Positions 1-64,000 of a DNA stretch of 64,000 nucleotides are shown one piece after another. The position numbers were made by a program, and so were the translations under genes. The first letter of the stretch is position 1. Each line of letters begins with the position of its first letter. The stretch lies in the NCBI GenBank assembly GCA_016722705.1, contig JADKGN010000001.1, positions 512,744 through 576,743 on the forward strand. Reading direction: 5' to 3'. Source of the DNA: Candidatus Dechloromonas phosphoritropha (GTDB lineage: Bacteria; Pseudomonadota; Gammaproteobacteria; Burkholderiales; Rhodocyclaceae). Below the pieces are notes generated by a model that was given only the letters and a program-made list of their open reading frames with translations, was not told the DNA's origin and did no database searches.

Positions 1-968
1 GGGTTCAGATCACGCGCTGAGGTATAGACGGCATGTCGGGCCGCGAGAATGGCGAGATCCTCGCCGGCATGGCGCTGGGCTGGGCTGACATAACGAATGC
101 CACTGTGCCGATGCTCGACGTTGTACCAGTGCACGAAGCTGACTGCCCAGGTCCTGGCGTCGTTGAGCTCGGCAAAGCCGTTAGCAGGAAACTCAGGGCG
201 GTATTTGGCCGTCCGAAACAGCGATTCCGCGTAAGCATTGTCATCACTGACTCGGGGTCGAGAATACGAGGGCCTGACTCCCAGCCAGTTGAGCATCGCC
301 AGCACCGTCGTGGCCTTGAGCGTCGAGCCGTTGTCGCCGTGCAGAACAGGCTTGGTCGCGAGTGCGGCAATCCCCTCGGCGAGCGCCGTACGGCGCACCA
401 GATGCGCGGCATGGTCGGCGTGATCGCTGCCGTGCACCTCCCAGCCGACAATCTTGCGGCTATACAGGTCGAGGATGAGATAAAGGTGAAACCAGTGCCC
501 CTTAACCTTGCCTGGCAGATAAGTCATGTCCCAGCACCACACCTGGCGCGGCGTGGTGGCAATGTGCGCGGTCGGTACTCGCTGTTGCCTGGGCGCCTTG
601 GCCCGTCCTCGGAGGGTGGTTTGACCGTGCTCACGCAGCACTCGGCTGAAGGTGGATTCGCTGGCCAGGTAAATCCCTTCATCAGCCAGCATCGGCACCA
701 TGCGCGCTGGCGGCACGGCCGCAAAGCGTGGCTCGTTGGCCACGGCAAGCACCTGCGTGCGTTCGGCCTCACTGAGCGCGTGCCTGGGCGTCGGGCGCAT
801 GGACAAGGGCCGGCGATCTGCGCAGATGCCGCCCTCAATGGCTTTCCAGCGTTGCAAGGTGCGTAACTCGATGCCGGCTACCTCGCAGGCAAGCCTGAGC
901 CGAGCACCGGCGACATGGGCGGCATGGATGTCTTGGGCCAAGGCTTGGCGATCTTCAAGGCCGATCAT
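1..968 (-). CDS. IS3-family transposase OrfB (rve/DDE integrase), partial
   Basis: Collinear with OrfB of copy 2 (43682-44773). Start at 968 is inferred from the offset to OrfA. The frame runs off the window, so it is absent from the ORF track. Confidence 0.85.
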   Translation of the reverse strand, partial: MIGLEDRQALAQDIHAAHVAGARLRLACEVAGIELRTLQRWKAIEGGICADRRPLSMRPTPRHALSEAERTQVLAVANEPRFAAVPPARMVPMLADEGIYLASESTFSRVLREHGQTTLRGRAKAPRQQRVPTAHIATTPRQVWCWDMTYLPGKVKGHWFHLYLILDLYSRKIVGWEVHGSDHADHAAHLVRRTALAEGIAALATKPVLHGDNGSTLKATTVLAMLNWLGVRPSYSRPRVSDDNAYAESLFRTAKYRPEFPANGFAELNDARTWAVSFVHWYNVEHRHSGIRYVSPAQRHAGEDLAILAARHAVYTSARDLN

Positions 969-1443
969 TCGGCCTCGCCTTTGTTGAAGATCGCCGCGAC
1001 TTTTTTGAGAGAACCAGCAGGGCAGCGGTTTCAGCGAGTGCCCGGTCCTTGCGTAGCAATTCGCGTTCGAGTTCCTTGATGCGTTTGCGGTCTTGTCGGG
1101 TTGCTTGCGGGCTGGCTCTGACTTCTTCCGGTTCGGCCAACGCTGTCGTGGCGCTGGCCCACCATTTGATCAGCTCGTCCGGATAAACGCCGTGCTCTCG
1201 ACACCACGCGCTTTTGCTGGTTTCGTCCAGCGCCGCAGTGACGATCACCGCCTCCAGGCGCGCCGCCACAGTCCATGCCCGCCCTCGGGCGGGCATGGAC
1301 TGCGCGTCATCTCGCCAACGCTCAAGGGTTCCCGAACCAATGCCTACTTCACGGGCCACCACATCTATTGCTGCATTTTCCGGCGCCAACAATCGTGCTA
1401 CCGCTCTACCTTTGAACTTCTCTGAATACCTTGCCATTTCCAT
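955..1443 (-). CDS. IS3-family transposase OrfA (HTH)
   Basis: 162 aa, one residue different from 43207-43695. HTH N-terminus and leucine-zipper-like KELERELLRKDRALAE. Confidence 0.9.
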   Translation of the reverse strand: MEMARYSEKFKGRAVARLLAPENAAIDVVAREVGIGSGTLERWRDDAQSMPARGRAWTVAARLEAVIVTAALDETSKSAWCREHGVYPDELIKWWASATTALAEPEEVRASPQATRQDRKRIKELERELLRKDRALAETAALLVLSKKSRRSSTKARPNDRP

Positions 1444-1503
1444 CCTTTGTCGCCGCCCCAGGGGGAGATTCTATCGAGGCGACAACTATTCTGGCGTAGG
1501 GGG

Positions 1504-1956
1504 GTTGGCAGAACCGTCCAACAAGCCAGCGCCTTCCGAAACCGCCACGATGCCATCCGCTTTGGGGAAAAAGCGACGCATCGAAGAACGTATCTGCCAC
1601 TCCACGGTAGGTCGCTTAAGCAATTTGGACCTTGACCATGTGGTGTGTTCGGCGACAACTGCGCGCATGGGTACTCGTGCAAGGAAACGCGCCCACATGA
1701 CAGCCACGGTCAACGGCCACATACAGGCCAAAACCACGATTGGCCGAGCACTGCGCAGGTAGCGCACAAGCGGAAATATCGCCCAACGTATGCGTCTGAC
1801 TTTCAGATCAACGACGCGCACTTCCGGCAGTAATTCAGACAGAAACTCGTCTGTTGCCGGAAGCAAGACCATATCGACTGCATAACCGCGCTGGACAAAC
1901 GTATTGGCGAGGTTCACCGCGACACGCTCGGCACCACCGCCGCGAAGGTCGGGCAA
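1504..1956 (-). pseudogene. GT4 glycosyltransferase, N-terminal fragment cut by IS3 copy 1
   Basis: LPDLRGGGAERVAVNLANTFVQRGY... is a typical GT4 N-domain start. The frame ends exactly at the IS end. Confidence 0.75.
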
Positions 1957-2947
1957 TACTATGGAAACAGACAGATGGTAGTCATTGCATAGGACGGGTG
2001 AGCCAGTCCAATCCTCTCAACTTAGTCCATAGTCATACGGCGGGTTTGTAAGCAAAGGACAGGTGAGGCTTTCGCTGGTTTGGCCGAGGTCGAGCACGAT
2101 CAGGGATAAATTTCTGAAGGTTTTTGACGATTTCCGAGAAGATTTCCTTGGTAACTCGGGTGGTGATTTGCTGCACACCCGCCAAGACTCGGGGCAAGAT
2201 ACGACGTACGGTATTGAAGGCCATCGTCCGATTCACTCCCCATGGCGAATCGCTGGGCAGCCGCTCTTCCGCAGCCAGGTAGGTGGCCAGGGCATTGAGA
2301 TTGTCACACACCATCTTGGCCCCAACATCCTGGCAGGCGGCCAGCCAAGTCAGGCCGGACGTGTGCTCCAGATTGAGCCGGTGTTTGATGCGCTTGAACG
2401 CCTCCTCGATACGCCAACGGCTGTGATAAAGGGCTGAGAAGCTTGTGGCCGGATACCGCGCGGTATCAAGCAAGGAGGTCATCAAGACCCGTACCTTGCC
2501 AGTCGGCGTCACCTGACGAATCAGGCGAACCATAGAAGGCAGACGCGGACACTCGTAATCAATGGCATCCTGACGATGCGGTGGCGGCAATGTCACCTGC
2601 GCCTCATCTTCTCCGGATCGCATGAACTGGGTGATGGCAGAAAAGGAAGCGGACGAATCACAGCGTATGCAAAAGGGGATACCTCGATGCAACAGCGCCG
2701 CGACCAACCAGGCACCCGGATACCCGCGATCAAGCACCAGCATGTCCTGAGCACCGAGTCGGTCAAGCCGCTCAAACAACATCTGACGTTCGCCGACCAG
2801 CGAACTGTGCAAAATCAGCGAGTCGAACAATTCGATCCCTGGCCGAAACAAACCGAAGATGGCCGCTTCTCGAATATGGCGGCGCCCTTCCAGGTCAAGC
2901 AAGGTCAGACGTACCTTCGATGCATCCGCCGCCAAGACCCGCAAGCC

Positions 2948-4396
2948 CATTCCATTACACACAAATTATTCAAAATTACACTTTGAAGTTGAACTCGCGT
3001 CATAACGCATGAGCCTCTCTCGCGAATCTGATCCCGGCGGCGAAATCGACGACGCGTTGAAGGCCAAGCCAAAGGGTCTTCACCCCTGGCTCGCCATCGC
3101 CCTTGCGGGCCAGAAATCCGCCAAGCATCGCCACCAAGCGCACCACTTCATTGAGCCTGGGCGGCGTCTTGGGCACCTTCTTCCGATTCAGGATGTAAGC
3201 CGCTTGCCATTCGTCCTGCTCGAACAGCAAGGCCGCATCCAGGTCTGGGCAGGTACGGCCCAGGCGCATGAGTCGGGCAATCCGCCAAGCCACCACCATG
3301 AACAGCGCCAGCGCCCGTTCCAGCCGCGCCACGGTGCTCAACTGCAACGCCTCTACGCGGCAGCCGTTCTTGAGGACATGGAAGAACAGTTCGATCTCCC
3401 AGCGCGCCCGGTACCAGTCGATCAGTTCGGTCGCCGCTTCGAAAGAGTTAATCGGCCGATTGGTCAGCAGCCGCCATTCCACCGGCTTCACGCCCTCGGG
3501 GGCACTTTCTTCTCGCGCCACCAGACAACTCACCTCGATCCGGCTCCCCTTGCCGTCGGAGACCGTCACCCGCTTTGCCCAGACTCGTTGCCGAACGTCC
3601 CGCGCCTTCTGTCCTTGCCGCGAAGGCATCGTGAAGCGGATGCCGCCGAGCGCTTCGCTGGCCAGGACCTCAGTCCACAGCTTGCCGCCCTCGGGAAGCG
3701 CCCGATTGTGCTGGGAACGAATCAGCCAGTCGGCGGGATGCCCCAGCTCGCGGGCTTGCACCATCAGGGCCACGATGTCCGCCTCCCGATCCGCCACATA
3801 CACCAGCCGGGTGTCCGGCAGCCTGCTCGCCAACTCCGCGATGCGGGTGTAGCCCTCCGTCCAGCGGGTGCTTTCCAGCAGGCCACCTCGTTGGCCGCTC
3901 GCGTCCTTGGGTTCGCGTGCCCACATCCAGGCGTCCAGAACACCCAAGGGTTCACGCTGCGGACTGACCGCGTAGGTGGGATGCACGTACATCCCGCGTT
4001 GGGCTTCATACGAGAGCGGCCCCAGACCGGCAATGCGCTGACCATTGAAGTCGAGTTCCGTGGTGTCTTGGATGCACAGCACCACCGGATGCGCCTGCAT
4101 GCGCGTTTCGGCGCTTCGCCAGTGCGAGGCGAGGATGGCTTCCCATTCGATGTCGTCCTGCGCAAAAAAGCGATATGCCGCCTGGGTTTCCGCCCAGCCG
4201 CCGCAGGCTTGCGGGATGCTGGCCAGCGGGTTGGCGGCCATGCGCTCCGCCAGCAGCACCGTGCGCTTGTCCAGACGCCGGTCGCCCAGGTCGATCGCCT
4301 TGAATTCTTCCGCTGCCCAACCCATCACATCCACCCAGCATTTCTTGTAAAGTCAGCATGTTACGCAGAGGTGTTGAAGTTGTGTGTAATGGGATG
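2948..4396 (-). mobile_element. Nested IS4-family (IS50/Tn5-like) element
   Basis: IRs CATTCCATTACACACAA and TTGTGTGTAATGGGATG. 9-bp duplication CCGCAAGCC at 2939-2947 and 4397-4405. Confidence 0.85.
3000..4334 (-). CDS. IS4-family transposase (Tn5-like)
   Basis: 444 aa. N-terminus MDVMGWAAEEFKAIDLGDRRLDKR and ...YRARWEIELFFHVLK motif. Confidence 0.85.
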   Translation of the reverse strand: MDVMGWAAEEFKAIDLGDRRLDKRTVLLAERMAANPLASIPQACGGWAETQAAYRFFAQDDIEWEAILASHWRSAETRMQAHPVVLCIQDTTELDFNGQRIAGLGPLSYEAQRGMYVHPTYAVSPQREPLGVLDAWMWAREPKDASGQRGGLLESTRWTEGYTRIAELASRLPDTRLVYVADREADIVALMVQARELGHPADWLIRSQHNRALPEGGKLWTEVLASEALGGIRFTMPSRQGQKARDVRQRVWAKRVTVSDGKGSRIEVSCLVAREESAPEGVKPVEWRLLTNRPINSFEAATELIDWYRARWEIELFFHVLKNGCRVEALQLSTVARLERALALFMVVAWRIARLMRLGRTCPDLDAALLFEQDEWQAAYILNRKKVPKTPPRLNEVVRLVAMLGGFLARKGDGEPGVKTLWLGLQRVVDFAAGIRFAREAHAL

Positions 4397-4865
4397 CCGC
4401 AAGCCTTGCCAGTCCGGCTGCTGCGGAACGACCTCATCGACCAGGCGCAGCAATTCTGTATTGAGCGGCTCAAAGAGATTGGCGACCAGATGGCTGCGCG
4501 CCTTTGAGAAGGCACTGGCCGTGATCGCCCGACAAAGGCGGGTTCTTCCGGCAAGCAGGGCAAAGCAGGAATCAAGCTCCGCCTGAACTGCGCCGCGAAT
4601 GCCGGTGAGCAGGAAAGCGATCAGATTCGTGAATGGCAATTCACGGTTTCGGGTGAAAAACCGAGGCTCGCGGCGGGCGGCGGCAAGGAAATTGGCGCCA
4701 TGAATGTAGTCCGTTAGCCGTGAAACGATATTGGCATATTTAGGCCGTCATATAAAGCCTATTTATATCAATTGGTTACATGCTCGATTATATCTTGGCG
4801 CGGCCAGATGGCAAAGTTGCCAAAATTAGATGACAGACCGCTAAGTCAAGAGGATTGTGAGCCAG

Positions 4866-6125
4866 TCATGCTGAACGCGCCCTTTTGGATAGATGGCTCC
4901 GAATGGCTTTAACGGCATAACTTTCAGTAGCCAAACAATAAAGTTCACCAACCAGACGCTTTACTAACCTAGTCGGTGAAGCGCGCGTATTAACAGCCAT
5001 CTTTATTAGCGCCTCGGCGAATACTGGAATGCCATACCTTTCTGCAGCAGCATGACACTGTTGCGAAAAATCAGACCGCCGCCCTTGCGCAGATTCAGAA
5101 TATTCCTGAATCAAATCTGCCAACTCCAAGGTAGGTGGATACTCCTGCAATTCGCCGACATTGCCGTGAGGTAACTCGTGAAGATAACCATAGCAGCGCG
5201 TAGCCTCGTCTATTGTCACGCAAATTGTAGGAACGCCGAGCATCGCGGCCTCCAACGCAGCGGTGCCCATCCCAACAAATAAGTCATAGTTCACGACTAT
5301 TTCTGGAAAACTGCTGTATTCAAGAACCCCCATGAGCCGAACATTACCGGCGACACCCAAAGTTTCAATTTCGGCTTCAATCAAACTGCGTAATGGCCCG
5401 TCTCCATAAATATCCCAGGTAACCTGAACACCGCGATTCAAGCAATCACTGACAATCCTTGCCGCACCCAAGTTGTAGGATTTGAAATCGACCAGTCGCC
5501 CTACCGAGACAACTCGTACATTCGCCTTGTTGGATGATTGCCAAGTTGATTCAAGAATATTGATAGGTAATGCCAATACCGGGCTAGTTGAAAAATCGGC
5601 ATTCCATCTCTTTGAGTGCGACTCTCTGCATTCCAAATTCATGAAATAAAGCTGTTCTCTACCAACTGCGTTTGCGACCAGATGGTTCAAAAACACTCGA
5701 TCCGTACGCTCAGATGTCATGAAATATGCTCTTGGGTGGAAGACACCAGAAAGATGAATCACCTGCAGGTTCTTGGGGAATACCGTTTCGACCATCAAAC
5801 CACGGGCCGCAGAAATCGCATCGAAGCTCATGATTAAAACATGAGATCCAATGCGTATATCACCCAAGTGCGCACTTATGGACCTTATCAAATCGCTAGT
5901 TTCACTGTAGTAGATGACATTCACTTGATCTTCAAGCATGGAGTCAAGTTCTCCAACTGAGCCGCAACAGACTGAAACACGTGCACCAGACGAGACAAAA
6001 AAATTGGCAACTCGAACAATCAGAGTTTCAATGCCACCAGTCCGCAGACTGCCGTAAACCATAAATACTTCTGTTAGCAATTGCGGCGCTGAATGTTGCG
6101 CGTGCCTGATATCAGTCACCGGCAA
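4866..6125 (-). CDS. Glycosyltransferase family 4
   Basis: GSLRTGGIETL N-domain and ...LFVGMGTAALEAAMLGVPTI C-domain. Lower GC than neighbours. The true start may be near 6062. Confidence 0.75.
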   Translation of the reverse strand: MPVTDIRHAQHSAPQLLTEVFMVYGSLRTGGIETLIVRVANFFVSSGARVSVCCGSVGELDSMLEDQVNVIYYSETSDLIRSISAHLGDIRIGSHVLIMSFDAISAARGLMVETVFPKNLQVIHLSGVFHPRAYFMTSERTDRVFLNHLVANAVGREQLYFMNLECRESHSKRWNADFSTSPVLALPINILESTWQSSNKANVRVVSVGRLVDFKSYNLGAARIVSDCLNRGVQVTWDIYGDGPLRSLIEAEIETLGVAGNVRLMGVLEYSSFPEIVVNYDLFVGMGTAALEAAMLGVPTICVTIDEATRCYGYLHELPHGNVGELQEYPPTLELADLIQEYSESAQGRRSDFSQQCHAAAERYGIPVFAEALIKMAVNTRASPTRLVKRLVGELYCLATESYAVKAIRSHLSKRARSA

Positions 6126-7572
6126 CTCTCCGTCTTAACCACCCACGCAAATCCACCAACCCGTCCAGCCTGCGCAGGCTATACAAACTAGCCGCCAGCA
6201 TCACCACCAGCCCAACTGTATAACCCGCACCTGTCGATTGTCCTGCAACAAACATGATCCCCCCCCCCGCAAGCAAGAGAAGTAGCGTAACCATCGCATT
6301 GCGGCGTGCCAGCTTGTAACCAATCAGCCTCGATGCCACCAGCGCCACCAGCCCGTAATAGATCAGGTAGGCGATCCAGAAACCGACACCAGCCATGGCC
6401 AGCCCCCATTCCTGAATTCCCACGGCGATCACACCCAGGTAGGCAACATTCCAGGTAACGTCCGTGGCAATGAAAATGCCACCACGCCCCTGCGCGAGCA
6501 GAATAAACCCCATCGGCCAACTGGCCACCTTAAAAATATCCCCCAGCACTTGCCAGCGCAGCACATCAGCCGCCGGCGCAAAGCTGGCGGCATAGAGCAG
6601 GTGAATGACCCAGGGGGCAAGCGTGATCATGCCGAGTAAAACGGGACCGGCCAGCAGCAAGGCCATTTCGGCCTGCTCATCGACCAGCTTTCGTGCCTGC
6701 GGGTGGTCGTTGATGGTGGCCGTCAGGCGCGGGAAATAGTCGGCGCCCATCGCGCCAAGCACAAAACCGATGTAGGTCATCGAGACAGCCCAGGCCGCCT
6801 GGAAGTAACCGGCCGCATCCAGTCCGAGTTCGCGCAGGATGATCGAGCGCGCGGCAAGCTGGGTCGCCAAAGTGAGCAGGCCAGCCACCATCAGGGGAAT
6901 GCCAAATTTGAGCATCGCTTGCCATTGCTGGCTGATCGCCTGCCAGTCGCAGTGCATCTGCGGCCGTGTCAGGCGGGCAGCGTACCAGGCGGCAACCGGA
7001 ATGGTGACGGCCGGGGCCGCCAGCACAAACCAGAGCACGCCGGCCTCGCCGAGCCAATACACCAGCAGTATGCCGACGACGGCGCCAATCAAGGCGCTGA
7101 TGATGTTGATGCGCGCCAGCTCGCCGATGCGGCGCAATCCTTGCAGCAGCGCGGTTTGTGAACCGGCGATCAGGGTCAGCAGCACCCCCAGCCCGAGCCA
7201 GCCGACATCGCCGACATGGGTTGCATCGCCGAACACCCATTGTGCAACCGGTTCGCGCAGTAGCCACAGGAGCGCCATGCCGGCAAGGCCAAGGACCAGA
7301 TTGGCCAGCCAGAGCGCGCGGCGCACGATGGCGAGGGTGGCTTCTTCGCCTGCCGATGCAGCCAACTGTCTCACGCCGCTATTGCCCAGCCCGCACCCGG
7401 CCAGCGTCGAGGCCAGCCCGACGATGTTCTGGTACAAGCCCATCAGGCCAACGCCGGCCGGCCCGAGCAGCACCGCCAGCACTTTCACTTTGACGATGCC
7501 GATGACGATATTGATCACCGTGGCACCACCTATGATGGCGCTCGAACGGAAGATCTCGCGGTGGGATGTCAC
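6112..7572 (-). CDS. wzx: Wzx-type polysaccharide/O-antigen flippase (MOP superfamily)
   Basis: Multi-TM protein ...[39 protein letters not shown] start at 7572 overlaps the upstream stop (GTGA). The longer track ORF to 7926 overlaps the transaminase gene. Confidence 0.8.
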
Positions 7573-8669
7573 GGTTTGAAGGCGGTCAGCGCGGCGATGA
7601 CCTGATCCTGATCCTCGAAACCGAGATGCGGCCCCATCGGCAGACTCAGCACTTCGTTTGCCATTCTGGAGGCAATCGGAAAGGCGTCTCCGGCGAACCC
7701 GTTGGCGGCGTAGGCCTGCTGCTGGTGTGGCGGAATCGGGTAATGAATCAACGTGCCCACACCGGAAACAGCCAGCGCTTTTTGCAGTGCATCGCGCTGC
7801 GGATGCTGGACCACATACAGGTGCCATACCGGCTCGGCCCAGCCGGGCACATAAGGCAGCGTCAGGCCGCAACCAGCCAGGTTCTGCCGATAGCACTCGG
7901 CGACGGCGCTGCGCCGCGCATTCCATTCATCGAGATGCGCCAGCTTGACGCTCAAGATGGCAGCCTGCAGCGAGTCAAGACGGCTATTATAGCCCTGCAC
8001 TTCGTTCACGTACTTTTCGCGCGAGCCGTAGTTGCGCAGCACGCGGATGCGCTCGGCCAACTGCGCATCGTCGGTGGTCACCGCGCCACCGTCGCCCATG
8101 GCGCCGAGATTCTTGCCGGGGTAGAAGCTCCACGCCACGGCATCGCCGTGCGCACCCAGGCGCTCGCCCTTGTAGCGCGCTCCATGCGCCTGCGCCCCGT
8201 CTTCCAGCACGCGCAGGCCGTGCTTGCGCGCAATGGCGAGAATTTCGTCCATATTTGCCGGTTGACCGTAGAGATGTACGGGCAGGATGACTTTGGTGCG
8301 CGGGGTAATGGCGGCTTCGATCAGCGCCGGGTCGATGTTGTAAGTGCGCGCATCCGGCTCCACCGGCACCGGCGTCGCACCGCACTGGCTGACCGCCAGC
8401 CAGGTGGCGATATAGGTGTTGCTGGGCACGATCACTTCGTCGCCCGGCCCGACATCCATGGCGCGCAGCGCCAGGTGCAGCGCGTCCAGCCCATTGGCCG
8501 CGCCTACTGCGTGGGCGGCGCCGCAGTATTGAGCATATTTGGACTCGAACTGCTCCACTTCCGGACCAGCGATGTAGCAACCGGAAGCCAGTGATCGAGC
8601 CACGGCGGCATCGATCTCGGATTTCAGCTCAAGGTAAGCAGCACCAAGATCCAAGAATGGAATGTTCAT
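7569..8669 (-). CDS. DegT/DnrJ/EryC1 aminotransferase, FdtB/QdtB-like dTDP-3-amino-3,6-dideoxyhexose transaminase
   Basis: PLP sugar-aminotransferase motifs (...[15 protein letters not shown]...). Directly follows an FdtA-type isomerase gene. Confidence 0.8.
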
Positions 8670-9076
8670 GCTTGCCAGCGCGCCCGCATGAATTCCGCAT
8701 AGTCCCGGAAATAATCGTCTTCGGCGTATTTATTGGAAGCCAGCACCATGCAGACCGAACCGGATGAAAAATTGTCGAGTTCCCGCCAGATCATGGGACA
8801 AACGTATAGCCCATTGTAGGAACGGTTGAGGTGAATGCGCTTCTTGTCATTTCCATCATCAAGAACCACGTCAAAACTACCTGACATGGCGATGATCAGT
8901 TGATGCAGCGCCTTGTGCGCGTGCCCTCCTCGTTCTGCGCCACCGGGCACGTCGTAAAGGTAATACACGCGCTGGATGTCGAACGGGATGTGACCGGAGC
9001 CTTCGATGAAGGTCAGGTTGCCGCGAGGATCATGGATTTTTGGAAGTTCGATGAGGCGACAATCAGCTAATGACAT
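8666..9076 (-). CDS. dTDP-4-dehydro-6-deoxyglucose 3,4-ketoisomerase (FdtA/QdtA, WxcM-like cupin)
   Basis: [16 protein letters not shown]...RGGHAHK...[18 protein letters not shown]. Start chosen at [11 protein letters not shown]. Confidence 0.8.
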
Positions 9077-9083
9077 ATCAGCA

Positions 9084-9911
9084 TTACTCCACCATGTGTT
9101 TATAGAGAACAATATCAAAGTCGATTGTCGATATTTCAATCGATATTTTCGTCTCCTTCAATATTGAGCCTGGTTTTCTAATTGATCGATAACTTGTAAT
9201 TTCACATTTACGAATCTCTATATCATTAAAAATGGTAGTTTGATATTCTGGAAAGAAAAGCGCTCTTACTTGATTATTTATCTGCGCAGCAGTTGCCCAA
9301 ACATTAATTTTATTACTGATCTTTGAAAGACTATTTCTGGAGAAATAACTTGACCCAGTTGCAGGTTGGGAGGTTCGATTTAATTCGAATTTCATGGAGA
9401 GTTTATTGGCGTATTTTTTCAGTAAATCTCTTCCGGCATCTTGATACTTCTCGTATAGCTCGCGAGCATTCATGTCAGGTGTGATGTCAATTGCCGATTG
9501 ATCAATGATGTCGCCTGTATCAATACCATCATCGATGAAGTGAAATGTAACACCCGACTGTTTTTCATCAAAATAAAGTGGCCATATCGAAGTAAAGCAA
9601 CCTTTGTATGAGGGGAGGAGTGAAAAATGAATATTTAATAGCCGTGCATTCTTAAATTTTTTTGACTCTATAATTTTATCGAATTCAACTGAAAGAAAAA
9701 CAAGGCTATTCTCATCGTAGATATCTTCAATCTGAACAATTGGAATATTAAAATTGCAAGCGAAACTCTTCAGAGATGGCTGCCATGTATCAATTCCGCT
9801 ATCAGATTGCACAGGGCAAACAGAAAGTTCAAACAGGCCGGTTTTTCGCAGGATATCGAGTGTTTCGACTGCAATTCTATTTTTTCCGGCAAGGCAAAGT
9901 TTCTGGGGCAT
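9084..9911 (-). CDS. Sugar N-formyltransferase (formyl_trans_N fold)
   Basis: HFSLLPSYKG and ...DDGIDTGDII motifs. Visibly AT-rich gene. Start chosen at MPQKLCLAGKN. Confidence 0.75.
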   Translation of the reverse strand: MPQKLCLAGKNRIAVETLDILRKTGLFELSVCPVQSDSGIDTWQPSLKSFACNFNIPIVQIEDIYDENSLVFLSVEFDKIIESKKFKNARLLNIHFSLLPSYKGCFTSIWPLYFDEKQSGVTFHFIDDGIDTGDIIDQSAIDITPDMNARELYEKYQDAGRDLLKKYANKLSMKFELNRTSQPATGSSYFSRNSLSKISNKINVWATAAQINNQVRALFFPEYQTTIFNDIEIRKCEITSYRSIRKPGSILKETKISIEISTIDFDIVLYKHMVE

Positions 9912-10090
9912 TAGCATTACCCTCAACAATGCGCGCCGGTTTGCCGACCACCACTGCCCCATAGGGCACCGACTTCGTCACCACAGCACCCGCGAAGCAC
10001 GACCACAAACTGCCAAACCCGGGTGCCGGCGCCGATTGCCTTGGACTGGACATCGGCCAGCGGGTGAATGAACGGTTGGCTCACTTGCAT
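9877..10090 (-). pseudogene. Hexapeptide-repeat N-acetyltransferase (FdtC/WxcM-type) remnant
   Basis: N-terminus MQVSQPFIHPLADVQSKAIGAGTRVWQFVVVL, then a frame change. The C-terminus AVVTKSVPYGAVVVGKPARIVEG is in another frame. The beta-helix core is missing. Confidence 0.7.
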
Positions 10091-10101
10091 GCTCCCTCTA
10101 G

Positions 10102-11130
10102 TTAGTCCTTCCGCCGCACATACCAAGGCATCGCTTCCGCCAAGCCTTCGGCCAGCCGGTGCGTAGGCGCGAAGCCCAGCAGGCGCTGCACCTTGGTCAT
10201 ATCCGCCTGGCTGTGGCGGACGTCGCCGGCGCGGAAGTCGCGGTGCTCTGGCTGGGCACTGGCGCTCACGCCGTGGGCGGCCAGGTTGTCGCGCAGCAGG
10301 GCAAACAGGTCGTTGAGCGTGGTTCGTTCGCCGACGGCGACATTGTAGACCTGGTCGCGCGCTTCGTCGCTTTGCGTGGTGGCGGCCAGCAGGTTGGCCT
10401 GCACGGCGTTGTCGATATAGCAGAAGTCGCGGCTGGTTTCGCCGTCGCCGTTGATGAAGACGATTTCGCCCTTGAGCAGCGCGGCGGTCCATTTGGGGAT
10501 AACGGCGGCATAGGCGCCGTTGGGGTCCTGGCGTTTGCCGAACACGTTGAAATAGCGCAGGCCGATGGTCTTGAAGCCATAGGTGCGGGCAAAGACGTCG
10601 GCGTAGAGTTCATTGACGAGCTTGGTGACGGCATAGGGCGACAGCGGCTTGCCGATGGTGTCTTCGACCTTGGGCAGGCCGGGGTGGTCGCCGTAGGTGG
10701 AGCTGGAGGCGGCGTAGGTTAAGCTGCTGACGCCGGCATCGCGCGCGGCGACCAGCATGTTGAGGAAGCCGTCGATGTTGGTGCTGTTGGTGGTGATCGG
10801 GTCTTCGATCGAGCGCGGCACGGAACCGAGGGCTGCCTGGTGCAAGACGTAGTCCACGCCGGCGCAGGCCTGGCGACAGGTTTCGAGGTTGCGGATATCG
10901 CCTTCGATGAACTTGAAGCTAGCCCATTGCGCGGGACTGACCAGGCTCTGGACTTCATCGAGGTTGTGCTGGTGGCCGGTCGCGAAGTTGTCGAGGCCGA
11001 CGACCTGCTGGCCCAGCTTGAGCAGGGTTTCGAGCAGGTTGCTGCCGATGAAGCCGGCGACGCCGGTGATCAGCCAGTTTTTGGGCGTTTTTAGCAGTTG
11101 ACCGCGCAAGCGTTCGTAGGGTGTGTTCAT
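10102..11130 (-). CDS. NAD-dependent UDP-GlcNAc/GlcNAcA 4-epimerase (WbpP/TviC-like SDR)
   Basis: [19 protein letters not shown]...SPYAVTK...[13 protein letters not shown]. Start at MNTPYERL. Confidence 0.85.
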
Positions 11131-11173
11131 TGGGGGGCTACAGGCGCAGGTCGGATTCGGTAGCGGGAACGCA

Positions 11174-11548
11174 TCAAGCGACATCTGCTTGAAGAATGAA
11201 CCGGTTGGCGGTCGCACGCACTTCTTTCATGCGCCCGTGGCCAGGTAGCACCTTTTCTGTAATCGTAACCAGCCCAGCCAGTTCCAGTTCATCCACGTCC
11301 CGCTTTACCGCACTGCGATCACGATGCAGACGCTCTGAAATCTGGGTAATAGAACCGGGCATCTCTTTGACTGCGCGGAACAGCGCCAAGCGAGTCGCCG
11401 TGATTAGCTTCATCAGATCCGCAGGATCTTCGAAGCTGACAATGCGCTCGTCAGGAAGTTGCTCGCCCCGGTCTGCCGCTCTCGCCAACTGACGGCCTCG
11501 CTTGAAGAAGTCTCCTTCCGTTCCGGTTTTGATGGTGAGTTTGGTCAT
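11174..11548 (-). CDS. HTH DNA-binding protein, TumA-like antitoxin candidate
   Basis: 124 aa, ...[30 protein letters not shown] winged helix. ATGA overlap with the upstream small gene. Confidence 0.6.
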
Positions 11549-11844
11549 ATGCTGTCCTTTAGGGCGATCCAGTCTTGCTCAAAGCGTTCTTCAATATCCT
11601 CGAAGCTGACGAACTCGACAGGCCCCACAACGCCAAGATAATGGCGGTGGTGGCCGTCGTGGGCATTGTCGTAGCCGATTACGCGCCCGTTGTCGCCGGT
11701 GAAGACGTTGTGGTTGATGTAGGCCAGGTTGTATCGGGTGACCCGCCCTGTCTCTTCATCAATCCACACTTCGCGGTGTAGCTTCCCGTTTCCGCGCTTG
11801 TCGGAAATCTTGTGGGATTCGTCAATGACTTTTACGTCAGGCAT
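11545..11844 (-). CDS. TumE-like (DUF6516-type) toxin candidate
   Basis: 99 aa, ...GYDNAHDGHHRHYLG. Two-gene cassette with the HTH partner. Family recalled from memory. Confidence 0.5.
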   Translation of the reverse strand: MPDVKVIDESHKISDKRGNGKLHREVWIDEETGRVTRYNLAYINHNVFTGDNGRVIGYDNAHDGHHRHYLGVVGPVEFVSFEDIEERFEQDWIALKDSI

Positions 11845-12048
11845 GATTTATTATATCATGCCTGCATGGTTCCTATTCGAACTGCGTTTCCAGAAAACAT
11901 GAAGGGCTTTTTCGGCGTTGACCGCAGTATTGTTCGCAGCACCTGTTCAAGACCGCTAGAGGCACGGATCGGGCTCTTGGTGAGCACCGGTAGTATTATG
12001 AAGCTTTGCCGATGGCTTTGGCCAAGATCGCCAAACGACTGATTACCC

Positions 12049-13263
12049 ATGACGAGTTTGCATCTGGAAGACCTGCGCAAGGACACGGCATATGCGCTGC
12101 TGCTTTCGTGTTGCCGGGTATACGCCAGCGCGGCGGACAGGTCTCTGCAACACCGCTTGGCCAAAGAACTCGACAACGAGCGTTTTCTCGCGCTGGCGGA
12201 ACGGCATCTTGTCGGTTCTCTGGTCTGGCACAACCTGAACCGGCATCCGCAAGGTACTTTCGATGCCGGGCTGATGGCGGCGCTATTGAGCAGCCATCGG
12301 CAGAACGTGATCAGCGAAATGGTGTCGGCGCACGCGGCGGTCAAGTTGCATCGCCTGCTGGCCGGGGCTGGACTCCCGCATTGCCTGCTCAAGGGCCTGG
12401 CCGTCGGGCAACGCTACTATGCCGCCCCGGGGCTGCGCGGAACCGGAGACATCGATCTGCTGGTCCCGCAGGCAAGCTTTGACGAGGTCAACCGGCTGTT
12501 GCTGAATGCTGGCTACGCCGCACCCAATCCGATCGATGCCCTGACGTCGCGGCAACGGCGCTATTTCATGTTTCAGCAGAACCAGGTCGAGTTCCAGGCA
12601 CCCGGCTCTGGTGTGATTATCGAACTTCACTGGCGACTGGATCAGGTGCCGTACACGCTGGCCGGCCTCGAGTCCGCGGCGCCGCTGGCGAAGGTGACAA
12701 TTGCGGATGCCAGGATTGCCTGTCTCGATGACGAGGAGATGTTGCTGCACCTGTGCGTGCATGGCGGCAAGCATGCGTGGTTTTGCCTGAAGTGGGTTTT
12801 TGATCTGCCCAATGTTCTGGAAAGCCGGGAATGGGATTGGCCGGCACTGCGGAAAAAAGCCAGGTCTTACCGCTGCGAGCATGCGCTGCTCCTCGGCTTG
12901 CTGGTCGCCGAGAAGCTCTGCGGCTGGGTTGTGCCGGCAACCGTTCGCCCCTGGCTTGAGCATCGGGGCGGCCTCGATCGTCATTTTGGCCTGATCGTCA
13001 AGGCCATAACGCATGCCGAAGGCTGGCTGAATTCGCCTGCCGGCATCGTGCAGCGCAACCTGTATGCCGCCAGCTTCAACGACGGGCTGGATTGCTGGAC
13101 CTATCAGCTGGCGACGGTGGCCACCCACCGCCGGGACTGGGAACTGCTGCCGCTGCCCGATGCGCTGTTTCCGCTGTATTTCGCGTTGAGCCCGTTTACC
13201 AACATCTGGCATCTCGCGCAGCGTTTTCGCCGGTTTGGGCAGGCGCCGGCGCGCCTGGTCTGA
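12049..13263 (+). CDS. NTP_transf_5 family nucleotidyltransferase
   Basis: LLKGLAVGQRYYAAPGLRGTGDIDLLV...IELHWRL...HLCVHGGKHAW. Confidence 0.75.
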   Translation: MTSLHLEDLRKDTAYALLLSCCRVYASAADRSLQHRLAKELDNERFLALAERHLVGSLVWHNLNRHPQGTFDAGLMAALLSSHRQNVISEMVSAHAAVKLHRLLAGAGLPHCLLKGLAVGQRYYAAPGLRGTGDIDLLVPQASFDEVNRLLLNAGYAAPNPIDALTSRQRRYFMFQQNQVEFQAPGSGVIIELHWRLDQVPYTLAGLESAAPLAKVTIADARIACLDDEEMLLHLCVHGGKHAWFCLKWVFDLPNVLESREWDWPALRKKARSYRCEHALLLGLLVAEKLCGWVVPATVRPWLEHRGGLDRHFGLIVKAITHAEGWLNSPAGIVQRNLYAASFNDGLDCWTYQLATVATHRRDWELLPLPDALFPLYFALSPFTNIWHLAQRFRRFGQAPARLV

Positions 13264-13265
13264 AG

Positions 13266-14087
13266 ATGATTGACCTCCACTGCCACCTACTGCCCGGTAT
13301 CGACGACGGCGCCCCGGACCTCGAGACTTCGCTCGAGATGGCGCGCATTGCGTTCGCCGATGGCATCCGAACGCTTGCCTGTACCCCGCATATCTACCCC
13401 GGAGTCTATGAGAACACCGGTGATGGCATCCGGCAGGCGGTGGCGGCGTTGCAGAAGGCCCTCGATGAGGCGGAAATCGCGCTGAAGCTGGTGGTCGGCG
13501 CCGATATCCATGTCGATCCCGACCTGTTGCTGAAGCTGCGCGGCGGCGAGGCACCAACCCTGGGGGAGACGCGGTATTTTCTGCTTGAGCCGCCACATCA
13601 TGTCGCGCTGCCACGTATTGCCGATTTCGTATTTAATCTGGTTGCTGCCGGTTACACTCCCCTGATCACGCACCCCGAGCGTTTGACCTGGATTAAGGAT
13701 CACTACCCAACCATATGCGGGCTGGTCGATCAGGGCGCCTGGCTGCAGGTGACGTCAGGCAGCCTGACTGGCCGCTTCGGGCCGCAGGCGAAATACTGGG
13801 GCGAGCGCCTGCTCGGCGAAGGTCGGGTTCATATTTTGGCCACGGATGCGCACGGCACCCGACGTCGCCCTCCGCTGCTCGCCGAAGGCCAGCTTGCCGC
13901 GGAGCGCCTGGTGGGCAAGGAAGAAGCATGGCATTTGGTTAACACCCGGCCAATCGGTATACTTGATAATTTGGCCCCGTCCGCAATGCCTGCCTTGCCG
14001 AATGCCGGCGCCAAATGGCGAGCAGACGGCTCAGCCAGGCGGCAAGGCTTATTGGCGAGGCTATTTGGCGGGAACAAGCCCCGTTAG
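13266..14087 (+). CDS. PHP-family protein-tyrosine phosphatase (CpsB/YwqE type)
   Basis: MIDLHCHLLPGIDDGAPD...CTPHI...THPER...ATDAHG. Confidence 0.85.
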   Translation: MIDLHCHLLPGIDDGAPDLETSLEMARIAFADGIRTLACTPHIYPGVYENTGDGIRQAVAALQKALDEAEIALKLVVGADIHVDPDLLLKLRGGEAPTLGETRYFLLEPPHHVALPRIADFVFNLVAAGYTPLITHPERLTWIKDHYPTICGLVDQGAWLQVTSGSLTGRFGPQAKYWGERLLGEGRVHILATDAHGTRRRPPLLAEGQLAAERLVGKEEAWHLVNTRPIGILDNLAPSAMPALPNAGAKWRADGSARRQGLLARLFGGNKPR

Positions 14088-14113
14088 CAGTCGTTGGGAA
14101 AAGGAGACTCGGC

Positions 14114-14857
14114 ATGCACGATTCGTCAATCAGGAAATCAGGGTTCTGGTGCGCTTTCGCCTGCCTGGTGTTGCTGATCGCTGCCCGGCCCACCTTTGCT
14201 GAAAGTCCGGCGCAGCCGATATCGGCGACACCAGCCCCGGTCGATAATGCTTTGTTGGAGCGCCAGTTGGCGCCCGCCTCGACGGAATTGGACGAATACC
14301 AGATCGGCCCGCACGACCTGATCGAAATTTCGGTGTTTCAGGTGACCGAGATGTCGCGGACGGTGCGTGTCAATGCCCAGGGATTGATCTCGCTGCCCTT
14401 GCTTGGCATCGTGCGCGCCGGCGGGCTGTCAGCCAACGAACTTGAAGCGACCCTTGCCGCCAAACTTTCGGAAAACCTGCTGCAGGATCCACAGGTAAGT
14501 GTTTTCATCAAGGAATTCGCCAGCCAGCGCGTCGTGGTCGAAGGCAGCATTGTGAAACTCGGCGTTTACCCGCTTACCGGCAAGACGACACTGATGCAGG
14601 TCATCGCCATGGCTTCCGGAATCGATCCCGTGGCCGACCCGACCAATATCCGGATATTCCGCCAGCTTCCCGACGGCAAGCGCGAGGTCTTGACCTATGA
14701 TCTGATTGCGATTCATGAGGGCAAGGCGGAAGACCCGTTGATCAAGGGCAATGACACGGTGATCGTCGGGCGCTCCGCTTCCGCGGCTTTTTTCAGGGAT
14801 TTCATCAACGGTGTCCGCGGTTTTGTGGGGTTCGGCACCATCCCCCTGGTTCATTGA
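14114..14857 (+). CDS. wza: Polysaccharide export outer-membrane protein (Poly_export + SLBB)
   Basis: Signal peptide, ...YQIGPHDLIEISVFQ...VNAQGLISLPLLG. AAGGAG RBS at 14101. Confidence 0.85.
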   Translation: MHDSSIRKSGFWCAFACLVLLIAARPTFAESPAQPISATPAPVDNALLERQLAPASTELDEYQIGPHDLIEISVFQVTEMSRTVRVNAQGLISLPLLGIVRAGGLSANELEATLAAKLSENLLQDPQVSVFIKEFASQRVVVEGSIVKLGVYPLTGKTTLMQVIAMASGIDPVADPTNIRIFRQLPDGKREVLTYDLIAIHEGKAEDPLIKGNDTVIVGRSASAAFFRDFINGVRGFVGFGTIPLVH

Positions 14858-14924
14858 TCCCTGATCAGCGGCGCGCATGGCAAAGTCACGCGATCGTGCT
14901 TTCTGATTTTCATCGGTCCGCACT

Positions 14925-17189
14925 GTGACAACTCCCTCAAACGACCCTTCCCGCAAGCCGGATCCTGCCGACGCCGAAGCCCACCCCGGTGGCGCGCTCA
15001 TTGAGCGGCCGAATTATCTGCCGAACACGGCTCTTTATCACGAACCGCTGCATATCGGAGCGGAAGAAGAGTCGATCAAGCTGCGCGAATACTGGGACAT
15101 CATCGTCAAGCGCAAATGGGCGGTGCTGACCTTTTTTGCGATCACGGTGATCGCCGTCATGACGGCTACATTCATCACGACCCGGATCTATCGTGCCACC
15201 CTGACGCTGCAGATCGAACAACAGGACACGAAGGCAATGGCCTTGCCGGGAGCACTTGCCAACGAGCAATTCGTTTTCGAGAGCCCCGAGTTTTTGCAGA
15301 CGCAATACGAATTGCTGAAAAGCGACACTCTGGCCCAGCGCGTGATCGAACAGTTGAACCTCGTCGCCGCGCCGCAACCGGAACAGAAGAGCCCGGGCTG
15401 GCTGGATACTCTCCTGGGGGACAACGCCAGGAAGACGGAAAATCCCGAGCCTGAAGCGGGCAACGGCCTGATGTCCGGATTACCCGGGGAACTGTCGGTC
15501 GTGCCGGTGCGTAATTCACGCTTGGTCAGGATCAATTTCGACAGCCCGGACCCGCAACTGGCGGCGCGCATCGCAAACACGATCGCGGTGGCGTTCATCA
15601 ACCTGAACCTGGAACGGCGTATGGAAGCGACTTCCTATGCGCGGACGTTCCTCGAGGAGCGTCTGCAGCAGATCAAGGTCAAGCTTGAGGATTCCGAAAA
15701 GCAACTCAATGCCTTCACGCGCCGGGAGGGCATCGTCAAGCCGGATGAAAAGCAGCAAAGCCCGGAGACGCAGGTGCTCGGCGAGTTCACCTCGGCGCTG
15801 GCCAAGGCCCAAAGCGAGCGCATCCGGGCCGAGACGCTCTACCAGCAGGCGCGCGGCGGCGATGCGGCAAGCGCTGCGGCGGTGGTGGACAATGCGCTGG
15901 TCCAGGAATACAAGACGCGCAAGTCGAAGCTGGAGGGCGACTATCAGGAAGGCTTGAAGACCTACAAGCCCGGTTACCCGAAGATGCAGCAGATCGAAAG
16001 CCAGATCGACGAGTTGCAGGCCAAGATCAACCAGGAGATCAAGGCGACCATCGGCGCGCTCAAGGCAAACTACGACGCCGCGCTCGCCCAGGAAAACCTG
16101 CTGGCGGCAAAGCTGAAGGAAAGCAAGCAGACCGTTCTGGGCGGCCAGGACAGCAACTTCCAGTACAACCTGCTGAAGCGCGAGGTGGATACCAACCGCC
16201 AGCTTTACGACAGCCTGCTGCAGCGCTACAAGGAAATCGGCGTCGCCGGCGGAGTCGGCACCAACAACGTTACCGTGGTCGACATGGCAAAGGTGCCCGG
16301 CTTTCCGTTCAAACCGCGACTGACGTTCAACCTGATGATCGCCCTCTTCATCGGCCTCGCCGGTGGCATTGCTCTCGCCCTGCTGCTGGAACACCTGGAC
16401 GATACGATCAAACTGCCGGATGACATGGAAAAATTTCTCGGCCTGCCGGTACTTGGCATCATCCCGGCGACCAAGCGCGCCGACAACGCAGAACTGGCGC
16501 TGGCCGAAAATGCCGACCAGCGTTCGGCGTTTGCCGAGGCATACCGTTCGTTGCGCACGGCCCTGCAGTTCGCGACGCCTGAAGGGATGCCCAAGGTGCT
16601 GCTGCTGACCAGCACCACGGTCGGCGAAGGCAAGAGCACCTGCGCCCTCAGCCTGGCGATGCATATCGCACAGACCGGCAAAACGGTGTTGCTGATCGAC
16701 AGCGACCTGCGCAAGGCATCCCTGCATACCAAGCTTGGCATTGTCAACGATTCGGGCCTGACCAACTACCTGGCCGGCAACGCCCAGCCGGTCGACATCA
16801 CGCGCCAGACCGAAATTCCCCGCCTGTTCCTGATGTCTTCCGGCCCCCTGCCGCCGAATCCGGCGGAATTGATCAGCAGCGTCAAGATGGTGGCGCTCCT
16901 GAAACTCGCCACCGAGAAATTCGACCAGGTAATCATCGACGGGCCGCCGGTACTTGGCCTGGCCGATGCTCCCCTGCTCGGCAGCCTGGCCGAAGCAACC
17001 GTGCTGGTCGTGGGCTATGGTACGACCAGCCGCCAGTTTGCGCAGACTTCGGTCAAGCGCCTGCGCGGTACGCGCACCCGGCTCATCGGCGGCATCCTCA
17101 ATCGGGTCAGCAGCGGGCACCGCTCCTACGGCTATAACAGCTACTACTATCAGTACGGCGAGCCGGATCAAAAACAACTGTCGGCATGA
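14925..17189 (+). CDS. wzc: Polysaccharide co-polymerase / tyrosine autokinase
   Basis: Wzz-like N-domain, coiled coil, P-loop TSTTVGEGKST and Tyr-rich tail YGYNSYYYQYG. Confidence 0.9.
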   Translation: MTTPSNDPSRKPDPADAEAHPGGALIERPNYLPNTALYHEPLHIGAEEESIKLREYWDIIVKRKWAVLTFFAITVIAVMTATFITTRIYRATLTLQIEQQDTKAMALPGALANEQFVFESPEFLQTQYELLKSDTLAQRVIEQLNLVAAPQPEQKSPGWLDTLLGDNARKTENPEPEAGNGLMSGLPGELSVVPVRNSRLVRINFDSPDPQLAARIANTIAVAFINLNLERRMEATSYARTFLEERLQQIKVKLEDSEKQLNAFTRREGIVKPDEKQQSPETQVLGEFTSALAKAQSERIRAETLYQQARGGDAASAAAVVDNALVQEYKTRKSKLEGDYQEGLKTYKPGYPKMQQIESQIDELQAKINQEIKATIGALKANYDAALAQENLLAAKLKESKQTVLGGQDSNFQYNLLKREVDTNRQLYDSLLQRYKEIGVAGGVGTNNVTVVDMAKVPGFPFKPRLTFNLMIALFIGLAGGIALALLLEHLDDTIKLPDDMEKFLGLPVLGIIPATKRADNAELALAENADQRSAFAEAYRSLRTALQFATPEGMPKVLLLTSTTVGEGKSTCALSLAMHIAQTGKTVLLIDSDLRKASLHTKLGIVNDSGLTNYLAGNAQPVDITRQTEIPRLFLMSSGPLPPNPAELISSVKMVALLKLATEKFDQVIIDGPPVLGLADAPLLGSLAEATVLVVGYGTTSRQFAQTSVKRLRGTRTRLIGGILNRVSSGHRSYGYNSYYYQYGEPDQKQLSA

Positions 17190-18583
17190 GCGGTAACAGC
17201 ACGGATTCGGGTTCTGACTGCATAGCGCTGGCAATTGCCTTTTTTCAGGCGCCGAGCCAGTTTCCCGAGCTGCTGCGCGGCGAAGGCCGTTTGCCGCGCG
17301 GCGTCAACGAGTTGCTTCTGGTTGCCGCCGGCAATCCACGCGCCGCCGGCGAAAAACCACTTACCCCTTTCGTGCACCCAGAAAAATTGCGGGAGACGGC
17401 CAAATTCTTCATCGAGCAGGTCTTGCTGGCGCATCACGCGAGTCACTATCGCGTTTTTGGCGTCGAGCCCGATGCGTCGCTGGCAGAGATCAAGGACAAC
17501 CACCGTCTCCTGATGCGGCTCTTCCACCCGGACCGCCAAACCACCGAGGCCGACGGCGCCACCGCAATCGCGACCCGGATCAATCAGGCGTATACCGTCC
17601 TCCGCTCTCCCGATGCACGCGCCGCTTATGACTTTTCATTGCAGCAAAAGCACGCAACCGCAAGGAAAAACCCCACCTATCATCCGCTGCCCAGCCACGC
17701 GACCGCACCATCGGGAAGGGCATTTACTCTCCCGCTCTTCGTTTCCCGCCACTTGGCGCCGGTTGTCCTCGGCAGCTTCGCGTTCGTGGCCGCCCTCGGC
17801 GTTGCCCTGGTTTATTTCAATCGCGTGCCAGCGAGCGCGCCCGGCACCGGCGAGCGCGCGTATAAGCTCAAGCCGGAAATGGCGCTGGCCAGGCCGGAAC
17901 CGGCAGCAATGCCGCTCGAGCCGCCAGCGCAGTATCTGCGGTCAGAAGCTTCCACCCGGCCACACGAGCCGCCGGCCAGCATTGCGGGCGTCATGGACCA
18001 GCCAGTTGAGACAGCGCCGACGTCGCCGCCCGACCGACAGCCGATGCCGGCCAACGACTATAAGCAACCCCGGAGCGAGCCAGTCCGGGCGCCCTCCCCG
18101 GCGCCACCGTTGGCGATGCCCGGAGCTAAGCCGGTGCTGGCCGCAACGACGAAGCCGGAGCGAATCGTGGCGACTGTTGCGGTCAACCCGCCAGAGGCAC
18201 CGGAAACGAAGCCGCCACAGCCCCGACCCCAGCAACTCGAGAGCCTGATCGCCAGTTTTTCCGAGCGCTATCAGCAGGGCGATCTCGAGGGCCTGCTGGC
18301 GCTGTTCGACGACGCCGCGCGCATCGACCGGGGGGGAGACAAGGCACAAATCCGCAACGAATATGGCGACCTGTTCCGCAATTCGGAAACGCGAACGATG
18401 TATATCTGGGACATGTCCTGGAATCCCCGGGGCAAGGCCGTGCGCGGCAACGGTCATTATCAGTCGCGCGCGATCGGCAAAGCCGACCGCTCGCCAAGGA
18501 TTTACGGCGGCGATATCACGATCGACGTCCTGCAGCTGGACGACAGGCCGGTGATCGTCGGGCTGTATCGCCGAGGCAACTAA
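17186..18583 (+). CDS. J-domain membrane protein with Pro-rich linker and NTF2/SnoaL-like C-terminal domain
   Basis: HYRVFGVEPDASLAEIKDNHRLLMRLFHPDR. One TM segment. ATGA overlap with the wzc stop. Confidence 0.65.
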   Translation: MSGNSTDSGSDCIALAIAFFQAPSQFPELLRGEGRLPRGVNELLLVAAGNPRAAGEKPLTPFVHPEKLRETAKFFIEQVLLAHHASHYRVFGVEPDASLAEIKDNHRLLMRLFHPDRQTTEADGATAIATRINQAYTVLRSPDARAAYDFSLQQKHATARKNPTYHPLPSHATAPSGRAFTLPLFVSRHLAPVVLGSFAFVAALGVALVYFNRVPASAPGTGERAYKLKPEMALARPEPAAMPLEPPAQYLRSEASTRPHEPPASIAGVMDQPVETAPTSPPDRQPMPANDYKQPRSEPVRAPSPAPPLAMPGAKPVLAATTKPERIVATVAVNPPEAPETKPPQPRPQQLESLIASFSERYQQGDLEGLLALFDDAARIDRGGDKAQIRNEYGDLFRNSETRTMYIWDMSWNPRGKAVRGNGHYQSRAIGKADRSPRIYGGDITIDVLQLDDRPVIVGLYRRGN

Positions 18584-20306
18584 CCCGGATGTTTCATAAA
18601 CCCGCCGCGCGATGTCAATGTCGTGCCATTCCAGCCGTGATGCGAGTCAGCTTGCTGCGAATTTTGCTGCCAACCCGCCACGATCGGCCAAATACCCCAA
18701 CTTTTGGGCATCACACCCTGCCGCCATCGATCCCTGGACAGAGCGCTGGCGAGACCTCACCTCCGCTCAAGCGGATTCGAGTCGGCAGCATGAGACGGCG
18801 TCGCCGAGTCGATCAGGCCGGTGCCGGCGGGCGCGGGACGAGGTAAAGCAACTCGGTCACCCGCGCCAGCACCCCCTTCATCGGACACGACGTAGGCAAG
18901 GACAGCTTGATCCGATCCTTGTACTGCACCACGCGCACCGCCAACTTAAAGAGTTTCAGGATAATCGACAGCGGTTGCGCCTTGGCCAGTTCCGTATGCA
19001 CCAGCGTGTTCTCGCGCAAGCCGTGAATCAACCCATACGCCGCACACGAATAGAACAGCCGCAGGTGATTGGCGAGGAAGGCATGATCGGAGGTCCGGTC
19101 ACTGGCCAAGTCGTTCTTCACCGCCTTGATGAAGTTCTCGTCCTGCCCTCGAGCACAGTACAGCTCTTTGTAAAGCACATCAGGCGTCGGGTCGGACAGC
19201 GAGGTCACCACGTACCGCGGGTTGTCACCCAAGGCCATCACCTCGGCCTTGACCACCACGCGGTAAGCCTTGGGCCACGAGCCCGCCTGATACTCGATAT
19301 CGTCGTACAGTCGTGTCGCCGCAGGCTCGGCGTTCCCCAGGCGCTGGGCGTTGGCGCTGTGTGTCTGGTGCAGCGCACGGGCTTTCTTCAGCAGCGGCTC
19401 GGCCTTGGGCGAGAGCACCTGGTTGCCGGCCAGGCCGAAGAGGAAGTCCAGATGCGGATCGGACGCGCACAAGGCCATCAGTTCGGGATTCGAGAAGTGG
19501 CCATCCCCGCGCAGAATGATGTGGGTCTCGGGCCAGGCCTGGCGGAGCAGGTGCAGCACGCGCTTGATGATGACCGCATTCTCTTTACCGGTGGGACGCT
19601 TGCCCGGACGCAGGACGGCGGTGATCAGCTTCCCGGAGAGTCCTTCGAAGAGGAACAACGGCAGGTAGCAATGATTGCCGTAGTGGTGGTTGTAGAACGC
19701 CAGTTCCTGCTGCCCGTGAGTGGCATCCTCAGAGTGATCCATATCCAGCACGATCACGGCAGGCGCTTGGGCGTAGCTGGCGATGAAGGCGTCGACGAAG
19801 CTTTTGGCCAGGCGGTAAATGTCTTTGCGCGATACGCTGTTCTCGAGCCGGGAGAGCGTGGGGCCGGAGGCCAGGTCATTTCCCTCGCCCAGCGGGGCAC
19901 GACCGACCGCCAGTTTGAACAGCGGATCGCGCCGCAGCGTGTTGGCGTCATTACCGTCGGCGTAGCCGCTGGCGGTCTGGAATATCCGCTGACGAAGCAG
20001 GTCGGCCAGCGGATGGTCAATGTACGAGGCGTGGCGTTTGTCGTGAATCGCGCTGACCAGGCGGGGAATCAGGCCGATTTGCAGGTCGATGCCACGCAAC
20101 AGGAGTGCGCCAAAGTCGGAGGACATCGCCCCGCCGTCAAACTCTGCCCGGATCGTAAATCCGGCGCTGGCGGGAAAGCGAAGCTGGGTTGGGATAGAAT
20201 GGTCCATGGGCGGTCTCGTTTAGGCTTCTTACAAAGCGTTATTGGCGTAACCCCTATTATATCAATGGGTTAAACGAGATTCGCCTGCTTTTATGAAAAA
20301 TTCGGG
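18584..20306 (-). mobile_element. IS1380-family insertion sequence
   Basis: IRs CCCGGATGTTTCATAAA and TTTATGAAAAATTCGGG. 4-bp duplication CTAA at 18580-18583 and 20307-20310. Confidence 0.85.
18813..20207 (-). CDS. IS1380-family transposase
   Basis: 464 aa ...FDGGAMSSDFGALLLRGIDLQIGL...YNHHYGNHCYLPLF. Confidence 0.9.
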   Translation of the reverse strand: MDHSIPTQLRFPASAGFTIRAEFDGGAMSSDFGALLLRGIDLQIGLIPRLVSAIHDKRHASYIDHPLADLLRQRIFQTASGYADGNDANTLRRDPLFKLAVGRAPLGEGNDLASGPTLSRLENSVSRKDIYRLAKSFVDAFIASYAQAPAVIVLDMDHSEDATHGQQELAFYNHHYGNHCYLPLFLFEGLSGKLITAVLRPGKRPTGKENAVIIKRVLHLLRQAWPETHIILRGDGHFSNPELMALCASDPHLDFLFGLAGNQVLSPKAEPLLKKARALHQTHSANAQRLGNAEPAATRLYDDIEYQAGSWPKAYRVVVKAEVMALGDNPRYVVTSLSDPTPDVLYKELYCARGQDENFIKAVKNDLASDRTSDHAFLANHLRLFYSCAAYGLIHGLRENTLVHTELAKAQPLSIILKLFKLAVRVVQYKDRIKLSLPTSCPMKGVLARVTELLYLVPRPPAPA

Positions 20307-20328
20307 CTAATAGCCCGCTTCGAAATAA

Positions 20329-20601
20329 TCAAACCTTGAGCACCAAGCCTCGTTCAGCCAGTTCCCCGGCCAGTTTGATGACATCACCCTGCAATTGCTC
20401 GGCCGTGACTTCGTACTCTTCGAGCATCGTTGCGCTGATTTCCGCCAGCGTCCTGCCCTCGCCCATCAGTTCCCAGATACGTGCGCCGACCGGGTCCAGC
20501 CCGAAGTAGCTGCCGCCTGCCAGGTCGAGGATCACGATCTCTTCACCGACCTCACGTGCCATGACCTGGACCGGGATCGTTACCTTGTCCGTCAATTCCA
20601 T
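20329..20601 (-). CDS. PqqD-family peptide-binding protein (lasso B1 / RRE)
   Basis: MELTDKV...EIVILDLAGGSYFGLDPVGARIWELMGEGRTLAEI. AGGGAG RBS 7 nt upstream. Confidence 0.8.
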   Translation of the reverse strand: MELTDKVTIPVQVMAREVGEEIVILDLAGGSYFGLDPVGARIWELMGEGRTLAEISATMLEEYEVTAEQLQGDVIKLAGELAERGLVLKV

Positions 20602-20611
20602 CAATTGCTCC

Positions 20612-21460
20612 CTAAATTTCAGCCTGTTCGAGAATGGCCCGGCGCACCGCCGGCAACGCGGCGAACGATCTTGGATAATCAAGTCGGAAAACGATCGGCA
20701 AATTGGCCATCTCCGTCACCTGGTTGAAATGGGCTGACAACGACTCCCGGCCTTCAATATCGAGCAGGAAGGAATTACCCACCAGCCCCATCACGGCTTC
20801 GCCCGGCGTCATCGGCGCAAAGCTTACCTGATCGACATCGCCCGGGCCGAGGAAATACATGCGCCGCAGCATTCGCTCTTCGGAGCAAAACGCCAGCGCT
20901 TCGCCGGAAAGCAACCGCGCCTTGGAAGTGTATTGGACGGCGGGCGCCAGATGCGCGTCGTCGCCCACCAGTTCGTCCCTGCTGTCGTCCCACAGGCGGA
21001 TCGACGGATGACTGGGCTGGACCGCATAGCCACCGGCTTTGGGTTCAAGCAACAGGGCATCGTCGGCCAGGAAGCGGTGACCAGCCAAGGCGAAACTTGC
21101 CGCCAGCGTCGACTTGCCACGCCCCGATTCGCCAAGAAACGCCAGCGCACCCGCTGGAGCCTCGATGGCACTGGCATGAAACACCCGCTTGCCCTGCCGG
21201 CTCAACGCCAGTGGCAGCACCTGATTGAGATAGAGGTGCCTGATGGTCTCTTCGGAGATACCGGGAACTGGCCACGATGACACGACTTGACCATCCGCTG
21301 AAACTTCGAAATCCGCAAGTTCGGGAAAGCGCAGCAAATAGCCTGACCCGGTCCGATAGAAACGCGTCCACAGCGTCCCGTCCGGAAAAATCCACTCGTG
21401 GAAAAAAGCCGACTCAAGCGGCTCCTGCGGGGGAACATCCGCCAGATGAAAGTCGATCAC
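20612..21460 (-). CDS. HprK-related P-loop kinase
   Basis: GESGRGKSTLAASFALAGHRFLADD. GTG start overlaps the methyltransferase stop (GTGA). Confidence 0.8.
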   Translation of the reverse strand: MIDFHLADVPPQEPLESAFFHEWIFPDGTLWTRFYRTGSGYLLRFPELADFEVSADGQVVSSWPVPGISEETIRHLYLNQVLPLALSRQGKRVFHASAIEAPAGALAFLGESGRGKSTLAASFALAGHRFLADDALLLEPKAGGYAVQPSHPSIRLWDDSRDELVGDDAHLAPAVQYTSKARLLSGEALAFCSEERMLRRMYFLGPGDVDQVSFAPMTPGEAVMGLVGNSFLLDIEGRESLSAHFNQVTEMANLPIVFRLDYPRSFAALPAVRRAILEQAEI

Positions 21461-22578
21461 GACTCGGAATCCCTGCCCAGAACCTTGGCGACAAAACGCG
21501 AAATCTCCTCGGGCGAGGGAAAGAGATCGGGATGATCGCGCAAAACGGCGGCTTCGATCTGCGCGACCGTCCGCTGGCCATCGCAGTACACAAGGATCGT
21601 CGCGGTCGCCCTCCCCGTCTGGCCAAGCCGCGGCACGCGCTCGGGGTTAGCCTGCAGCAACTGCTCCGGTGTCAATAACTCGCCTTGCCACGTCGACTGC
21701 GCGAAGCGCCGTCCGGTCGCCGGAAACTCGACGACCCAGGCAATTAGATGATCGGCCGGCCGGGCCATGATTGTTGCCTTCACCCGCTCGCCCGCCTTGA
21801 CCGCAACGGCCTCATCGATGGGCAAGAAGGCCTGGTTGCGCTGGATGGCTGGTTCCGCCAACGGCGAATTGGTCATCCACACCCCTTCGGCCAGCTCACA
21901 CTCGAACCAGCCGCCCAGGCCATGCATCAACCCATCACGCTCGATATGCAGCTCAGCGTTCCACGAGAAGAAATCCGGATGATTCGCATAAAGGTCAATA
22001 TCGCCCAGCACAGCCGGCGCACAAAACACGTCGGTGCGTTCCAGACTGACGGCATGTCTGGTGTTAACCGCATGCTTACGCAGCCAGTGGAAGACTTGAG
22101 GAATGTTTTCTGCCTGCCAGGCGTTGGCCAGTTCGTCGCAGCGCTGCGAACCGACTGCCGCGACGTTCAGCCGAATTCGCGAAGGGATGAGCTTGCCGCC
22201 GGGTTTGAGAAAGCGCTTCCTGGCGTCTTCAAGAAACCCGACGATACCGTAATCGAAGCCGAAATAGCCGACATGATCGCAGATGACCACGTCCACCCGT
22301 TCCGGCAACTCGATCTGGCTCGACTTGCCGCGAATGAAGGTGGCGCGCTCACCCTGCCCGGCCCGCTGCAACGAATCGCGGGCCACGTCGGTCATGGCAC
22401 TATCGTCGATGGCGAAGACATGCCGGGCGCCAGCGTGCAGACACAAGAAGCCCAACACACCGGAACCACAGCCCAAGTCGGCAACGACATCGCCGGCCGC
22501 TAGCAACTTTCCTATGGCTGATTGATAGCGCTCAAGCCTGACTGCATCGGCGACATAGCCTAAGTGCTCTTCCAGCAT
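21457..22578 (-). CDS. Class I SAM methyltransferase, PRMT-like core with C-terminal PqqD-like segment
   Basis: VVADLGCGSGVLG...FAIDDS...VDVVICDHVGYFGFDYG...FLKPGGKLIP. The tail ATILVYCDGQRTVAQIEAAVL resembles PqqD helices. Confidence 0.7.
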   Translation of the reverse strand: MLEEHLGYVADAVRLERYQSAIGKLLAAGDVVADLGCGSGVLGFLCLHAGARHVFAIDDSAMTDVARDSLQRAGQGERATFIRGKSSQIELPERVDVVICDHVGYFGFDYGIVGFLEDARKRFLKPGGKLIPSRIRLNVAAVGSQRCDELANAWQAENIPQVFHWLRKHAVNTRHAVSLERTDVFCAPAVLGDIDLYANHPDFFSWNAELHIERDGLMHGLGGWFECELAEGVWMTNSPLAEPAIQRNQAFLPIDEAVAVKAGERVKATIMARPADHLIAWVVEFPATGRRFAQSTWQGELLTPEQLLQANPERVPRLGQTGRATATILVYCDGQRTVAQIEAAVLRDHPDLFPSPEEISRFVAKVLGRDSES

Positions 22579-22920
22579 AAACCGGTGCTAACTTTTGGGA
22601 TTGGTTGGATTCTGCGTATGACCGTGTATGCCCAGCATCCGGTCACTGAAATTTTCATGCATAGGCCACAGCAAGAGGATATTCAATGAGGGAACACTCC
22701 TCAATAAACACGGCATAGACAGGAATTCAGCACGTAAGGGTCATTATTGTAGGACGCCGATCGCTTGTTGCAAAGTGCTCCATTGACGATACGAGCAGCA
22801 TAATAAGCAGCGAGGCCATCCGTTTCATGTAATGCCTTCTCAGCGTGCCTTGTGCGAAGCGCAAATACTTTCAGCCAATGACACAAAAGCCGAAACTCAA
22901 TCTGCAGTGCAGCTTTTGGG

Positions 22921-23073
22921 TTACGGCTTCCTTCTCTGGGCAGTCATCATTGCCCCTTCGGTACTTGACCCCGCTCCCCCTTGAGTCAAAAAACGCACAT
23001 CGCCATGACGAACGAGCTTTGGCGAGGCGTAAGGTTTTTTCAGTTTTTGCTTTGGGAACGGAAAATCCGTCAT
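22921..23073 (-). CDS. Lasso peptide precursor A2 (50 aa)
   Basis: Hand translation: MTDFPFPKQKLKKPYASPKLVRHGDVRFLTQ/GGAGSSTEGAMMTAQRRKP. Leader fits YxxPxLxxxGxxxxxTx. Core has Gly1 and Glu8. Confidence 0.8.
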   Translation of the reverse strand: MTDFPFPKQKLKKPYASPKLVRHGDVRFLTQGGAGSSTEGAMMTAQRRKP

Positions 23074-23077
23074 ACCG

Positions 23078-23230
23078 TTATGCCTTCCTGGACCTCCACT
23101 TCATACTAGTGGTTTCTGAGGTCCCCTTTGACCCCGATTGAGTCAGACTGCGTACATCACCGTGGCAAACGAGATTGGGTGGGGCGTAAGGCTTTTTAGC
23201 GTCCTTTTTCGGCAAGAACTTGTCGGTCAT
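23078..23230 (-). CDS. Lasso peptide precursor A1 (50 aa)
   Basis: Hand translation: MTDKFLPKKDAKKPYAPPNLVCHGDVRSLTQ/SGSKGTSETTSMKWRSRKA. Same leader motif. Core has Ser1 and Glu8. Confidence 0.8.
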   Translation of the reverse strand: MTDKFLPKKDAKKPYAPPNLVCHGDVRSLTQSGSKGTSETTSMKWRSRKA

Positions 23231-23235
23231 GAATA

Positions 23236-25164
23236 TCACTCACTTTTTGACGGAAAAAACGCGGGATGCACATCGACCCAGCGTGCAAGAACTGCCATTG
23301 TAAACAATTGATACCCATTTTCATACTCCGCGCCCCGTTCATGCACTGCCCACGCCCGAATAAGGCGCTCTCGGTCAACCCACGTGTTCAACCTGCCCGC
23401 GAGATACTCGTGATTCCAAATCTCGGGCCGCGATTCAGCAGTTGCTGAAATCAGTTGTTCATAGGCCTTCCAGCCCGGATGACTGCCCACGTCGCAGCGC
23501 AGGCGAACAGTCTCCGGCAGCACGTCGGCGGTTGCTTCACGCATGAGATTCTTGTACCAGGGCACGCTTAGCTTTGCCGCGACCGGCATCTGGATGGCAA
23601 ACTCGATCATCCGGCGATCGGAAAATGGACTGCGCGGCTCCACCCCGCTGGCGAAGGCGAGTTGTCCATACACTTCATGGGCAAAGGAAAGCAGCCCCGA
23701 CGTAAAGCTCCGCGCATGAGTGGCCTGATCGTTGCCGGGCTTTATTGCCACCTCTCCCTGACACGCCTGGCGATGCTTCTCGGCGAGCCAGGGAATGACT
23801 TTATCGCGCTTCAACAGGGCGAGATCGTCGTGCAGCACCCGCCGCTTTTCGCGGAGTCGCCGATAGATAGTGCGCACGCCGGGCGGCGTGATGGCGGCGA
23901 GTGATCGAATCATTACCGTGCGGGTGCGGTTTTCGAAACCGTGCCTGCCGAAAGCAGTAAAAACATCCGGCAGGCGGCCCAGCATCTTTCCGCGCAGAAT
24001 GGTATCGAGACTGCGGTCAACGCCGTAAAACAGTAAATCTCCGGCCATGCCGTCGAGCACCACGCGACAACCTTGGCTCTGCCCGGCTTCATAGACCATG
24101 GCATAGGTCAGCCCGTGCGATAGCGCGAAGGGTTCATCGATCCTAGCGATATTGTCCAGACTGGCCTTGCCGCCTTCTCCCGCGACTGCCGAAGTGAGAA
24201 CGACCGGGTCGATCCAGCCATCCTTCATCATCTCCTGTATGTGCTGCCAGTCCTTGCAGTTTTCCCGGTCTTCGCGGATCAGTGAGATGGTTTTCAGCGG
24301 CTGTTGCAGGTCGCCGCGAAATTCCTTGCGGATCAGGCCGACGATGGAGGACGAATCGAGCCCGCCGCTAAGCATGGCGCCGACCGGGCCGTTACTGCGC
24401 AGGCGGCATTTCACGGCAACGCGCATTTGATCGAGAAAGGCTTCGGCACACTCTTCCAGCGAGGAGAACTTGTTGACCGGCAGATTGCCCGGCTCCCAAT
24501 AGCGCCAGGTCTTCACCCCTTGCGCGGAAACCTCGATGGCGTGCCCCGCCGGCAGACGGACGATATCCTGATAGAAGGTTCCGATCTGGTCATCGCGGTC
24601 GTATGCCTCGACAAGGTAATCGAGTACGCGCGACTCGTTCAGACGGGCGGCGATCAGGCCGGTGGCCAGCAGGCCCTTGATCTCCGAGGCAAAGCCGAAC
24701 CAGCCCCGGCCGGCGTGATAGTAGAAATGCCGGGTCCCCGCCGCATCGCGCGCGCCGAACAGGCTGCGCCGCCGCTCGTCCCAGATGAAGAAGGCGAATT
24801 CGCCGATGATGCGGTCGGGACATTGCGCCCCCCAAACCTCATAAGCGCGCAACACCAGTTCGGCATCGGTGCGGTCACGCAGGACAGCCCCGCGCCCGAG
24901 CAGCTCGTGCCGGAGATCATCGCCGTTGTCCACCCGCCCATCCATCACCAGCACGATACTTGTATCTTCGTTGGCGAGGGGCTGACATTCGTCCATAGAC
25001 TCGAGCGTCGTACGAAACATGCACTGCCCTAAGGCAACCTGGCCTTTGTGCCAATGGTGAATGCCATCCGGCCCGCGCTGCACCATGGCAGTCGTCATCT
25101 TTTCGATCGAACCAGGTTCAATTGGCGCACCATCGAAGCGGATGATGCCGGCAATGCCGCTCAT
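23236..25164 (-). CDS. Asparagine-synthetase-like lasso cyclase (C protein)
   Basis: AsnB fold with the SGGLDSS PP-loop. N-terminus is MSGIAGI, so the catalytic Cys of true AsnB is replaced by Ser. Confidence 0.8.
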   Translation of the reverse strand: MSGIAGIIRFDGAPIEPGSIEKMTTAMVQRGPDGIHHWHKGQVALGQCMFRTTLESMDECQPLANEDTSIVLVMDGRVDNGDDLRHELLGRGAVLRDRTDAELVLRAYEVWGAQCPDRIIGEFAFFIWDERRRSLFGARDAAGTRHFYYHAGRGWFGFASEIKGLLATGLIAARLNESRVLDYLVEAYDRDDQIGTFYQDIVRLPAGHAIEVSAQGVKTWRYWEPGNLPVNKFSSLEECAEAFLDQMRVAVKCRLRSNGPVGAMLSGGLDSSSIVGLIRKEFRGDLQQPLKTISLIREDRENCKDWQHIQEMMKDGWIDPVVLTSAVAGEGGKASLDNIARIDEPFALSHGLTYAMVYEAGQSQGCRVVLDGMAGDLLFYGVDRSLDTILRGKMLGRLPDVFTAFGRHGFENRTRTVMIRSLAAITPPGVRTIYRRLREKRRVLHDDLALLKRDKVIPWLAEKHRQACQGEVAIKPGNDQATHARSFTSGLLSFAHEVYGQLAFASGVEPRSPFSDRRMIEFAIQMPVAAKLSVPWYKNLMREATADVLPETVRLRCDVGSHPGWKAYEQLISATAESRPEIWNHEYLAGRLNTWVDRERLIRAWAVHERGAEYENGYQLFTMAVLARWVDVHPAFFPSKSE

Positions 25165-25200
25165 GGGAAGCGGCTCGAGGGGCAAACAGGTTCAGTCACG

Positions 25201-25605
25201 TTATCGGGTCGCAATTCTTTTCACCAGTTCCAAATACTGTTCCAGCACGCTGTCCGTAGTCAGTAAATAAGCCGGGAGGGATTGCGCTTGAGCGACGAAC
25301 AGCCGGTCAAACGGGTCGCGGTGATGCCAAGACATTTGCGCAATGGCATAACTGTGACTTGCTGCAACGGGCAATTCGGTAAAGCCGGTTTGTAACGCCA
25401 GTTGGTGGATGTCCTCAGGGAGAAAGTTGAAATAATCGCGCCCCAGAGAGGGCTCGATTGCAATTTCCCACAGGCTGGCGGCGCTGAAATAGACGATGGT
25501 TCGCGGGTCTTGCAGCAGAGATTGAGTCTCCGGCGGCAACACCTCGGGCTTGATGAGCGCTGCCAGCAATACCTTGGTATCGAGCAGCCATTTTTGCCTG
25601 GGCAT
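25201..25605 (-). CDS. vapC: PIN-domain toxin (VapC family)
   Basis: 134 aa ...LLDTKVLL...SLWEIAI...HRDPFDRL. Confidence 0.85.
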   Translation of the reverse strand: MPRQKWLLDTKVLLAALIKPEVLPPETQSLLQDPRTIVYFSAASLWEIAIEPSLGRDYFNFLPEDIHQLALQTGFTELPVAASHSYAIAQMSWHHRDPFDRLFVAQAQSLPAYLLTTDSVLEQYLELVKRIATR

Positions 25606-25607
25606 AT

Positions 25608-25850
25608 TCAGGCGTCTCCTTCAAACATGCGCTGAATGGCTTCATTGTGCAGGCTGGAAAAGTTTTCCGGCAGGTTGAATTTACCCTTTCCCAGACCCAG
25701 TGTGCACGGCTTGATCTCGGTTTCGGCTAACGCAACCAGGCGTGCAACGGGTTCCCCGGAACGGGCGATAACGATTTCTTCGCCAGCCGCGGCTTGATCG
25801 ACAAAACGCGAAAGATGGGTTTTTGCTTCGTGAATGTTGACGGTTTGCAT
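25608..25850 (-). CDS. Phd/YefM-family antitoxin
   Basis: MQTVNIHEAKTHLSRFVDQAAAGEEIVIARSGEPVARLV. Confidence 0.85.
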   Translation of the reverse strand: MQTVNIHEAKTHLSRFVDQAAAGEEIVIARSGEPVARLVALAETEIKPCTLGLGKGKFNLPENFSSLHNEAIQRMFEGDA

Positions 25851-25987
25851 CGACTTCTCCAGCTAACTCGAACATAGGCTTAGTCCAGTCCAGTCCTGTA
25901 TGCAAGGTCTAAAAGGTCGGGCCGGCGCACTGAAGGAAGTACCCATGGGGAAGGAAAGCTGATATTGAAAAATGACCGTGCTCCCGC

Positions 25988-26452
25988 TCATGAGAACTGA
26001 CTCGTCGAAACGGGTTTATCGAAGGTGGCATACCGTATGGCAATGTCAGGCACGTCGTTGATTGGCTGGCCCGCGATCTCCACCCAGGCGTGCGCGGCGA
26101 ACTCACCGTTCTCGCAGCGAACGCCGATGCGCAGATCGCTGGTCGTGCCGTAAAAACGCAGTAGCCAGCGCAGCAACAGCGAACGCGTCAGGCAACTGGT
26201 CGCCCCTAAAACACGGTTCGCCGCACGGTTAACCGCTAGCCCCAGCGCGGCAGCCTCCGCTTGGCTCAACGGCGGGCGCCGGGCAAGTGGGAAGTGATCG
26301 AGCCAAGCCTGGAAACGCTGCAAGCCGGCCAGGCGCAGGCCCAACCAGAAGAGCGGCAGCAACACCAGCGAAGCCAGCAGCACCCATTGCTCGCGTCCGG
26401 AGAGCGCACGGTAGGTGGAGAAATAATGGGTAAAGGTGGGCATCGCGATCAT
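25988..26452 (-). CDS. Lasso peptide B2 protease (transglutaminase-like)
   Basis: ...ATSCLTRSLLLRWLLRFYG...FAAHAWVEIAGQPIND (Cys/His/Asp). Confidence 0.85.
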   Translation of the reverse strand: MIAMPTFTHYFSTYRALSGREQWVLLASLVLLPLFWLGLRLAGLQRFQAWLDHFPLARRPPLSQAEAAALGLAVNRAANRVLGATSCLTRSLLLRWLLRFYGTTSDLRIGVRCENGEFAAHAWVEIAGQPINDVPDIAIRYATFDKPVSTSQFS

Positions 26453-26518
26453 GGCATCGTGAATCCGACTCCGATGTTACCACCACGCCGCTTAAGGAGA
26501 AGCTGATTTATTCCAGAA

Positions 26519-26593
26519 TTGTCATTCCGGCGAATACCCGAACCCAGAAAAATCAACGACCTGGACCCCGGCCTTCGCCGGGGTGACGAACAA
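26519..26593. repeat. 75-bp palindromic MITE/REP-like element
   Basis: Arms TTGTCATTCCGGCGAA ... TTCGCCGGGGTGACGAACAA. It gives the typical spurious ORF MSFRRIPEPRK...PGLRRGDE. Confidence 0.6.
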
Positions 26594-26639
26594 ATCAGCG
26601 TTTCCTTAATGGCTGTCGCTGTGCGCTTGGTGGGTTATC

Positions 26640-27095
26640 TCACCACCACGATAACAACGCGTGAGCAAGATGGATGTCAGCGCGTGCCAGGCATCCACCA
26701 GACGGCAGTGAAGAAGCAGCGTGACAACTAGCTTGACAAACAACGGCGTTGGCATCGTTCAATCCCCAGACGCCTCCATGACGGCAAAGATATGCTAAAA
26801 GAATGTCGATCATGGCGGCCCGTGTGCATCCGGGACGCAGAATATCCCCGTGCAGGTCGATATCGAGCCCGTTCCGGATCAGGCAGGCTTCATGGCTGGC
26901 GACTTCGGGATTGACGACGAGCTTGAATCCAGGCGTTTCCTTGGCGTCGACCGCAGCAAGCCGCGGTTCCGGGGCGATGGGGATGTCGATGTCCGAGGCG
27001 GCTCTCAATGCAGGGTCGGCATAGACGGGTTCTCTGACATAGGCACCCTTGATGACCGCGTAGCGGATGCCTTTTGCCTCGATCGGCGCTGCCAC
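26640..27095 (-). pseudogene. NTP_transf_5 nucleotidyltransferase, central fragment only
   Basis: IRYAVIKG...ASDIDIPI...DIDLHGD...LLAYLCRHGG aligns to the middle of 12049-13263. About 90 N-terminal and about 150 C-terminal residues are absent. Confidence 0.6.
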
Positions 27096-27132
27096 CAGCG
27101 CCAGGCGATGGCGATGGAACGGTCGTCGCTAC

Positions 27133-28815
27133 TCATTGCGTTGCAAGATGCGTCCCTCTCGCAATCGGCTGCGTGTCGTCGGCGATCCCTCCAGCCACCA
27201 TGCGTACGATTCGATCCGCCAGCGCCAGGCTGGCCGGACGATGCGTGATGAGGATCACCGTCCTCTTGCTCAGCGCGTGATGACAGTCTTCGATGAATGA
27301 TCTTTCGCCCTGCGGGTCGAACATTGCCGTGGCTTCATCGAGTATGAGTATTGGCGCATCCTTGAGCAGGGCACGCGCCAGAGCAATGCGCTGACGCTGA
27401 CCGCCCGACAGCTTGACGCCCTGATCGCCAATCATCGTGTCATACCCCTGCGGCAGGCGGCTAATGAAATCGTGCGCCTGGGCCGTTCTGGCAGCCCTCT
27501 CAATCGCTGCATGGTCGGCATCGAAGCGGCCATAGCCAATGTTGTCGCGCACGCTCCCGTTGAACAGCAGCACATGCTGCGGAACAATGCCGATCTGGCT
27601 GCGCAGGCTACGCAGGCTGACGCCCGCAATGTCGATGCCGTCGATCAATATCTGCCCGCCATCCGGCTCGTGAAGTCGCATCAGCAGATGGACGATCGTG
27701 CTTTTCCCGGCACCGTTTTCGCCGGTAAGGGCCACCGTTTCTCCGGCACGAATGTGCAGGTCGATGGCTTGCAGCGCCGGAGCGCGTCCGGGGTAGGCGA
27801 AGGTAACATCACGAAACTCGATTTCGCCGAGCACCGCCGGTAGTACCCGGTCACCGTGAAATATCGGCTCGGGAGATTCGTTGAGGACGCTCTGCAGTCG
27901 TTTCAGGGTCCCGCGCGCCTGTTGCGTCTGGCCGTAAATGCTGGCCAGCGCACTGACCGGGCGCGTCAGGAGCGCGGCGTAGAGCAGGAAGCTGACCAGT
28001 TCCGCCGGCGTCATGCTGCCGTCACCAACCCGCTCGCTCGCCAGCCAAAGGATGAGCAACACCGCGGAAGCGGCAACGAACTGTATGGAAGGCTCGAGCG
28101 CGGCGTGGATTTTATGCTCGGTCATGCTGAGGTGAAAGATACGCAGAATCTGCTTGCGATAGCGTTGTGATTCCTCTGGCTCGCGCGTAAAGGTCTTGAT
28201 CGCCGGCAACATGCCGAGATTTTCCTCGGCGATGCCAACGGCGGCGGCATGTTCCGCCTGCAACTGGCTGGCAAGCGGACGCAACCGGCGCCCGATGATC
28301 TTGAGCAGCAGATAGAACAAGGGAATCAGTACGGCGATCATGACGCCAAGCAGCAGATCGGTACGGAACAGGACGAATACCGCACCGGCCACTGTCAGCA
28401 ACTGCGGAATCATCTGCAACAATGTGCCGGTGATGAAACCGGACAGTTGGGCAGCCTCGAAAGTAAGCATGGCCAGAATGTCGCCCTGGCGCCGTTGATG
28501 ATAGAAAGCGAGCGGCAAGGCCTGCAGGTGATCATAAATACGAACACGCAAATCCGCCAGAATCCGTTCGCTGGTGCTGCCCAACAGATAAGCGTTGGCA
28601 AACTTGAGTAGCGCCTGCACGGCAAAGAGCGCGAGCAGGATCAGTAATATTGGACCGACGTTGGCTTGGCTGCCCGCCAGCAAATCGCCAGCGAAACGAC
28701 CTCCCAGCCAGGGTATGGCCAGCACCGTCGCGGTTTCGATCAGCATCAGGATGCCGGCAAGGGCGAGACTGACTCGATATGGCGCGGCGTAACCCAGGAG
28801 CAAGCGTAAATTCAT
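27133..28815 (-). CDS. ABC exporter, fused permease/ATPase (McjD-like role inferred)
   Basis: Six-TM domain plus GENGAGKST, LSGGQRQR and ILILDEAT. It ends soon after GTH, so it may be 3'-truncated. Confidence 0.85.
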   Translation of the reverse strand: MNLRLLLGYAAPYRVSLALAGILMLIETATVLAIPWLGGRFAGDLLAGSQANVGPILLILLALFAVQALLKFANAYLLGSTSERILADLRVRIYDHLQALPLAFYHQRRQGDILAMLTFEAAQLSGFITGTLLQMIPQLLTVAGAVFVLFRTDLLLGVMIAVLIPLFYLLLKIIGRRLRPLASQLQAEHAAAVGIAEENLGMLPAIKTFTREPEESQRYRKQILRIFHLSMTEHKIHAALEPSIQFVAASAVLLILWLASERVGDGSMTPAELVSFLLYAALLTRPVSALASIYGQTQQARGTLKRLQSVLNESPEPIFHGDRVLPAVLGEIEFRDVTFAYPGRAPALQAIDLHIRAGETVALTGENGAGKSTIVHLLMRLHEPDGGQILIDGIDIAGVSLRSLRSQIGIVPQHVLLFNGSVRDNIGYGRFDADHAAIERAARTAQAHDFISRLPQGYDTMIGDQGVKLSGGQRQRIALARALLKDAPILILDEATAMFDPQGERSFIEDCHHALSKRTVILITHRPASLALADRIVRMVAGGIADDTQPIARGTHLATQ

Positions 28816-29180
28816 GGCTTCGGAGGGTATCTGAAAAACAGCGACGAAAAAATGGTCCTGAAACCACATCCGCACGGTTGAGGAATTGCCCGGCTATGCC
28901 GATATGTCAACGACCATGATATCCATGCACGTGCCCAACCGGGGCAGGCGTGGGCTGGTCTTGCCTGTCGACCGCATGCAGTCGTCGTTACGCAGCGTTT
29001 CAACCATTGTTCACGATGCGGCGCGCTGGGGCGCGGTAAGCAGGTTTGTCGCGGTCGTCCGTGAAAAAGGGACAAAATTGGTGGCGTGGTTGTGCTGCCG
29101 CTTTCACAATGGCGGCATGGTCGTATAACCGGATTTGCGCAGCCTTTCGTCTGCCTTGAATACACGCCAGAGAATGCCCG

Positions 29181-30158
29181 ATGAAACCGAGTGAAATCGT
29201 TGCCCAGTTGAACCGCTTCGTGATCGGCCAGAACGACGCGAAGCGGATTCTCGCCGTCGCCGTCTATGCGCATTTCCGCAAGGTGGCGATGAGCGATGTC
29301 GATCGACTGGAGATGCTGAAGAGCAACATCCTGCTGATCGGCCCGACCGGCACTGGCAAGACGCTGCTCTGCGAAACGCTGGCGCGGGTGCTCGAATTGC
29401 CTTTCGTTACCGCCGACGCGACGTCGCTGGCGCAGACCGAATATGTGAATGAGGAGCTCGATGCCATCCTGCAGCGTCTGCTCGAACGCGCCGGCGGTGA
29501 TCCCGAACGGGCCGGGCGCGGCATCGTCTTCATCGACGAGGTGGACAAGCTGAAGGCGATCAGCGGCCAGGCGCGCGCCGCTTCGGGCGAGAACGTCCAG
29601 CACGCGCTGCTCAAGATCATGGAAGGTTCCCTAATACGCCTCAAGAGCGGCCAGACGATCGATACCAAGCAGATCCTGTTCATCTGCGGCGGCGCCTTCG
29701 TCGGGCTGGAAAGCATTCTCGCCGAGACGCAGGCTTTCGGTTTCATCGCCACGGCGGCGAGCGACGACCAGAAGATGCTCGACCGCCTCAACGCCCGCGT
29801 CAAGCCGACCGATCTCTTTCGCTTCGGCCTGATCCCGGAGTTCGCCGGCCGCCTGCCGATCATCGCCCGGCTCAAGGAGTTGTCGAAGGACATGATGGTG
29901 CGCATCATGATCGAGCCGCAGCATTCGATCTACCGCCAGTTCCGCGCCATCCTGCAGAACGAGGGCGTCGAGCTGGTGATCGAGCCGGCGGTGTTCGGGC
30001 AGATCGCCGACCTCGCGCTCGAATTCAAGGTCGGCGCGCGCAGCCTGCGCGGCCTGTTCGAGGAAATGATCACGCCGGTGCTCTACGTAGTGCCGGATCG
30101 ACCCGAGGTGAAAAAGGTGGTGATCCGCTCGCTGTTCGAGGAAGCGGTCTTTTCCTGA
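29181..30158 (+). CDS. ClpX-like AAA+ ATPase lacking the zinc-binding N-domain
   Basis: VIGQNDAKRILAVAVYAHF, GPTGTGKT, IVFIDEVDK, GENVQHALLKIMEG, LIPEFAGRLP. Confidence 0.8.
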   Translation: MKPSEIVAQLNRFVIGQNDAKRILAVAVYAHFRKVAMSDVDRLEMLKSNILLIGPTGTGKTLLCETLARVLELPFVTADATSLAQTEYVNEELDAILQRLLERAGGDPERAGRGIVFIDEVDKLKAISGQARAASGENVQHALLKIMEGSLIRLKSGQTIDTKQILFICGGAFVGLESILAETQAFGFIATAASDDQKMLDRLNARVKPTDLFRFGLIPEFAGRLPIIARLKELSKDMMVRIMIEPQHSIYRQFRAILQNEGVELVIEPAVFGQIADLALEFKVGARSLRGLFEEMITPVLYVVPDRPEVKKVVIRSLFEEAVFS

Positions 30159-30168
30159 AGCGCCGCCT

Positions 30169-30699
30169 TCAGCGCATCCTGCGCTGGCGCCAGGAGCGGA
30201 TCAGCCAGAAGCGCCAGGCGGTCTTGGTCAGTACATAGCCGAGAACGGCGAGCAGCGACGCCAGCAGCACGAGGCCAATGCCGAGCGGTTTGCCGACACC
30301 GAGCATCCAGGTTTGCATGGCCTGGGTCCATTCGACGAATCGCGTCATCTCAAAGGTTGGCGGTTCAATGAAACCGTTGCTCTCGCCGATGGCGAAGCGG
30401 CCGATTTCGTAAGCCAGCATGTATAGCGGCACGATGGTGAAGGGATTGGTGTACAAGGTGACGAGCATGGCCAACGGCAGGTTGACGCGAAAGACCAGCG
30501 CGCAGATCGCCGCCCCGAGCATCTGCAGCGGCCCCGGGATCAGGCCGCAGAACATGCCCGCCGCCACCGCACCGGCCGCCGAATGGCGGTTGAGGCGCCA
30601 CAGCCGCGGGTGCAGCAGCGAATTGCGGAACGGCCGCAACCAGCGATTATCGGAAACCGCATCGTGGTTGGGCAGGTATTTTTTCAGGTGCTTGCGCAT
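30169..30699 (-). CDS. DUF2062 membrane protein
   Basis: ...LHPRLWRLNRHSAAGAVAAGMFCGLIPGPLQML... Confidence 0.7.
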   Translation of the reverse strand: MRKHLKKYLPNHDAVSDNRWLRPFRNSLLHPRLWRLNRHSAAGAVAAGMFCGLIPGPLQMLGAAICALVFRVNLPLAMLVTLYTNPFTIVPLYMLAYEIGRFAIGESNGFIEPPTFEMTRFVEWTQAMQTWMLGVGKPLGIGLVLLASLLAVLGYVLTKTAWRFWLIRSWRQRRMR

Positions 30700-30722
30700 G
30701 ATGTGACCACTATTATTGCAGG

Positions 30723-33089
30723 ATGCGCCTCAATGTTCTCGCCTTCGCCGCCGGCATCATCGCCCTGCAGATGCAGCCAGAACTGCCGCCGGTGTGGCTT
30801 TGGGCGCTGGGCGGGCTGCTGCTGGCGCTGCCGGCGCTGCGCTGGCGCAACGCGTTGGCAGCTCGCGGGCTGCTGCTGGTGGCCTGTTTCGCCCTCGGTT
30901 TTGCGTGGGCCGGGTGGCGTGCCGAGCTGCGGCTGGCTGAGGAACTGCCAGGCGCATGGGAAGGGCGCGATGTCGAGATTATCGGCGTCGTCGCGAGTTT
31001 GCCGCAGGATTTCAGTCAGGGCAGCCGCTTCGAATTTGACGTGGAAAGGTGGTTGACCGCGCCCGACAGGATGTACCCTTGGGGTACGGAAGCCGTCGTT
31101 CCCCAGCGGATCATGCTGTCGTGGTATCAGGGGCGACGCGACGGCGAAGCCTTCGAACGCCCGCCGCTACGCCCCGGCGAACGCTGGCAACTGACGGTGC
31201 GCCTCAAGCGGCCGCACGGCAACGCCAATCCTAACGGCTTCGACTATGAAGCTTGGCTGCTCGAACGCGACATTCGGGCCACCGGCTACGTGCGCCAGAA
31301 CCCGGCGCAGCGCCTGGACGAGATGGTCTGGCGGCCATCCTATATCGTCGAACGCCTGCGCCATCAGGTGCGCGCCTCGTTTGCGGCGATGCTGCCGGCC
31401 GATCGCTACCCGTGGGCCGGTATCCTGGTGGCGCTGGTGGTTGGCGATCAGAAGGCGATCCAGGGCGACCTGTGGACGACCTTCAATCGCACCGGAACGA
31501 CGCATCTGATGTCGATATCTGGGCTTCATGTGACGATGGTCGCCGCCTTGTTCGGGCTGCTGATTGGCGCGCTGTGGCGGCGCGTGCCGGCGTTCGCCCT
31601 GCGTCTGCCGGCGCAGCGGGCAGCGGTGCTGGCCGGTTGTCTGGCGGCTTTCTTCTACGTTCTACTCGCCGGTTTCGCGGTGCCGGCGCAGCGCACGCTA
31701 TACATGCTGCTGGTTGCCGCGCTGGCGCAGAGTTCGGGGCGCATCGTCGCGCCCAGCCGCACACTCGCCCTGGCGCTGCTGGTGGTCCTGCTGATCGACC
31801 CGTGGGCGGTGCTGGCAGCCGGATTCTGGCTGTCGTTCGGCGCGGTCGGCGCACTGCTTTATGTCGGCGCGGCGGTGGTCGGCGAAGCTGGGAGGGGTGG
31901 CAATGGCGGCGGCTGGCACGAAAAACTCCGCGCCTGGGGCGTCGTCCAATGGACGGCAACGCTCGCTTCGCTGCCGGTGCTGCTGCTCGTCTTCCAGCAA
32001 TTTTCGCTGGTTTCGCCGCTGGCCAACGCGCTGGCGATTCCGGTGGTCAGCTTCATCGTCACGCCGCTGGCGCTACTCGCCGCCGTCATTCCGTGGTGGC
32101 CGATCGCCGCGCTGGCGCATACGGTGCTCGGCTGGTTGATGGTTTTCCTCGAATGGTGCGCAGCTTGGCCAGTCTGGCTGGCGCCGGCACCGCCGCTGTG
32201 GGCGGCAATCATCGCCGGATTGGGTGTGGCGATCTGCCTGCTGCCGCGCGGCATGCCGGGGCGTCTGCTCGGCGTGGCACTGCTGCTGCCGGCCATTTTC
32301 TGGCCAGTCGAGCGGCCACCCGAAGGCGAAGCCTGGGTAACGGTGCTCGATGTCGGGCAGGGCCTGGCGGCCGTGGTGCGGACCCGTGATCACACGCTGC
32401 TCTATGATCCGGGGCCGCTCTACAGCGCCGAATCGGATGCTGGGCAACGTGTGGTCGTGCCCTACCTGCGGGCGCTCGGCATCAACAAGGTGGACGTCCT
32501 GATGGTGACGCATCGCGACAGCGACCATGCCGGTGGCACGGGATCGGTCAAGGCGGCACTGGCGGTCGGCAAGGTGGTTTCGTCGCTCACCGAGATCGAT
32601 GGCGAATTGTGCAGCAATGGCCAGCACTGGGACTGGAACGGCGTGCAATTGACCGTGCTGCACCCGGAAATGGACGATTATGTTGAGAAGCGCAAGAGCA
32701 ACAACCTGTCGTGCGTGCTGCGCATCGACGCTGGCGGCAAGCGCATGCTGCTGACTTCCGACATCGAGGCGCGCGACGAGGTTGCCCTGCTGCAGCGCGA
32801 TCCGGTGGCGCTGAAGGCCGACGTGCTGCTGATGCCGCACCACGGCAGCCGCACCTCGTCGACGCCGGCCTTCATCGCCGCTGTCGGCGCGCCGGAAGTG
32901 GTGATTCCGGTAGGCTACCGCAACCGCTTTCGTCACCCCAAGGCTGACGTGGTCGAACGTTACGCAGTAACCGGCGCGAATCTGTGGCGTACAGACCGCG
33001 ACGGGGCGCTGCGGGTTTCATTGAGCGAAGGCGGCGCCACACTCGGCGCGTGGCGCACCGAACATCGCCGCTACTGGCATGGTCGGTGA
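30723..33089 (+). CDS. comEC: DNA internalization competence protein ComEC/Rec2
   Basis: 788 aa. Competence-domain TM core (...FNRTGTTHLMSISGLHV) plus a metallo-beta-lactamase C-domain (HRDSDHAGG). Confidence 0.9.
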   Translation: MRLNVLAFAAGIIALQMQPELPPVWLWALGGLLLALPALRWRNALAARGLLLVACFALGFAWAGWRAELRLAEELPGAWEGRDVEIIGVVASLPQDFSQGSRFEFDVERWLTAPDRMYPWGTEAVVPQRIMLSWYQGRRDGEAFERPPLRPGERWQLTVRLKRPHGNANPNGFDYEAWLLERDIRATGYVRQNPAQRLDEMVWRPSYIVERLRHQVRASFAAMLPADRYPWAGILVALVVGDQKAIQGDLWTTFNRTGTTHLMSISGLHVTMVAALFGLLIGALWRRVPAFALRLPAQRAAVLAGCLAAFFYVLLAGFAVPAQRTLYMLLVAALAQSSGRIVAPSRTLALALLVVLLIDPWAVLAAGFWLSFGAVGALLYVGAAVVGEAGRGGNGGGWHEKLRAWGVVQWTATLASLPVLLLVFQQFSLVSPLANALAIPVVSFIVTPLALLAAVIPWWPIAALAHTVLGWLMVFLEWCAAWPVWLAPAPPLWAAIIAGLGVAICLLPRGMPGRLLGVALLLPAIFWPVERPPEGEAWVTVLDVGQGLAAVVRTRDHTLLYDPGPLYSAESDAGQRVVVPYLRALGINKVDVLMVTHRDSDHAGGTGSVKAALAVGKVVSSLTEIDGELCSNGQHWDWNGVQLTVLHPEMDDYVEKRKSNNLSCVLRIDAGGKRMLLTSDIEARDEVALLQRDPVALKADVLLMPHHGSRTSSTPAFIAAVGAPEVVIPVGYRNRFRHPKADVVERYAVTGANLWRTDRDGALRVSLSEGGATLGAWRTEHRRYWHGR

Positions 33090-33157
33090 TACATTTCTGG
33101 TACGGGAGGCTATATGCAATTCAGAAAACAATGTGTGCATTGCGTAAGTGATCGCAT

Positions 33158-34081
33158 ATGACACTCCGCCATTTTCTGGCAATACTGCTCTGCTGCACGA
33201 TGGGCTTCTCCAGTCTGGCCGCGCCTGTCGAAAACAGGTTTTTCACCAATCGTGATGGTCTGCGCCTGCATTACCTCGAAGCCGGCCACGGCCAGAACGC
33301 CATTGTTCTCATCCCGGGTTGGTTGATGCCGGCAGCGGTGTTCCGTCTTCAGCTCGAAGCGCTGGGCGAGCACTTCCGCGTACTGGCTTTCGATCCGCGC
33401 TCGCAGGGGCAATCGGAAATCTCGAGCGAACCCCACGATCCGGCGCGGCGCATGGCCGACATCGAGGATTTCCTGCACGCTGCCGGTGTCGGTGACTACG
33501 TTCTCGCCGGCTGGTCGCTCGGCGTGCTGGAATCGCTGGATTTTATCGAACGCAAACCACAACCGGGTCTGCGTGGCCTGATCCTGATCGACAATTCAAT
33601 CGGTGAGGGCACGGCGCCCAAGCCAGCCACACGCAGATCGAAACGTAGCAGCGCCAACCCCAGGGAACGCGAGCAATACCTGCGCGATTTCTGCCGCGGC
33701 ATTTTCCAGACACCACCGCCTCACGACATTGGCGAGGCCGTGCTGCAGTCAGCGCTGCGGGTGCCTGCAAGCGCGGCCAATCAGATGATCGCCCAGCCCT
33801 ATCCGCGCACCTACTGGCGGGAGATTGTGGCAAGGCAGCAAATACCGGTGCTCTATGCCATTCGCCCGCGCTTGCGCGAACAGGGGGATGCGCTGCTCGC
33901 GCGCAAGGGCGCGCAACTGGCGCAGGTGGAAGTCTTCGAGGATGCGGGCCACGCGCTCTTCGTTGACGCGGCGCCGCGCTTCAATGCGCTGACCGTCGAC
34001 TTTGCCCGCCGTGCCTTTATTTTTCCAGCGGACGCCGCACGACCTGCAGCGAACGGGCATCAGCCTTCTTCAGGTAACTGA
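33158..34081 (+). CDS. Secreted alpha/beta hydrolase
   Basis: Signal peptide. LIPGW...GWSLG nucleophile elbow. Confidence 0.75.
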   Translation: MTLRHFLAILLCCTMGFSSLAAPVENRFFTNRDGLRLHYLEAGHGQNAIVLIPGWLMPAAVFRLQLEALGEHFRVLAFDPRSQGQSEISSEPHDPARRMADIEDFLHAAGVGDYVLAGWSLGVLESLDFIERKPQPGLRGLILIDNSIGEGTAPKPATRRSKRSSANPREREQYLRDFCRGIFQTPPPHDIGEAVLQSALRVPASAANQMIAQPYPRTYWREIVARQQIPVLYAIRPRLREQGDALLARKGAQLAQVEVFEDAGHALFVDAAPRFNALTVDFARRAFIFPADAARPAANGHQPSSGN

Positions 34082-35093
34082 AGGCGAACGGCAGTTCGCG
34101 CGGCGAACTTTCGGCCCGGTAGGCCGCTGCCAGCGCGGGCTGTGAGGTCGTCGTGAAAAGCCGGTGGGCCTGGCTGAACTTGCCATATAGACGCACCGGC
34201 CCAATCTTGCTCAGATCCTTGTAATCGAGTCCGGTTTCGTCCTGCACGACGATTGGGGCGCCGGCTACCAGCGCGTCGCGCAGGACGGTAAAATTGGGTT
34301 GCTGCAGCAAGTGCGAAGCAGCCTTGAGCAGGGTCGGTTGTGTCGCCATGCCCATGATCCACGCCAATTTCGGTTCCGCTGCTTTCAAGGCGCTATCCGA
34401 AAGATCCAGACTCACATAGTCCAGCGTTACCCTGCGCCCCTCCTTGCTCAGGGACAGGCGCACCGAGCCCGACCTGGTCTCGCCACTCGCGGCTTCCCAT
34501 TCGCCCTTGACGGCATTGAAACTGAGTGGTGTTACGCCGGTGACCTCATAACCCAGCCGTGTGGCAAAAGCCATCAGGATGGTTGTCGTACCGATGCCGT
34601 TGGTACCGTCACGCTGATCGTCGTCGAGATCGAGAGTCCGGAAATAGCCGAGCTTGCCAAATTTCTCCCAGGCACTGCCGAGCTTCTTCTCCAAGGTCGC
34701 ACGCTGCGCGGCGTTCATGTTTTCGAGTTGCGCCGGCTGCCGTGCTCTCTGGATCGCCACCAGCACGTAACGTTCGGCTTTCGGATAGACGCGCTCGAGA
34801 GTTACGAAATCCGGGCCGGAAAAAGGGTAAAACACAGTACCGCGGCCCCAATAGGCCACTTCACGCTTACTCCAGGCCGCCAACGGCTGGCCGACCTGTT
34901 TGTCGTAGTTCGCCCAGGCCTGGTCGGCCCGTCGCTGGAAAGCCTTGTGTTCGGCATCCGTGGCCGGTGCATCGAGCCCGGTAAAAAAGAGCGCCGCCTG
35001 CTGGGGAGTCATTTCCACGGCGGCAGCAGGGACCACAACGGAAGCCAGTGACAGCGCGCAAATCACTACATTGCGAGTCAGGTTGTGCAACAC
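34017..35093 (-). CDS. Hypothetical secreted protein
   Basis: 358-aa ORF with a signal peptide. No family recognised. Confidence 0.5.
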   Translation of the reverse strand: MLHNLTRNVVICALSLASVVVPAAAVEMTPQQAALFFTGLDAPATDAEHKAFQRRADQAWANYDKQVGQPLAAWSKREVAYWGRGTVFYPFSGPDFVTLERVYPKAERYVLVAIQRARQPAQLENMNAAQRATLEKKLGSAWEKFGKLGYFRTLDLDDDQRDGTNGIGTTTILMAFATRLGYEVTGVTPLSFNAVKGEWEAASGETRSGSVRLSLSKEGRRVTLDYVSLDLSDSALKAAEPKLAWIMGMATQPTLLKAASHLLQQPNFTVLRDALVAGAPIVVQDETGLDYKDLSKIGPVRLYGKFSQAHRLFTTTSQPALAAAYRAESSPRELPFAFSYLKKADARSLQVVRRPLEK

Positions 35094-35117
35094 GTTGCGT
35101 TTTCCGAAAAAATGAAT

Positions 35118-36404
35118 TCAGGGGAAGCGACGCATGCCGACGCGCGCCACGAAGAACAGTCCGACCAGCGCCAGCGCGATGCCGACCTCCTGCGGACTCT
35201 GCACCGCGCCCAGGACCAGGACCACTGTCGACACCCCGACGAACAGCGGGGCAAAGACATAGCGCACCAGCATCAGCGGCCGGCCCTCGAGATCGCAGCT
35301 ACGACGGTACAAACCCAGAACGCAGAGGATCGGGAAAAGGCCCAGCAGGAAACCCATGACGGTAAGTATCTGCACGAACGAGCCAGTCAGCACCATGGCG
35401 ATGGACAGTCCCGCCTGCAGCCAGACCAGACGCGGCGTCACTACCGCCGCCGTCCCCTCTTCGTCGCCGGCCTTGCCGAACCAGCCGAGCATGGTAGCGA
35501 GCACGCGCGGCCCGAGAAAAGCCGATACTCCGAGGGACGACAGCAGGGCAAAGGCCACCAGCCCGGAGAACACCGCCGAAGCCTGGGCGCCAAAGAGATG
35601 CTTGACCAGCACCGCGATGACCGGGCCGACGCCATCGAGTTCCCGGGCCGACAGGTGTGTCAGCAGCACCGCATTGATCGCCACGTACAGCAGCATGATG
35701 ATGGTCGTACCCACCATCATGGCGCGGCGCACGTTGCGCGCCGGGTCGTGGATCTCGCCGGCGACATAGATCGCCGCGTTCCAGCCGCTGTACGCAAACA
35801 TGACCAGCATCATGGCGAGACCCCAGGGGGCGCCAAACTCTGTCGCCTGACTAACCTGCACGGATTCGGCGGGCTGGTTCGCGACGGTCGGCGCCACAAG
35901 GAAGATGCCGTAAAGGGTCAACCCCGCCAGCAGGGAAAACTTGACGGCGGCCAGGAGGGTCTGGACGCGCAAGGCCGTCGGCCCGAGCAGGCCATGCAGC
36001 CCGGTCACCAGCAGCAAGGCCATGCATGCCACAAGGTCCGGACGCAGGCTCACGCCCGGCAAGGCCTCGCCAAGATAGGCCGCCAAGGCCAGCGAAGAAG
36101 CCGCATTCCCCGCCGCAAAGGCAACCACGAAAGAGGTCCAGCCAGCGACCTCGCCCAGGGTCGGTGAGAAAAGTTCGCGCAGGATTGTGGCTTCGCCGCC
36201 ATTGCGTGGCATGCTGCGCGCCAGTTCGCCATAGCACCAGGCGCCGATCCAGGCGAGGATGCCGCCGGCCACCCAGACCCCGAGCACCGCCCACGGCGCC
36301 TTGAGCAGCGACAACATGATCCCGGTGGTGGTCAGAATACCCGTGCCAAGCATGCTGGCGACGATCAGGAAGGTAGCGGAAAAGGTATTCAGTTGTTTGC
36401 GCAT
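35118..36404 (-). CDS. APC-family amino acid permease
   Basis: MRKQLNTFSATFLIVASMLGTGI... 12-TM pattern. The upstream part of the track ORF is rejected. Confidence 0.8.
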   Translation of the reverse strand: MRKQLNTFSATFLIVASMLGTGILTTTGIMLSLLKAPWAVLGVWVAGGILAWIGAWCYGELARSMPRNGGEATILRELFSPTLGEVAGWTSFVVAFAAGNAASSLALAAYLGEALPGVSLRPDLVACMALLLVTGLHGLLGPTALRVQTLLAAVKFSLLAGLTLYGIFLVAPTVANQPAESVQVSQATEFGAPWGLAMMLVMFAYSGWNAAIYVAGEIHDPARNVRRAMMVGTTIIMLLYVAINAVLLTHLSARELDGVGPVIAVLVKHLFGAQASAVFSGLVAFALLSSLGVSAFLGPRVLATMLGWFGKAGDEEGTAAVVTPRLVWLQAGLSIAMVLTGSFVQILTVMGFLLGLFPILCVLGLYRRSCDLEGRPLMLVRYVFAPLFVGVSTVVLVLGAVQSPQEVGIALALVGLFFVARVGMRRFP

Positions 36405-36678
36405 CAACGGTGACCCTTGCCTGACACGTCGCACATTCCCATGCCAGCCCCAAAGCAAAAAATCGGTGCGCAACATTAGCATGTGGAAACACCGGGATCG
36501 CCGGGCCAGCGGCGATTCAGGCGGTTTTTCTCCGCCTGTTGTGGTGTTTTGACACATACATGCCCGGCCGGGCGAAAAACTGCTGTTTCCGCGCGGCAAA
36601 ATGACATGGGAAAGCGGCATCCGCACACTGCCACTAGCGGCACAACCGGTGATACATTCGGGGTTCAGGAGGGAAGAC

Positions 36679-37530
36679 ATGCAATTCAGACAACACAGCG
36701 TTCAATGCGTCAGCCCATCGGGGCTGCACCAAATGGCCTATGTCGAATGGGGTGCCCGCGACAATCCGCGGGTTCTTGTCTGCGTCCATGGACTGACGCG
36801 CAACGGGCGGGATTTCGACGCGCTGGCACAGGCGTTGGCGGCGGATTACCGGGTGATCTGTCCCGATGTGGTGGGGCGCGGCCGGAGCAGCAGGCTGCGC
36901 GACCCTTCCGGGTACGGCATTGCGCAGTACGTCGGCGACATGGTGACGCTGATCGCCCGACTCGACGTCGACAGCGTGCATTGGGTCGGCACCTCGATGG
37001 GCGGGATGATCGGCATGGCGCTGGCCAGCCTGGACGACACGCCGGTCCGTGGGCTGCTGCTCAACGATGTTGGCCCGGTCATCACCAGCGAATCGCTGCA
37101 GCGCATCGCCACCTATGTCGGCACCGATCCGACCTGGGAGAACCGGGACGAGGCGATGGCCTACATCAAGATCATCAGCGCGCCGTTCGGCCAGCTCGAC
37201 GAGGCGCAGTGGCGGCATCTGACCGAATACAGCGTCGGGCAGCGTCCCGACGGGCGCTGGGGATTCGTTTACGATCCGCTGATCGCCGCGCCGTTCAAGG
37301 CCGCCTTTTCCGGTGAGCCGATCGACCTCTGGCCAATCTACGATCGGATTCGTTGTCCGACGCTTGTCGTGCGCGGCGCCGAATCCGACCTGCTGACGGG
37401 TGAGATCTGGCAACAGATGGGCGAGCGCGGTCCACGGGCAAAACTGGCCGAAATACCCGGCGTCGGCCACGCGCCGATGTTCCTGAGCGATGACCAGATC
37501 GCGATTGCGCGGGACTTCCTGGCACCGTGA
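36679..37530 (+). CDS. Alpha/beta hydrolase
   Basis: VCVHGLTRNGRDFD...GTSMGG. AGGAGGG RBS. Confidence 0.8.
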   Translation: MQFRQHSVQCVSPSGLHQMAYVEWGARDNPRVLVCVHGLTRNGRDFDALAQALAADYRVICPDVVGRGRSSRLRDPSGYGIAQYVGDMVTLIARLDVDSVHWVGTSMGGMIGMALASLDDTPVRGLLLNDVGPVITSESLQRIATYVGTDPTWENRDEAMAYIKIISAPFGQLDEAQWRHLTEYSVGQRPDGRWGFVYDPLIAAPFKAAFSGEPIDLWPIYDRIRCPTLVVRGAESDLLTGEIWQQMGERGPRAKLAEIPGVGHAPMFLSDDQIAIARDFLAP

Positions 37531-38315
37531 AGCATCTCGTCATTACCGGCATGCGCCTTGAATACGTCGATCATCCGGCGCGTACGGTGGGCTTGCCGAC
37601 CATCCTGATGCTGCATGAGGGGCTTGGCTGCGTCGCCATGTGGCGGCACTTTCCGCAGCAGGTCGCGATGATCACCGGCTGTCGCGTGATTGCCTGGTCG
37701 CGTGCCGGCTACGGCCACTCGCAGCCTTACGCGGAAGCACGCACGGCGCGCTACATGCACCGCGAGGCGCTGGAGCAACTGCCGGCGTTGCTCGCCGAAC
37801 TGCAGGTCACACGCCCGCTGCTGTTCGGCCACAGCGATGGTGCCAGCATCGCGCTGATCTTCGCCGGCGCCTTCCCGGACGTGCCGCTGGGTGTGATCGC
37901 CATGGCCCCGCACGAATTCGTCGAGGACAAGACACTGACCGGCATTACAGCCGCCAAAGCGGCGTGGACCACAACGGATCTGCCACACAAGCTGGCCCGC
38001 CATCACGCCGACGCGCCGCGCGTCTTCGCCAAGTGGAACGATTGCTGGCTGGCGCCGGATTTCGCCGCATGGAACATCGAGGAATACCTGCCGGTGATCC
38101 GCTGCCCGGTGCTGGCGATCCAGGGCGAGGATGACGAGTACGCGACAATGCGCCAGATCGACGTCATCGCCGAACAGGTGCCCGATACCATGCTGCTGAA
38201 GCTCTCCGAGTGCGGCCATTCGCCACATCGCGATCAGCCGGAGGTGGTGCTGTGGGCGGTTGATACCTTTGTCAAACGGATGACGGGCCGAACAGCAGGC
38301 CAGCCGGAGGGCTGA
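37527..38315 (+). CDS. Alpha/beta hydrolase
   Basis: LMLHEGLG...GHSDGA...CGHSPH. GTGA overlap with the previous gene. Confidence 0.8.
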   Translation: MKHLVITGMRLEYVDHPARTVGLPTILMLHEGLGCVAMWRHFPQQVAMITGCRVIAWSRAGYGHSQPYAEARTARYMHREALEQLPALLAELQVTRPLLFGHSDGASIALIFAGAFPDVPLGVIAMAPHEFVEDKTLTGITAAKAAWTTTDLPHKLARHHADAPRVFAKWNDCWLAPDFAAWNIEEYLPVIRCPVLAIQGEDDEYATMRQIDVIAEQVPDTMLLKLSECGHSPHRDQPEVVLWAVDTFVKRMTGRTAGQPEG

Positions 38316-38502
38316 GGGAATTCCTGAACGCTGCTTGGCGAAGGGAATGGCGGGCGACTGCCGATAGTTCAATTTTGGTCGGTACTGGATATGGACACCG
38401 TAAAGAGGGAAGAATAACCGCGCCACGCAAATCGATCCGGTGCGTGCTGCCGGATCGTATGGACCAGACCTGTTCCGCCCATTCGAGTAGTCGGTGAAAT
38501 TT

Positions 38503-38519
38503 TGATTGCATTGCAATCA
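38503..38519. promoter_or_regulatory. Perfect 17-bp palindrome, candidate VapB operator
   Basis: TGATTGCATTGCAATCA lies about 45 bp upstream of the vapB GTG. Confidence 0.4.
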
Positions 38520-38565
38520 TAATTTCGATAAGCTGCTATCAATGATTACGACCAAGGAGATTAAA

Positions 38566-38778
38566 GTGGCTACCAATCTTGTAGTTCGCAATGTCGACGA
38601 AGATGTTGCCCTGGCTCTGAAGCAAATGGCAGCAGCTCACGGAAGAAGCGCAGAGGCGGAACACCGTGAGATTCTGAGAACCGTTCTCCAGCGACCAAAA
38701 CGGCGTTCTGTAGCCGAGGTTCTGGCGAGCATGCCGAACGTCGGTGAAGACGCAGACTTCAATTTCCGCAATGGCTAG
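38566..38778 (+). CDS. vapB: RHH antitoxin (VapB/FitA-like)
   Basis: VATNLVVRNVDEDVALALKQMAAAHGRSAEAEHREIL. AAGGAG RBS. Confidence 0.75.
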   Translation: MATNLVVRNVDEDVALALKQMAAAHGRSAEAEHREILRTVLQRPKRRSVAEVLASMPNVGEDADFNFRNG

Positions 38779-38786
38779 GAGTCCGT

Positions 38787-39197
38787 ATGTACTTGGTCGA
38801 CACCAATGTCATCAGCGAGGCGCGAAAGGGAAAGAAGGCAAATCCTGGTGTCCAGAAATTCTTTCAAACAACCGACGCCAATAGTCTTTATCTCTCAGCA
38901 CAAACAATCGGGGAAATTCGGCGCGGACTAGAGAATATCCAGCGTCGCGGCGATCTGCCTCAAGCCAAAAAACTCGAGAAATGGCTCGTACTGGTCGTGG
39001 CTGACTACGCCGACAGGATATTGAGTTTCGATGAGGCATGTGCCCAAGTGTGGGGACGATTGATGTCGCCACACCATGAACATCTGATTGACAAGCAGAT
39101 TGCCGCGATTGCATTGATTAACAATGTAATTGTGGCAACCCGCAACGTTGATGATTTTCGAGGCATAGGGGTGGAGATTATGAATCCCTTTGTCTAA
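38787..39197 (+). CDS. vapC: PIN-domain toxin VapC/FitB-like
   Basis: MYLVDTNVISE...TIGEIRRG...ATRNVDDF. Confidence 0.85.
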   Translation: MYLVDTNVISEARKGKKANPGVQKFFQTTDANSLYLSAQTIGEIRRGLENIQRRGDLPQAKKLEKWLVLVVADYADRILSFDEACAQVWGRLMSPHHEHLIDKQIAAIALINNVIVATRNVDDFRGIGVEIMNPFV

Positions 39198-39199
39198 TT

Positions 39200-39992
39200 C
39201 TAAGTAGCGTTCAAGTTGAGACTAACAATCCATGGCCATGCGGTCAGGCTGCGCAGCCCTGAGGTATTTGCTGCCAGACGGGGAAGGCCTGCTTCCAACT
39301 GGCGGATGACACTACCGAGGTCGGCAAACACACGATTGGGAAACTCCTTCTCCCGCACCTCATCCCAGACGTGCTCCTGCGGGTTGAGTTCGGGCGCGTA
39401 AGGTGGCAGGCGCAGCAGACGAATGTTCTCTGGCACTTGCAGATCCTTCGATACGTGTGAGCTGGCGCCGTCGACGACCATCAGCATGAACTCCTTTTCA
39501 TGCGCGGTACTGACTCGGGCCAGGAACGCCGTCATCTGTTCGGTGTTCATCTGCCGACAGGTCATCCAATCCAACTCGCCTTCGATGGGGCTGACGGCGC
39601 CATAAACGTAGATGAACTCCCGCTCGTAGCCGTTGCAGACCATTGGCCGTGCTGGGTTGGGTGCCCAGCAGCGACGAATTCGCACCATGCGCCCAAAGCG
39701 CGCTTCGTCCTGAAACATCAGGCGCACCCGGCGACCCCAAACCTCTTCCTGTTTCAAGAGGGCTGCCAGTGTTTCAGGAAGTTTTTTTCCACGCTTCCTG
39801 GATCGGCGGATCACTCTTCGGATGCCGGATGCCGGATGCCGGATGCCGGGTGTCGGGTGCGACCTTGCGCCAGCCGTGCCGCGCCAACAGGCGATACACG
39901 ACAGAGGCGGCCACAGGACGTCCCAGCTTTTGCGCTAACGCGGCACGCAGTGGCGAAACGACCAGGATTCCCCCTTCATTGGAGGCCTGCAC
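39200..39992 (-). pseudogene. IS630-family transposase (DDE_3), 3' two-thirds
   Basis: ...RLPPYAPELNPQEHVWDEVRE. The frame changes at an A7 run. Contains a heptamer repeat expansion. Confidence 0.7.
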
Positions 39993-40013
39993 CCAAGGGG
40001 CCAGGAAACGATC

Positions 40014-41452
40014 GGCAGCGCAACTTTTTTTCTGTAAAAGTTCTCAGGCGATTCCATCGGGATGGGCTCAGTCTTTGAGGTTGAGATAGATTTTCCCGGT
40101 CATCCACTCCTCATCGCATTCGGCGAGCAGTGCAGAGACGAGGTGTAGGCAGGATGCAGTGTTGGGGAAGATGGAAGCCACCCGGGTACGGCGTTTGATC
40201 TCGCGGTTAATGCGTTCGAGGCCGTTGGTCGTGCGCAACCGGACGCGTTGGGCCACTGGCCAATTAAAGACAGCGAAGCCCTCTGGCAGATTTTCCTCGC
40301 CCCACTGGGCAAGTTTGGACGCCTCGGTCCGCCAGCCCTCGATCGCCTGACGCAAGAGGCGCTCCGCTTCGCTTTTATCCGGCGCATTGAAGATCGCCCG
40401 AATCCGCTGCGCCACCGGTTTGCGCTGATCGAGACGCGTGACATACGACTGTGCGTTCTGTTGCAGGTGGAACTGACAGCGTTGCCAAGGCACGCTGGGC
40501 AAGGTCGCGCGGCGAGCCGCATTGAGTTCGGCATGTGCATCGGCGACGATCATCTTGACGCCCTTGAGTCCCCGCCGCACCAGGCTGTCGAGGAAGGCCC
40601 GCCAATGCACCTCCGCCTCGGACAAGGCGACCGAGACGCCCAGCACCCGGCGATGACCGCTGTGCGTGATGCCCACCGCCACCAGCACGGCACAATCGAC
40701 TAGTTGGCCACCCTCGCGCACCCGCTCATCCCCCAAGAGGACTTCCTTCGGGGCGTACCGCGCATCGAGAAAGACATAAGGCGTTTCATCGAGCGGTCGC
40801 TCACGCCAGACGGCCAAACCCGCATCCAGTTGTTCGGCAGCGCGACTCACCTGCGTCGACGAAATCGACACCGCTGGCCCAAGCAAGGCTTGCAGGACGG
40901 TGATCACCTTGCGTGTGGAAACCCCCTGTACATACATTTCGGCCAAGGCGATATTGAGCGCCTGCTCGGTACGCGACCCTTTCTCCAAGGCGCTGGGATA
41001 GAAGCCACCGCCGCGCACCTGAGGGACGTCAAAGGTCAGTTCGCCGACGCGGGTCATCATCGTTTTGGGCTTGAAGCCGTTGGCGTAATCAGTGCGCTCG
41101 ACGGTACGTTCATGGGGTTGGGCATTGAGAAAAAGGTTGCGCTCGATCCGGCTGGCCTCGTTGACTAGGATACGCAGGGCTTCGCCGGCGCCATCCAGAC
41201 CGTTGTTTAGCAGCGCCGCAAAAGCGGCATCCAGAGGGTGATGTTCTACGCGTTGTGCCATGCTGTCGATTCTTTCGTGGGAATGGGTAAGAATGCCCCG
41301 AAGAAATCGCCTGCGGGAGTAGCCTGTCAATGTTTCGCCGCGCGGCTGTGCCGTCCTCCGCGCTTCGGGCGCTACGCGCCCTCATCGCTCCGGCCAGCAC
41401 AGCCACGCAAAACCAACAGGCAAAGAATTTACAGAACGGATGTTGCACTAAC
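40014..41452 (-). mobile_element. IS256-family insertion sequence
   Basis: IRs GGCAGCGCAAC...TTCTGTAAA and TTTACAGAA...GTTGCACTAAC. 8-bp duplication AAACGATC at 40006-40013 and 41453-41460. Confidence 0.85.
40068..41261 (-). CDS. IS256-family (mutator-type) transposase
   Basis: ...ERTDYANGFKPKTMMTRVGELTFDVPQVRGGGFYPSALEKG. Start at MAQRVEHH. Confidence 0.85.
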   Translation of the reverse strand: MAQRVEHHPLDAAFAALLNNGLDGAGEALRILVNEASRIERNLFLNAQPHERTVERTDYANGFKPKTMMTRVGELTFDVPQVRGGGFYPSALEKGSRTEQALNIALAEMYVQGVSTRKVITVLQALLGPAVSISSTQVSRAAEQLDAGLAVWRERPLDETPYVFLDARYAPKEVLLGDERVREGGQLVDCAVLVAVGITHSGHRRVLGVSVALSEAEVHWRAFLDSLVRRGLKGVKMIVADAHAELNAARRATLPSVPWQRCQFHLQQNAQSYVTRLDQRKPVAQRIRAIFNAPDKSEAERLLRQAIEGWRTEASKLAQWGEENLPEGFAVFNWPVAQRVRLRTTNGLERINREIKRRTRVASIFPNTASCLHLVSALLAECDEEWMTGKIYLNLKD

Positions 41453-41688
41453 AAACGATCCTCCTCTTCCAGTGGCAGCGAAGCTCGCCGGCGACCACCC
41501 CAATTCGGTCGGATTGCGTCCGGTTTGGCCAACAGCCGGCGCAGGCGCGCTTGTAGCCTGGGCACGGTGGCTCGGCCTATGCCCAGTACCGCTGCGCTCT
41601 GCTCCAGCGTCGCTCCCAATAGCGCCGGTAGCAGCACCGCCTGCGCACTAAAGTGGATCCCTGAGTCAAGACAATAATGGCCTTGGTT

Positions 41689-42821
41689 TAATTCTATTTC
41701 CACACCAATTAAGCAATAATAAGTGCATCTCAATGAGATCTGAGGTGTGGCATGGGAAGGCCGTTCAAGGGAGAGGGGTCGGTAGCGGAGGCGCTGAAGA
41801 TTGTCAAAGAAGCCAAGAGTGTGGAACAACTGCGCCAGGCCCAAGCGGTTGTTCTGCCGTTGTGCTACGGGTTGAATCTTGAGCAGACCGCCGCGGTGAT
41901 CGGCGTTTCGCTCAGTTGGGCCTCACGATTACGCAACGCGTTTCTGGCTGGACATCGGGTAGGCGGTGAATCGGAACCTGCACGAGGCGGACGCCACCGG
42001 GAGAATTTCACCCGAGCGCAAGAAGCCGAACTGTTGAAACCCTTTTTCGACCAAGCGGCCAAGGGCGGTATATTGGTCGTCAGTCAGATCAAGCCGGCCC
42101 TGGAGAAAGCGCTGGGACGCCCGATGGCGCTGTCCTCCGCCTACAACGTGCTGCATCGCAACGGTTGGCGCAAGCTGGCGCCAGACAAGCGACATCCGCA
42201 AAGTGATCCGACCGCGCAGGAGGCGTGGAAAAAAAACTCCCCGACACCCTTGCCGAACTCCGGAGAGATTTCGCTCAAGGAACCCCGATCCATCTGATGT
42301 TTCAGGACGAAGCGCGCTTCGGGCGCATCAACGATGTGCGTCGTGCCTGGGCGCCCCAACCCATTCGACCGTTGTGCCGGGCCATGCTCACCCACCAATA
42401 CACCTACGCCTACGCGGCCGTCGATGTGGATACGGGCGAGCTTGACTCGCTGATCTTGCCGCACGTCAATACGCCATGCATGCAGCTATTCCTCGACGAA
42501 GTGGCGGCACGCCATCCGATGGATCGGATCGTCATGGTCCTTGACGGTGCGGGCTGGCATGCCAGCCAAGCACTCAGAACACCCGAAAACATACACCTGC
42601 TACCGTTGCCTCCCTATGCCCCTGAACTCAACCCGGTCGAGCATCTCTGGGATGAACTGCGCGAGAAGTTCTTCCACAACCTGGCCTTCGATAGCATCGA
42701 TGCACTTGAAGATCAACTCGAATCGAGCCTCAAAACCCTTGAATCAGAGCACCAGCGTGTCCGCTCAATCGTACACTGGCCGTGGATAGTTAATGCATTA
42801 ACGAATTAGAAACGGAATTAG
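41689..42821 (+). mobile_element. IS630-family copy B
   Basis: Ends TAATTCTATTTCCA... and ...GAAACGGAATTAG are inverted repeats. Confidence 0.75.
41752..42809 (+). CDS. IS630-family transposase, two frames joined by -1 shift at an A8 run
   Basis: OrfA 41752-42297 (HTH) and OrfB 42225-42809 (...LPPYAPELNPVEHLWDELRE). Slippery run at 42229-42236. Confidence 0.75.
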
Positions 42822-43206
42822 CTGTACATTCGACTTCGCATGAAGCTGGACGGCGCTGCCCCGTTTTTGACTTTGGTGTTGCTTCTGATCTTGTTTCTGC
42901 GATGGAGGAATCCCCTGTGGAGCGTAGCGGAACAGGGGTGCCCTCCACCGCGCGCGGAAACTTATCGACGATCATGGCACCACCACCGATCGCGGTTTGA
43001 TACACGACGTCGGGCGTTTTGTTACCCAGAGACTGGTGCGGACGCTCGCCGTTGTCCCCCAAGGGGACTTCCTTCGGGGCGTAGAAGGCAAAGTATTCGG
43101 TCAGGCCGACCAGCAACTCGCCCGTCGAGGCATAGCCCTTCAGGTACCCCCTACGTCAGAATAGTTGTCGCCTCGATAGAATCTCCCCCTGGGGCGGCGA
43201 CAAAGG

Positions 43207-43695
43207 ATGGAAATGGCAAGGTATTCAGAGAAGTTCAAAGGTAGAGCGGTAGCACGATTGTTGGCGCCGGAAAATGCAGCAATAGATGTGGTGGCCCGTG
43301 AAGTAGGCATTGGTTCGGGAACCCTTGAGCGTTGGCGAGATGACGCGCAGTCCATGCCCGCCCGAGGGCGGGCATGGACTGTGGCGGCGCGCCTGGAGGC
43401 GGTGATCGTCACTGCGGCGCTGGACGAAACCAGCAAAAGCGCGTGGTGTCGAGAGCACGGCGTTTATCCGGACGAGCTGATCAAATGGTGGGCCAGCGCC
43501 ACGACAGCGTTGGCCGAACCGGAAGAAGTCAGAGCCAGCCCGCAAGCAACCCGACAAGACCGCAAACGCATCAAGGAACTCGAACGCGAATTGCTACGCA
43601 AGGACCGGGCACTCGCTGAAACCGCTGCCCTGCTGGTTCTCTCAAAAAAGTCGCGGCGATCTTCAACAAAGGCGATGCCGAATGATCGGCCTTGA
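43207..43695 (+). CDS. IS3-family OrfA
   Basis: 162 aa, same as 955-1443. Confidence 0.9.
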   Translation: MEMARYSEKFKGRAVARLLAPENAAIDVVAREVGIGSGTLERWRDDAQSMPARGRAWTVAARLEAVIVTAALDETSKSAWCREHGVYPDELIKWWASATTALAEPEEVRASPQATRQDRKRIKELERELLRKDRALAETAALLVLSKKSRRSSTKAMPNDRP

Positions 43696-44773
43696 AGATC
43701 GCCAAGCCTTGGCCCAAGACATCCATACCGCCCATGTCGCCGGTGCTCGGCTCAGGCTTGCCTGCGAGGTAGCCGGCATCGAGTTGCGCACCTTGCAACG
43801 CTGGAAAGCCATTGAGGGCGGCATCTGCGCAGATCGCCGGCCCTTGTCCATGCGCCCGACGCCCAGGCACGCGCTCAGTGAGGCCGAACGCACGCAGGTG
43901 CTTGCCGTGGCCAACGAGCCACGCTTTGCGGCCGTGCCGCCAGCGCGCATGGTGCCGATGCTGGCTGATGAAGGGATTTACCTGGCCAGCGAATCCACCT
44001 TCAGCCGAGTGCTGCGTGAGCACGGTCAAACCACCCTCCGAGGACGGGCCAAGGCGCCCAGGCAACAGCGAGTGCCGACCGCGCACATTGCCACCACGCC
44101 GCGCCAGGTGTGGTGCTGGGACATGACTTATCTGCCAGGCAAGGTTAAGGGGCACTGGTTTCACCTTTATCTCATCCTCGACCTGTATAGCCGCAAGATT
44201 GTCGGCTGGGAGGTGCACGGCAGCGATCACGCCGACCATGCCGCGCATCTGGTGCGCCGTACGGCGCTCGCCGAGGGGATTGCCGCACTCGCGACCAAGC
44301 CTGTTCTGCACGGCGACAACGGCTCGACGCTCAAGGCCACGACGGTGCTGGCGATGCTCAACTGGCTGGGAGTCAGGCCCTCGTATTCTCGACCCCGAGT
44401 CAGTGATGACAATGCTTACGCGGAATCGTTGTTTCGGACGGCCAAATACCGCCCTGAGTTTCCTGCTAACGGCTTTGCCGAGCTCAACGACGCCAGGACC
44501 TGGGCAGTCAGCTTCGTGCACTGGTACAACGTCGAGCATCGGCACAGTGGCATTCGTTATGTCAGCCCAGCCCAGCGCCATGCCGGCGAGGATCTCGCCA
44601 TTCTCGCGGCCCGACATGCCGTCTATACCTCAGCGCGTGATCTCAACCCGGCGCGCTGGACTGGTCAGACACGAAATTGGACGCCGGTCGGTGTAGTGAC
44701 CCTCAATCCAGATCGCGATTGCATCGCCAACGCGCATCTGGAAGACAAGCTTATTCCGCCATTGGCTGCATGA
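43682..44773 (+). CDS. IS3-family OrfB (rve integrase core)
   Basis: 363 aa ...WCWDMTYLP...LHGDNGSTLK...YNVEHRHSGI. Confidence 0.9.
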   Translation: MIGLEDRQALAQDIHTAHVAGARLRLACEVAGIELRTLQRWKAIEGGICADRRPLSMRPTPRHALSEAERTQVLAVANEPRFAAVPPARMVPMLADEGIYLASESTFSRVLREHGQTTLRGRAKAPRQQRVPTAHIATTPRQVWCWDMTYLPGKVKGHWFHLYLILDLYSRKIVGWEVHGSDHADHAAHLVRRTALAEGIAALATKPVLHGDNGSTLKATTVLAMLNWLGVRPSYSRPRVSDDNAYAESLFRTAKYRPEFPANGFAELNDARTWAVSFVHWYNVEHRHSGIRYVSPAQRHAGEDLAILAARHAVYTSARDLNPARWTGQTRNWTPVGVVTLNPDRDCIANAHLEDKLIPPLAA

Positions 44774-45165
44774 CCGAGGCGACAACTATCTTGACGCGCG
44801 CCGGTACACATCCTCGTGCTTTACGCTTCGCCAGAGCCGCTCGACGAAGATGTTGTCGAATGCTCGCCCCCGGCCATCCATGCTGATGACCATACCTTCA
44901 CGTTTCAGCACATCGGTGAAAGTCGTGCTGGTGAACTGCGAGCCCTGGTCACTGTTGAATATTTCCGGCGTGCCGTGATGGCGTAAGGCATCCTCCAGAC
45001 AATCGACACAGAACACCGCTTCCATGCTGTTGCTGATCCGCCAACTGAGCACGCGCCGCGAGTACCAGTCAATGATCGCCACCAGGTAGGCAAAGCCACG
45101 CGGAAGCTGGATATACGTTATGTCGGTACTCCAGACCTGATTCGGCCGAATCACCGGTACGCTTA

Positions 45166-46090
45166 GAACTTATCCGTAAACAATATTCACTTTCAGTTTA
45201 ATTTTTCTGAACGCCATGATTGATGCGGCCAGGTGGTTGAGCGCCAAGAAACTGCGCTCAAGCTTCTCGTATCGCACCAACAACTTTCGGAAGCGGTTGA
45301 ACCAGCTGTGGGCCACTTCGACGATCCAGCGCCGGGCTTTCTTCCTGGGGTCACGTTTGAGTTCGCCGGCCTCTTGCCCACGCCCTTTGACATGGGGGAT
45401 GTAGCCGTGCTTCGTGATGATCGCCAATGCGGGCGCGCCGGTGTAGCCGGCGTCAGCGCAAAGGTGTTTGCTTCGCCGCTTGGGTGGCGACGCTCGCTTG
45501 ACGACAATGGCCTCAAGCACAGCCGCCACCTGAGAGACGTCGTGCCGATGGGCGCCGGTCACGACGAGCGACAACGGGACGCCACGACCGTCCACCAGCA
45601 AATGACGCTTGCTCCCATTTTTTTCCCCGGTCCGTTGGATTGGGTCCAACGCTTGATTGCGCCATGGGAGCCTTCATCATCGCGCCGTCAAGGCTTTGCC
45701 AGCGCCAGGCGATACCTTCAAGGTCGTCGTATTCGGCAAGCCCGCGCTTCCATAGGGCTTCAAACACCCCGGCCTTCTCCCACGCCAGAAATCGCGCATG
45801 GATCGCACTGGAGCTGCCAAAGCGCTCCGCCGGGAGTGCCTTCCACTGGCAACCTGTGCGTAGCACATAAATAATCGCCTCGAAGACCAGCCTCGGTTCT
45901 TTGGGCTTGCGCCCCCCGCCAGCCTTGCGGACGTAACTCCGATCCGCCAGTCGCTGGCGTATCGGAATCAGTGGCTCAACGCGCTTCCAGAATTCCTCGG
46001 TCACTTCCCATGACTTCACTTTTGCCATCATCTCCCCCAACGCAATTCTCGCGCATGGGCAGTGATTATCCACTATTTACGGACAAGTTC
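45166..46090 (-). mobile_element. IS5-family (IS427-group-like) insertion sequence
   Basis: IRs GAACTTATCCGTAAACAATA and CACTATTTACGGACAAGTTC, flanked by TA on both sides. Confidence 0.8.
45170..46031 (-). CDS. IS5-family transposase, -1 frameshift at A7
   Basis: OrfA ...RTGCQWKALP...NPTDRGKK and OrfB ...GSKRHLLVDGRGVPL...DAGY. Slippery run at 45618-45624. Confidence 0.8.
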
Positions 46091-46212
46091 TAAGGCGGTA
46101 GGGATAGATCGTCTGCTCAGGGTGTGGGCGGCTGGTGTTCGGGCCCGGCGCCATACCAGCCAAACCCATCTGCCGCATCAGGCGTTAAACCCGCTTGCGA
46201 TTAACGAGGTGC

Positions 46213-46395
46213 CCGACATCATCAAGAAAAAGCTGAAACTGGACGCCTCGCTCTACACTTTGCTACAGATTCTGTCGGTCACCCTGTTCGAGAAGGTGCC
46301 CTTGCAGCAACCCTTTCCGTCCAGCGAGTACATTCTTCCACAGGGGGTTCCGTACAACCAATTGAATATATTCACTATTTGGCCGGACAGTAGTG
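46213..46395 (+). pseudogene. 3' end fragment of an IS4-family (DUF4372-type) element with its right IR
   Basis: ...KKKLKLDASLYTLLQILSVTLFEKVPLQQ. The terminal ...CCGGACAGTAGTG is the inverted match of 50916-50930. Confidence 0.55.
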
Positions 46396-46586
46396 TTTCC
46401 AGACATTTTCCCCGTCGGCCGCAGCAATCCGCTTTCGGCATTCAAGGTGCATAAGTATGGATGCCACAATTCGCATCCTCGCAGTTTTCCACAATTCAAT
46501 GCCAAGCGATTACACGGCTACCGCCGAAAAATCGCTCCGCCCAAAGCGGCTATAATTCAGTACCTCCCAGCCGTACCCGCGTCATC

Positions 46587-48323
46587 GTGTCCGCCACCCG
46601 CCCGCTGCTTTCCCTCCCCGCCCTGCCCAAGCCCGGCGCCCGCGTCGATCTGCCACCGTTGGCCGGTTGCGCCGATACCCTGGCATTGGCCGAACTGGCC
46701 AGTCAAAGCAAGGGCCGCCTGCTCGCCGTGGTCACTGCCAGCGCTGCCGACGCCCAGCGCCTGCTGGAGGAAATCCCGTGGTTTGCGCCCGGCCTCAAGG
46801 TGCGCCTGCTGCCGGACTGGGAAACCCTGCCCTACGATCATTTCTCGCCGCATCAGGATCTCGTTTCCGAGCGCCTGGCCACGCTGTGGGCTGCCTTGCA
46901 GGGCGATCTGGAAATCCTGCTCGTTCCGGCGTCGACCGCAGTCAATCGGCTGGCGCCGCCGGAATTCATGGCGGCCTATACCTTCGAGTTCAGGAAGGGC
47001 CAGAAACTCGATGCCGACAAGTTTCGCACTCAGGTCACGCTGGCCGGCTACGCGCATGTGACGCAGGTCGTGTCGCCCGGCGAATACTCGATTCGCGGCG
47101 GCCTGATCGACCTCTTTCCGATGGGCTCGCAACTGCCCTACCGGCTCGATCTGTTCGACGACGAGATCGAAAGCATCAAGACTTTCGACGTCGATACCCA
47201 GCGTACCGTCTATCCGGTGTCTGAAGTGCGCCTGCTGCCGGACGCCATGTTCGTCACGCATGGCGACGCGCCGGCCGCGATTGCCGCCTTCTGGAGCGAC
47301 ACCCGCTCGCGCTACAACCTGCTGCAAGGCGATAAGGCACGGCCACTGCTGGCGCCGGAAGAATTGTTCCTGACCGACGAAGCCTTCTTCAGTGCCGCAA
47401 AATCCTACGGTCGACTGGCAATTCCGGCCAAAAATGAAAGCTCCGCCGGAAAACTGCCCAATCTTGCGGTCGACCGCCGCAGCGACAACCCGCTCGGCGC
47501 GCTGAAAAGCCATCTCGCCAGTTTTGGCGGTCGCATACTGCTGCTCGCCGAAACCGCCGGCCGGCGCGAAACGCTGGCCGCAATGTTTGCCGAGCACGGC
47601 ATCAAGCCCGAAGCCAGCGCCGATTTTGCCGGATTTGTCGGCAGCGATGCCAAACTGGCGCTGGACACCGCACTCGCCTGCCGCGAGCAGGGCATCCGCA
47701 ACGTCGCCGTCACCGCCGGCTACATCCACCCTGAACCGGCCAAGGAATTCTTCGCCGTCATGGATGCCGCCAACGTCGACCTCAAGGCCTTCACTGACAG
47801 CTTCTATCACAAGCTGTGCGTCGGCCACCTGCAGCCGGTGCTTGACATCATGACCTACATCCACCACGAAACCGACTGCTGGCTGGAAATCACTACGCTG
47901 CTGATTCCCGGCAGCAACGACAGCCCGCGAGAAATCAACGAACTCACCACCTGGGTCGCACGCGAACTCGGCCCCGACGTGCCCCTGCACTTCTCCGCCT
48001 TCCACCCGGACTGGAAGATGGGAGACATCCCGCCGACCCCGCCGGCGACGCTGACCCAGGCCCGGCGCATCGCGCTCGACGCCGGCCTGCACTACGTCTT
48101 CACCGGCAACGTCCATGACAGCGAGGGCGGCACCACTTTCTGCCCGAGTTGCCACGCCGCGCTGATCGTCCGCGACTGGTACGACATCCGCCGCTACGAC
48201 CTGACCCCGGATGGCCACCGCCCACACTGCGCGACCGCCATCGCCGGTCACTTCGGCCCGATGCTTGGGCGCAACGGCCAGGCCTTCGGGCCGCAACGGA
48301 TTCCGGTTCGCCTTGCCATCTGA
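46587..48323 (+). pseudogene. mfd: Chimeric ORF: Mfd N-terminal region fused to the C-terminal part of an AmmeMemoRadiSam-type radical SAM enzyme
   Basis: LLPDWETLPYDHFSPHQDLVSERL...DLFDDEIESIKTFDVDTQR is Mfd. From about 47655, ALACREQGIRNVAVTAGYI...DAANVDLKAF...PLHFSAFHPDWKM is AmrS-like and lacks the CxxxCxxC part. Confidence 0.7.
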
Positions 48324-48327
48324 TCAT

Positions 48328-49947
48328 TTGCCCCGGCGTCCATCGCAGGCCTCCATCAGCGCAGACAGTCGCGGACAGGCGAAACTCATAGCCGCGCTAC
48401 GCAACCCCGTCTGTTATCCGCATCCGGCCGAGAAGGTCGAGGTGATCGAGACGCACATTTCTTACGTGCTGTTGAGCGGCGCCTACGCCTACAAGATCAA
48501 GAAGGCGGTCGCGCTGGGATTTCTCGATTTCAGCACCCTCGCCAGACGCCGCAGTTATTGCGAGGAGGAACTGCGTCTCAACCGTCGTCTGGCCCCTGAA
48601 CTTTATCTGGCGGTAGTCGCGATCACCGGCTCCCCCGATGCACCGCGCTTGGCCGGGAATGGCGAGGCAATCGAGTATGCGGTGCAGATGACCCGCTTCC
48701 CGCAGGAGGCGCTGCTCAACCGGCAATTGGCGGCAGGACGTCTTTCCCTGGATCTGATCGACCAACTCGCCGATGATCTGGCCGATTTTCATGGCCGTGC
48801 GGAACGAACTCCGCCTGACCGGCACTTCGGCTCGCCGGAAGCCGTCTGGGAACCGATGGCGCAGAACTTTGCTCAGCTTGGTGAACAGCTATCCGGCGCG
48901 GTCCACCACGCCCAGCTCGCCGACCTGGAAGCATGGAGTCGTCAGCGCTTCAACCAGTTGGCCGACCTGCTCGCAACCCGCCTGCGTGACGGCTGGGTCC
49001 GGGAGTGCCATGGCGACCTCCATCTCGGAAACATTGCGAGGACAGCTACCGGGTTGCGGATTTTCGACTGCATCGAATTTGACCCTGGACTGCGATGGAT
49101 CGACGTGCTCAACGAAATTGCCTTTCTGACCATGGACCTGGCGGAACGTGGCCGCGCCGACTACGGACATCGCCTGCTCAACCGCTATCTGGAAGCGACT
49201 GGCGACTATCGCGGCCTGCCTCTGCTCGCCTTTTACGCCGTCTACCGTGCACTGGTGCGGGCCAAGGTCGCCGCGATACGTGCCAGTCAGGAGGAGCCTG
49301 CAAGCAGGCTGGCGGAACTCGCCAGCTGCGATCGGTATCTGGCCTTTGCGGCGAACGCCACCTTGCCGGGTAAGCCCAGGCTGCTGCTCATGCATGGGCT
49401 TTCCGGTTCGGGGAAAAGCTGGCTCGCGCAGCAACTGCTGGAGAGACTGGGTGCTTTGCGCATCCGTTCGGATATCGAGCGCAAGCGCCTTTTCGGCCTG
49501 CCCGCCCTCGCCCGCAGTGACAGCGCTGTTGGCGACGGCATCTACGATGCAGCCGCAACTGCTGCAACCTACGACCGTCTCGTCGAACTGGCTGACGATA
49601 TCCTTGCGGCTGGCTATACGGTGCTGGTGGACGCAGCCACCCTCAAGACCTGGCAGCGCAAGGTGTTCCGGGACGTCGCGGCAGCGCGAGGGGTTCCCTT
49701 CGCCATCCTCGCCTGCGCTGCCCCGGAAACAGTCCTGCAGTGCCGCCTCGTAACTCGCCGGGCGGGTGGCCGCGACGCCTCGGAGGCAGACCGGGCAGTG
49801 CTGGCACAACAGATACGCGACCGCGAGACCTTTACGTCTGACGAAGAGGCCTGCTGCCTCAACATTGACACCAGCGGTCCTTTCCCGGAATACCTACCGG
49901 CGGCCTTGCAGGATATTCCGATCCTATCGCTCGCCGCCGGCACCTGA
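48328..49947 (+). CDS. Bifunctional APH-like phosphotransferase / AAA ATP-binding protein
   Basis: IETHISYVLLSGAYAYKIKK...CHGDLHLGN and ...GLSGSGKSWLA. The start (TTG 48328) is uncertain. Confidence 0.7.
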   Translation: MPRRPSQASISADSRGQAKLIAALRNPVCYPHPAEKVEVIETHISYVLLSGAYAYKIKKAVALGFLDFSTLARRRSYCEEELRLNRRLAPELYLAVVAITGSPDAPRLAGNGEAIEYAVQMTRFPQEALLNRQLAAGRLSLDLIDQLADDLADFHGRAERTPPDRHFGSPEAVWEPMAQNFAQLGEQLSGAVHHAQLADLEAWSRQRFNQLADLLATRLRDGWVRECHGDLHLGNIARTATGLRIFDCIEFDPGLRWIDVLNEIAFLTMDLAERGRADYGHRLLNRYLEATGDYRGLPLLAFYAVYRALVRAKVAAIRASQEEPASRLAELASCDRYLAFAANATLPGKPRLLLMHGLSGSGKSWLAQQLLERLGALRIRSDIERKRLFGLPALARSDSAVGDGIYDAAATAATYDRLVELADDILAAGYTVLVDAATLKTWQRKVFRDVAAARGVPFAILACAAPETVLQCRLVTRRAGGRDASEADRAVLAQQIRDRETFTSDEEACCLNIDTSGPFPEYLPAALQDIPILSLAAGT

Positions 49948-49991
49948 CGACATGCCGCTGACCGCCCGAGACGGACGTGTCGCGCGCGCTG

Positions 49992-50462
49992 ATGGAATAG
50001 CAGACCTTTACCCCCGAGGCCGATGTCGGCATCCGTGGCAGCGGCGCTACCCTGGCGGAGGCCTTTGCCGGCGCCACCACCGCGATGACGTCGGTAATCG
50101 GCAATCTGCGATCTGGATGCGATCTGGAACGAATCGTGGATCGCCACGCCGTGACCGTGGAATGCGCGGCGCCGGACGACGGACTGCTGCTCGTCGATTG
50201 GCTTGACGCCCTGATCCGCAATATGGCGACGCGGCACATGCTGTTTTCGCGATTCGATGCCAGCATCGAGTCTCACCATCCGACGGCCACCGCCTAGGGC
50301 GAGCCGATCGACATTTCGCGTCATCAGCCGGCTGCGGAGATGAAGGGTCCCTCCTATTGCGAACTGGCGGTCGGGCGACAAAGTGACGCCCGCTACCCAG
50401 CGCAGTGCGTCGTCGATGTTGGAGTCAAATTAGTACCCGAACCAATCAAGCGAAAGCCGGCA
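49992..50462 (+). pseudogene. Archease
   Basis: ME*QTFTPEADVGIRGSGATLAEAF...LLLVDWLDALI...*GEPID..EMKGPSYCELAV. In-frame TAG at 49998 and 50295. Confidence 0.6.
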
Positions 50463-50715
50463 ATGAACATTTTACGGCTGAAACGACGCGATGACTTCGA
50501 ATGGGGGGTTCTGGCGGTGGACCGAATGCGGGTGCCAGGGTTGTTTTTGCGTCGCGCGAACTGCTTGAAGCAATGGACGAATAGGTGACCGGGCAGGTGG
50601 CCAACGTCGCCAGCCTGCCCGGAATCGTCACGGCGTCGTACGCGATGCCCGACGCTCACTAGGACTATGGCTTTCCCATTGACAGTGTTGTCGCCTTCGA
50701 TGCCGAGGATGGCGC
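50463..50715 (+). pseudogene. rtcB: RtcB RNA ligase, 5' fragment
   Basis: ...MRVPGLF...[39 protein letters not shown] with two in-frame stops. Homology is then lost. Confidence 0.6.
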
Positions 50716-50915
50716 CGTCGTAGGCTTGAGCACAACCTGGCGTGTCAGCCAACGCGGCGTCCGGCGGCGTACTTCATCGGTCGTCAAGAGAAGCGCCGTA
50801 TTGCGCGATCGTCACGTCCAGCAACTGCCGCATCCGCTGCCAGTGCGCTCCTTACCAGGAGACGCGACCACAAAGATTGCAGACCGTAAAATAATCCGGT
50901 TTTACTTTAATAAAT

Positions 50916-51818
50916 CACTACTGTCCGGTCAAATGAGCACTCGAACTGCCGAGCGCCGTGACTGACGGGGCTTTCCGAGCGAAAAGGTGTGGTGTCGATT
51001 TGAAATCGGCGAAAAATGGCCCTTCGAAATTTTCTGAAGGGTGTTGCCATGAACGCCGGCAAGACACTGTTTTCCCAGTTGATGGATTTCCTGCCGTGGT
51101 CGACATTCAATCGCTATGTCACACGCTACAGCGGCGACAAAGGCGTTCGCACACTGAGTTGCGCCGAACAATTTCGGGTGATGGCCTTTGCACAACTGAC
51201 ATATCGGGAGAGCTTGCGGGACATCGAGACCTGTCTGTCGGCGCAATCCGCCAAGCTGTACCACATGGGATTTCGCGAGCCGGTACGGCGTGCGACATTG
51301 GCCGACGCAAACGAATCGCGGGATTGGCGCATCTACGCCGACTTTGCCGCGTGGCTGATTGTCCAGGCAAGAAAGCTCTATGCCAGCGAAGACTTGGGCC
51401 TGGAATTGTCGAACACCGTGTATGCGCTCGATTCGACCCCCATCGACCTGTGCCTGTCGGTATTTCCCTGGGCGCATTTCCGTACCACCAAGGCGGCGGT
51501 GAAGATGCATACGCTGCTCGACTTGTGACCAGAGGAAATCCCTGTGGGACGCGGCAGTATTCCCAGTTTTATCCACGTCTCCGACGGGAAACTGCACGAT
51601 GTCCATGCGCCGGACTTGCTGACCCCGGAAGCCGGTGCGATTTACGTCATGGATCGCGGTTATGTTGATTTCGCCCGCTTGCACAGGTTGCATCAGGCGG
51701 GGGCTTTCTTCGTGACCCGTGCCAAATCGAACCTGAATTCCCATCGCGTCTATTCGGCGCCAACCGACCGCAGTACCGGTATTCTCTGCGACCAGACGAT
51801 TGCCCTGGATGGCTATTA
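50916..51818 (+). mobile_element. IS4-family (DUF4372-type) element, 5' part, cut by a Tn21-like IR
   Basis: Left IR is CACTACTGTCCGGTCAAAT. The transposase frame is broken near 51528 and ends at the IR at 51819. Confidence 0.7.
51049..51818 (+). pseudogene. IS4-family transposase (DUF4372 N-terminus), frameshifted and truncated
   Basis: MNAGKTLFSQLMDFLPWSTFNRYV...AEQFRVMAFAQLTYRESLRDIE, then ...IPSFIHVSDGKLHDV in another frame. Confidence 0.7.
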
Positions 51819-51856
51819 GGGGTCGTCTCAGAAAACGGAAAAATCGTACGCTAAGC
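51819..51856. repeat. 38-bp Tn3-family (Tn21-subgroup-like) terminal inverted repeat
   Basis: GGGGTCGTCTCAGAAAACGGAAAAATCGTACGCTAAGC lies next to the tnpA 3' end. Confidence 0.8.
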
Positions 51857-51883
51857 CAATCGCAGCGGTCGTAGTGGCCTGAA

Positions 51884-54802
51884 TTATCCCGCGCCGACCT
51901 TGGCGCTGTTGCGCCACAGGTAATCACCAGTCAGGTTGATGTGCTCCCAGCCCAATGGTGACAAGTATTGCAACAACGCGTTATCGACAGCATGGCCGCT
52001 CCCACGCAGTGCGTTTGCCGCCCGCTCAAGATAGACCGTGTTCCACAGCACGATAGCAGCCGTCACCAGATTGAGGCCACTGGCCCGGTAGCGTTGCTGC
52101 TCGAAACTACGGTCGCGGATTTCGCCGAGGCGATTGAAGAACACGGCGCGGGCCAAGGCGTTACGTGCTTCACCCTTGTTCAGCCCAGCATTCACGCGGC
52201 GGCGCAACTCAACGCTTTGCAACCAGTCCAGAATAAACAGCGTGCGCTCGATGCGCCCCAACTCGCGCAGGGCGACGGCCAAGCCGTTCTGGCGCGGATA
52301 GCTGCCGAGCTTTCTCAGCATCAGCGAGGCAGTCACCGTGCCCTGCTTGATCGAGGTGGCCAACCGCAGGATTTCATCCCAATGTGCGCGAATGGCCTTG
52401 ATGTTCAGTCGGTCGCTGCTGATCATCGGCTTGAGCGCGTCGTAACTGGCTTCGCCTTTTGGAATAAACACCTTTGTGTCGCCCAGATCGCGGATTCGCG
52501 GTGCAAAACGGAAGCCCAGCAGGTGCATCAAGCCGAAGACGTGATCGGTAAAGCCCGCCGTGTCGGTGTAGTGTTCCTCGATGCGCAAGTCGGACTCGTG
52601 ATACAGCAGGCCGTCGAGCACATAGGTTGAATCGCGCACGCCCACGTTGACCACCTTGATGTGAAACGGCGCGTACTGGTCAGAAATGTGGGTGTAGAAA
52701 GTTCGCCCTGGGCTGCTGCCATATTTCGGGTTGATGTGACCTGTGCTCTCTGCTTTGCTACCGGTTCTGAAATTCTGGCCATCTGACGATGACGTAGTGG
52801 CGTCACCCCAATGTGCGGCAAAGGGATGCCGGAACTGCGCGTTCACCAACTCGGCCAGTGCTGTCGAATAGGTTTCGTCACGGATATGCCAGGCTTGCAG
52901 CCAAGACAGCTTGGCGTAGGTCGTGCCAGGGCAAGACTCGGCCATTTTGGTCAGACCCAGGTTGATCGCATCGGCCAGGACGGCGCACAGCAGCAGGTGC
53001 TTGTCCTTGGCCAGGTCGCCCGATTTCAGGTGTGCGAAGTGCCGGGTGAAACCCGTCCACTCATCCACCTCCAACAACAATTCGGTGATCTTGATGTGCG
53101 GCAGAGACATCGCCGTCTGGTCGATCAGCGCCTGCGCGGTGTCGGGCACCGCCGCATCCAGCGGCGTGATCTTCAAGCCGGACTCGGTGATGATGGCGTC
53201 CGGCAAGTCGTTGGCCAGCGCCATGCGGTTGACGGCAGCAAGCTACGCTTCCAGCAGCGTCAGCCGCTCGTGCAGGTACTTGTCGCAGTCGGTGGCCACG
53301 GCCAGTGGCAATTCACTGGCCTGCTTGAGGCTGGCGAATTTCTCGGGCGGCACCAGGTAGTCCTCGAAGTCCTTGAACTGGCGCGATCCCTGTACCCAGA
53401 TGTCGCCAGAACGTAGCGCGTTCTTCAGTTCCGACAACGCGCACAACTCGTAGTAGCGCCGGTCGATACCGGCGTCGCTCATCACCAGTTTCTCCCAGCG
53501 TTTCTTGATGAAGCCGGTCGGGGCCTCGTTGGGCACCTTGCGGGCGTTGTCGGCATTCATGCCGCGCAGCACCTCGATGCCTTCGAGCACATCCTTGGCG
53601 GCAGGCGCAGCCCGCAGCTTGAGCACGGCCAGGAATTCCGGCGCGTAGCTCTCGCCGATACGGTGCAGGAAATCGAAGTCCTCGGGCTGCGCGAGCTTCT
53701 GCGCCTCGGTGACGCTCTCGGCAAAAGCGTCCCAGGACATGACGGCCTCAATGGCGGCGAACGGGTCGCGTCCCGACTGCTTGGCTTCGATCAAGGTGTG
53801 GCCGATACGTCCATACAGGCGCACCTTGGCGTTGATCGCCTTGCCGGATGCCTGGAACTGCTGCTGATGCTTGTTCTTGGCCGCGTTGAACAGCTTGCCC
53901 AGGATGCGGTCGTGTAGGTCGATAATCTCATCGGTGACGGTGGCCATGCCCTCGATGGCGAGCGCCACGAGGGTGGCATACTGCCGCTGCGGCTCGAACT
54001 TGGCCAGGTCGGCGGGCGTCATCTGTCCGCCCTCGCGGGCGATCTTGAGCAGGCGGTTTTGATGAACCAGCCGCTCGATGCCTGCGGGCAGGTCGAGCGC
54101 TTGCCAGGCTTTGAGGCGTTCGATGTGTTCGAGCATGTGCCGCGAGTTTGGTTTGGCCGGTGACTGGCGCAGCCAGGCCAGCCAAGTGGTCTTGCCGTTG
54201 TAGCGGCGTTTGAGCAGGTCATCAAGGCGACGGCGATGCGTGTCCGACAACGGCTCGGACAAGGCTTCGTGGATGCGTCGGTTGGCGCGGGTGATCGCTT
54301 CAGCGCAGACACGTTCAATAACATCCAGTGCTGGAATAATGATGTGCTGGTGACGCAGTGCATCGAGGACGCTGGCGGCCAGCACAATGCCTTTATCGGT
54401 TTGCATGGCCAACTCGGTTGCCGCGTGGACGGCTTGCCGGTAGTGGGCTAGGCCGAACGGCTCTACGCGCAGGTAGGCGCGTAGTTCGAGCAGATGCTCA
54501 CGCCGGGTTTCTTCGCGTTCGGCATACTGTGGCCAGCACGCCGCATCGGTACGCAGTTGCCGTCCGACCCAGTGCAAAAAGGACACCGACACGGCGGCAT
54601 CGGGCAGCAGGCCCTGACCGGGGTAGCGCAGCAAGCACAGTTGCACCGCGACACCCAGCCTGTTTGCATCACCACGCCGTTGGCGGATCAACGACAGGTC
54701 GGCATCGCTGAGTGTGTAGTGCCGGATCAGTTCGTCTTCTGCATCTGGCAAAGCCAGCAGGCTTGCCCGCTCAGCGGTCGACAAGATGGAACGACGCGGC
54801 AT
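51884..54802 (-). pseudogene. tnpA: Tn3-family (Tn21-like) transposase with internal amber codon
   Basis: ORFs 53243-54802 and 51884-53224 are one frame interrupted by TAG at 53243-53245 (..[21 protein letters not shown]..). Confidence 0.85.
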
Positions 54803-54841
54803 AGCTATCCAGTTCTCAAGTATTGGTACAAGATTCCACGG

Positions 54842-54866
54842 CTGTCGTTTTCAGAAGACTGATGTA
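54842..54866. repeat. Tn402/Tn5053-type 25-bp terminal repeat
   Basis: TGTCGTTTTCAGAAGACTGATGTAC. The first 17 nt equal the class 1 integron/Tn402 IR as I recall it. Confidence 0.6.
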
Positions 54867-55040
54867 CCAAACGTCAGAAGTGGATTGCACTGCGGAAGAA
54901 GCTCCCTGCTGCTGATAGCACACAGCGGCCAAAACCTGACGTTGCATCATCAGGTTCGTGTCCGTGCAGGAATCTGTCATTCGCTGCGGCTGAGCGGGCG
55001 GGCGCACCAAACGGCATTGGTCACTTAACTAGCGTCACCC

Positions 55041-55934
55041 TCAGGCCCGGTATCGAAGCGCGTCAATAACCAAGGCAAAAGCTCGAGAGTGCTCGCGACG
55101 GCTGGGGTAGAAGATGTGTAGCCCAGGAAACGTCGGGGACCAATCCTCCAAAACCCATCGCAGGCGGCCGGCGGCGACATGAGGCTCGGCCAAGTACGCT
55201 GGAACGAAGGCTAGGCCCGCTCCGTCGACGGCAGCGTTGAGCATCTGGTAGACGCCATTGCAGGTCAGTTGGCCGTCGACACGCGCCTGCACTTCGCGCT
55301 TGCCCTTCTTCAACTCCCAGGCGTAGATGTCGCCGCGCGTGGGCAGCCGCAGCGTGATGCAACTATGCTGAAGCAATTCCTGCGGCCCCTTGGGCGCCGG
55401 ACGGCTCTTGAGGTAGGCCGGAGACCCTACGACACCCATCCGCATGTCCGGCCCCACACGCACAGCCACCATGTCCTTGGCTATCTGATCGCCCCAACGT
55501 ACGCCGATGTCGAATTTGTTGGCCGCGATGTCGGTCAGCACGAAGTCGATACTGAGTTCGATCTTGATGTCGGGATAGGCGGCCAAGACCGGCGCCAGGC
55601 GTGGCCACAGAACCGTATCGGCTGCGAAGTCGGTCGTGGTGATGCGGATCGTGCCCGCAGGCTTGTCGCGCAGTTCGCTGATCGCAGCAAGTTCGCTCTC
55701 GATCGCCTCGATTCGGGGGCCTGCACTCTGCAGAAGCCGCTCACCCGCCTCGGTGGGTGACACGCTACGAGTCGTGCGGGTCAGCAACCGCACCCCCACG
55801 CGTGTTTCAAGCGTGCGAATAGTGTGGCTCAGGGCCGTTGGCGAGACGCCGAGCTTGGCGGCAGCCCGGGTGAAGCTGCGCTCCTGCGCCACCGCCAGAA
55901 AAACCAATAAATCACTGATGTTGTCGCGCCGCAT
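55041..55934 (-). CDS. LysR-family transcriptional regulator
   Basis: ...FLAVAQERSFTRAAAKLGVSPTALSHTIRTLE... Confidence 0.85.
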   Translation of the reverse strand: MRRDNISDLLVFLAVAQERSFTRAAAKLGVSPTALSHTIRTLETRVGVRLLTRTTRSVSPTEAGERLLQSAGPRIEAIESELAAISELRDKPAGTIRITTTDFAADTVLWPRLAPVLAAYPDIKIELSIDFVLTDIAANKFDIGVRWGDQIAKDMVAVRVGPDMRMGVVGSPAYLKSRPAPKGPQELLQHSCITLRLPTRGDIYAWELKKGKREVQARVDGQLTCNGVYQMLNAAVDGAGLAFVPAYLAEPHVAAGRLRWVLEDWSPTFPGLHIFYPSRREHSRAFALVIDALRYRA

Positions 55935-56029
55935 TGCTGAACTATGTTCACAAGACTATGCTATTTATACCAGCTAGTCATCTATGCCAGCAAGTCCTAG
56001 ACTTCTCAGCATCGAATCGAAAGGCACAT

Positions 56030-56362
56030 ATGAACAACGAGCAAACGATTAGCGGTGCCCAGCGCGCCTTTGGCGACCTCGCAACCAAGCTGGCAGAAAT
56101 CACTGACAAGGTGTTGTTTGGCGATGTCTGGAAGCGCCCTGACTTGTCCCTGCGGGATCGCAGTCTGATCACCTGCGCCGCGCTGGTGGCCACAGGCAAG
56201 ACCGAGCAGATCGATTACCACTTCCCTTTGGCCGTCACCAATGGCGTGACCCAAGCGGAGCTGGTCGAACTCATCACCCACCTGGCCTTCTACGTCGGCT
56301 GGCCGAGTGCAATGTCAGCCATCACCAAAGCGAAGGCTTTGTTCGGCACGGAAGCACCTTGA
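56030..56362 (+). CDS. Carboxymuconolactone decarboxylase family protein
   Basis: ...FGDVWKRPDLSLRDRSLITCAAL...THLAFYVGWPSA. Confidence 0.8.
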   Translation: MNNEQTISGAQRAFGDLATKLAEITDKVLFGDVWKRPDLSLRDRSLITCAALVATGKTEQIDYHFPLAVTNGVTQAELVELITHLAFYVGWPSAMSAITKAKALFGTEAP

Positions 56363-56394
56363 AGTCTCTCTCAACAGAACAGAAAGGAATAGCC

Positions 56395-56778
56395 ATGCGC
56401 AAGTGGTCAGACGCAGAGTTGCGCGGCATGGTCGAGGCAGACGACCTCCACATTGCACCCCTTCGCGAGGACGGCATCACCTATGGCATGCCGACCTGGA
56501 TTTGGTGCGTTGCGGTGGACGGCGAGTTGTTTGTGCGCGGTTACCACGGGTAACGGTCCACTTGGTACCAGGCGGCCATGAGCCAACGTGCGGGGCGCAT
56601 CGTCGCGACTGGCAAGACGACGGAAGTCGCTTTTGAGTCGGTCGACGGGCCGCTCAATAACCATATCGACGATGCGTACCGCGCCAAGTACGGCAGTAGT
56701 GAGTACCTCGCCCCGATGATTGCCGCGTCGGCACGCTCGGCAACGGTGCAAATCAACCCTCGCGAGCAAGCTCGCTGA
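56395..56778 (+). pseudogene. DUF2255-family protein with in-frame TAA
   Basis: ...ELFVRGYHG*RSTWYQAAMSQRAGRI... Stop at 56551-56553. Confidence 0.6.
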
Positions 56779-56822
56779 GTTAGCAATGCATGCCCGATCG
56801 ACGGGCGAGAATGGGAAACACC

Positions 56823-57259
56823 ATGGAACTCAAACGCGCGGGCTCGCAGCCCTCCATACCCGGCCCTGCGGAATTCTTTACCGGCACCGTCCGCATCGAC
56901 CCATTGAACGCGCCGCCTCCGCCAGCGCGCGTGTCGTGCGCCAGCGTGACCTTCGAGCCGGGCGCACGTACTGCGTGGCATACCCACCCATTGGGCCAGA
57001 CCCTGCTCGTCACGGCCGGATGCGGCTGGACCCAGTGCGAAGGCGAGCCCATCGTCGAGATCCGTGCCGGTGACGTGATCTGGTGTCCGCCCGGCCACAA
57101 GCATTGGCATGGTGCCACGCCAACCACGGCCATGACCCACATCGCCATCCAGGAGGCCCTCGACGGTAAGAACGTCGAGTGGCTTCAGAAGGTCACCGAT
57201 GCGGAATACATCGTTGGTCCGGCCAACGAACAACGGCACAGTCATCAAGGAGTATCGCC

Positions 57260-57263
<4 letters not shown>
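56823..57263 (+). CDS. Cupin-domain protein
   Basis: ...[20 protein letters not shown]...[10 protein letters not shown]. Confidence 0.75.
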
Positions 57264-59027
<1,764 letters not shown>

Positions 59028-59137
59028 TTCCATTTGTCATTATCTCCCTGAAAAAGTCGTTAACATTCAGCACGTTACGCCATCATCTTGTAAACCCATC
59101 GGAAATCACGTCTACTCTCGTCTTTTGGGTGCCCCCA

Positions 59138-60256
59138 ATGAGCGCGACGAAAGGTCTGGTTTTGATGGAATGCTTGAACGAAATCGATGATCCCCGGAAG
59201 GCCAGCAATGGGACGCGGCATGACTTTCGGGAGATGCTCGTGATGGCGATCGCCGGTGTTCTCTCGGATTGCGACAGTGTGGAAGACGCTGCTGCCTGGG
59301 CGCAATCGCGTGAGCAGTGGTTGCGTCGGTTTCTGGTGCTGAAAAATGGCGTGCCGTCCGAAGACACCTTTCTGCGACTCTTTCGCCTGCTTGATCCTGG
59401 GCAATTCGAAGCCAGCTTCCGGCGCTGGGTGACTCAGGCCGTACCGACGTTGGCAGGAACGATTGCGGTCGACGGCAAAACGGTGCGTGGATCGGGCAAT
59501 GGTGGCGAAGACGCCATTCACCTGGTTAGCGCCTTCGCCACCCAACTGGGCATTGCCCTGGGTCAGGAGAAGGTCTGCGGCAAGAGCAACGAAATCACCG
59601 CCATTCCCGAATTGCTTGAAGCGCTTGCGATCGACGGCTTTCTGGTCAGTATCGATGCCATGGGCTGCCAGCGCGCCATTGCCCGAAAGATCATTGACAA
59701 AAAAGCGGATTACCTGCTCGCCGTCAAAGGCAATCAACCCAAGCTGTTCAACGCGATCCAGGGCGCTTTCATTGATCGTCGAGAGACAGCGGGGCGAAAC
59801 GAACACGTCGAGAAATCGCATGGCCGCGTGGTGGCGCAAATCGCGTCGATCCTGCCAGCGGAAGGCGTCGTGGTGTTGGCTGACTGGCCGGAGTGCGCCG
59901 TCATTGGCCGCATTGACTCGGTACGTCAGGTCACCGGCAAGGCGGCGACGCTGGAGCAACGGTATTACATTGCCTCGCGGGCTTTGACGCCTGAGCAACT
60001 GGCCCAAGCGGCCCGTAGCCATTGGGGAATCGAGAACCAACTTCATTGGATGCTTGATGTCACGATGGGCGAGGACGGCAGTACGGTGCGTGAAGACCAT
60101 GCGCCACAAAACCTCTCCCTGCTCAAGAAGATCGTCCTCAATCTCATTCGCCTGGATAAGACCGACAAAAAGAAATGCAGCTTGCGCTTGAAGCGCAAGC
60201 GGGCGGCCTGGGATGATGAGGTACGCATGAATATGTTGGGGTTTCAGGCATTATGA
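59138..60256 (+). CDS. ISAs1-family transposase
   Basis: ...IDDPRKASNGTRHDFREML...AIDGKTVRGS...SIDAMGCQ...HWGIENQLHWMLDV. Confidence 0.85.
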   Translation: MSATKGLVLMECLNEIDDPRKASNGTRHDFREMLVMAIAGVLSDCDSVEDAAAWAQSREQWLRRFLVLKNGVPSEDTFLRLFRLLDPGQFEASFRRWVTQAVPTLAGTIAVDGKTVRGSGNGGEDAIHLVSAFATQLGIALGQEKVCGKSNEITAIPELLEALAIDGFLVSIDAMGCQRAIARKIIDKKADYLLAVKGNQPKLFNAIQGAFIDRRETAGRNEHVEKSHGRVVAQIASILPAEGVVVLADWPECAVIGRIDSVRQVTGKAATLEQRYYIASRALTPEQLAQAARSHWGIENQLHWMLDVTMGEDGSTVREDHAPQNLSLLKKIVLNLIRLDKTDKKKCSLRLKRKRAAWDDEVRMNMLGFQAL

Positions 60257-60710
60257 TTTTCGAGTGCGGAGGCCCTGGCGCTACCCCGAGGCGGTCGAGC
60301 GGATGAGCGAACACTGAGTTCAGCTTTGGAGATGAATATGAAGCACTCAAACACCAGCCGCGTGAGCGTCAGCGCGTTCGGCGACCCCGAGCAATTGGTC
60401 GTCGAGTCGTTAAGTCGATAGGGCAGAAGTAAATGGCGTTCTCGCCCATGACAAGACTATTTTTGATGAAGAATACCGTGAGAATATCCGCCACATAAAT
60501 TCCGAAATTGGCTTTGAGCAAAATCCCCCTTTGATATCGGAAAGAGAACATCTGGCGGATGATCTATCCGCCGTTTGTGACCACGTCCGATTATTGTAGT
60601 GATACGGTGTTCAGGCAAACTCGGGCACTCATGAAGTGGAACTTTATGCACGCCAGCATTGATACTGGTGTTGCCTGAACGTCTGTTTCGGTTGGGTGCT
60701 GCCGTTAATT

Positions 60711-60830
60711 TCATTTGCAATTAATTTGAGCACGCTGAAATGGAATGCAAGCCGGTGCCGACGAATGCAAGCTCATTTGCACTTAATGTGAGCATGAGCG
60801 GCTTTTCATTTGCAGTTAATTCGAGCCGGG
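60711..60830. repeat. Three about 22-bp direct repeats plus shorter GAATGC(A/G)AGC repeats
   Basis: TCATTTGCAATTAATTTGAGCA (60711), TCATTTGCACTTAATGTGAGCA (60773), TCATTTGCAGTTAATTCGAGCC (60806). Confidence 0.5.
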
Positions 60831-60895
60831 AATGGCGTCGAATGCGAGCACGGCCAGTTGCAAATGCGAGCCGTTATAACTAGCGGTGCAAGCTG

Positions 60896-61180
60896 CGGCC
60901 ACAACAAAGTATCAACGGCATAGTCGGTAGAAGTAATTCGAACAGTGCCATTTGGCTTACCTACAAGATCGCTGATTGCGTCAAGCTCCGTCTCAACCTC
61001 TTCGAGCCGAGGACCAACGGAGTACAGAAGCCGCTCTCCTGCCTCTGTCGCCGAAACGCTTCGGGTCGTTCTGGTGAGAAGGCGCACGCCCAACTCAGCC
61101 TCGAGAGCGCGAATGGTATGACTCAGCGCAGATGTGGAAACGCCTATTTTTGCTGCCGCCCGAGTAAAGCTGCGCTCCCT
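60896..61180 (-). pseudogene. LysR-family regulator fragment (paralog of 55041-55934)
   Basis: ERSFTRAAAKIGVSTSALSHTIRALEAELGVRLLTRTTRSVSATEAGERLL... It is cut at both ends. Confidence 0.65.
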
Positions 61181-61245
61181 GGGGTCTGAGGCGCAACGGA
61201 ACGAAAAACACGGTTAAGCCAACGTCATTGTTCTGAGACGCCCCC
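61181..61245. repeat. Two facing Tn3-family terminal repeats
   Basis: GGGGTCTGAGGCGCAACGGAACGAAAAACACGGTTAAGC on the top strand. GGGGGCGTCTCAGAACAATGACGTTGGCTTAACC on the bottom strand. Their inner ends overlap. Confidence 0.6.
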
Positions 61246-61307
61246 GTCGATGGCGGCCTGAATTTCGGCGGCCAGCCGTGCGGTGTAGTTCTCCTGGGCC
61301 GTGGTCA

Positions 61308-61730
61308 TTAAGCCGTCTCCCATGGGTTGATGACGTTCAGCCCGGCAGCCTCAAAAGGGCTGGTGTCGCGGGTGGCGACGGTGAAGCCGTTGGCAAGGGC
61401 GACGGCCGCAATGAAGGCATCGGCTGTTTCGACCGCCAAGCCGGCAGCACGGGACTTGGCCAGCAGCTCGGCATAAGCCTTCGTGCAAGCCATATCGAAC
61501 GAAAGCACCCGATTGGCGAACATCGGCAGCAGGCCCTTTTCCAAGTTCTCATGCAGGCTGTCCCGGCGCTTTCCTGCCGGCATCAGCGCGATACCCGCAC
61601 GCAACTCGGCTACCGTGATCGCGGACAGGTAGAGCGTTTCCAGCGCTTGCGCGTCGATCCAGTCAAGGACGCGGGCATTGGGCTTCTGGCGCTGCGGCTC
61701 CGAAATCACGTTCGTATCGAGCAGGATCAT
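61308..61730 (-). CDS. vapC: PIN-domain toxin VapC
   Basis: MILLDTNVISEPQRQ...TVAELRAG...ATRDTSPF. Confidence 0.85.
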   Translation of the reverse strand: MILLDTNVISEPQRQKPNARVLDWIDAQALETLYLSAITVAELRAGIALMPAGKRRDSLHENLEKGLLPMFANRVLSFDMACTKAYAELLAKSRAAGLAVETADAFIAAVALANGFTVATRDTSPFEAAGLNVINPWETA

Positions 61731-61984
61731 TCGAAGCTCACCGCACGGGCCGGAGACTTGATGCGCACGCTCTCAAACAAGGCGTGTTCTTCATCGGTTA
61801 GGCCGCCAGCCTCGCGGGCGATGGAGGCCAAGAAAGAGCCAAGTTTCACGCGGCCATCGGGCCTCGCTGCCCGCTCCAAGATGTCGCGGATTTCGGCCTC
61901 GGTGCTGCGGCCGTGCTGGGCGGCTTGGATTCGGATGGCCCGATGCACCTCATCAGGCAGATTTCTTACATTCACGTTTGCCAT
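61727..61984 (-). CDS. vapB: RHH antitoxin (VapB/FitA-like)
   Basis: MANVNVRNLPDEVHRAIRIQAAQHGRSTEAEIRDIL. 4-nt overlap with vapC. Confidence 0.75.
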   Translation of the reverse strand: MANVNVRNLPDEVHRAIRIQAAQHGRSTEAEIRDILERAARPDGRVKLGSFLASIAREAGGLTDEEHALFESVRIKSPARAVSFE

Positions 61985-62176
61985 TTGGTAGCTTTCCAAT
62001 GTAACGCTGTCAATGGAACCATTGTATGTCATTGATACCACCGCGCAAGCATTTTCATGCGACGTGGTCCATTTGGGTAGCCAAAAACAAACTAGCCAAT
62101 TTAGATTGCGTTTTGCCTTCTTGGCCAGGCCTGCTACGCTAGGACAAGTTAGCTATACCCATCTTGGCCAACCGTC

Positions 62177-62285
62177 ATGCAAGTCGCCCGCATCTATCTA
62201 CGCGTCAGCACCGATGAACAGGATCTGACCCGCCAAGCCAACATCGAGCACAGCACTAGGGCGGCCGGCTACTACATCGCTGGTA
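62177..62285 (+). pseudogene. tnpR: Serine resolvase, N-terminal 36 codons only
   Basis: MQVARIYLRVSTDEQDLTRQ...AAGYYIAG, then homology switches to TnpA. Confidence 0.65.
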
Positions 62286-63024
62286 CCTTTTGCGTGCTTG
62301 ACGAGCTGCACATCGCGCTACGTCAGCGCGATGTGTTCGTGACGCCGAGCTGGCGCTACGCCGATCCTCGAGCCGGCCTCCTCGATGGCAGCGAGTGGGA
62401 AGCCACCCGGCCGATCATCTGCCGGACCCTGGGGCTATCGGCCAGCCCCGAGCCGACGCTGACGGCCCTGGCCGCCGAGCTTGACCGCACCTACCGCGCC
62501 GTCGCGGCCAGACTGCCCGACAACCCGGCGGTGCGGTTCGATAAGAGCGGCGACAAGCACGACCTGGTGCTCAGTCCACTAGACAAGATGGAAGAACCGG
62601 CCTCGCTGCTCGCCCTACGGGAGACAGTCGCCGGCATGCTGCCGCGTGTTGACCTGCCTGAACTGATCCTGGAAGTCGCAGCCCGTACCGGCTTTACTGA
62701 CGCCTTCACCCATATCTCGGAACGTACGGCCCGCGCCGCCGACCTACACGTCAGCCTGTGCGCGGTGCTGATGGCCGAAGCCTGCAATACTGGCTTGGAG
62801 CCGCTGATCCGTGGCGACGTGCCCGCACTGAAGCGCGACCGGCTGTCTTGGGTAGACCAGAATTACCTCCGCGACGACACGCAGGTGGACGCCAACGCGA
62901 TACTGGTCGCGGCACAAAGCCATCTGGCGCTGGCCAGCTTGTGGGGTGGCGGCGAGGTGGCCTCCGCCGATGGCATGCGCTTCGTCGTGCCGGTGCGAAC
63001 TGTGCATGCCGGCCCGAACCCGAA
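62286..63024 (+). pseudogene. Tn3-family TnpA internal fragment
   Basis: ...DVFVTPSWRYADPRAGLL...MLPRVDLPELILEV...WGGGEVASADGMRFVVPV..AGPNP. No stop in this frame, so it is absent from the track. Confidence 0.7.
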
Positions 63025-63136
63025 TGGCACTTACTTAACGTTCAACTCTTTGATGCAAATGATGAAACAGGCTGGATCGACGCGTGATAAGTTGGCGTCG
63101 CCAAATACCCAACCCGCCCACGATGAGCCAGCCCAA

Positions 63137-64000
63137 ATGCATCCTATCCGCAGTACACGCGCACAGCAACACCGAACGGTCAAGGCCCACGCTGCCCAGA
63201 GCGACGCCTATGCGTTTTTCAACCTGTTGACGGGGCCGGAATTGTTGGATGCCGTGGAATCTGAACTGCCGCCCCACCGAGAAAGGCAATATCCCCCGAC
63301 GGAGACGTTGTCGATGTTTCTGGCCCAAGCGCTGAGCACCGATCGTTCCTGCCAGAAGGCAGTCAATGACCGTGCGGTCAAATGCCTGGTTGGCGGCCTG
63401 GTGCCGGGCAGCACCCACACGGGCGCCTATTGCCGGGCGCGAAAGCGCTTGCCTTTGAAGATGCTCAGTACACTGGCGTGCCACGTGGGGCAAAGAGTCG
63501 CCACGCAGGCGCCGACAGCTTGGCATTGGCGGGGTCGTCCCGTCCGTCTGGTGGACGGGACGACCGTCGTAATGCCCGACACCTCAGACAATCAGGTCGT
63601 CTACCCGCAACCGACGAGCCAGAAGCCGGGACTGGGTTTCCCGCAGTGCCGGATCGTTGGGCTCGTTTGTTTGGGTAGCGGGGCGGTCCTCAATGCCACG
63701 ACCGGCTCCTGTCGGGGCAAGGGCAGCGATGAGCAGTCGTTGCTGCGTTCGATATTCGATTCTCTGGAGCAGGGTGATTTACTGTTGGGCGACGCCTTCT
63801 ACGCCACCTACTTTCTCCTCTGCTCATTGCGCGAGCGGTGCATTGATGCGGTGTTTGAACAAAATGGCGCGCGGCAACGCACCACCGATTTTTGCCGAGG
63901 TCGGCAGTTGGGGCAGTGCGATCATCTGATCGTGCTGCCAAAACCCGCCAGCAAACCCGACTGGATGCCTCAGGCCGACTACGATCAGGCCCCCGAGAGT
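63137..64000 (+). CDS. IS4-family transposase (Nterm_IS4 type), partial at window end
   Basis: ...FFNLLTGPELLDAVESELPPHRERQYPPTETLSMFLAQALS...VDGTTVVMPDT...LLGDAFY. Confidence 0.75.
   Translation, partial: MHPIRSTRAQQHRTVKAHAAQSDAYAFFNLLTGPELLDAVESELPPHRERQYPPTETLSMFLAQALSTDRSCQKAVNDRAVKCLVGGLVPGSTHTGAYCRARKRLPLKMLSTLACHVGQRVATQAPTAWHWRGRPVRLVDGTTVVMPDTSDNQVVYPQPTSQKPGLGFPQCRIVGLVCLGSGAVLNATTGSCRGKGSDEQSLLRSIFDSLEQGDLLLGDAFYATYFLLCSLRERCIDAVFEQNGARQRTTDFCRGRQLGQCDHLIVLPKPASKPDWMPQADYDQAPES

Follow-up and report, generated by a model that had tools for sequence, protein, structure and literature searches.

A split-B lasso peptide cluster with PRMT-fold methyltransferase and HprK-like kinase genes in Candidatus Dechloromonas phosphoritropha

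Do the contiguous minus-strand genes at positions 20329-28815 of a 64,000-nucleotide stretch (the window) of the wastewater bacterium Candidatus Dechloromonas phosphoritropha encode a lasso peptide, and do the kinase, methyltransferase and nucleotidyltransferase genes among them serve to modify it? On the minus strand, to which all features below belong unless stated otherwise, the order is ABC exporter, NTP_transf_5 remnant, B2, a Phd/PIN pair, cyclase, precursors A1 and A2, methyltransferase, kinase and PqqD. The genes that a preliminary description had listed were each found there with HMM support, and its view that B1, B2, C and leader-motif precursors form the defining lasso set was borne out by the HMMs and the leader motif. 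Profile searches of the window ORFs supported every lasso component, including the cyclase, B2 and PqqD/RRE protein for which that description had proposed this check. Sequence analysis thereby confirms 20329-28815 as a genuine split-B lasso peptide cluster comprising B1, B2, C, leader-motif precursors and an ABC exporter. We consider it likely that the cluster is intact, selectively maintained and part of a widespread uncharacterised subfamily, and that its peptides follow the pathway proposed below.

The ABC exporter, the lasso D protein (27133-28815; ABC_membrane 3.9e-44, ABC_tran 4.6e-36), is a half-transporter with fused TMD and NBD from which a peptidase domain is absent. Of 80 related loci, 52 encode an ABC homologue, and dN/dS relative to locus L001 is 0.19. 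The lasso leader peptidase B2 (25988-26452), a transglutaminase-like Cys protease, matched Transglut_core3 (1.3e-22) and, above the cutoff of 33, NF033537 (lasso_biosyn_B2; 2e-23). Its translation contains the previously noted Cys, His and Asp motifs SCLTRS, AHAWVE and ND, and the identical protein is listed at NCBI as 'lasso peptide biosynthesis B2 protein'. The lasso cyclase C (23236-25164), an Asn-synthetase-like lactam synthetase with homologues in 68/80 loci, matched Asn_synthase (3.7e-35) and GATase_7 (5.1e-28), and has the PP-loop SGGLDS. As described before, the AsnB-like protein starts with MSGIAGI, Ser replacing the N-terminal Cys. The NCBIfam model that it matches best is NF033535 (lasso isopeptide/lactam cyclase; 1.2e-125); its score also lies under the AsnB equivalog cutoff. 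That it stays below the cutoff of its own best model (420.7 versus 525 bits) is a point against the reading we favour. The PqqD-family RiPP recognition element, lasso B1 (20329-20601; PF05402 4.3e-20, lasso_PqqD_Bac 5.8e-13), correctly recognised in the preliminary description, is the sole RRE in the cluster, and in 61/80 loci a PqqD gene is found 3' of the kinase gene, on the same strand. A terminator-like hairpin at 20303-20317, 12 nt past the PqqD stop, is the probable end of the operon; it was obtained by a consensus scan only, and the whole region has no excess of such hairpins over shuffled sequences.

Both previously proposed precursor genes were found, and each encodes 50 amino acids. 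A1 (23078-23230), whose ATG lies 5 nt past the cyclase stop, consists of leader MTDKFLPKKDAKKPYAPPNLVCHGDVRSLTQ and core SGSKGTSETTSMKWRSRKA, with a predicted Ser1-Glu8 ring. It matched NCBIfam lasso_cyano (6.4e-5) under the cutoff, and an identity lookup did not find the exact 50-aa protein in the protein collection searched. Since the accession numbers of A2 and the cyclase are consecutive, this suggests that A1 is unannotated at NCBI. A2 (22921-23073), preceded by the ribosome-binding site GGAAGG, consists of leader MTDFPFPKQKLKKPYASPKLVRHGDVRFLTQ and core GGAGSSTEGAMMTAQRRKP, with a predicted Gly1-Glu8 ring; the identical protein is named 'lasso RiPP family leader peptide-containing protein' at NCBI. 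The leader motif is kept across the family, Y(-17)xxP(-14)xL(-12)...G(-8)...T(-2) being invariant in 74 aligned leaders. The small ORFs are likewise conserved, a point on which the preliminary description had made its reading depend: homologous precursors adjoin the cyclase or the methyltransferase in 64 loci. The predicted ring is mostly of 8 residues and closed on Asp/Glu (position 8 in 56 cores, 9 in 15 and 7 in 3), and every predicted ring (74/74) contains Ser/Thr. The tails of the 75 homologous cores are Met-rich. They contain many small residues besides Met and few classical bulky plug residues, and therefore a threaded topology is not guaranteed. In 28 related loci the precursors contain a self-cleaving Peptidase_S74 domain.

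The combination of kinase and methyltransferase is not peculiar to this cluster: about 80 loci of Proteobacteria, Acidobacteria and one cyanobacterium share the gene order cyclase, precursor, methyltransferase, kinase, PqqD, with the cyclase upstream in 53/80 and the kinase gene directly 3' of the methyltransferase in 72/80. This order, with one or more precursors, a PRMT-fold methyltransferase and an HprK-like kinase, defines the subfamily. The statement of the preliminary description that it knew of no characterised cluster with the full combination stands in part. Kinases are already known from the paeninodin, pseudomycoidin and Bsf lasso clusters, in some of them together with a nucleotidyltransferase, so that the pairing of these two activities is already characterised (PMC9266682, PMC10368454). 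The literature searched described no lasso cluster with a PRMT-fold methyltransferase.

The predicted HprK-like P-loop peptide kinase (20612-21460) matched TIGR04352 HprK_rel_A (1.5e-13), in agreement with its earlier assignment, and Hpr_kinase_C under the cutoff (8.8e-4). Kinase start and methyltransferase stop overlap by 4 nt. The kinase contains H95...G110xxG113xG115-K116-S117...D133-D134, and across 74 homologues H95, G115, K116, T118 and D134 each reach a conservation of at least 95%. The spacing is identical to that of the catalytic motif H...GxxGxGKS...DD of BsfK from Bradymonas sediminis FA350, whose cluster (bsfA, B1, B2, C, D, K, N; PMC10368454) shares with that of the window a Gram-negative split-B organisation, an HprK-like kinase, an NTP-transferase gene, an ABC exporter and a precursor without C-terminal Ser. 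The two differ in gene order and at leader position -2 (Ile in Bsf, invariant Thr here), the bsf gene list in PMC10368454 contains no methyltransferase, and the N gene within the window cluster is a remnant, unlike that of Bsf. Paeninodin, ThcoA and SyanA clusters (PMC9266682, PMC8498205) likewise have an HPr-kinase-like kinase acting on the linear precursor, a split-B arrangement and an ABC exporter, and SyanK places such kinase clusters in Proteobacteria too. However, PadeK, ThcoK and SyanK (poly)phosphorylate a conserved C-terminal Ser, whereas the last residue is Ala in A1 and Pro in A2, and is Ser in just 3/75 family cores, and no PRMT-fold methyltransferase has been described for those systems. 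Pseudomycoidin of Bacillus pseudomycoides (PMC9266682) combines the kinase PsmK with the nucleotidyltransferase-fold enzyme PsmN, which puts a hexose on the phosphate of phospho-Ser. It differs in its Firmicutes host, its C-terminal Ser target and its lack of a methyltransferase, while the window has a degraded N gene in the adjacent position and an intact copy 7 kb off.

The previous recognition of a PRMT-like methyltransferase (21457-22578; Methyltransf_25 5.6e-9, PRMT_C 3.3e-6) was well founded. This class I SAM enzyme is predicted to consist of a Rossmann domain, a PRMT beta-barrel and a C-terminal helical tail of about 70 residues. Over residues 7-278 its family profile matched PRMT8/1/3/6 and CARM1 (about 1e-32), and Foldseek with the AlphaFold model (pLDDT 75.6) returned CARM1, PRMT6 and PRMT1 as best matches (about 1e-23, TM about 0.57-0.68). 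Judged by sequence and modelled fold, the enzyme is a PRMT homologue. It shares the Rossmann SAM domain and beta-barrel with eukaryotic type I PRMTs (PRMT1, 3, 6, 8 and CARM1), but differs in its extra C-terminal helical domain, its bacterial RiPP context and putative substrates that often lack arginine. The known lasso methyltransferases are cluster-encoded SAM-dependent tailoring enzymes as well. LasF/StspM O-methylate the C-terminal carboxyl and the PIMT-type LihM/TceM are associated with aspartimide (PMC9266682, PMC11285071); these are small-molecule O-methyltransferase-like or PIMT-like, and not type I PRMT homologues with a beta-barrel. The window enzyme also scored far under the cutoffs of RiPP methyltransferase models (ApyS 22 bits versus 400, daptide 17 versus 175). 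Of the claim that it carries its own PqqD-like tail, the tail itself and a faint resemblance remain: the AlphaFold model has helices only, and PqqD 3g2b was the highest-probability Foldseek match, yet with E = 1.3, while a search for Pfam PqqD gave no match and hhalign a probability of 2%. The tail is modelled as a helical bundle that is at best weakly PqqD-like.

The best-surviving alternative, which we nevertheless consider rather unlikely, is that the enzyme is a true protein arginine (or lysine) N-methyltransferase acting on Arg/Lys-rich tails of A1 and A2, much as the preliminary description had envisaged. The enzyme is clearly related to type I PRMTs in sequence and fold, acidic D101 and D109 are invariant at or beside the double-E loop positions, and Arg and Lys do occur in the window tails (KWRSRKA, QRRKP) and in those of close Dechloromonas relatives. 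Within the family, however, Arg/Lys-rich tails are a peculiarity of Candidatus Dechloromonas phosphoritropha; Lys and Arg are absent from 34/75 cores, despite a methyltransferase that shows high conservation (43-94% identity) and is always adjacent. Moreover, C100-D101...G104...G107...D109 is invariant in 75 homologues, with Asp in place of the double-E Glu residues and the second acidic residue one position off. I-x-R-x-Q stands where PRMTs have the THW loop, and a YFxxY N-terminal helix is lacking. Because the PRMT signatures are altered in this way, arginine is unlikely to be the conserved target. The acidic active-site loop of the enzyme would suit a cationic substrate, and this, like the Arg and Lys of the window tails, is a point against the reading we favour.

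For the lasso pathway that we favour, the following sequence of events is proposed. Both precursors would be translated right after the cyclase gene, and PqqD (B1) would bind the invariant Y(-17)xxP(-14)xL(-12) motif. The kinase would then phosphorylate ring Ser/Thr while the leader is still attached, in line with lasso kinases that use linear precursors with the help of B1, as BsfK does on ring Ser3 (PMC10368454). By analogy with BsfK, core position 3 would be the most likely site, and not a C-terminal Ser, which is absent here; this position is the most Ser/Thr-rich of the family cores (57%) and is Ser in A1. It is Ala in A2, so that at most one of the two peptides can follow the Ser3 pattern of BsfK. 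The methyltransferase would add at least one methyl group, probably to something other than arginine; a tail Met thioether, the C-terminal carboxylate and the phosphate are candidates. B2 would cleave after Thr(-2)-Gln(-1), the cyclase would link Glu8 to the N-terminus thus freed (Ser1 or Gly1), which makes a ring of 8 residues with a tail of 11, and the ABC transporter would export the product. Phospho-glycosylation or nucleotidylation, if any, would be carried out by an intact NTP_transf_5 paralogue at 12049-13263 on the plus strand.

This paralogue matched the full PF14907 profile (9.5e-51). The nucleotidyltransferase gene counted earlier among the tailoring genes (26640-27095) is present as a fragment that matched only profile positions 68-162 of 249 (PF14907, 4.2e-11) and no NCBIfam model. 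In tblastn with homologues of 370-448 aa only residues of about 100-240 aligned, to 26727-27116. On this sequence evidence the in-cluster gene is a non-functional remnant. The intact copy lies 7 kb outside the cluster, across polysaccharide-export and other genes (CpsB, Wza, Wzc, DnaJ-domain) and an IS, and has the same synteny in the Dechloromonas loci L001 and L002; it is likely the functional N gene of the cluster. An NTP_transf_5 gene adjoins cluster genes in 43/80 loci. Between B2 and the cyclase lies a type II toxin-antitoxin pair (25201-25850), consisting of a Phd/YefM antitoxin (25608-25850; PhdYeFM_antitox 3.9e-13) and a PIN toxin (25201-25605; PIN 5.7e-8). It is an insertion and not part of the lasso pathway; it is absent at the same position in L001, which has an MNT/HEPN pair elsewhere in its cluster. 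A DDE_Tnp_1_4 IS transposase (18813-20207; PF13701 3.6e-150) lies between PqqD and the DnaJ-domain gene, a junction at which L001 and L002 have none. The preliminary description mentions neither the toxin-antitoxin pair, this transposase nor the intact nucleotidyltransferase.

The toxin-antitoxin insertion, flanking IS and degraded gene show that there is some local decay. It is nonetheless improbable that the cluster is a decaying, silent remnant without mature product in this organism, even considering that further IS copies lie close by and that laboratory silence is common among lasso clusters (PMC10368454). All essential ORFs are full length; dN/dS relative to Dechloromonas SSD3 is 0.12-0.27 for the methyltransferase (0.12), kinase, PqqD and ABC genes; many independent metagenome contigs have this arrangement with identical proteins (23 for the methyltransferase); and the intact nucleotidyltransferase paralogue is kept in conserved synteny. 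Least probable by our estimate is that methyltransferase, kinase and PqqD form a separate peptide or protein modification system, maybe tied to polysaccharide export, that lies beside a plain lasso cluster by chance: in Dechloromonas the module does border DnaJ, Wzc and Wza genes, 14/80 loci have a Wzc homologue at most 10 kb away, and a second PqqD beside B2 in L012, L016, L017, L018 and L067 suggests that the kinase-linked PqqD can be dedicated to tailoring enzymes, but in most loci, across several phyla, the module lies directly 3' of the precursor genes and on their strand regardless of polysaccharide genes, it provides the sole RRE for B2 in the window, and no other conserved candidate substrate gene was found in the related loci. 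Methyltransferase and kinase probably decorate the lasso peptide in this subfamily.

Combining an ORF listing of the window with Pfam and NCBIfam scans, we recovered on the minus strand every gene named in the preliminary description. The cluster comprises genes for an ABC exporter (27133-28815; ABC_membrane 3.9e-44, ABC_tran 4.6e-36), a fragment of a nucleotidyltransferase (NTP_transf_5, 26640-27095, covering profile positions 68-162 of 249 only), the B2 protease (25988-26452), an asparagine synthetase-like cyclase (23236-25164), two precursors of 50 aa each that were identified by reading the translation and by their leader motif (A1, 23078-23230; A2, 22921-23073), a methyltransferase (MT, 21457-22578; Methyltransf_25 and PRMT_C), an HprK-related kinase (20612-21460; TIGR04352, 1.5e-13) and B1, a PqqD-type RRE protein (20329-20601; PF05402, 4.3e-20). 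Read directly from the DNA, the start of A1 lies 5 nt past the cyclase stop and that of A2 4 nt past the A1 stop, and the kinase start overlaps the MT stop by 4 nt.

The assignment of these genes to a lasso peptide pathway is carried by several of their products. B2 scores 83.2 bits against the lasso protease model NF033537 (cutoff 33), and the motifs of its Cys-His-Asp triad (SCLTRS, AHAWVE and ND) are legible in the translation. The cyclase contains Asn_synthase and GATase domains, an SGGLDS loop and, as had been noted before, an MSGIAGI N-terminus in which Ser replaces the glutaminase Cys. Its top NCBIfam model is that of the lasso isopeptide cyclase (NF033535, 1.2e-125), with a score below the cutoff of that model; the cutoff of the AsnB equivalog was not reached either. 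B1 matched two lasso PqqD models (5.8e-13 and 8.9e-11), under their curated cutoffs. Exact-sequence look-ups assigned the window to Candidatus Dechloromonas phosphoritropha; in them A2, B2 and the PqqD protein already carried NCBI names as lasso components and the kinase and cyclase were named "hypothetical". The exact 50-aa A1 protein was absent from the public protein collection, and the consecutive accessions of A2 (MBL0351638) and the cyclase (MBL0351639) suggest that annotation of the genome record passed over A1. Together these HMM matches and motifs bear out the set of B1, B2, cyclase and leader-motif precursors on which the preliminary description had based its lasso assignment; that description is partly supported, its core claim being right and four of its sub-claims being corrected below.

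The architecture is widespread. Metagenomes contain more than 1,200 homologues of the MT, nearly all of 372-375 aa, and scanning a single genome for each species yielded 80 MT loci in Beta-, Gamma- and Alphaproteobacteria, Acidobacteria and one Cyanobium. Cultured hosts include Caenimonas koreensis DSM 17982, Silicimonas algicola DSM 103371 and several Novosphingobium species, and the family is therefore open to experimental study. We searched the window proteins against all stop-to-stop ORFs of the 80 loci; since contig ends cut many of them, the following counts are lower bounds. The kinase gene lies immediately after the MT gene in 72 loci, PqqD is found downstream on the same strand in 61, and the cyclase upstream on the same strand in 53 and anywhere in the locus in 68; the ABC exporter, B2 and NTP_transf_5 were detected in 52, 45 and 43 loci, respectively. 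Comparison of the window with Dechloromonas SSD3 (locus L001) gave dN/dS values of 0.12 for the MT, 0.15 for the kinase, 0.27 for PqqD and 0.19 for the ABC exporter, and an identical MT was found on 23 metagenome contigs, which argues that the genes are maintained by selection. Every component of a split-B lasso pathway is encoded here in intact and conserved form, and purifying selection acts on the set. All-against-all clustering of the ORFs in the 80 loci revealed no universal partner genes beyond the known set; additional ORF clusters consisted only of Uma2, a sugar epimerase, DUF218, LptD_N or alternative-frame ORFs and were rejected as partners.

Some loci carry additional copies of cluster genes. 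Five loci (L012, L016, L017, L018 and L067) have PqqD in duplicate, with one copy preceding B2 and the other following the kinase gene, which suggests that the copy next to the kinase can serve the tailoring enzymes alone; in the window this kinase-linked copy is the only one. In L001 a second kinase paralogue (5435-6307) and a third precursor (4691-5332), the latter fused to a Peptidase_S74 domain, are located between B2 and the cyclase. The L001 assembly contains Ns and apparent frameshifts, and B2 is split in two.

A search with precursor A2 against a representative library returned 20 weak matches, the query being too short to gauge the size of the family. A motif scan beside cyclase or MT genes, on the other hand, identified 75 precursors in 64 loci, showing that the small ORFs are conserved near homologous cyclases. 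The translated leaders read KKPYAPPNL...LTQ for A1 and KKPYASPKL...LTQ for A2. Tyr(-17), Pro(-14), Gly(-8) and Thr(-2) are invariant among the 74 aligned family leaders, and Leu(-12) is present in 68 of them; YxxPxL together with Thr(-2) corresponds to the canonical recognition motif of lasso precursors (PMC10368454, PMC12710340). The predicted cores are SGSKGTSE-TTSMKWRSRKA for A1 and GGAGSSTE-GAMMTAQRRKP for A2, each with a ring of 8 residues (S1...E8 and G1...E8, respectively) and a tail of 11 residues, for which lasso masses of 2066.03 Da (A1) and 1873.89 Da (A2) were computed. Among the 75 cores the Asp or Glu acceptor of the ring is at position 8 in 56, position 9 in 15 and position 7 in 3. 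Every ring in the family contains Ser or Thr, and in 8-residue rings position 3 is the richest in these residues (57%); it is Ser in A1 and Ala in A2. In the family the median tail length is 10 residues, and Met makes up 21.7% of the tail residues and occurs in 71 of 74 tails; these Met-rich tails might be the target of methylation, bind metal or sense redox state. In 47% of the family core tails Met occupies position -2 from the C-terminus. The Arg/Lys-rich tails pointed out previously are present in both window cores (ending in ...SRKA and ...RRKP), but only 41 of the 75 family cores contain Lys or Arg and 34 have neither; such tails are therefore local to the Dechloromonas peptides and not a trait of the family. 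Folding of the region after the precursors (22840-22930) gave no significant RNA structure (z = -1.2), and a scan for promoters and terminators gave no enrichment over shuffled sequences.

The kinase is a distant match to HprK (8.8e-4 in Pfam, E = 0.29 against PDB sequences) and, with 50 bits against a cutoff of 200, it is related to the NCBIfam HprK_rel_A system but falls outside that family. Its translation contains the motif H95...G110xxG113xG115-K116-S117...D133-D134, the spacing of which is exactly that of the catalytic motif of BsfK (H148...G163, G166, G168, K169, S170...D186, D187), the kinase of the Bsf lasso system, and of other lasso kinases (PMC10368454). Among 74 kinase homologues H95, G115, K116, T118 and D134 are at least 95% conserved. 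Two kinds of target are known for such enzymes. The kinases of the paeninodin, ThcoA, SyanA and pseudomycoidin systems act on a conserved C-terminal Ser (PMC9266682, PMC8498205), whereas BsfK, assisted by B1, phosphorylates the ring residue Ser3 of a precursor without C-terminal Ser (PMC10368454). Although the motif is shared with the paeninodin/SyanA type, A1 and A2 lack the C-terminal Ser acceptor, and a Ser at this position is present in only 3 of the 75 family cores; At core position 3, A1 has Ser and A2 has Ala. By analogy with BsfK, the window kinase would phosphorylate a Ser or Thr of the ring. Many kinase homologues (e.g. P0138) carry a precomputed match to the Pfam family PF27840; a local Pfam scan of the window kinase did not return it.

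The nucleotidyltransferase that had been assigned to the cluster is present there only in part. When seven full-length homologues (370-448 aa) were used in tblastn searches, only their residues ~100-240 aligned, at positions 26727-27116, and the in-cluster NTP_transf_5 is a truncated remnant of which both gene ends are missing. An intact paralogue (12049-13263; 9.5e-51) is located 7 kb away, beyond the CpsB, Wza, Wzc and DnaJ-domain genes, and its placement with respect to the cluster is preserved in two other Dechloromonas loci, L001 and L002. NTP_transf_5 adjoins cluster genes in 43 of the 80 related loci. In the pseudomycoidin pathway the nucleotidyltransferase PsmN extends the phosphate (PMC9266682). 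Lasso clusters with a kinase, or with a kinase and a nucleotidyltransferase, are already characterised (paeninodin, SyanA, pseudomycoidin and Bsf), and the combination singled out earlier is not peculiar to the window, its architecture recurring in about 80 loci.

The MT is PRMT-like in both homology and fold, as proposed. A profile built from 16 family members matched PRMT8, PRMT1, PRMT3, PRMT6 and CARM1 in the PDB (~1e-32, residues 7-278), and the best Foldseek matches of the AlphaFold model (pLDDT 75.6) were CARM1, PRMT6 and PRMT1 (E ~1e-23); Pfam gave a PRMT_C match of 3.3e-6. The arginine specificity of PRMTs is defined by the double-E loop, in which two Glu residues hold the guanidinium, and by the THW loop. 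Compared with type I PRMTs both are changed in the MT: the E-W-M-G-Y...E stretch aligns with D101-H-V-G-Y...Y110, Asp101 taking the place of the first Glu and Tyr110 that of the second, with Asp109 one position earlier, and in the alignment the THW loop corresponds to I245-x-R247-x-Q249. Type I PRMTs also have a YFxxY helix, which is lacking here. Residues C100, D101, G104, G107, D109, N237, P239 and R247 are invariant in 75 MT homologues that are 43-94% identical. The altered signatures, together with the many cores that have neither Lys nor Arg, make arginine unlikely as the conserved target and argue against the earlier proposal that the enzyme acts on Arg/Lys tails. Common to all substrates are the Ser/Thr residues of the ring, the Met-rich tail, the free C-terminus and, presumably, after kinase action, a phosphate. 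The methylation site might thus be a residue other than arginine, for instance in the Met-rich tail, or it might be the C-terminus or the phosphate.

The preliminary description had also credited the MT with a PqqD-like tail of its own. A tail of ~70 residues does exist, and the PqqD structure 3g2b was its top-probability match in Foldseek (probability 0.75, E = 1.3, TM = 0.44), alongside other winged-helix proteins; none of these matches was significant. A DGxRT..EI motif in the tail resembles PqqD helices 1-2. However, the 11 tails scanned gave no Pfam PqqD match even at E-values up to 10, a sequence search of the PDB returned nothing, hhalign against the cluster PqqD proteins gave a probability of 2%, and AlphaFold predicts four helices and no sheet. 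Because of the Pfam, PDB, hhalign and Foldseek results we do not call the tail an RRE; it may be a reduced RRE-like module.

We infer a pathway of six steps, from leader binding to phosphate extension. B1 would bind the precursor leader, and the kinase and MT would modify the precursor while its leader is still attached; every lasso kinase examined to date takes the linear precursor as its substrate (PMC8498205, PMC10368454). B2 would then cleave after T-Q, the cyclase would join residue 1 to Glu8 and the ABC transporter would carry the product out. The distal NTP_transf_5 may extend the phosphate in a PsmN-like manner (PMC9266682).

In many relatives the precursor does not end with the core. 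Thirty precursors, distributed over 28 of the 64 loci (about 40% of the related loci), run on past the core into a domain of ~90 residues, e.g. those at L001 8269-8697, 8728-9129 and 4871-5332, L007 9507-9968, L028 9465-9968 and L038 9353-9952; in L023, L034 and L057 fused and unfused precursors occur together. All ten proteins tested passed the Pfam threshold for Peptidase_S74, and position 1 of the profile is the first residue after the core. Peptidase_S74 is the self-cleaving intramolecular chaperone of phage tail spikes. The domain begins with SDR, SER, SDP, SAR or SCR in 29 of the 30 precursors and with CDM in the remaining one, and in the starts inspected a Lys is found five residues after the Ser or Cys, a spacing that we take to be that of the S74 catalytic pair. 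Unfused precursors, including those of the window, stop where the S74 cut would fall. The S74 domain would cut itself off and thereby free the C-terminus of the core, which suggests a new release route for a RiPP core. With S74 domains as queries, tblastn over the entire window yielded nothing above noise, and no S74-like frame is present in the 340-bp spacer behind A2; in view of the lack of an S74 remnant the window precursors are truly short. No paper connecting lasso peptides with S74 was found in the literature searched.

The lasso identity and the kinase of this cluster are unremarkable, unlike the PRMT-fold enzyme and the large size of the unstudied family. Known lasso methyltransferases are the C-terminal O-methyltransferases LasF and StspM and PIMT-type enzymes (PMC9266682, PMC11285071), and a 2026 review lists no PRMT-fold methylation among lasso modifications (PMC13352647). 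The literature searched contains no link between lasso peptides and arginine methyltransferases or this gene set; within it, a PRMT-fold methyltransferase is unreported in lasso or other RiPP pathways, although the enzyme may have been noted in a figure or supplement elsewhere. The MT, with its invariant CDHVGYFGxDY active site, may install a methylation unseen on lasso peptides, alongside ring phosphorylation. We tentatively propose, as a possibility somewhat short of probable, that the loci form a large unstudied lasso subfamily that combines a re-tooled PRMT-fold MT performing a new methylation with an S74 autoproteolytic follower, the first in lasso or other RiPP precursors. Lasso peptides are prized for the high stability of their scaffold, and every further tailoring reaction widens the range that can be built on it; finding the target of the MT would contribute a new enzyme-substrate pair and perhaps novel chemistry.

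The region immediately upstream of the ABC exporter carries, on the other strand, genes for a ClpX-like AAA+ ATPase, a small membrane protein and ComEC (29181-30158 and 30723-33089); the ATPase has 325 aa and is without the zinc-finger N-domain. These genes probably have nothing to do with the cluster. Insertion of toxin-antitoxin pairs into the cluster itself seems to be a recurrent event: the window has a Phd/YefM-PIN pair (25201-25850) between B2 and the cyclase, whereas L001 has an MNT/HEPN pair (9322-10007) between the precursors and the MT. Three transposase genes are present in the window, of the DDE_Tnp_1 type (2033-2962), Tn5-like with a dimerisation domain (3000-4334) and of the DDE_Tnp_1_4 type (18813-20207). 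The last one, directly after PqqD, is located exactly at the junction of PqqD and the DnaJ-domain gene, a junction at which L001 and L002 have no insertion.

The producers belong to the phosphate- and glycogen-accumulating bacteria that abound in wastewater plants, and their cluster adjoins polysaccharide export genes. The peptide may matter in floc or biofilm ecology. A polysaccharide synthesis and export locus (4866-18583) lies beside the cluster, between it and the intact NTP_transf_5 gene. It encodes a glycosyltransferase, a flippase, a DegT aminotransferase, a formyltransferase and an epimerase, as well as CpsB (13092-14087), Wza (14015-14857), Wzc (14925-17189) and the DnaJ-domain protein (17186-18583). 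A Wzc homologue is found less than 10 kb from the MT gene in 14 of the 80 loci.

Follow-up and report, generated by a model that had tools for sequence, protein, structure and literature searches.

The stretch of DNA analyzed in this study (64,000 nucleotides from Candidatus Dechloromonas phosphoritropha, contig JADKGN010000001.1; referred to below as the window) carries a methyltransferase gene next to two lasso peptide precursor genes. This raises the question of whether the encoded enzyme modifies these peptides and, if so, which chemical group accepts the methyl. An earlier reading of the window, made from the letters alone (the sequence-only reading), had proposed an enzyme resembling protein arginine methyltransferases (PRMTs), guided by a built-in RRE, that N-methylates Arg/Lys side chains in the lasso tail.

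Organization of the gene cluster

The features of the locus are compiled in Table 1. The methyltransferase gene was assigned to the minus strand because the plus-strand reading of the same interval contains stops throughout and had to be rejected; translated from the minus strand, the ORF is intact. The gene order in the window is ABC exporter, B2, cyclase, two precursors, methyltransferase, HprK-like kinase and B1, i.e. the methyltransferase-kinase pair sits between the precursor genes and the gene of the discrete RRE. The C, B2 and B1 genes and precursors with a lasso leader motif are all co-located with the methyltransferase gene, and this layout is kept in related loci (see below).

The methyltransferase gene is translationally coupled to that of the HprK-like peptide kinase, with an overlap of 4 bases between the methyltransferase stop and the kinase start. 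The B1 protein, when read from an internal ATG, has the length of its homologues (90–92 aa). The NTP_transf_5 ORF is a gene fragment: members of this family have approx. 370–410 aa, and the tblastn alignment of the window sequence is limited to residues 97–215 of the homologue from locus L004. Genes of EPS export flank the cluster both in the window and in Dechloromonas; as a conserved feature, this neighbourhood is absent from most of the related loci.

Table 1. Features of the lasso peptide locus (positions refer to the window)
Feature	Position	Strand	Basis and remarks
Discrete lasso RRE B1, PqqD family	20329..20601	minus	90 aa from internal ATG; Pfam PqqD E 4e-20; NCBIfam lasso_PqqD
HprK-like peptide kinase	20612..21460	minus	282 aa; Pfam Hpr_kinase_C and NCBIfam HprK_rel_A, both weak
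PRMT-fold methyltransferase with PqqD-like C-terminal domain	21457..22578	minus	373 aa plus stop, ATG start
C-terminal PqqD-like helical domain, residues 300–373	21460..21681	minus	AF2 and weak PqqD similarity
PRMT-like catalytic core, residues 1–295	21694..22578	minus	Aligned to PRMT8 residues 50–331; Pfam Methyltransf_25, PrmA, PRMT_C
Loop at PRMT double-E position, VDVVICDHVGYFGFDYG, residues 95–111	22246..22296	minus	Gap-free alignment with PRMT6/PRMT8
SAM-binding motif I, VVADLGCGSGVLG, residues 31–43	22450..22488	minus	Translation and phmmer alignment
Precursor A2, MTDFPFPKQKLKKPYASPKLVRHGDVRFLTQ / GGAGSSTEGAMMTAQRRKP (leader / core)	22921..23073	minus	Leader motif YxxPxLx3Gx5Tx; ring acid E8
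Precursor A1, MTDKFLPKKDAKKPYAPPNLVCHGDVRSLTQ / SGSKGTSETTSMKWRSRKA (leader / core)	23078..23230	minus	Leader motif YxxPxLx3Gx5Tx; ring acid E8
Lasso cyclase C, asparagine-synthetase-like	23236..25185	minus	Pfam Asn_synthase and GATase_7; NCBIfam lasso cyclase E 1e-125
Leader peptidase B2, transglutaminase-like	25988..26452	minus	Pfam Transglut_core3; NCBIfam lasso_biosyn_B2, 83 bits (cut-off 33)
NTP_transf_5 nucleotidyltransferase gene fragment	26640..27095	minus	151 aa; Pfam profile positions 68–162 of 249
ABC exporter D	27133..28875	minus	Pfam ABC_membrane and ABC_tran

Architecture of the catalytic core

The methyltransferase has the PRMT architecture (Rossmann domain and beta-barrel), and its SAM-binding motifs are intact. 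The core comprises an N-terminal SAM-lid helix (with H5, D11 and R14), the Rossmann fold, and the beta-barrel with its arm. All strings quoted by the sequence-only reading were found in the translation; besides the two given in Table 1 these are FAIDDS (residues 55–60), FLKPGGKLIP (123–132) and GRATATILVYCDGQRTVAQIEAAVLRDHPDLFPSPEEISRFV (322–363). The PRMT order of motifs, claimed for the N-terminal 150 aa, holds, and the homology reaches further, over residues 1–295.

A phmmer search of the PDB with the methyltransferase gave an E value of 2e-23, while the family profile aligned over residues 5–279 to PRMT8/1/6 (E 5.6e-33), with PRMTs accounting for all 60 of the matches listed. The Pfam PRMT_C beta-barrel domain scored 27.6 bits (cut-off 27). 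The AF2 model, with a pLDDT of mostly 80–96 in the core and low confidence in the arm region (residues 157–172), was matched by Foldseek to PRMT6, PRMT1, CARM1 and PRMT3 (E 7e-27, TM 0.75 over approx. 315 columns), the match spanning the Rossmann domain as well as the beta-barrel. In both the PDB profile and the Foldseek searches the enzyme falls among PRMTs and not among small-molecule O-methyltransferases. NCBIfam yielded no curated model for the enzyme, its best matches being generic SAM motifs far under the cut-offs.

An alignment of 117 diverse members of the family revealed that D34, G36, G38 and G40 of motif I are invariant or nearly so, and that H5, D11, R14 and an acidic residue at position 58 are conserved. 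The two-domain fold with the inserted arm, the N-terminal SAM-lid residues, motif I and post-I are shared with the eukaryotic type I PRMTs (PRMT1, PRMT6, PRMT8, CARM1 and PRMT3), at approx. 25% identity over approx. 275 residues. In contrast to these proteins, the window enzyme is bacterial, is encoded within a RiPP cluster and has an additional PqqD-like domain at its C-terminus.

Substrate pocket

In PRMTs, two invariant Glu residues of the double-E loop hold the guanidinium group, and the THW loop (Thr-His-Trp) closes the arginine pocket. The sequence-only reading had placed an acidic loop at the double-E position, and this is confirmed by a column-for-column alignment with SEWMGYGLLHES of PRMT6 and SEWMGYCLFYES of PRMT8, which is free of gaps across SEWMGY..YES of both proteins. 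The signature itself is not kept: E144 is replaced by D101, and E153 by Y110 (A in other clades), with the acid moved one position to 109. The window enzyme therefore has D101...D109-Y110 where type I PRMTs have E...Y-E. At position 101, 105 of the 117 members have D and 11 have E; at position 109, D (49 members), E (42) and G (13) occur. Nor is the THW signature kept, since it aligns to I-Q-R247-N-Q (x-R247-x-Q in place of THW), and position 247 carries R in 100 of the 117 sequences, W in 12 and Y in 4.

The substrate-pocket columns are unchanged between loci with and without basic (Arg/Lys) cores. In a second subfamily the pocket is altered, with Y at position 247 and an aromatic residue at position 109, and the conserved core feature is a [K/R]-T C-terminal motif, as opposed to the Met-rich tail of the main family. 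Pocket residues and conserved core feature switch together between the two subfamilies.

The C-terminal domain

AF2 modelled the isolated C-terminal domain with a pLDDT of 91 as four helices (residues 304–309, 320–331, 338–348 and 356–370) and predicted no beta-strands in it; in the AF2 model described above, the linker (299–304) had a pLDDT below 50. In the winged helix of RREs, three helices come after a three-stranded sheet and a cleft lies between beta3 and alpha3; in known RREs the beta-sheet supplies half of the leader-binding cleft.

The sequence-only reading had taken the last approx. 60 aa for the helical half of a PqqD/RRE domain. With the window protein alone this could not be seen: its C-terminal 85 aa gave no Pfam match at E≤10, and its tail gave no BLASTP match to the B1 protein of the same cluster. 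A weak but consistent likeness appears at the level of the family. Pfam PqqD was matched by 13 of 65 diverse tails (best E 2e-4, sub-threshold) and was the commonest family among the Pfam matches of these tails, while eight of the 65 matched PKMT_2nd, the PKMT winged-helix family, instead; a separate Pfam scan of ten hand-picked tails left out the PqqD-matching members. When the PDB was searched with the family-tail profile, PqqD (5SXY) ranked first (E 0.046). An HMM built from the B1 proteins of the clusters matched 83 of 117 tails at E≤10, as against 18 of 585 shuffled tails; among the matches listed, which aligned to alpha1–alpha3 of PqqD, the best E value was 0.004 and only three had E≤0.1. 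Comparison of the tail and B1 families by hhalign gave just a 21-column match, with a probability of 5%. No RRE or PqqD structure was present among the best 50 Foldseek matches of the tail model, all with E≥0.7; the top match was the C-terminal domain of Rv2067c of M. tuberculosis, and the remainder were generic winged-helix proteins.

The tail shares with PqqD and RRE proteins (lasso B1, 5SXY) the region alpha1–alpha3, including the motif L-x-DG-x-(R/H)-(T/S)-x-x-E-I, and the final amphipathic helix (F-V-x-x-V-L). It differs in lacking beta1–beta2 and a predicted beta3, in scoring below the Pfam threshold, and in being fused to an enzyme rather than free-standing; its leader binding is putative. 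Of the proposed built-in RRE, the PqqD-like helical tail is thus retained, but in a truncated form, devoid of predicted strands and of RRE structures among its best 50 Foldseek matches. A small C-terminal helical domain on a class I protein methyltransferase is also found in bacterial PKMTs (the winged-helix domain of Rickettsia PKMT1/2, Pfam PKMT_2nd) and in Rv2067c (8HKR), to which the sequence and structure matches of the tail are weak. Unlike the window enzyme, PKMT1/2 and Rv2067c have no RiPP context, and in Rv2067c it is a helical dimerisation domain, not a PRMT beta-barrel, that comes after the catalytic domain (PMC10739865).

The C-terminal approx. 75 residues, joined to the core by a flexible linker, are thus confidently predicted as a helical bundle. 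The comparisons weakly but consistently point to a distant relationship of this bundle to PqqD/RRE domains, in their helical half only, and leader binding by the truncated tail is plausible; a strand could form only upon peptide binding. The cluster already encodes a discrete B1, so that the need for another leader-binding protein is not obvious.

Conservation of the locus and the cognate precursors

The methyltransferase has full-length homologues with 85–94% identity, and at E<1e-30 the family comprises more than 800 (approx. 820) clusters at 50% identity; nearly all of the best 150 clusters listed have approx. 370–390 aa and align over their full length, including the tail. The order C - precursor - methyltransferase - kinase - B1 was found in 52 related loci. 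Among the 51 loci with enough downstream flank, the kinase gene lies directly downstream of the methyltransferase gene in at least 45 (counted automatically). Four of the remaining six (L024, L026, L027 and L044) have a kinase elsewhere in the locus, and none was seen anywhere in loci L008 and L041. The second subfamily keeps the order precursor - kinase - methyltransferase in 25 of 39 loci, and clusters with the kinase but without the methyltransferase also exist.

The syntenic loci (more than 50) are spread over Proteobacteria, Cyanobium, Nitrospira, Acidobacteria and others, with Caenimonas koreensis DSM 17982, Novosphingobium sp. ERN07 and Cyanobium sp. ATX 6A2 among the cultured carriers. 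Across phyla, the gene almost never occurs outside the position between the lasso precursor and the kinase/RRE genes. This synteny supports the view that the protein is a dedicated lasso tailoring enzyme. The proposed tailoring step had also been taken to be undescribed, and no description of the enzyme was found in the literature searched, including reviews of lasso post-translational modifications up to June 2026.

The basic core ends to which the sequence-only reading had drawn attention are present in precursors A1 (KWRSRKA) and A2 (AQRRKP). The window cores, both Arg-containing, are unusual in being rich in Arg/Lys and poor in Met (1 and 2 residues). Unlike what would be expected of type I PRMT substrates, the peptides cognate to this family often lack Arg: it is absent from 29 of the 51 cores encoded beside family members, and 19 have neither Arg nor Lys. 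Examples of Arg/Lys-free cores come from locus L004 and from Novosphingobium and Caenimonas clusters (L023, L024 and L035). Met makes up 23% of the core tails and occurs at least once in the tail of 49 of the 51 cores, two being without it. The Met and the Arg+Lys contents are inversely correlated (rho -0.48, p 4e-4; statistics that ignore phylogeny). All 51 cores have a ring Ser/Thr, located at core position 2 or 3 in 39 of them, while their C-terminal residues vary widely (P, A, L, M, G and others). The Gly/Met-rich tails, with stretches such as GMGM and GGMM, are reminiscent of the RGG motifs in substrates of PRMTs. In approximately half of the precursors, the C-terminus bears a self-cleaving S74 domain. 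A search downstream of the window's precursors for a degraded version of this follower domain found none.

Two residues of the leader were considered as methylation targets and rejected. Only about half of the leaders have an Arg at position -5. The conserved Lys/Arg preceding the YxxP motif was discarded because such residues are common in lasso leaders generally.

Proposed function and the identity of the acceptor

Taken as a whole, the genomic and family-level comparisons indicate that the ORF probably encodes a SAM-dependent, leader-guided and kinase-coupled peptide methyltransferase dedicated to lasso tailoring. Such an enzyme would (i) act on the linear precursor with the leader still attached, (ii) be recruited through its own PqqD-like domain, the discrete B1, or both, (iii) work together with the kinase, probably after it, and (iv) transfer the methyl to a group common to all cognate cores.

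A true arginine/lysine N-methyltransferase acting on the basic C-terminal core tail is what the sequence-only reading had put forward, and there are several points in its favour: the PRMT fold is the closest known, the loop keeps two acidic residues (D101 and D109), Arg/Lys clusters end both window cores, and in nearly all cores of the second subfamily a Lys or Arg is conserved beside Thr. As a family function it is at odds with the 19 cores (of 51) without Arg/Lys and the 29 without Arg, with pocket columns that are identical in loci with Arg/Lys-free cores, and with the lost signatures, with Y or A at the second double-E Glu and x-R for the His-Trp of THW; moreover, the pocket Arg is an odd partner for a guanidinium. 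The acceptor across the family is probably not Arg or Lys, whose nitrogen we regard as an unlikely target, and Arg/Lys methylation of the window's own two basic peptides would be a special case and not the design of the family. We consider equally unlikely a C-terminal carboxyl O-methyltransferase, similar to LasF/StspM in function but of a different fold. The carboxylate is the one group present in every core, the variability of the C-terminal residues is as expected if only the terminus is read, conserved R247 could bind a carboxylate, and lasso peptides with a methyl ester at the C-terminus have been described (PMC8498205). Against this, the S74 domain masks the terminus in approximately half of the precursors, the pocket switches with side-chain features of the core between subfamilies, which is needless for a terminus-specific enzyme, Pfam revealed no homology to the StspM-type O-methyltransferase fold, and the PRMT pocket, as inferred, is a deep channel suiting long side chains.

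Leader guidance itself could be questioned, the tail being a structural or oligomerisation winged-helix domain, as in bacterial PKMT and Rv2067c, and the substrate another pathway protein or a component of the cell envelope. The PKMT_2nd matches, Rv2067c as the best Foldseek match, the lack of a predicted beta-sheet and the EPS export genes around the cluster all fit this possibility, but it is very improbable, given that the gene is almost confined to its position in lasso loci across phyla, that most loci do not conserve the EPS neighbourhood, and that PqqD is a more frequent and stronger match of the tails than PKMT_2nd.

For the leader-guided, kinase-coupled enzyme, the leading acceptor candidates are Met sulfur and a phosphate installed by the kinase. 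The former, i.e. methylation of the thioether in the Met-rich tail to S-methylmethionine sulfonium, is put forward tentatively; it would account for the mutual replacement of Met and Arg/Lys in the tails. Methylation of a kinase-installed phosphate on the ring Ser/Thr is possible but somewhat more doubtful; it would explain why the methyltransferase occurs rarely, if ever, without the kinase, while kinases occur without the methyltransferase. An acceptor of some other kind has to be regarded as just as possible as Met sulfur. In the Met-sulfur and phosphate readings alike, a PRMT scaffold would have been retargeted, with a reduced PqqD domain delivering it to the substrate. We know of no RiPP with peptidyl-Met S-methylation or peptide-phosphate methylation, and neither is among the lasso modifications in reviews up to mid-2026. 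It is a serious possibility, although one we place below an even chance, that the enzyme carries out a methylation outside these reviewed modifications, namely S-methylation of tail Met to a permanently cationic sulfonium, or O-methylation of the ring Ser/Thr phosphate.

Comparison with known lasso methyltransferases and kinases

LasF/StspM form a C-terminal O-methyl ester, with StspM acting on the linear precursor, and the PIMT-like LihM/TceM form an Asp methyl ester leading to aspartimide (PMC8498205, PMC9266682). The window enzyme resembles them in being a SAM-dependent tailoring enzyme encoded within a lasso cluster. The folds differ (mitomycin-7-O-MT-like for LasF/StspM, PIMT for LihM/TceM, and PRMT, an unrelated subfamily, for the window enzyme), and neither of the known types has a PqqD-like domain or kinase coupling. 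Their overlap with the window enzyme in Pfam and NCBIfam is restricted to generic SAM motifs: StspM-type O-methyltransferases gave no match in either database, the strong matches all being PRMTs, and the match lists of Pfam, NCBIfam and PDB contain no PCMT/PIMT.

The characterised lasso kinase clusters (ThcoK/PadeK, SyanK, PsmK with PsmN, and BsfK with BsfN) share with the window cluster an HprK-like kinase and the co-occurrence of NTP_transf_5 genes. The window kinase has the same catalytic motif, H...GESGRGKS...DD, as reported for BsfK, which phosphorylates Ser3 of the core and is stimulated by B1 (PMC10368454). The core Ser/Thr at position 2 or 3 in methyltransferase loci is close to this site. 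In contrast to the window cluster, no methyltransferase has been reported from any of the characterised kinase clusters, and the cores of the methyltransferase loci do not end in Ser.

Drug design has an interest in lasso peptides as scaffolds, and their known tailoring chemistry is small; in reviews up to mid-2026 their methylation is of two kinds only, the C-terminal ester and the Asp ester leading to aspartimide. The enzyme described here would represent a third family of lasso methyltransferases, structurally unrelated to the other two and maintained across many phyla in hundreds of clusters. In it, a eukaryote-type PRMT fold would have been recruited to the biosynthesis of bacterial RiPPs, combined in one protein with a minimal PqqD-like module and linked to a peptide kinase. 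Work on the acceptor would also define the requirements of a minimal leader-binding module, and its identity could reveal new peptide chemistry, e.g. sulfonium or methyl-phosphate groups.

The methyltransferase gene and its cluster

A single intact ORF (ATG start, 373 codons plus stop) encodes the methyltransferase, and all of the peptide strings quoted in the sequence-only reading were found in its translation (residues 31-43, 55-60, 95-111, 123-132 and 322-363). A plus-strand reading of the same interval was ruled out by many stops in frame. The gene lies within a lasso-peptide cluster whose genes are all on the minus strand (see table). Both precursors, A1 and A2, contain the lasso leader motif YxxPxLx3Gx5Tx and have cores of 19 residues each (SGSKGTSETTSMKWRSRKA and GGAGSSTEGAMMTAQRRKP), in which Glu8 is likely the ring acid.

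Features of the window and of related loci (L-numbers) in other genomes
Feature	Position	Strand	Remark
NTP_transf_5 gene, full-length	12049-13263	+	404 aa
Long ORF antisense to transposase	18612-20273	+	probably spurious
IS4-family DDE transposase	18813-20207	-	464 aa; Pfam DDE_Tnp_1_4, E 4e-150
Discrete PqqD-type RRE (B1)	20329-20601	-	
HprK-like kinase	20612-21460	-	start overlaps methyltransferase stop
Methyltransferase	21457-22578	-	
A2-methyltransferase spacer	22578-22920		~340 bp, non-coding
Precursor A2	22921-23073	-	
Precursor A1	23078-23230	-	
Lasso cyclase (C)	23236-25185	-	
Phd/PIN toxin-antitoxin pair	25201-25850	-	PIN 25201-25605; Phd/YefM 25608-25850
Leader peptidase (B2)	25988-26452	-	
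NTP_transf_5 gene fragment	26640-27095	-	151 aa; only the family's middle matched
ABC exporter	27133-28875	-	
S74-fused precursors, L002	8287-8694; 8728-9126		
S74-fused precursor, L004	9572-9967		
S74-fused precursor, L006	7164-7565		
S74-fused precursors, further loci			L009, L010, L012-L014, L018-L020, L025, L026, L029, L033, L037-L039, L042, L059
Second arrangement, L092	3704-8148		
Second arrangement, L097	307-4560		
Second arrangement, L127	3672-7953		

The toxin-antitoxin pair interrupts the cluster between cyclase and B2; homologous clusters in other genomes are broken at differing points by toxin-antitoxin or mobile genes (Fic, MazE, HepT/NTP_transf_2, DUF29, Uma2, transposases). The full-length NTP_transf_5 gene lies 7 kb outside the cluster, with EPS export genes (CpsB, Poly_export, Wzz/BY-kinase) and a gene for a DnaJ-domain protein in between, and this split arrangement is shared with Dechloromonas (L003). 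The transposase gene separates B1 from the DnaJ/EPS genes.

A PRMT-fold core with a minimal PqqD-like tail

The proposal that the first 150 residues follow the PRMT core was borne out by several searches. The single sequence matched PRMT6 (E 2e-23) as well as CARM1, PRMT8 and PRMT1 in the PDB (residues 7-275), and with a 23-member family profile PRMT8 was matched at E 5.6e-33 (residues 5-279), all 60 matches listed being PRMTs. The PRMT beta-barrel domain scored just over the Pfam threshold, and a Foldseek search with the AlphaFold2 model (pLDDT 81) recovered PRMT6, PRMT1, CARM1 and PRMT3 (E ~1e-26, TM ~0.75). The homology therefore reaches beyond those 150 residues and covers the entire two-domain core. 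SAM-binding elements are kept across 117 diverse relatives. In contrast, neither of the signatures that define arginine recognition in PRMTs is conserved. In the double-E loop, Asp101 replaces the first Glu and Tyr110 (Ala in other clades) occupies the column of the second, the acid being shifted to position 109, and the Thr-His-Trp loop is aligned with x-Arg247-x-Gln. We thus refer to the enzyme as PRMT-fold rather than as a PRMT.

The tail (residues 300-373) is predicted to form one short and three longer helices (pLDDT 91), with no beta-strands, joined to the core by a low-confidence linker. By itself it gave no Pfam or BLAST signal, and a fold search returned nothing significant: the top match was the C-terminal domain of M. 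tuberculosis Rv2067c, followed by generic winged-helix proteins, with no RRE among the best 50. At the family level, PqqD was the most common Pfam family matched (13/65 tails, best E 2e-4; the PKMT winged-helix family matched 8/65), and it also ranked first in a PDB search with the tail profile (E 0.046). An HMM built from the clusters' own B1 proteins matched 83/117 tails versus 18/585 shuffled tails (E<=10); among the matches listed the best E was 0.004, the alignment covering the alpha1-alpha3 part of PqqD. The tail is thus a real but minimal PqqD-like domain, accurately described earlier as the helical half of PqqD.

A large, lasso-specific family

In a 90%-identity database the methyltransferase has more than 1200 matching proteins, which carry generic names if any ('class I SAM-dependent methyltransferase', 'protein arginine N-methyltransferase 1', 'L11 methyltransferase'). 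At 50% identity ~820 clusters reach E<1e-30, and nearly all of the best 150 listed are 370-390 aa long, tail included. The order cyclase - precursor - methyltransferase - kinase - B1 recurs in 52 loci of Beta-, Gamma- and Alphaproteobacteria, Cyanobium, Nitrospira, Acidobacteria, Myxococcales and Binataceae, with the kinase immediately downstream of the methyltransferase in at least 45 of 51.

Scanning metagenomes with another kinase clade as the seed revealed a second arrangement, in which the genes run B1 - B2 - C - precursor - kinase - methyltransferase (L088-L167) and a PRMT-like methyltransferase follows the kinase in 25/39 loci. These enzymes share 27-34% identity with that of the window and keep the tail. 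Some clusters have the kinase alone; the methyltransferase was seldom, if ever, seen alone, L008 and L041 being the only loci that showed no kinase.

NCBIfam holds no model for the enzyme, and no published description of the family was found in the lasso-peptide literature searched, including reviews up to June 2026, in which the methylations listed for lasso peptides are confined to O-methylation of the C-terminus and methylation of Asp on the way to aspartimide. The family is large, uncharacterised and lasso-specific, and the earlier claim of an undescribed tailoring enzyme stands.

Precursors fused to Peptidase_S74

Roughly half of the related clusters (23/51 cores) have as precursor a protein of ~130 aa composed of leader, core and a C-terminal Peptidase_S74 domain, which carries an S-D/E-x-x-x-K dyad motif. 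In phage endosialidase tailspikes, Peptidase_S74 serves as an intramolecular chaperone that releases itself by cleavage before the Ser. Similar cleavage here would release cores ending in ...MM, ...MA or ...MP, as unfused cores do. No link between lasso peptides and Peptidase_S74 was found in the literature searched. In many relatives the methyltransferase start is within ~30-60 bp of where the precursor gene, or its S74 domain, ends; A1 and A2 are unfused, and no S74 remnant was detectable at them or in the A2-methyltransferase spacer.

Candidate acceptors

Among the 51 cores encoded beside window-type methyltransferases, 19 have neither Arg nor Lys and 29 lack Arg, yet the pocket columns (C-D-H ... 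F-D-Y ... R-x-Q in Proteobacteria; A-D-Q ... F-E-A ... R in others) are unchanged across loci with and without such residues. The acceptor should therefore be a feature common to all cores, which removes Arg/Lys as a family-wide target. Together with the missing arginine-recognition signatures, this makes it unlikely that the family as a whole serves the N-methylation of Arg/Lys put forward in the sequence-only reading. Such methylation may still take place at the window locus, whose cores are atypical in having 3-4 Arg/Lys and only 1-2 Met in the tail. Core tails are otherwise rich in Met and Gly (usual motifs GMxMM and GMGM): Met accounts for 132/563 tail residues, at least one being present in 49/51 cores and at least two in 38/51, and its content is anticorrelated with that of Arg+Lys (rho -0.48, p 4e-4, a statistic that ignores phylogeny). 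Met sulfur is a tentative candidate, and a group outside those considered here is held just as tentatively.

Each core also has a ring Ser/Thr, at position 2 or 3 in 39 of them, which resembles Ser3 phosphorylated, with the aid of B1, by the lasso kinase BsfK (PMC10368454). That the methyltransferase depends on the kinase points to either chemistry on the kinase's product or phospho-dependent recognition; the kinase-installed phosphate itself is a rather doubtful acceptor. The C-terminal carboxylate is common to all cores, on a highly variable last residue. However, in the second subfamily position 247 is Tyr, position 109 is aromatic with no acid, and the cores have few Met and a conserved C-terminal [K/R]-T-x(0-2) motif (...LKTA, ...NKTN, ...HKT). 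This co-variation of pocket and core side chains points to a side-chain or phospho-side-chain acceptor, and methylation of the terminus, like that of Arg/Lys, is improbable.

Two further types of core end were observed. Precursors of related kinase clusters without the methyltransferase end in ...FP(K/R)(D/N)(R/K)(T/S)xV, and conserved Cys-Leu ends (...MRCL, ...MMCL, ...KHCL, ...MTCL, ...PPCL, ...SMCL, ...VACL) occur beside the methyltransferase in Nitrospira, Acidobacteria, Binataceae and one deltaproteobacterial MAG (L045, L046, L048, L050, L051, L053, L055).

Proposed role in lasso maturation

Like most lasso tailoring enzymes (PMC8498205, PMC13352647), the methyltransferase probably works on the leader-bearing linear precursor. 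It would be recruited via its own tail and/or B1 and would work alongside or after the kinase, the core being methylated ahead of leader removal and ring closure by B2 and C. Its fold, cofactor motifs, tethered PqqD-like domain, translational coupling to the kinase, lasso context and family-wide synteny are established, and we group the enzyme with RiPP tailoring methyltransferases that carry a recognition module, here a putative one. Its chemistry may be new to RiPPs, a possibility that we consider serious but short of probable.

Follow-up and report, generated by a model that had tools for sequence, protein, structure and literature searches.

The window, the 64-kb stretch of Candidatus Dechloromonas phosphoritropha DNA analysed here, carries on its minus strand a predicted lasso peptide cluster in the order D, a fragment of an N gene, B2, C, A1, A2, a methyltransferase gene, a kinase gene and B1, with a toxin-antitoxin pair inserted between B2 and C. 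Nothing that a split-B lasso pathway requires is lacking: A, B1, B2, C and D are all present, full length and co-directional. D (27133..28875, minus strand) is an ABC exporter with ABC_membrane and ABC_tran domains. B2 (25988..26452, minus strand; 154 aa) is a transglutaminase-like leader peptidase that scores 83.2 bits against NF033537 (lasso_biosyn_B2; cutoff 33) and matches Transglut_core3. B1 (20329..20601, minus strand; 90 aa from the ATG at 20601) is a PqqD-like RiPP recognition element (Pfam PqqD, 4.3e-20) and is the last gene of the cluster, past the methyltransferase and kinase genes. The original prediction mentions neither this placement nor the insert between B2 and C.

The lasso cyclase C (23236..25164, minus strand; 642 aa from the ATG at 25164) contains Asn_synthase and GATase_6/7 domains, and its best NCBIfam match is the lasso cyclase model NF033535, at 420.7 bits and below the cutoff of 525. 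The protein begins with MSGIAG. Glutamine-hydrolysing Asn synthetases carry their catalytic Cys nucleophile at this N-terminal position, and the Ser found there fits a cyclase rather than an amidotransferase.

Two small open reading frames follow the cyclase gene. A1 (23230..23078, minus strand) extends from an ATG at 23230 to a TAA at 23080..23078, and A2 (23073..22921, minus strand) from an ATG at 23073 to a TAA at 22923..22921; their translations are MTDKFLPKKDAKKPYAPPNLVCHGDVRSLTQSGSKGTSETTSMKWRSRKA and MTDFPFPKQKLKKPYASPKLVRHGDVRFLTQGGAGSSTEGAMMTAQRRKP, respectively. Each has 50 codons, corresponding to a predicted leader of 31 aa and a predicted core of 19 aa (SGSKGTSETTSMKWRSRKA for A1 and GGAGSSTEGAMMTAQRRKP for A2). 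The original prediction had translated both frames by hand, and we reproduced these translations letter for letter. It had also described the two genes as a tandem pair directly downstream of the cyclase, and this is how they lie: A1 is co-directional with the cyclase gene and begins 5 nt past its stop codon (TGA, 23238..23236), and A2 follows A1 after a spacer of only 4 nt (23077..23074). The AGGAAGG motif proposed as a Shine-Dalgarno (SD)-like signal for the second gene is read at 23089..23083 (minus strand), within the last codons of A1 and 9 nt upstream of the A2 ATG.

Both leaders contain Y(-17)xxP(-14)xL(-12), G(-8) and T(-2), that is, Y15, P18, L20, G24 and T30. The claimed fit to the lasso leader consensus, with Thr at -2, is therefore borne out, and the positions agree with those published, where YxxPxL occupies -17 to -12 and Thr(-2) is a recognition element (PMC10368454). 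The cores likewise have the composition that had been described for them. Position 1 is a small residue, Ser1 in A1 and Gly1 in A2; Glu8 is the sole acidic residue of each core and hence the only possible ring acceptor; and an 11-residue cationic tail comes after it, ending in RSRKA in A1 and in QRRKP in A2. A1 has Ser3; A2 has Ala3 and, further on, Ser5, Ser6 and Thr7. The mature products would have monoisotopic masses of 2066.033 Da (A1) and 1873.889 Da (A2), and predicted net charges of about +4 and about +2. A2 is separated from the methyltransferase gene by 342 nt, in which a third precursor was sought and no leader-like frame was found; nor does this spacer resemble, at the DNA level, the corresponding spacers of three related loci (L003, L005 and L006).

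A1 and A2 are paralogs whose leaders are conserved and whose cores have diverged, as had been proposed: identity is 68% in the leader and 26% in the core. The leaders have 21 residues in common, and for 11 of these the codons differ between the two genes; the last 20 leader codons comprise 9 that are identical, 7 with synonymous changes and 4 with non-synonymous changes.

Related loci were collected from the contigs of methyltransferase homologs, of which there are more than 1200 at 64-94% identity in wastewater-type Proteobacteria, and diverged copies of the whole cluster were recovered. An absence of similar small ORFs from homologous clusters had been named as grounds for abandoning the lasso assignment; what we found is the opposite, since one to four such ORFs occur at the equivalent place. 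Locus L005, whose methyltransferase is 89% identical, has four precursor genes, and L006 and L007, with methyltransferases 76% identical, have one each, overlapping the cyclase stop codon. An alignment of the peptides from the related loci with three further peptides (P0145-P0147) has invariant Y, P, L, G and LTQ positions and a nearly invariant Glu8. Glu8 is found in all of the further relatives (P0145-P0147 and L131/L132), and in 10 of 10 close betaproteobacterial relatives.

The codon pattern seen between the paralogs is repeated between orthologs. When the last 20 leader codons are scored as identical, synonymous or non-synonymous, the counts are 9, 9 and 2 for A1 and L006; 7, 9 and 4 for A1 and the L005b precursor; and 12, 7 and 1 for A2 and L005c. 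The cores of the same pairs are almost wholly replaced, Glu8 excepted. Such a pattern is expected of translated RiPP precursors, and the codon comparisons show purifying selection on the leader in the A1 and A2 reading frame.

The leader motif is not confined to these close relatives. A degenerate nucleotide pattern encoding Y-x-x-P-x-L-[VI]-x-[HYF]-G-x-[VI]-x-x-L-T-Q was run against one genome per species, and at least 120 stretches matched, spread over Acidobacteriota, Nitrospira, Chloroflexota, Betaproteobacteria and other groups. Among the matches listed, 105 of 120 peptides have Asp or Glu at core position 7-9, compared with 2-5% at other core positions, and in 58 of the 105 the first acidic residue is at position 8. 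Nearly all of the listed peptides (114 of 120) are in loci of at most 8 kb that encode a homolog of at least one cluster enzyme. An HPr-kinase-like protein is present in 91 of 118 leader-motif loci among the matches listed, and a methyltransferase of the type described below in 68 of 118, across phyla.

The two accessory enzymes are encoded downstream of the precursor genes, with the methyltransferase stop codon overlapping the kinase start by 4 nt. The SAM methyltransferase (21457..22578, minus strand; 373 aa) finds PRMT6, CARM1, PRMT1 and PRMT8 in phmmer searches at about 2e-23. Its AF2 model (pLDDT 82) matches PRMT6, PRMT1 and CARM1 in Foldseek at about 1e-26, with TM scores of 0.74-0.80 over about 315 residues. 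Sequence and model together indicate a homolog of the type-I protein arginine methyltransferases (PRMTs), with a predicted Rossmann domain and beta-barrel of the PRMT fold and an extra helical C-terminal domain of about 75 aa. The conserved loops are CDHVGYFGFDYG and HSTW. The double-E loop retains two acidic residues, here Asp101 and Asp109 (D/E in distant homologs), and the THW loop of PRMTs is replaced by (H)STW/L/F in the enzyme and its homologs.

A natural suggestion would be that the enzyme methylates core arginines; however, we reject this as its general role, for the acidic loop is conserved where the cores lack Arg and Lys. Clusters with 55-59% identical methyltransferases include Arg-free cores (L013 and L104), and methyltransferase clusters of Acidobacteriota and Nitrospira have cores that are free of both Arg and Lys and end in Cys-Leu. 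Because some cognate cores lack both residues, the general target of the enzyme is not deducible from sequence. For the Dechloromonas cluster itself, N-methylation of Arg or Lys side chains is possible, and attractive given the Arg/Lys-rich ends of both tails. We also considered whether the C-terminal domain of the methyltransferase is a PqqD-like recognition element, and this was not supported: the match to TIGR03859 has an E-value of 0.048 and there is no Pfam match, hhalign against a B1 alignment gave an E-value of 0.018 over only 23 columns, and the AF2 model of the domain is all-helical, with no Foldseek match at 0.001 or below.

The Acidobacteriota and Nitrospira clusters form a distinctive set, with methyltransferases at about 37% identity and 38 peptides. 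Their cores are short, rich in Met and Gly, and almost always end in Cys-Leu (L011, L016, L017, L027-L029, L032, L043, L057, L058, L068 and others). Among the matches listed, the Cys-Leu C-terminus occurs in no methyltransferase-free locus.

The kinase-like protein K (20612..21460, minus strand; 282 aa) is an HPr-kinase-like P-loop protein with the Walker A sequence GESGRGKST. It scores 50.5 bits against TIGR04352 (HprK_rel_A), below the cutoff of 200, and matches Hpr_kinase_C weakly; a sequence search of the PDB returned only marginal HPrK matches (E 0.29).

Taken together, these properties make it very probable that A1 and A2 are a paralogous pair of precursor genes in a lasso cluster with split B proteins, and are matured by established lasso biochemistry. 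By analogy with characterised systems, the PqqD-like B1 would bind the YxxPxL leader, and B2 would cut after Gln(-1), using Thr(-2). The cyclase would then activate the Glu8 side chain and join it to the alpha-amine of Ser1 in A1 or Gly1 in A2, giving an 8-residue macrolactam threaded by the 11-residue cationic tail, although sequence cannot separate a threaded product from a branched-cyclic one; D would export the product. The predicted cleavage after Gln31 and the predicted residue 1-Glu8 macrolactam are well founded, because the Glu8 or acidic-residue pattern is family-wide and the leader positions are those published. More speculatively, K and the methyltransferase might modify the linear precursors before the leader is removed. 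The two peptides have all of the testable defining features of lasso precursors, with the exception that A1 misses the cutoff of the curated HMM. That score counts against the lasso precursor reading, as do the weak SD sequence of A1 (GAGTGA), the disturbances of the cluster described below and the region downstream of A2, where no terminator-like site was found and the 96-nt fold is not significant (z-score -0.84).

There are signs that the cluster has been disturbed, and these raise the question of whether it still functions. One scenario is that the precursor genes are real and the cluster is a cryptic or inactivated relic, from which this strain makes no lasso peptide. Between B2 and C lies a type II toxin-antitoxin pair, a Phd antitoxin (25850..25608, minus strand; Pfam PhdYeFM_antitox) followed by a PIN toxin (25605..25201, minus strand; Pfam PIN), which breaks the B2-C junction that in L006 and L007 is a 4-nt overlap without an insert. 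A DDE transposase of an insertion sequence (18813..20207, minus strand; 464 aa; DDE_Tnp_1_4, 3.6e-150) adjoins B1, between it and a gene for a DnaJ-domain protein; it is absent at the corresponding position in L003-L007 and is not part of the lasso pathway. In addition, the NTP_transf_5 nucleotidyltransferase next to D (26640..27095, minus strand) is truncated to 151 aa and covers only profile positions 68-162 of 249, and is the remnant of an N gene whose full-length homologs have 404-418 aa. Despite these disturbances, none of the essential ORFs (A, B1, B2, C and D) is shortened, and each has the same length as its relatives; intergenic insertions need not abolish expression, and the arrangement is identical in three independent assemblies, in which the A1-A2 DNA is 100% identical. 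Elsewhere in the window there is a possible N gene, a full-length NTP_transf_5 gene (12049..13263, plus strand; 404 aa; Pfam 9.5e-51) about 7 kb beyond B1 and past a conserved polysaccharide-export module, as is the case in L004-L007. On balance we consider an inactivated cluster unlikely.

Another scenario concerns A1 alone, and draws on its history of annotation. A2 is not new: MAGs of Candidatus Dechloromonas phosphoritropha have an exact match to it at NCBI (MBL0351638.1 and MBP8788387.1), under the name "lasso RiPP family leader peptide-containing protein", and gene calls on the same contig include it. A1 is absent from those gene calls; its exact sequence was not found in a collection of 15 billion proteins; and among the consecutive NCBI accession numbers, which end in 36 (K), 37 (the methyltransferase), 38 (A2) and 42 (B2), there is no number for it. 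Thus, the description of the two genes as unannotated holds for A1, which is newly recognised here, and fails for A2, which was already annotated. Both peptides align over the leader to NF033521 (lasso_leader_L3) and NF033528 (lasso_cyano). Against NF033521, with a cutoff of 19 bits, A2 scores 21.4 and A1 16.2, and A1 was evidently left uncalled because of this sub-cutoff score; against NF033528 both are below the cutoff, A1 with 23 bits.

It could be argued from these data that only A2 is functional, and that A1 is a decaying duplicate that is untranslated or unprocessed; A1 was never called as a gene, it falls under the NF033521 cutoff, and its SD sequence is weaker than the GAGGGA of its ortholog L005b. 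What speaks against decay is the state of the gene itself. The ATG and stop codon of A1 are intact; all of the invariant family positions are retained (Y15, P18, L20, G24, L29, T30, Q31 and E39); and the position of A1 just past the cyclase stop makes translational coupling possible. Moreover, the 'LVCHGDVR' leader type of A1 is also that of the first gene after the cyclase in L005, L006 and L007, and matches P0145-P0147, with mostly synonymous change. We therefore regard a decaying A1 as improbable, more so than an inactivated cluster. Finally, the idea that A1 and A2 are chance ORFs with a fortuitous motif, which has only their small size in its favor, is effectively refuted by two matches to the strict motif Y..P.L...G.....T. 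in a six-frame translation of the 64-kb window (0.07 expected, mean of 100 shuffles), by the synonymous-dominated leader divergence of the paralogous ORFs, by their conserved position across genomes and by the match to a curated HMM.

If A1 and A2 are lasso precursors, as we favor, they are ordinary members of a known peptide class, and of the systems characterised so far, the bsf cluster of Bradymonas sediminis FA350 (BsfA/B1/B2/C/D/K/N; PMC10368454) is the nearest. The two clusters share split B1 and B2 proteins, a cyclase, an ABC exporter, an HPr-kinase-like K and an NTP_transf-type N gene, as well as YxxPxL at -17 to -12, a predicted ring from residue 1 to an acidic residue at position 8, and Ser3 in the case of A1. 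The Bsf kinase requires B1 and modifies the linear precursor at the ring residue Ser3 (PMC10368454). The Dechloromonas cluster differs in having Thr(-2) rather than Ile(-2), Glu rather than Asp as the predicted ring acceptor, and two precursors plus a methyltransferase, in contrast to the one precursor and no methyltransferase of bsf; furthermore, A2 has Ala3.

Other tailored lasso peptides are less similar. In paeninodin, ThcoK and SyanK lassos and in pseudomycoidin, kinases phosphorylate a C-terminal Ser (PMC8498205). As in the paeninodin type, an HPr-kinase homolog, sometimes with a nucleotidyltransferase, is encoded with A, B1, B2, C and D; however, neither Dechloromonas core ends in Ser, the last residue being Ala in A1 and Pro in A2, and the C-terminal Ser substrate is thus absent. 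A SAM methyltransferase is also encoded within lasso clusters of the lassomycin type, where StspM is an O-methyltransferase of the C-terminal carboxylate that acts on the linear precursor (PMC8498205). Unlike StspM, the Dechloromonas enzyme has the predicted type-I PRMT fold. The cores of the members of the NF033521 and NF033528 models are unrelated to those of A1 and A2. Microcin J25 has a Gly1-Glu8 ring, and caulonodin clusters have several tandem precursors, some with Ser1 or Ala1; in both kinds of cluster the B protein is fused, neither is known to encode a kinase or a methyltransferase, and their cores have no known similarity to A1 or A2.

A different precursor organization is found in sister clusters, whose precursors have 115-136 aa: the lasso leader is the same, the core has Glu8 and about 19-22 aa, and a Peptidase_S74 tail comes after it. 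Examples are L003:6287-6697, 6728-7129 and ~2928 (Dechloromonas CP059264.1) and L010:5164-5568, and others are present in L013, L025, L030, L048, L091, L100, L104, L113 and L133. Peptidase_S74 is the intramolecular-chaperone autoprotease domain of phage tailspikes. The tail follows the core directly, with the sequence S-[DE]-R-x-x-K-[EQ]-N-[IV]...GLYLFDY, and passes the Pfam Peptidase_S74 model with 26-31 bits (cutoff 22), profile position 1 being the Ser right after the core. The A1 and A2 peptides end where this Ser would be. In L113 the Ser is replaced by Cys. A search for a decayed S74 domain by tblastn gave no match to S74 domains anywhere in the window, and nothing was found in the literature searched on lasso precursors fused to a self-cleaving domain.

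These observations permit a broader proposal, namely that A1 and A2 represent an experimentally uncharacterised subfamily of lasso peptides that spans phyla. A PRMT-fold methyltransferase and an HPr-kinase-like enzyme, which are not known to have been described together for any RiPP, would both tailor its linear precursors, and the short Dechloromonas precursors would be evolutionary truncations of S74-fused ones, with self-cleavage of the latter giving the same C-terminus. We hold this proposal tentatively, as a real possibility that we do not yet favor. The literature searched yielded no paper that connects Dechloromonas, arginine-methyltransferase-like enzymes or S74 domains with lasso peptides.

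In themselves, A1 and A2 add two new lasso cores, one of them from an unannotated gene, in an uncultured polyphosphate-accumulating bacterium of wastewater plants, which is useful for annotation and natural-product mining and is not surprising. The wider value is in the context, that is, a leader family that is detectable by a simple DNA pattern (at least 120 matches) and linked to an HPr-kinase-like protein and a PRMT-fold methyltransferase. The unusual parts are these two accessory proteins and the S74-fused precursors of relatives, and they provide testable entry points to new RiPP tailoring chemistry.

Several features of the homologous clusters are of interest apart from the precursors of the window. 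In L005, one of the four precursor genes is upstream of the cyclase (L005:356-3272). Its core, GGAGSVVEGMAMISMTRRP, resembles the A2 core yet stands behind a different leader, which suggests that cores are shuffled between leader types. Locus L008 (5420-7586) looks like a degraded cluster copy: the gene calls fuse B2 to the cyclase in a single protein and divide the cyclase into pieces of 551 and 139 aa, and the 52-aa precursor has a core without an acidic residue. Toxin-antitoxin insertion into these lasso clusters seems to be recurrent, because homologous clusters have other pairs at other places: in L003 and L004 a Polbeta/HepT pair precedes the methyltransferase, and L010 contains MazE/Fic. 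Finally, a convergent block on the plus strand of the window (12049-18583) encodes NTP_transf_5, CpsB/CapC, a Wza-like Poly_export protein, a Wzz/GNVR tyrosine-kinase-like protein and the DnaJ-domain protein. Because the same block flanks the cluster in L003-L007, its association with the lasso cluster may be more than local synteny.
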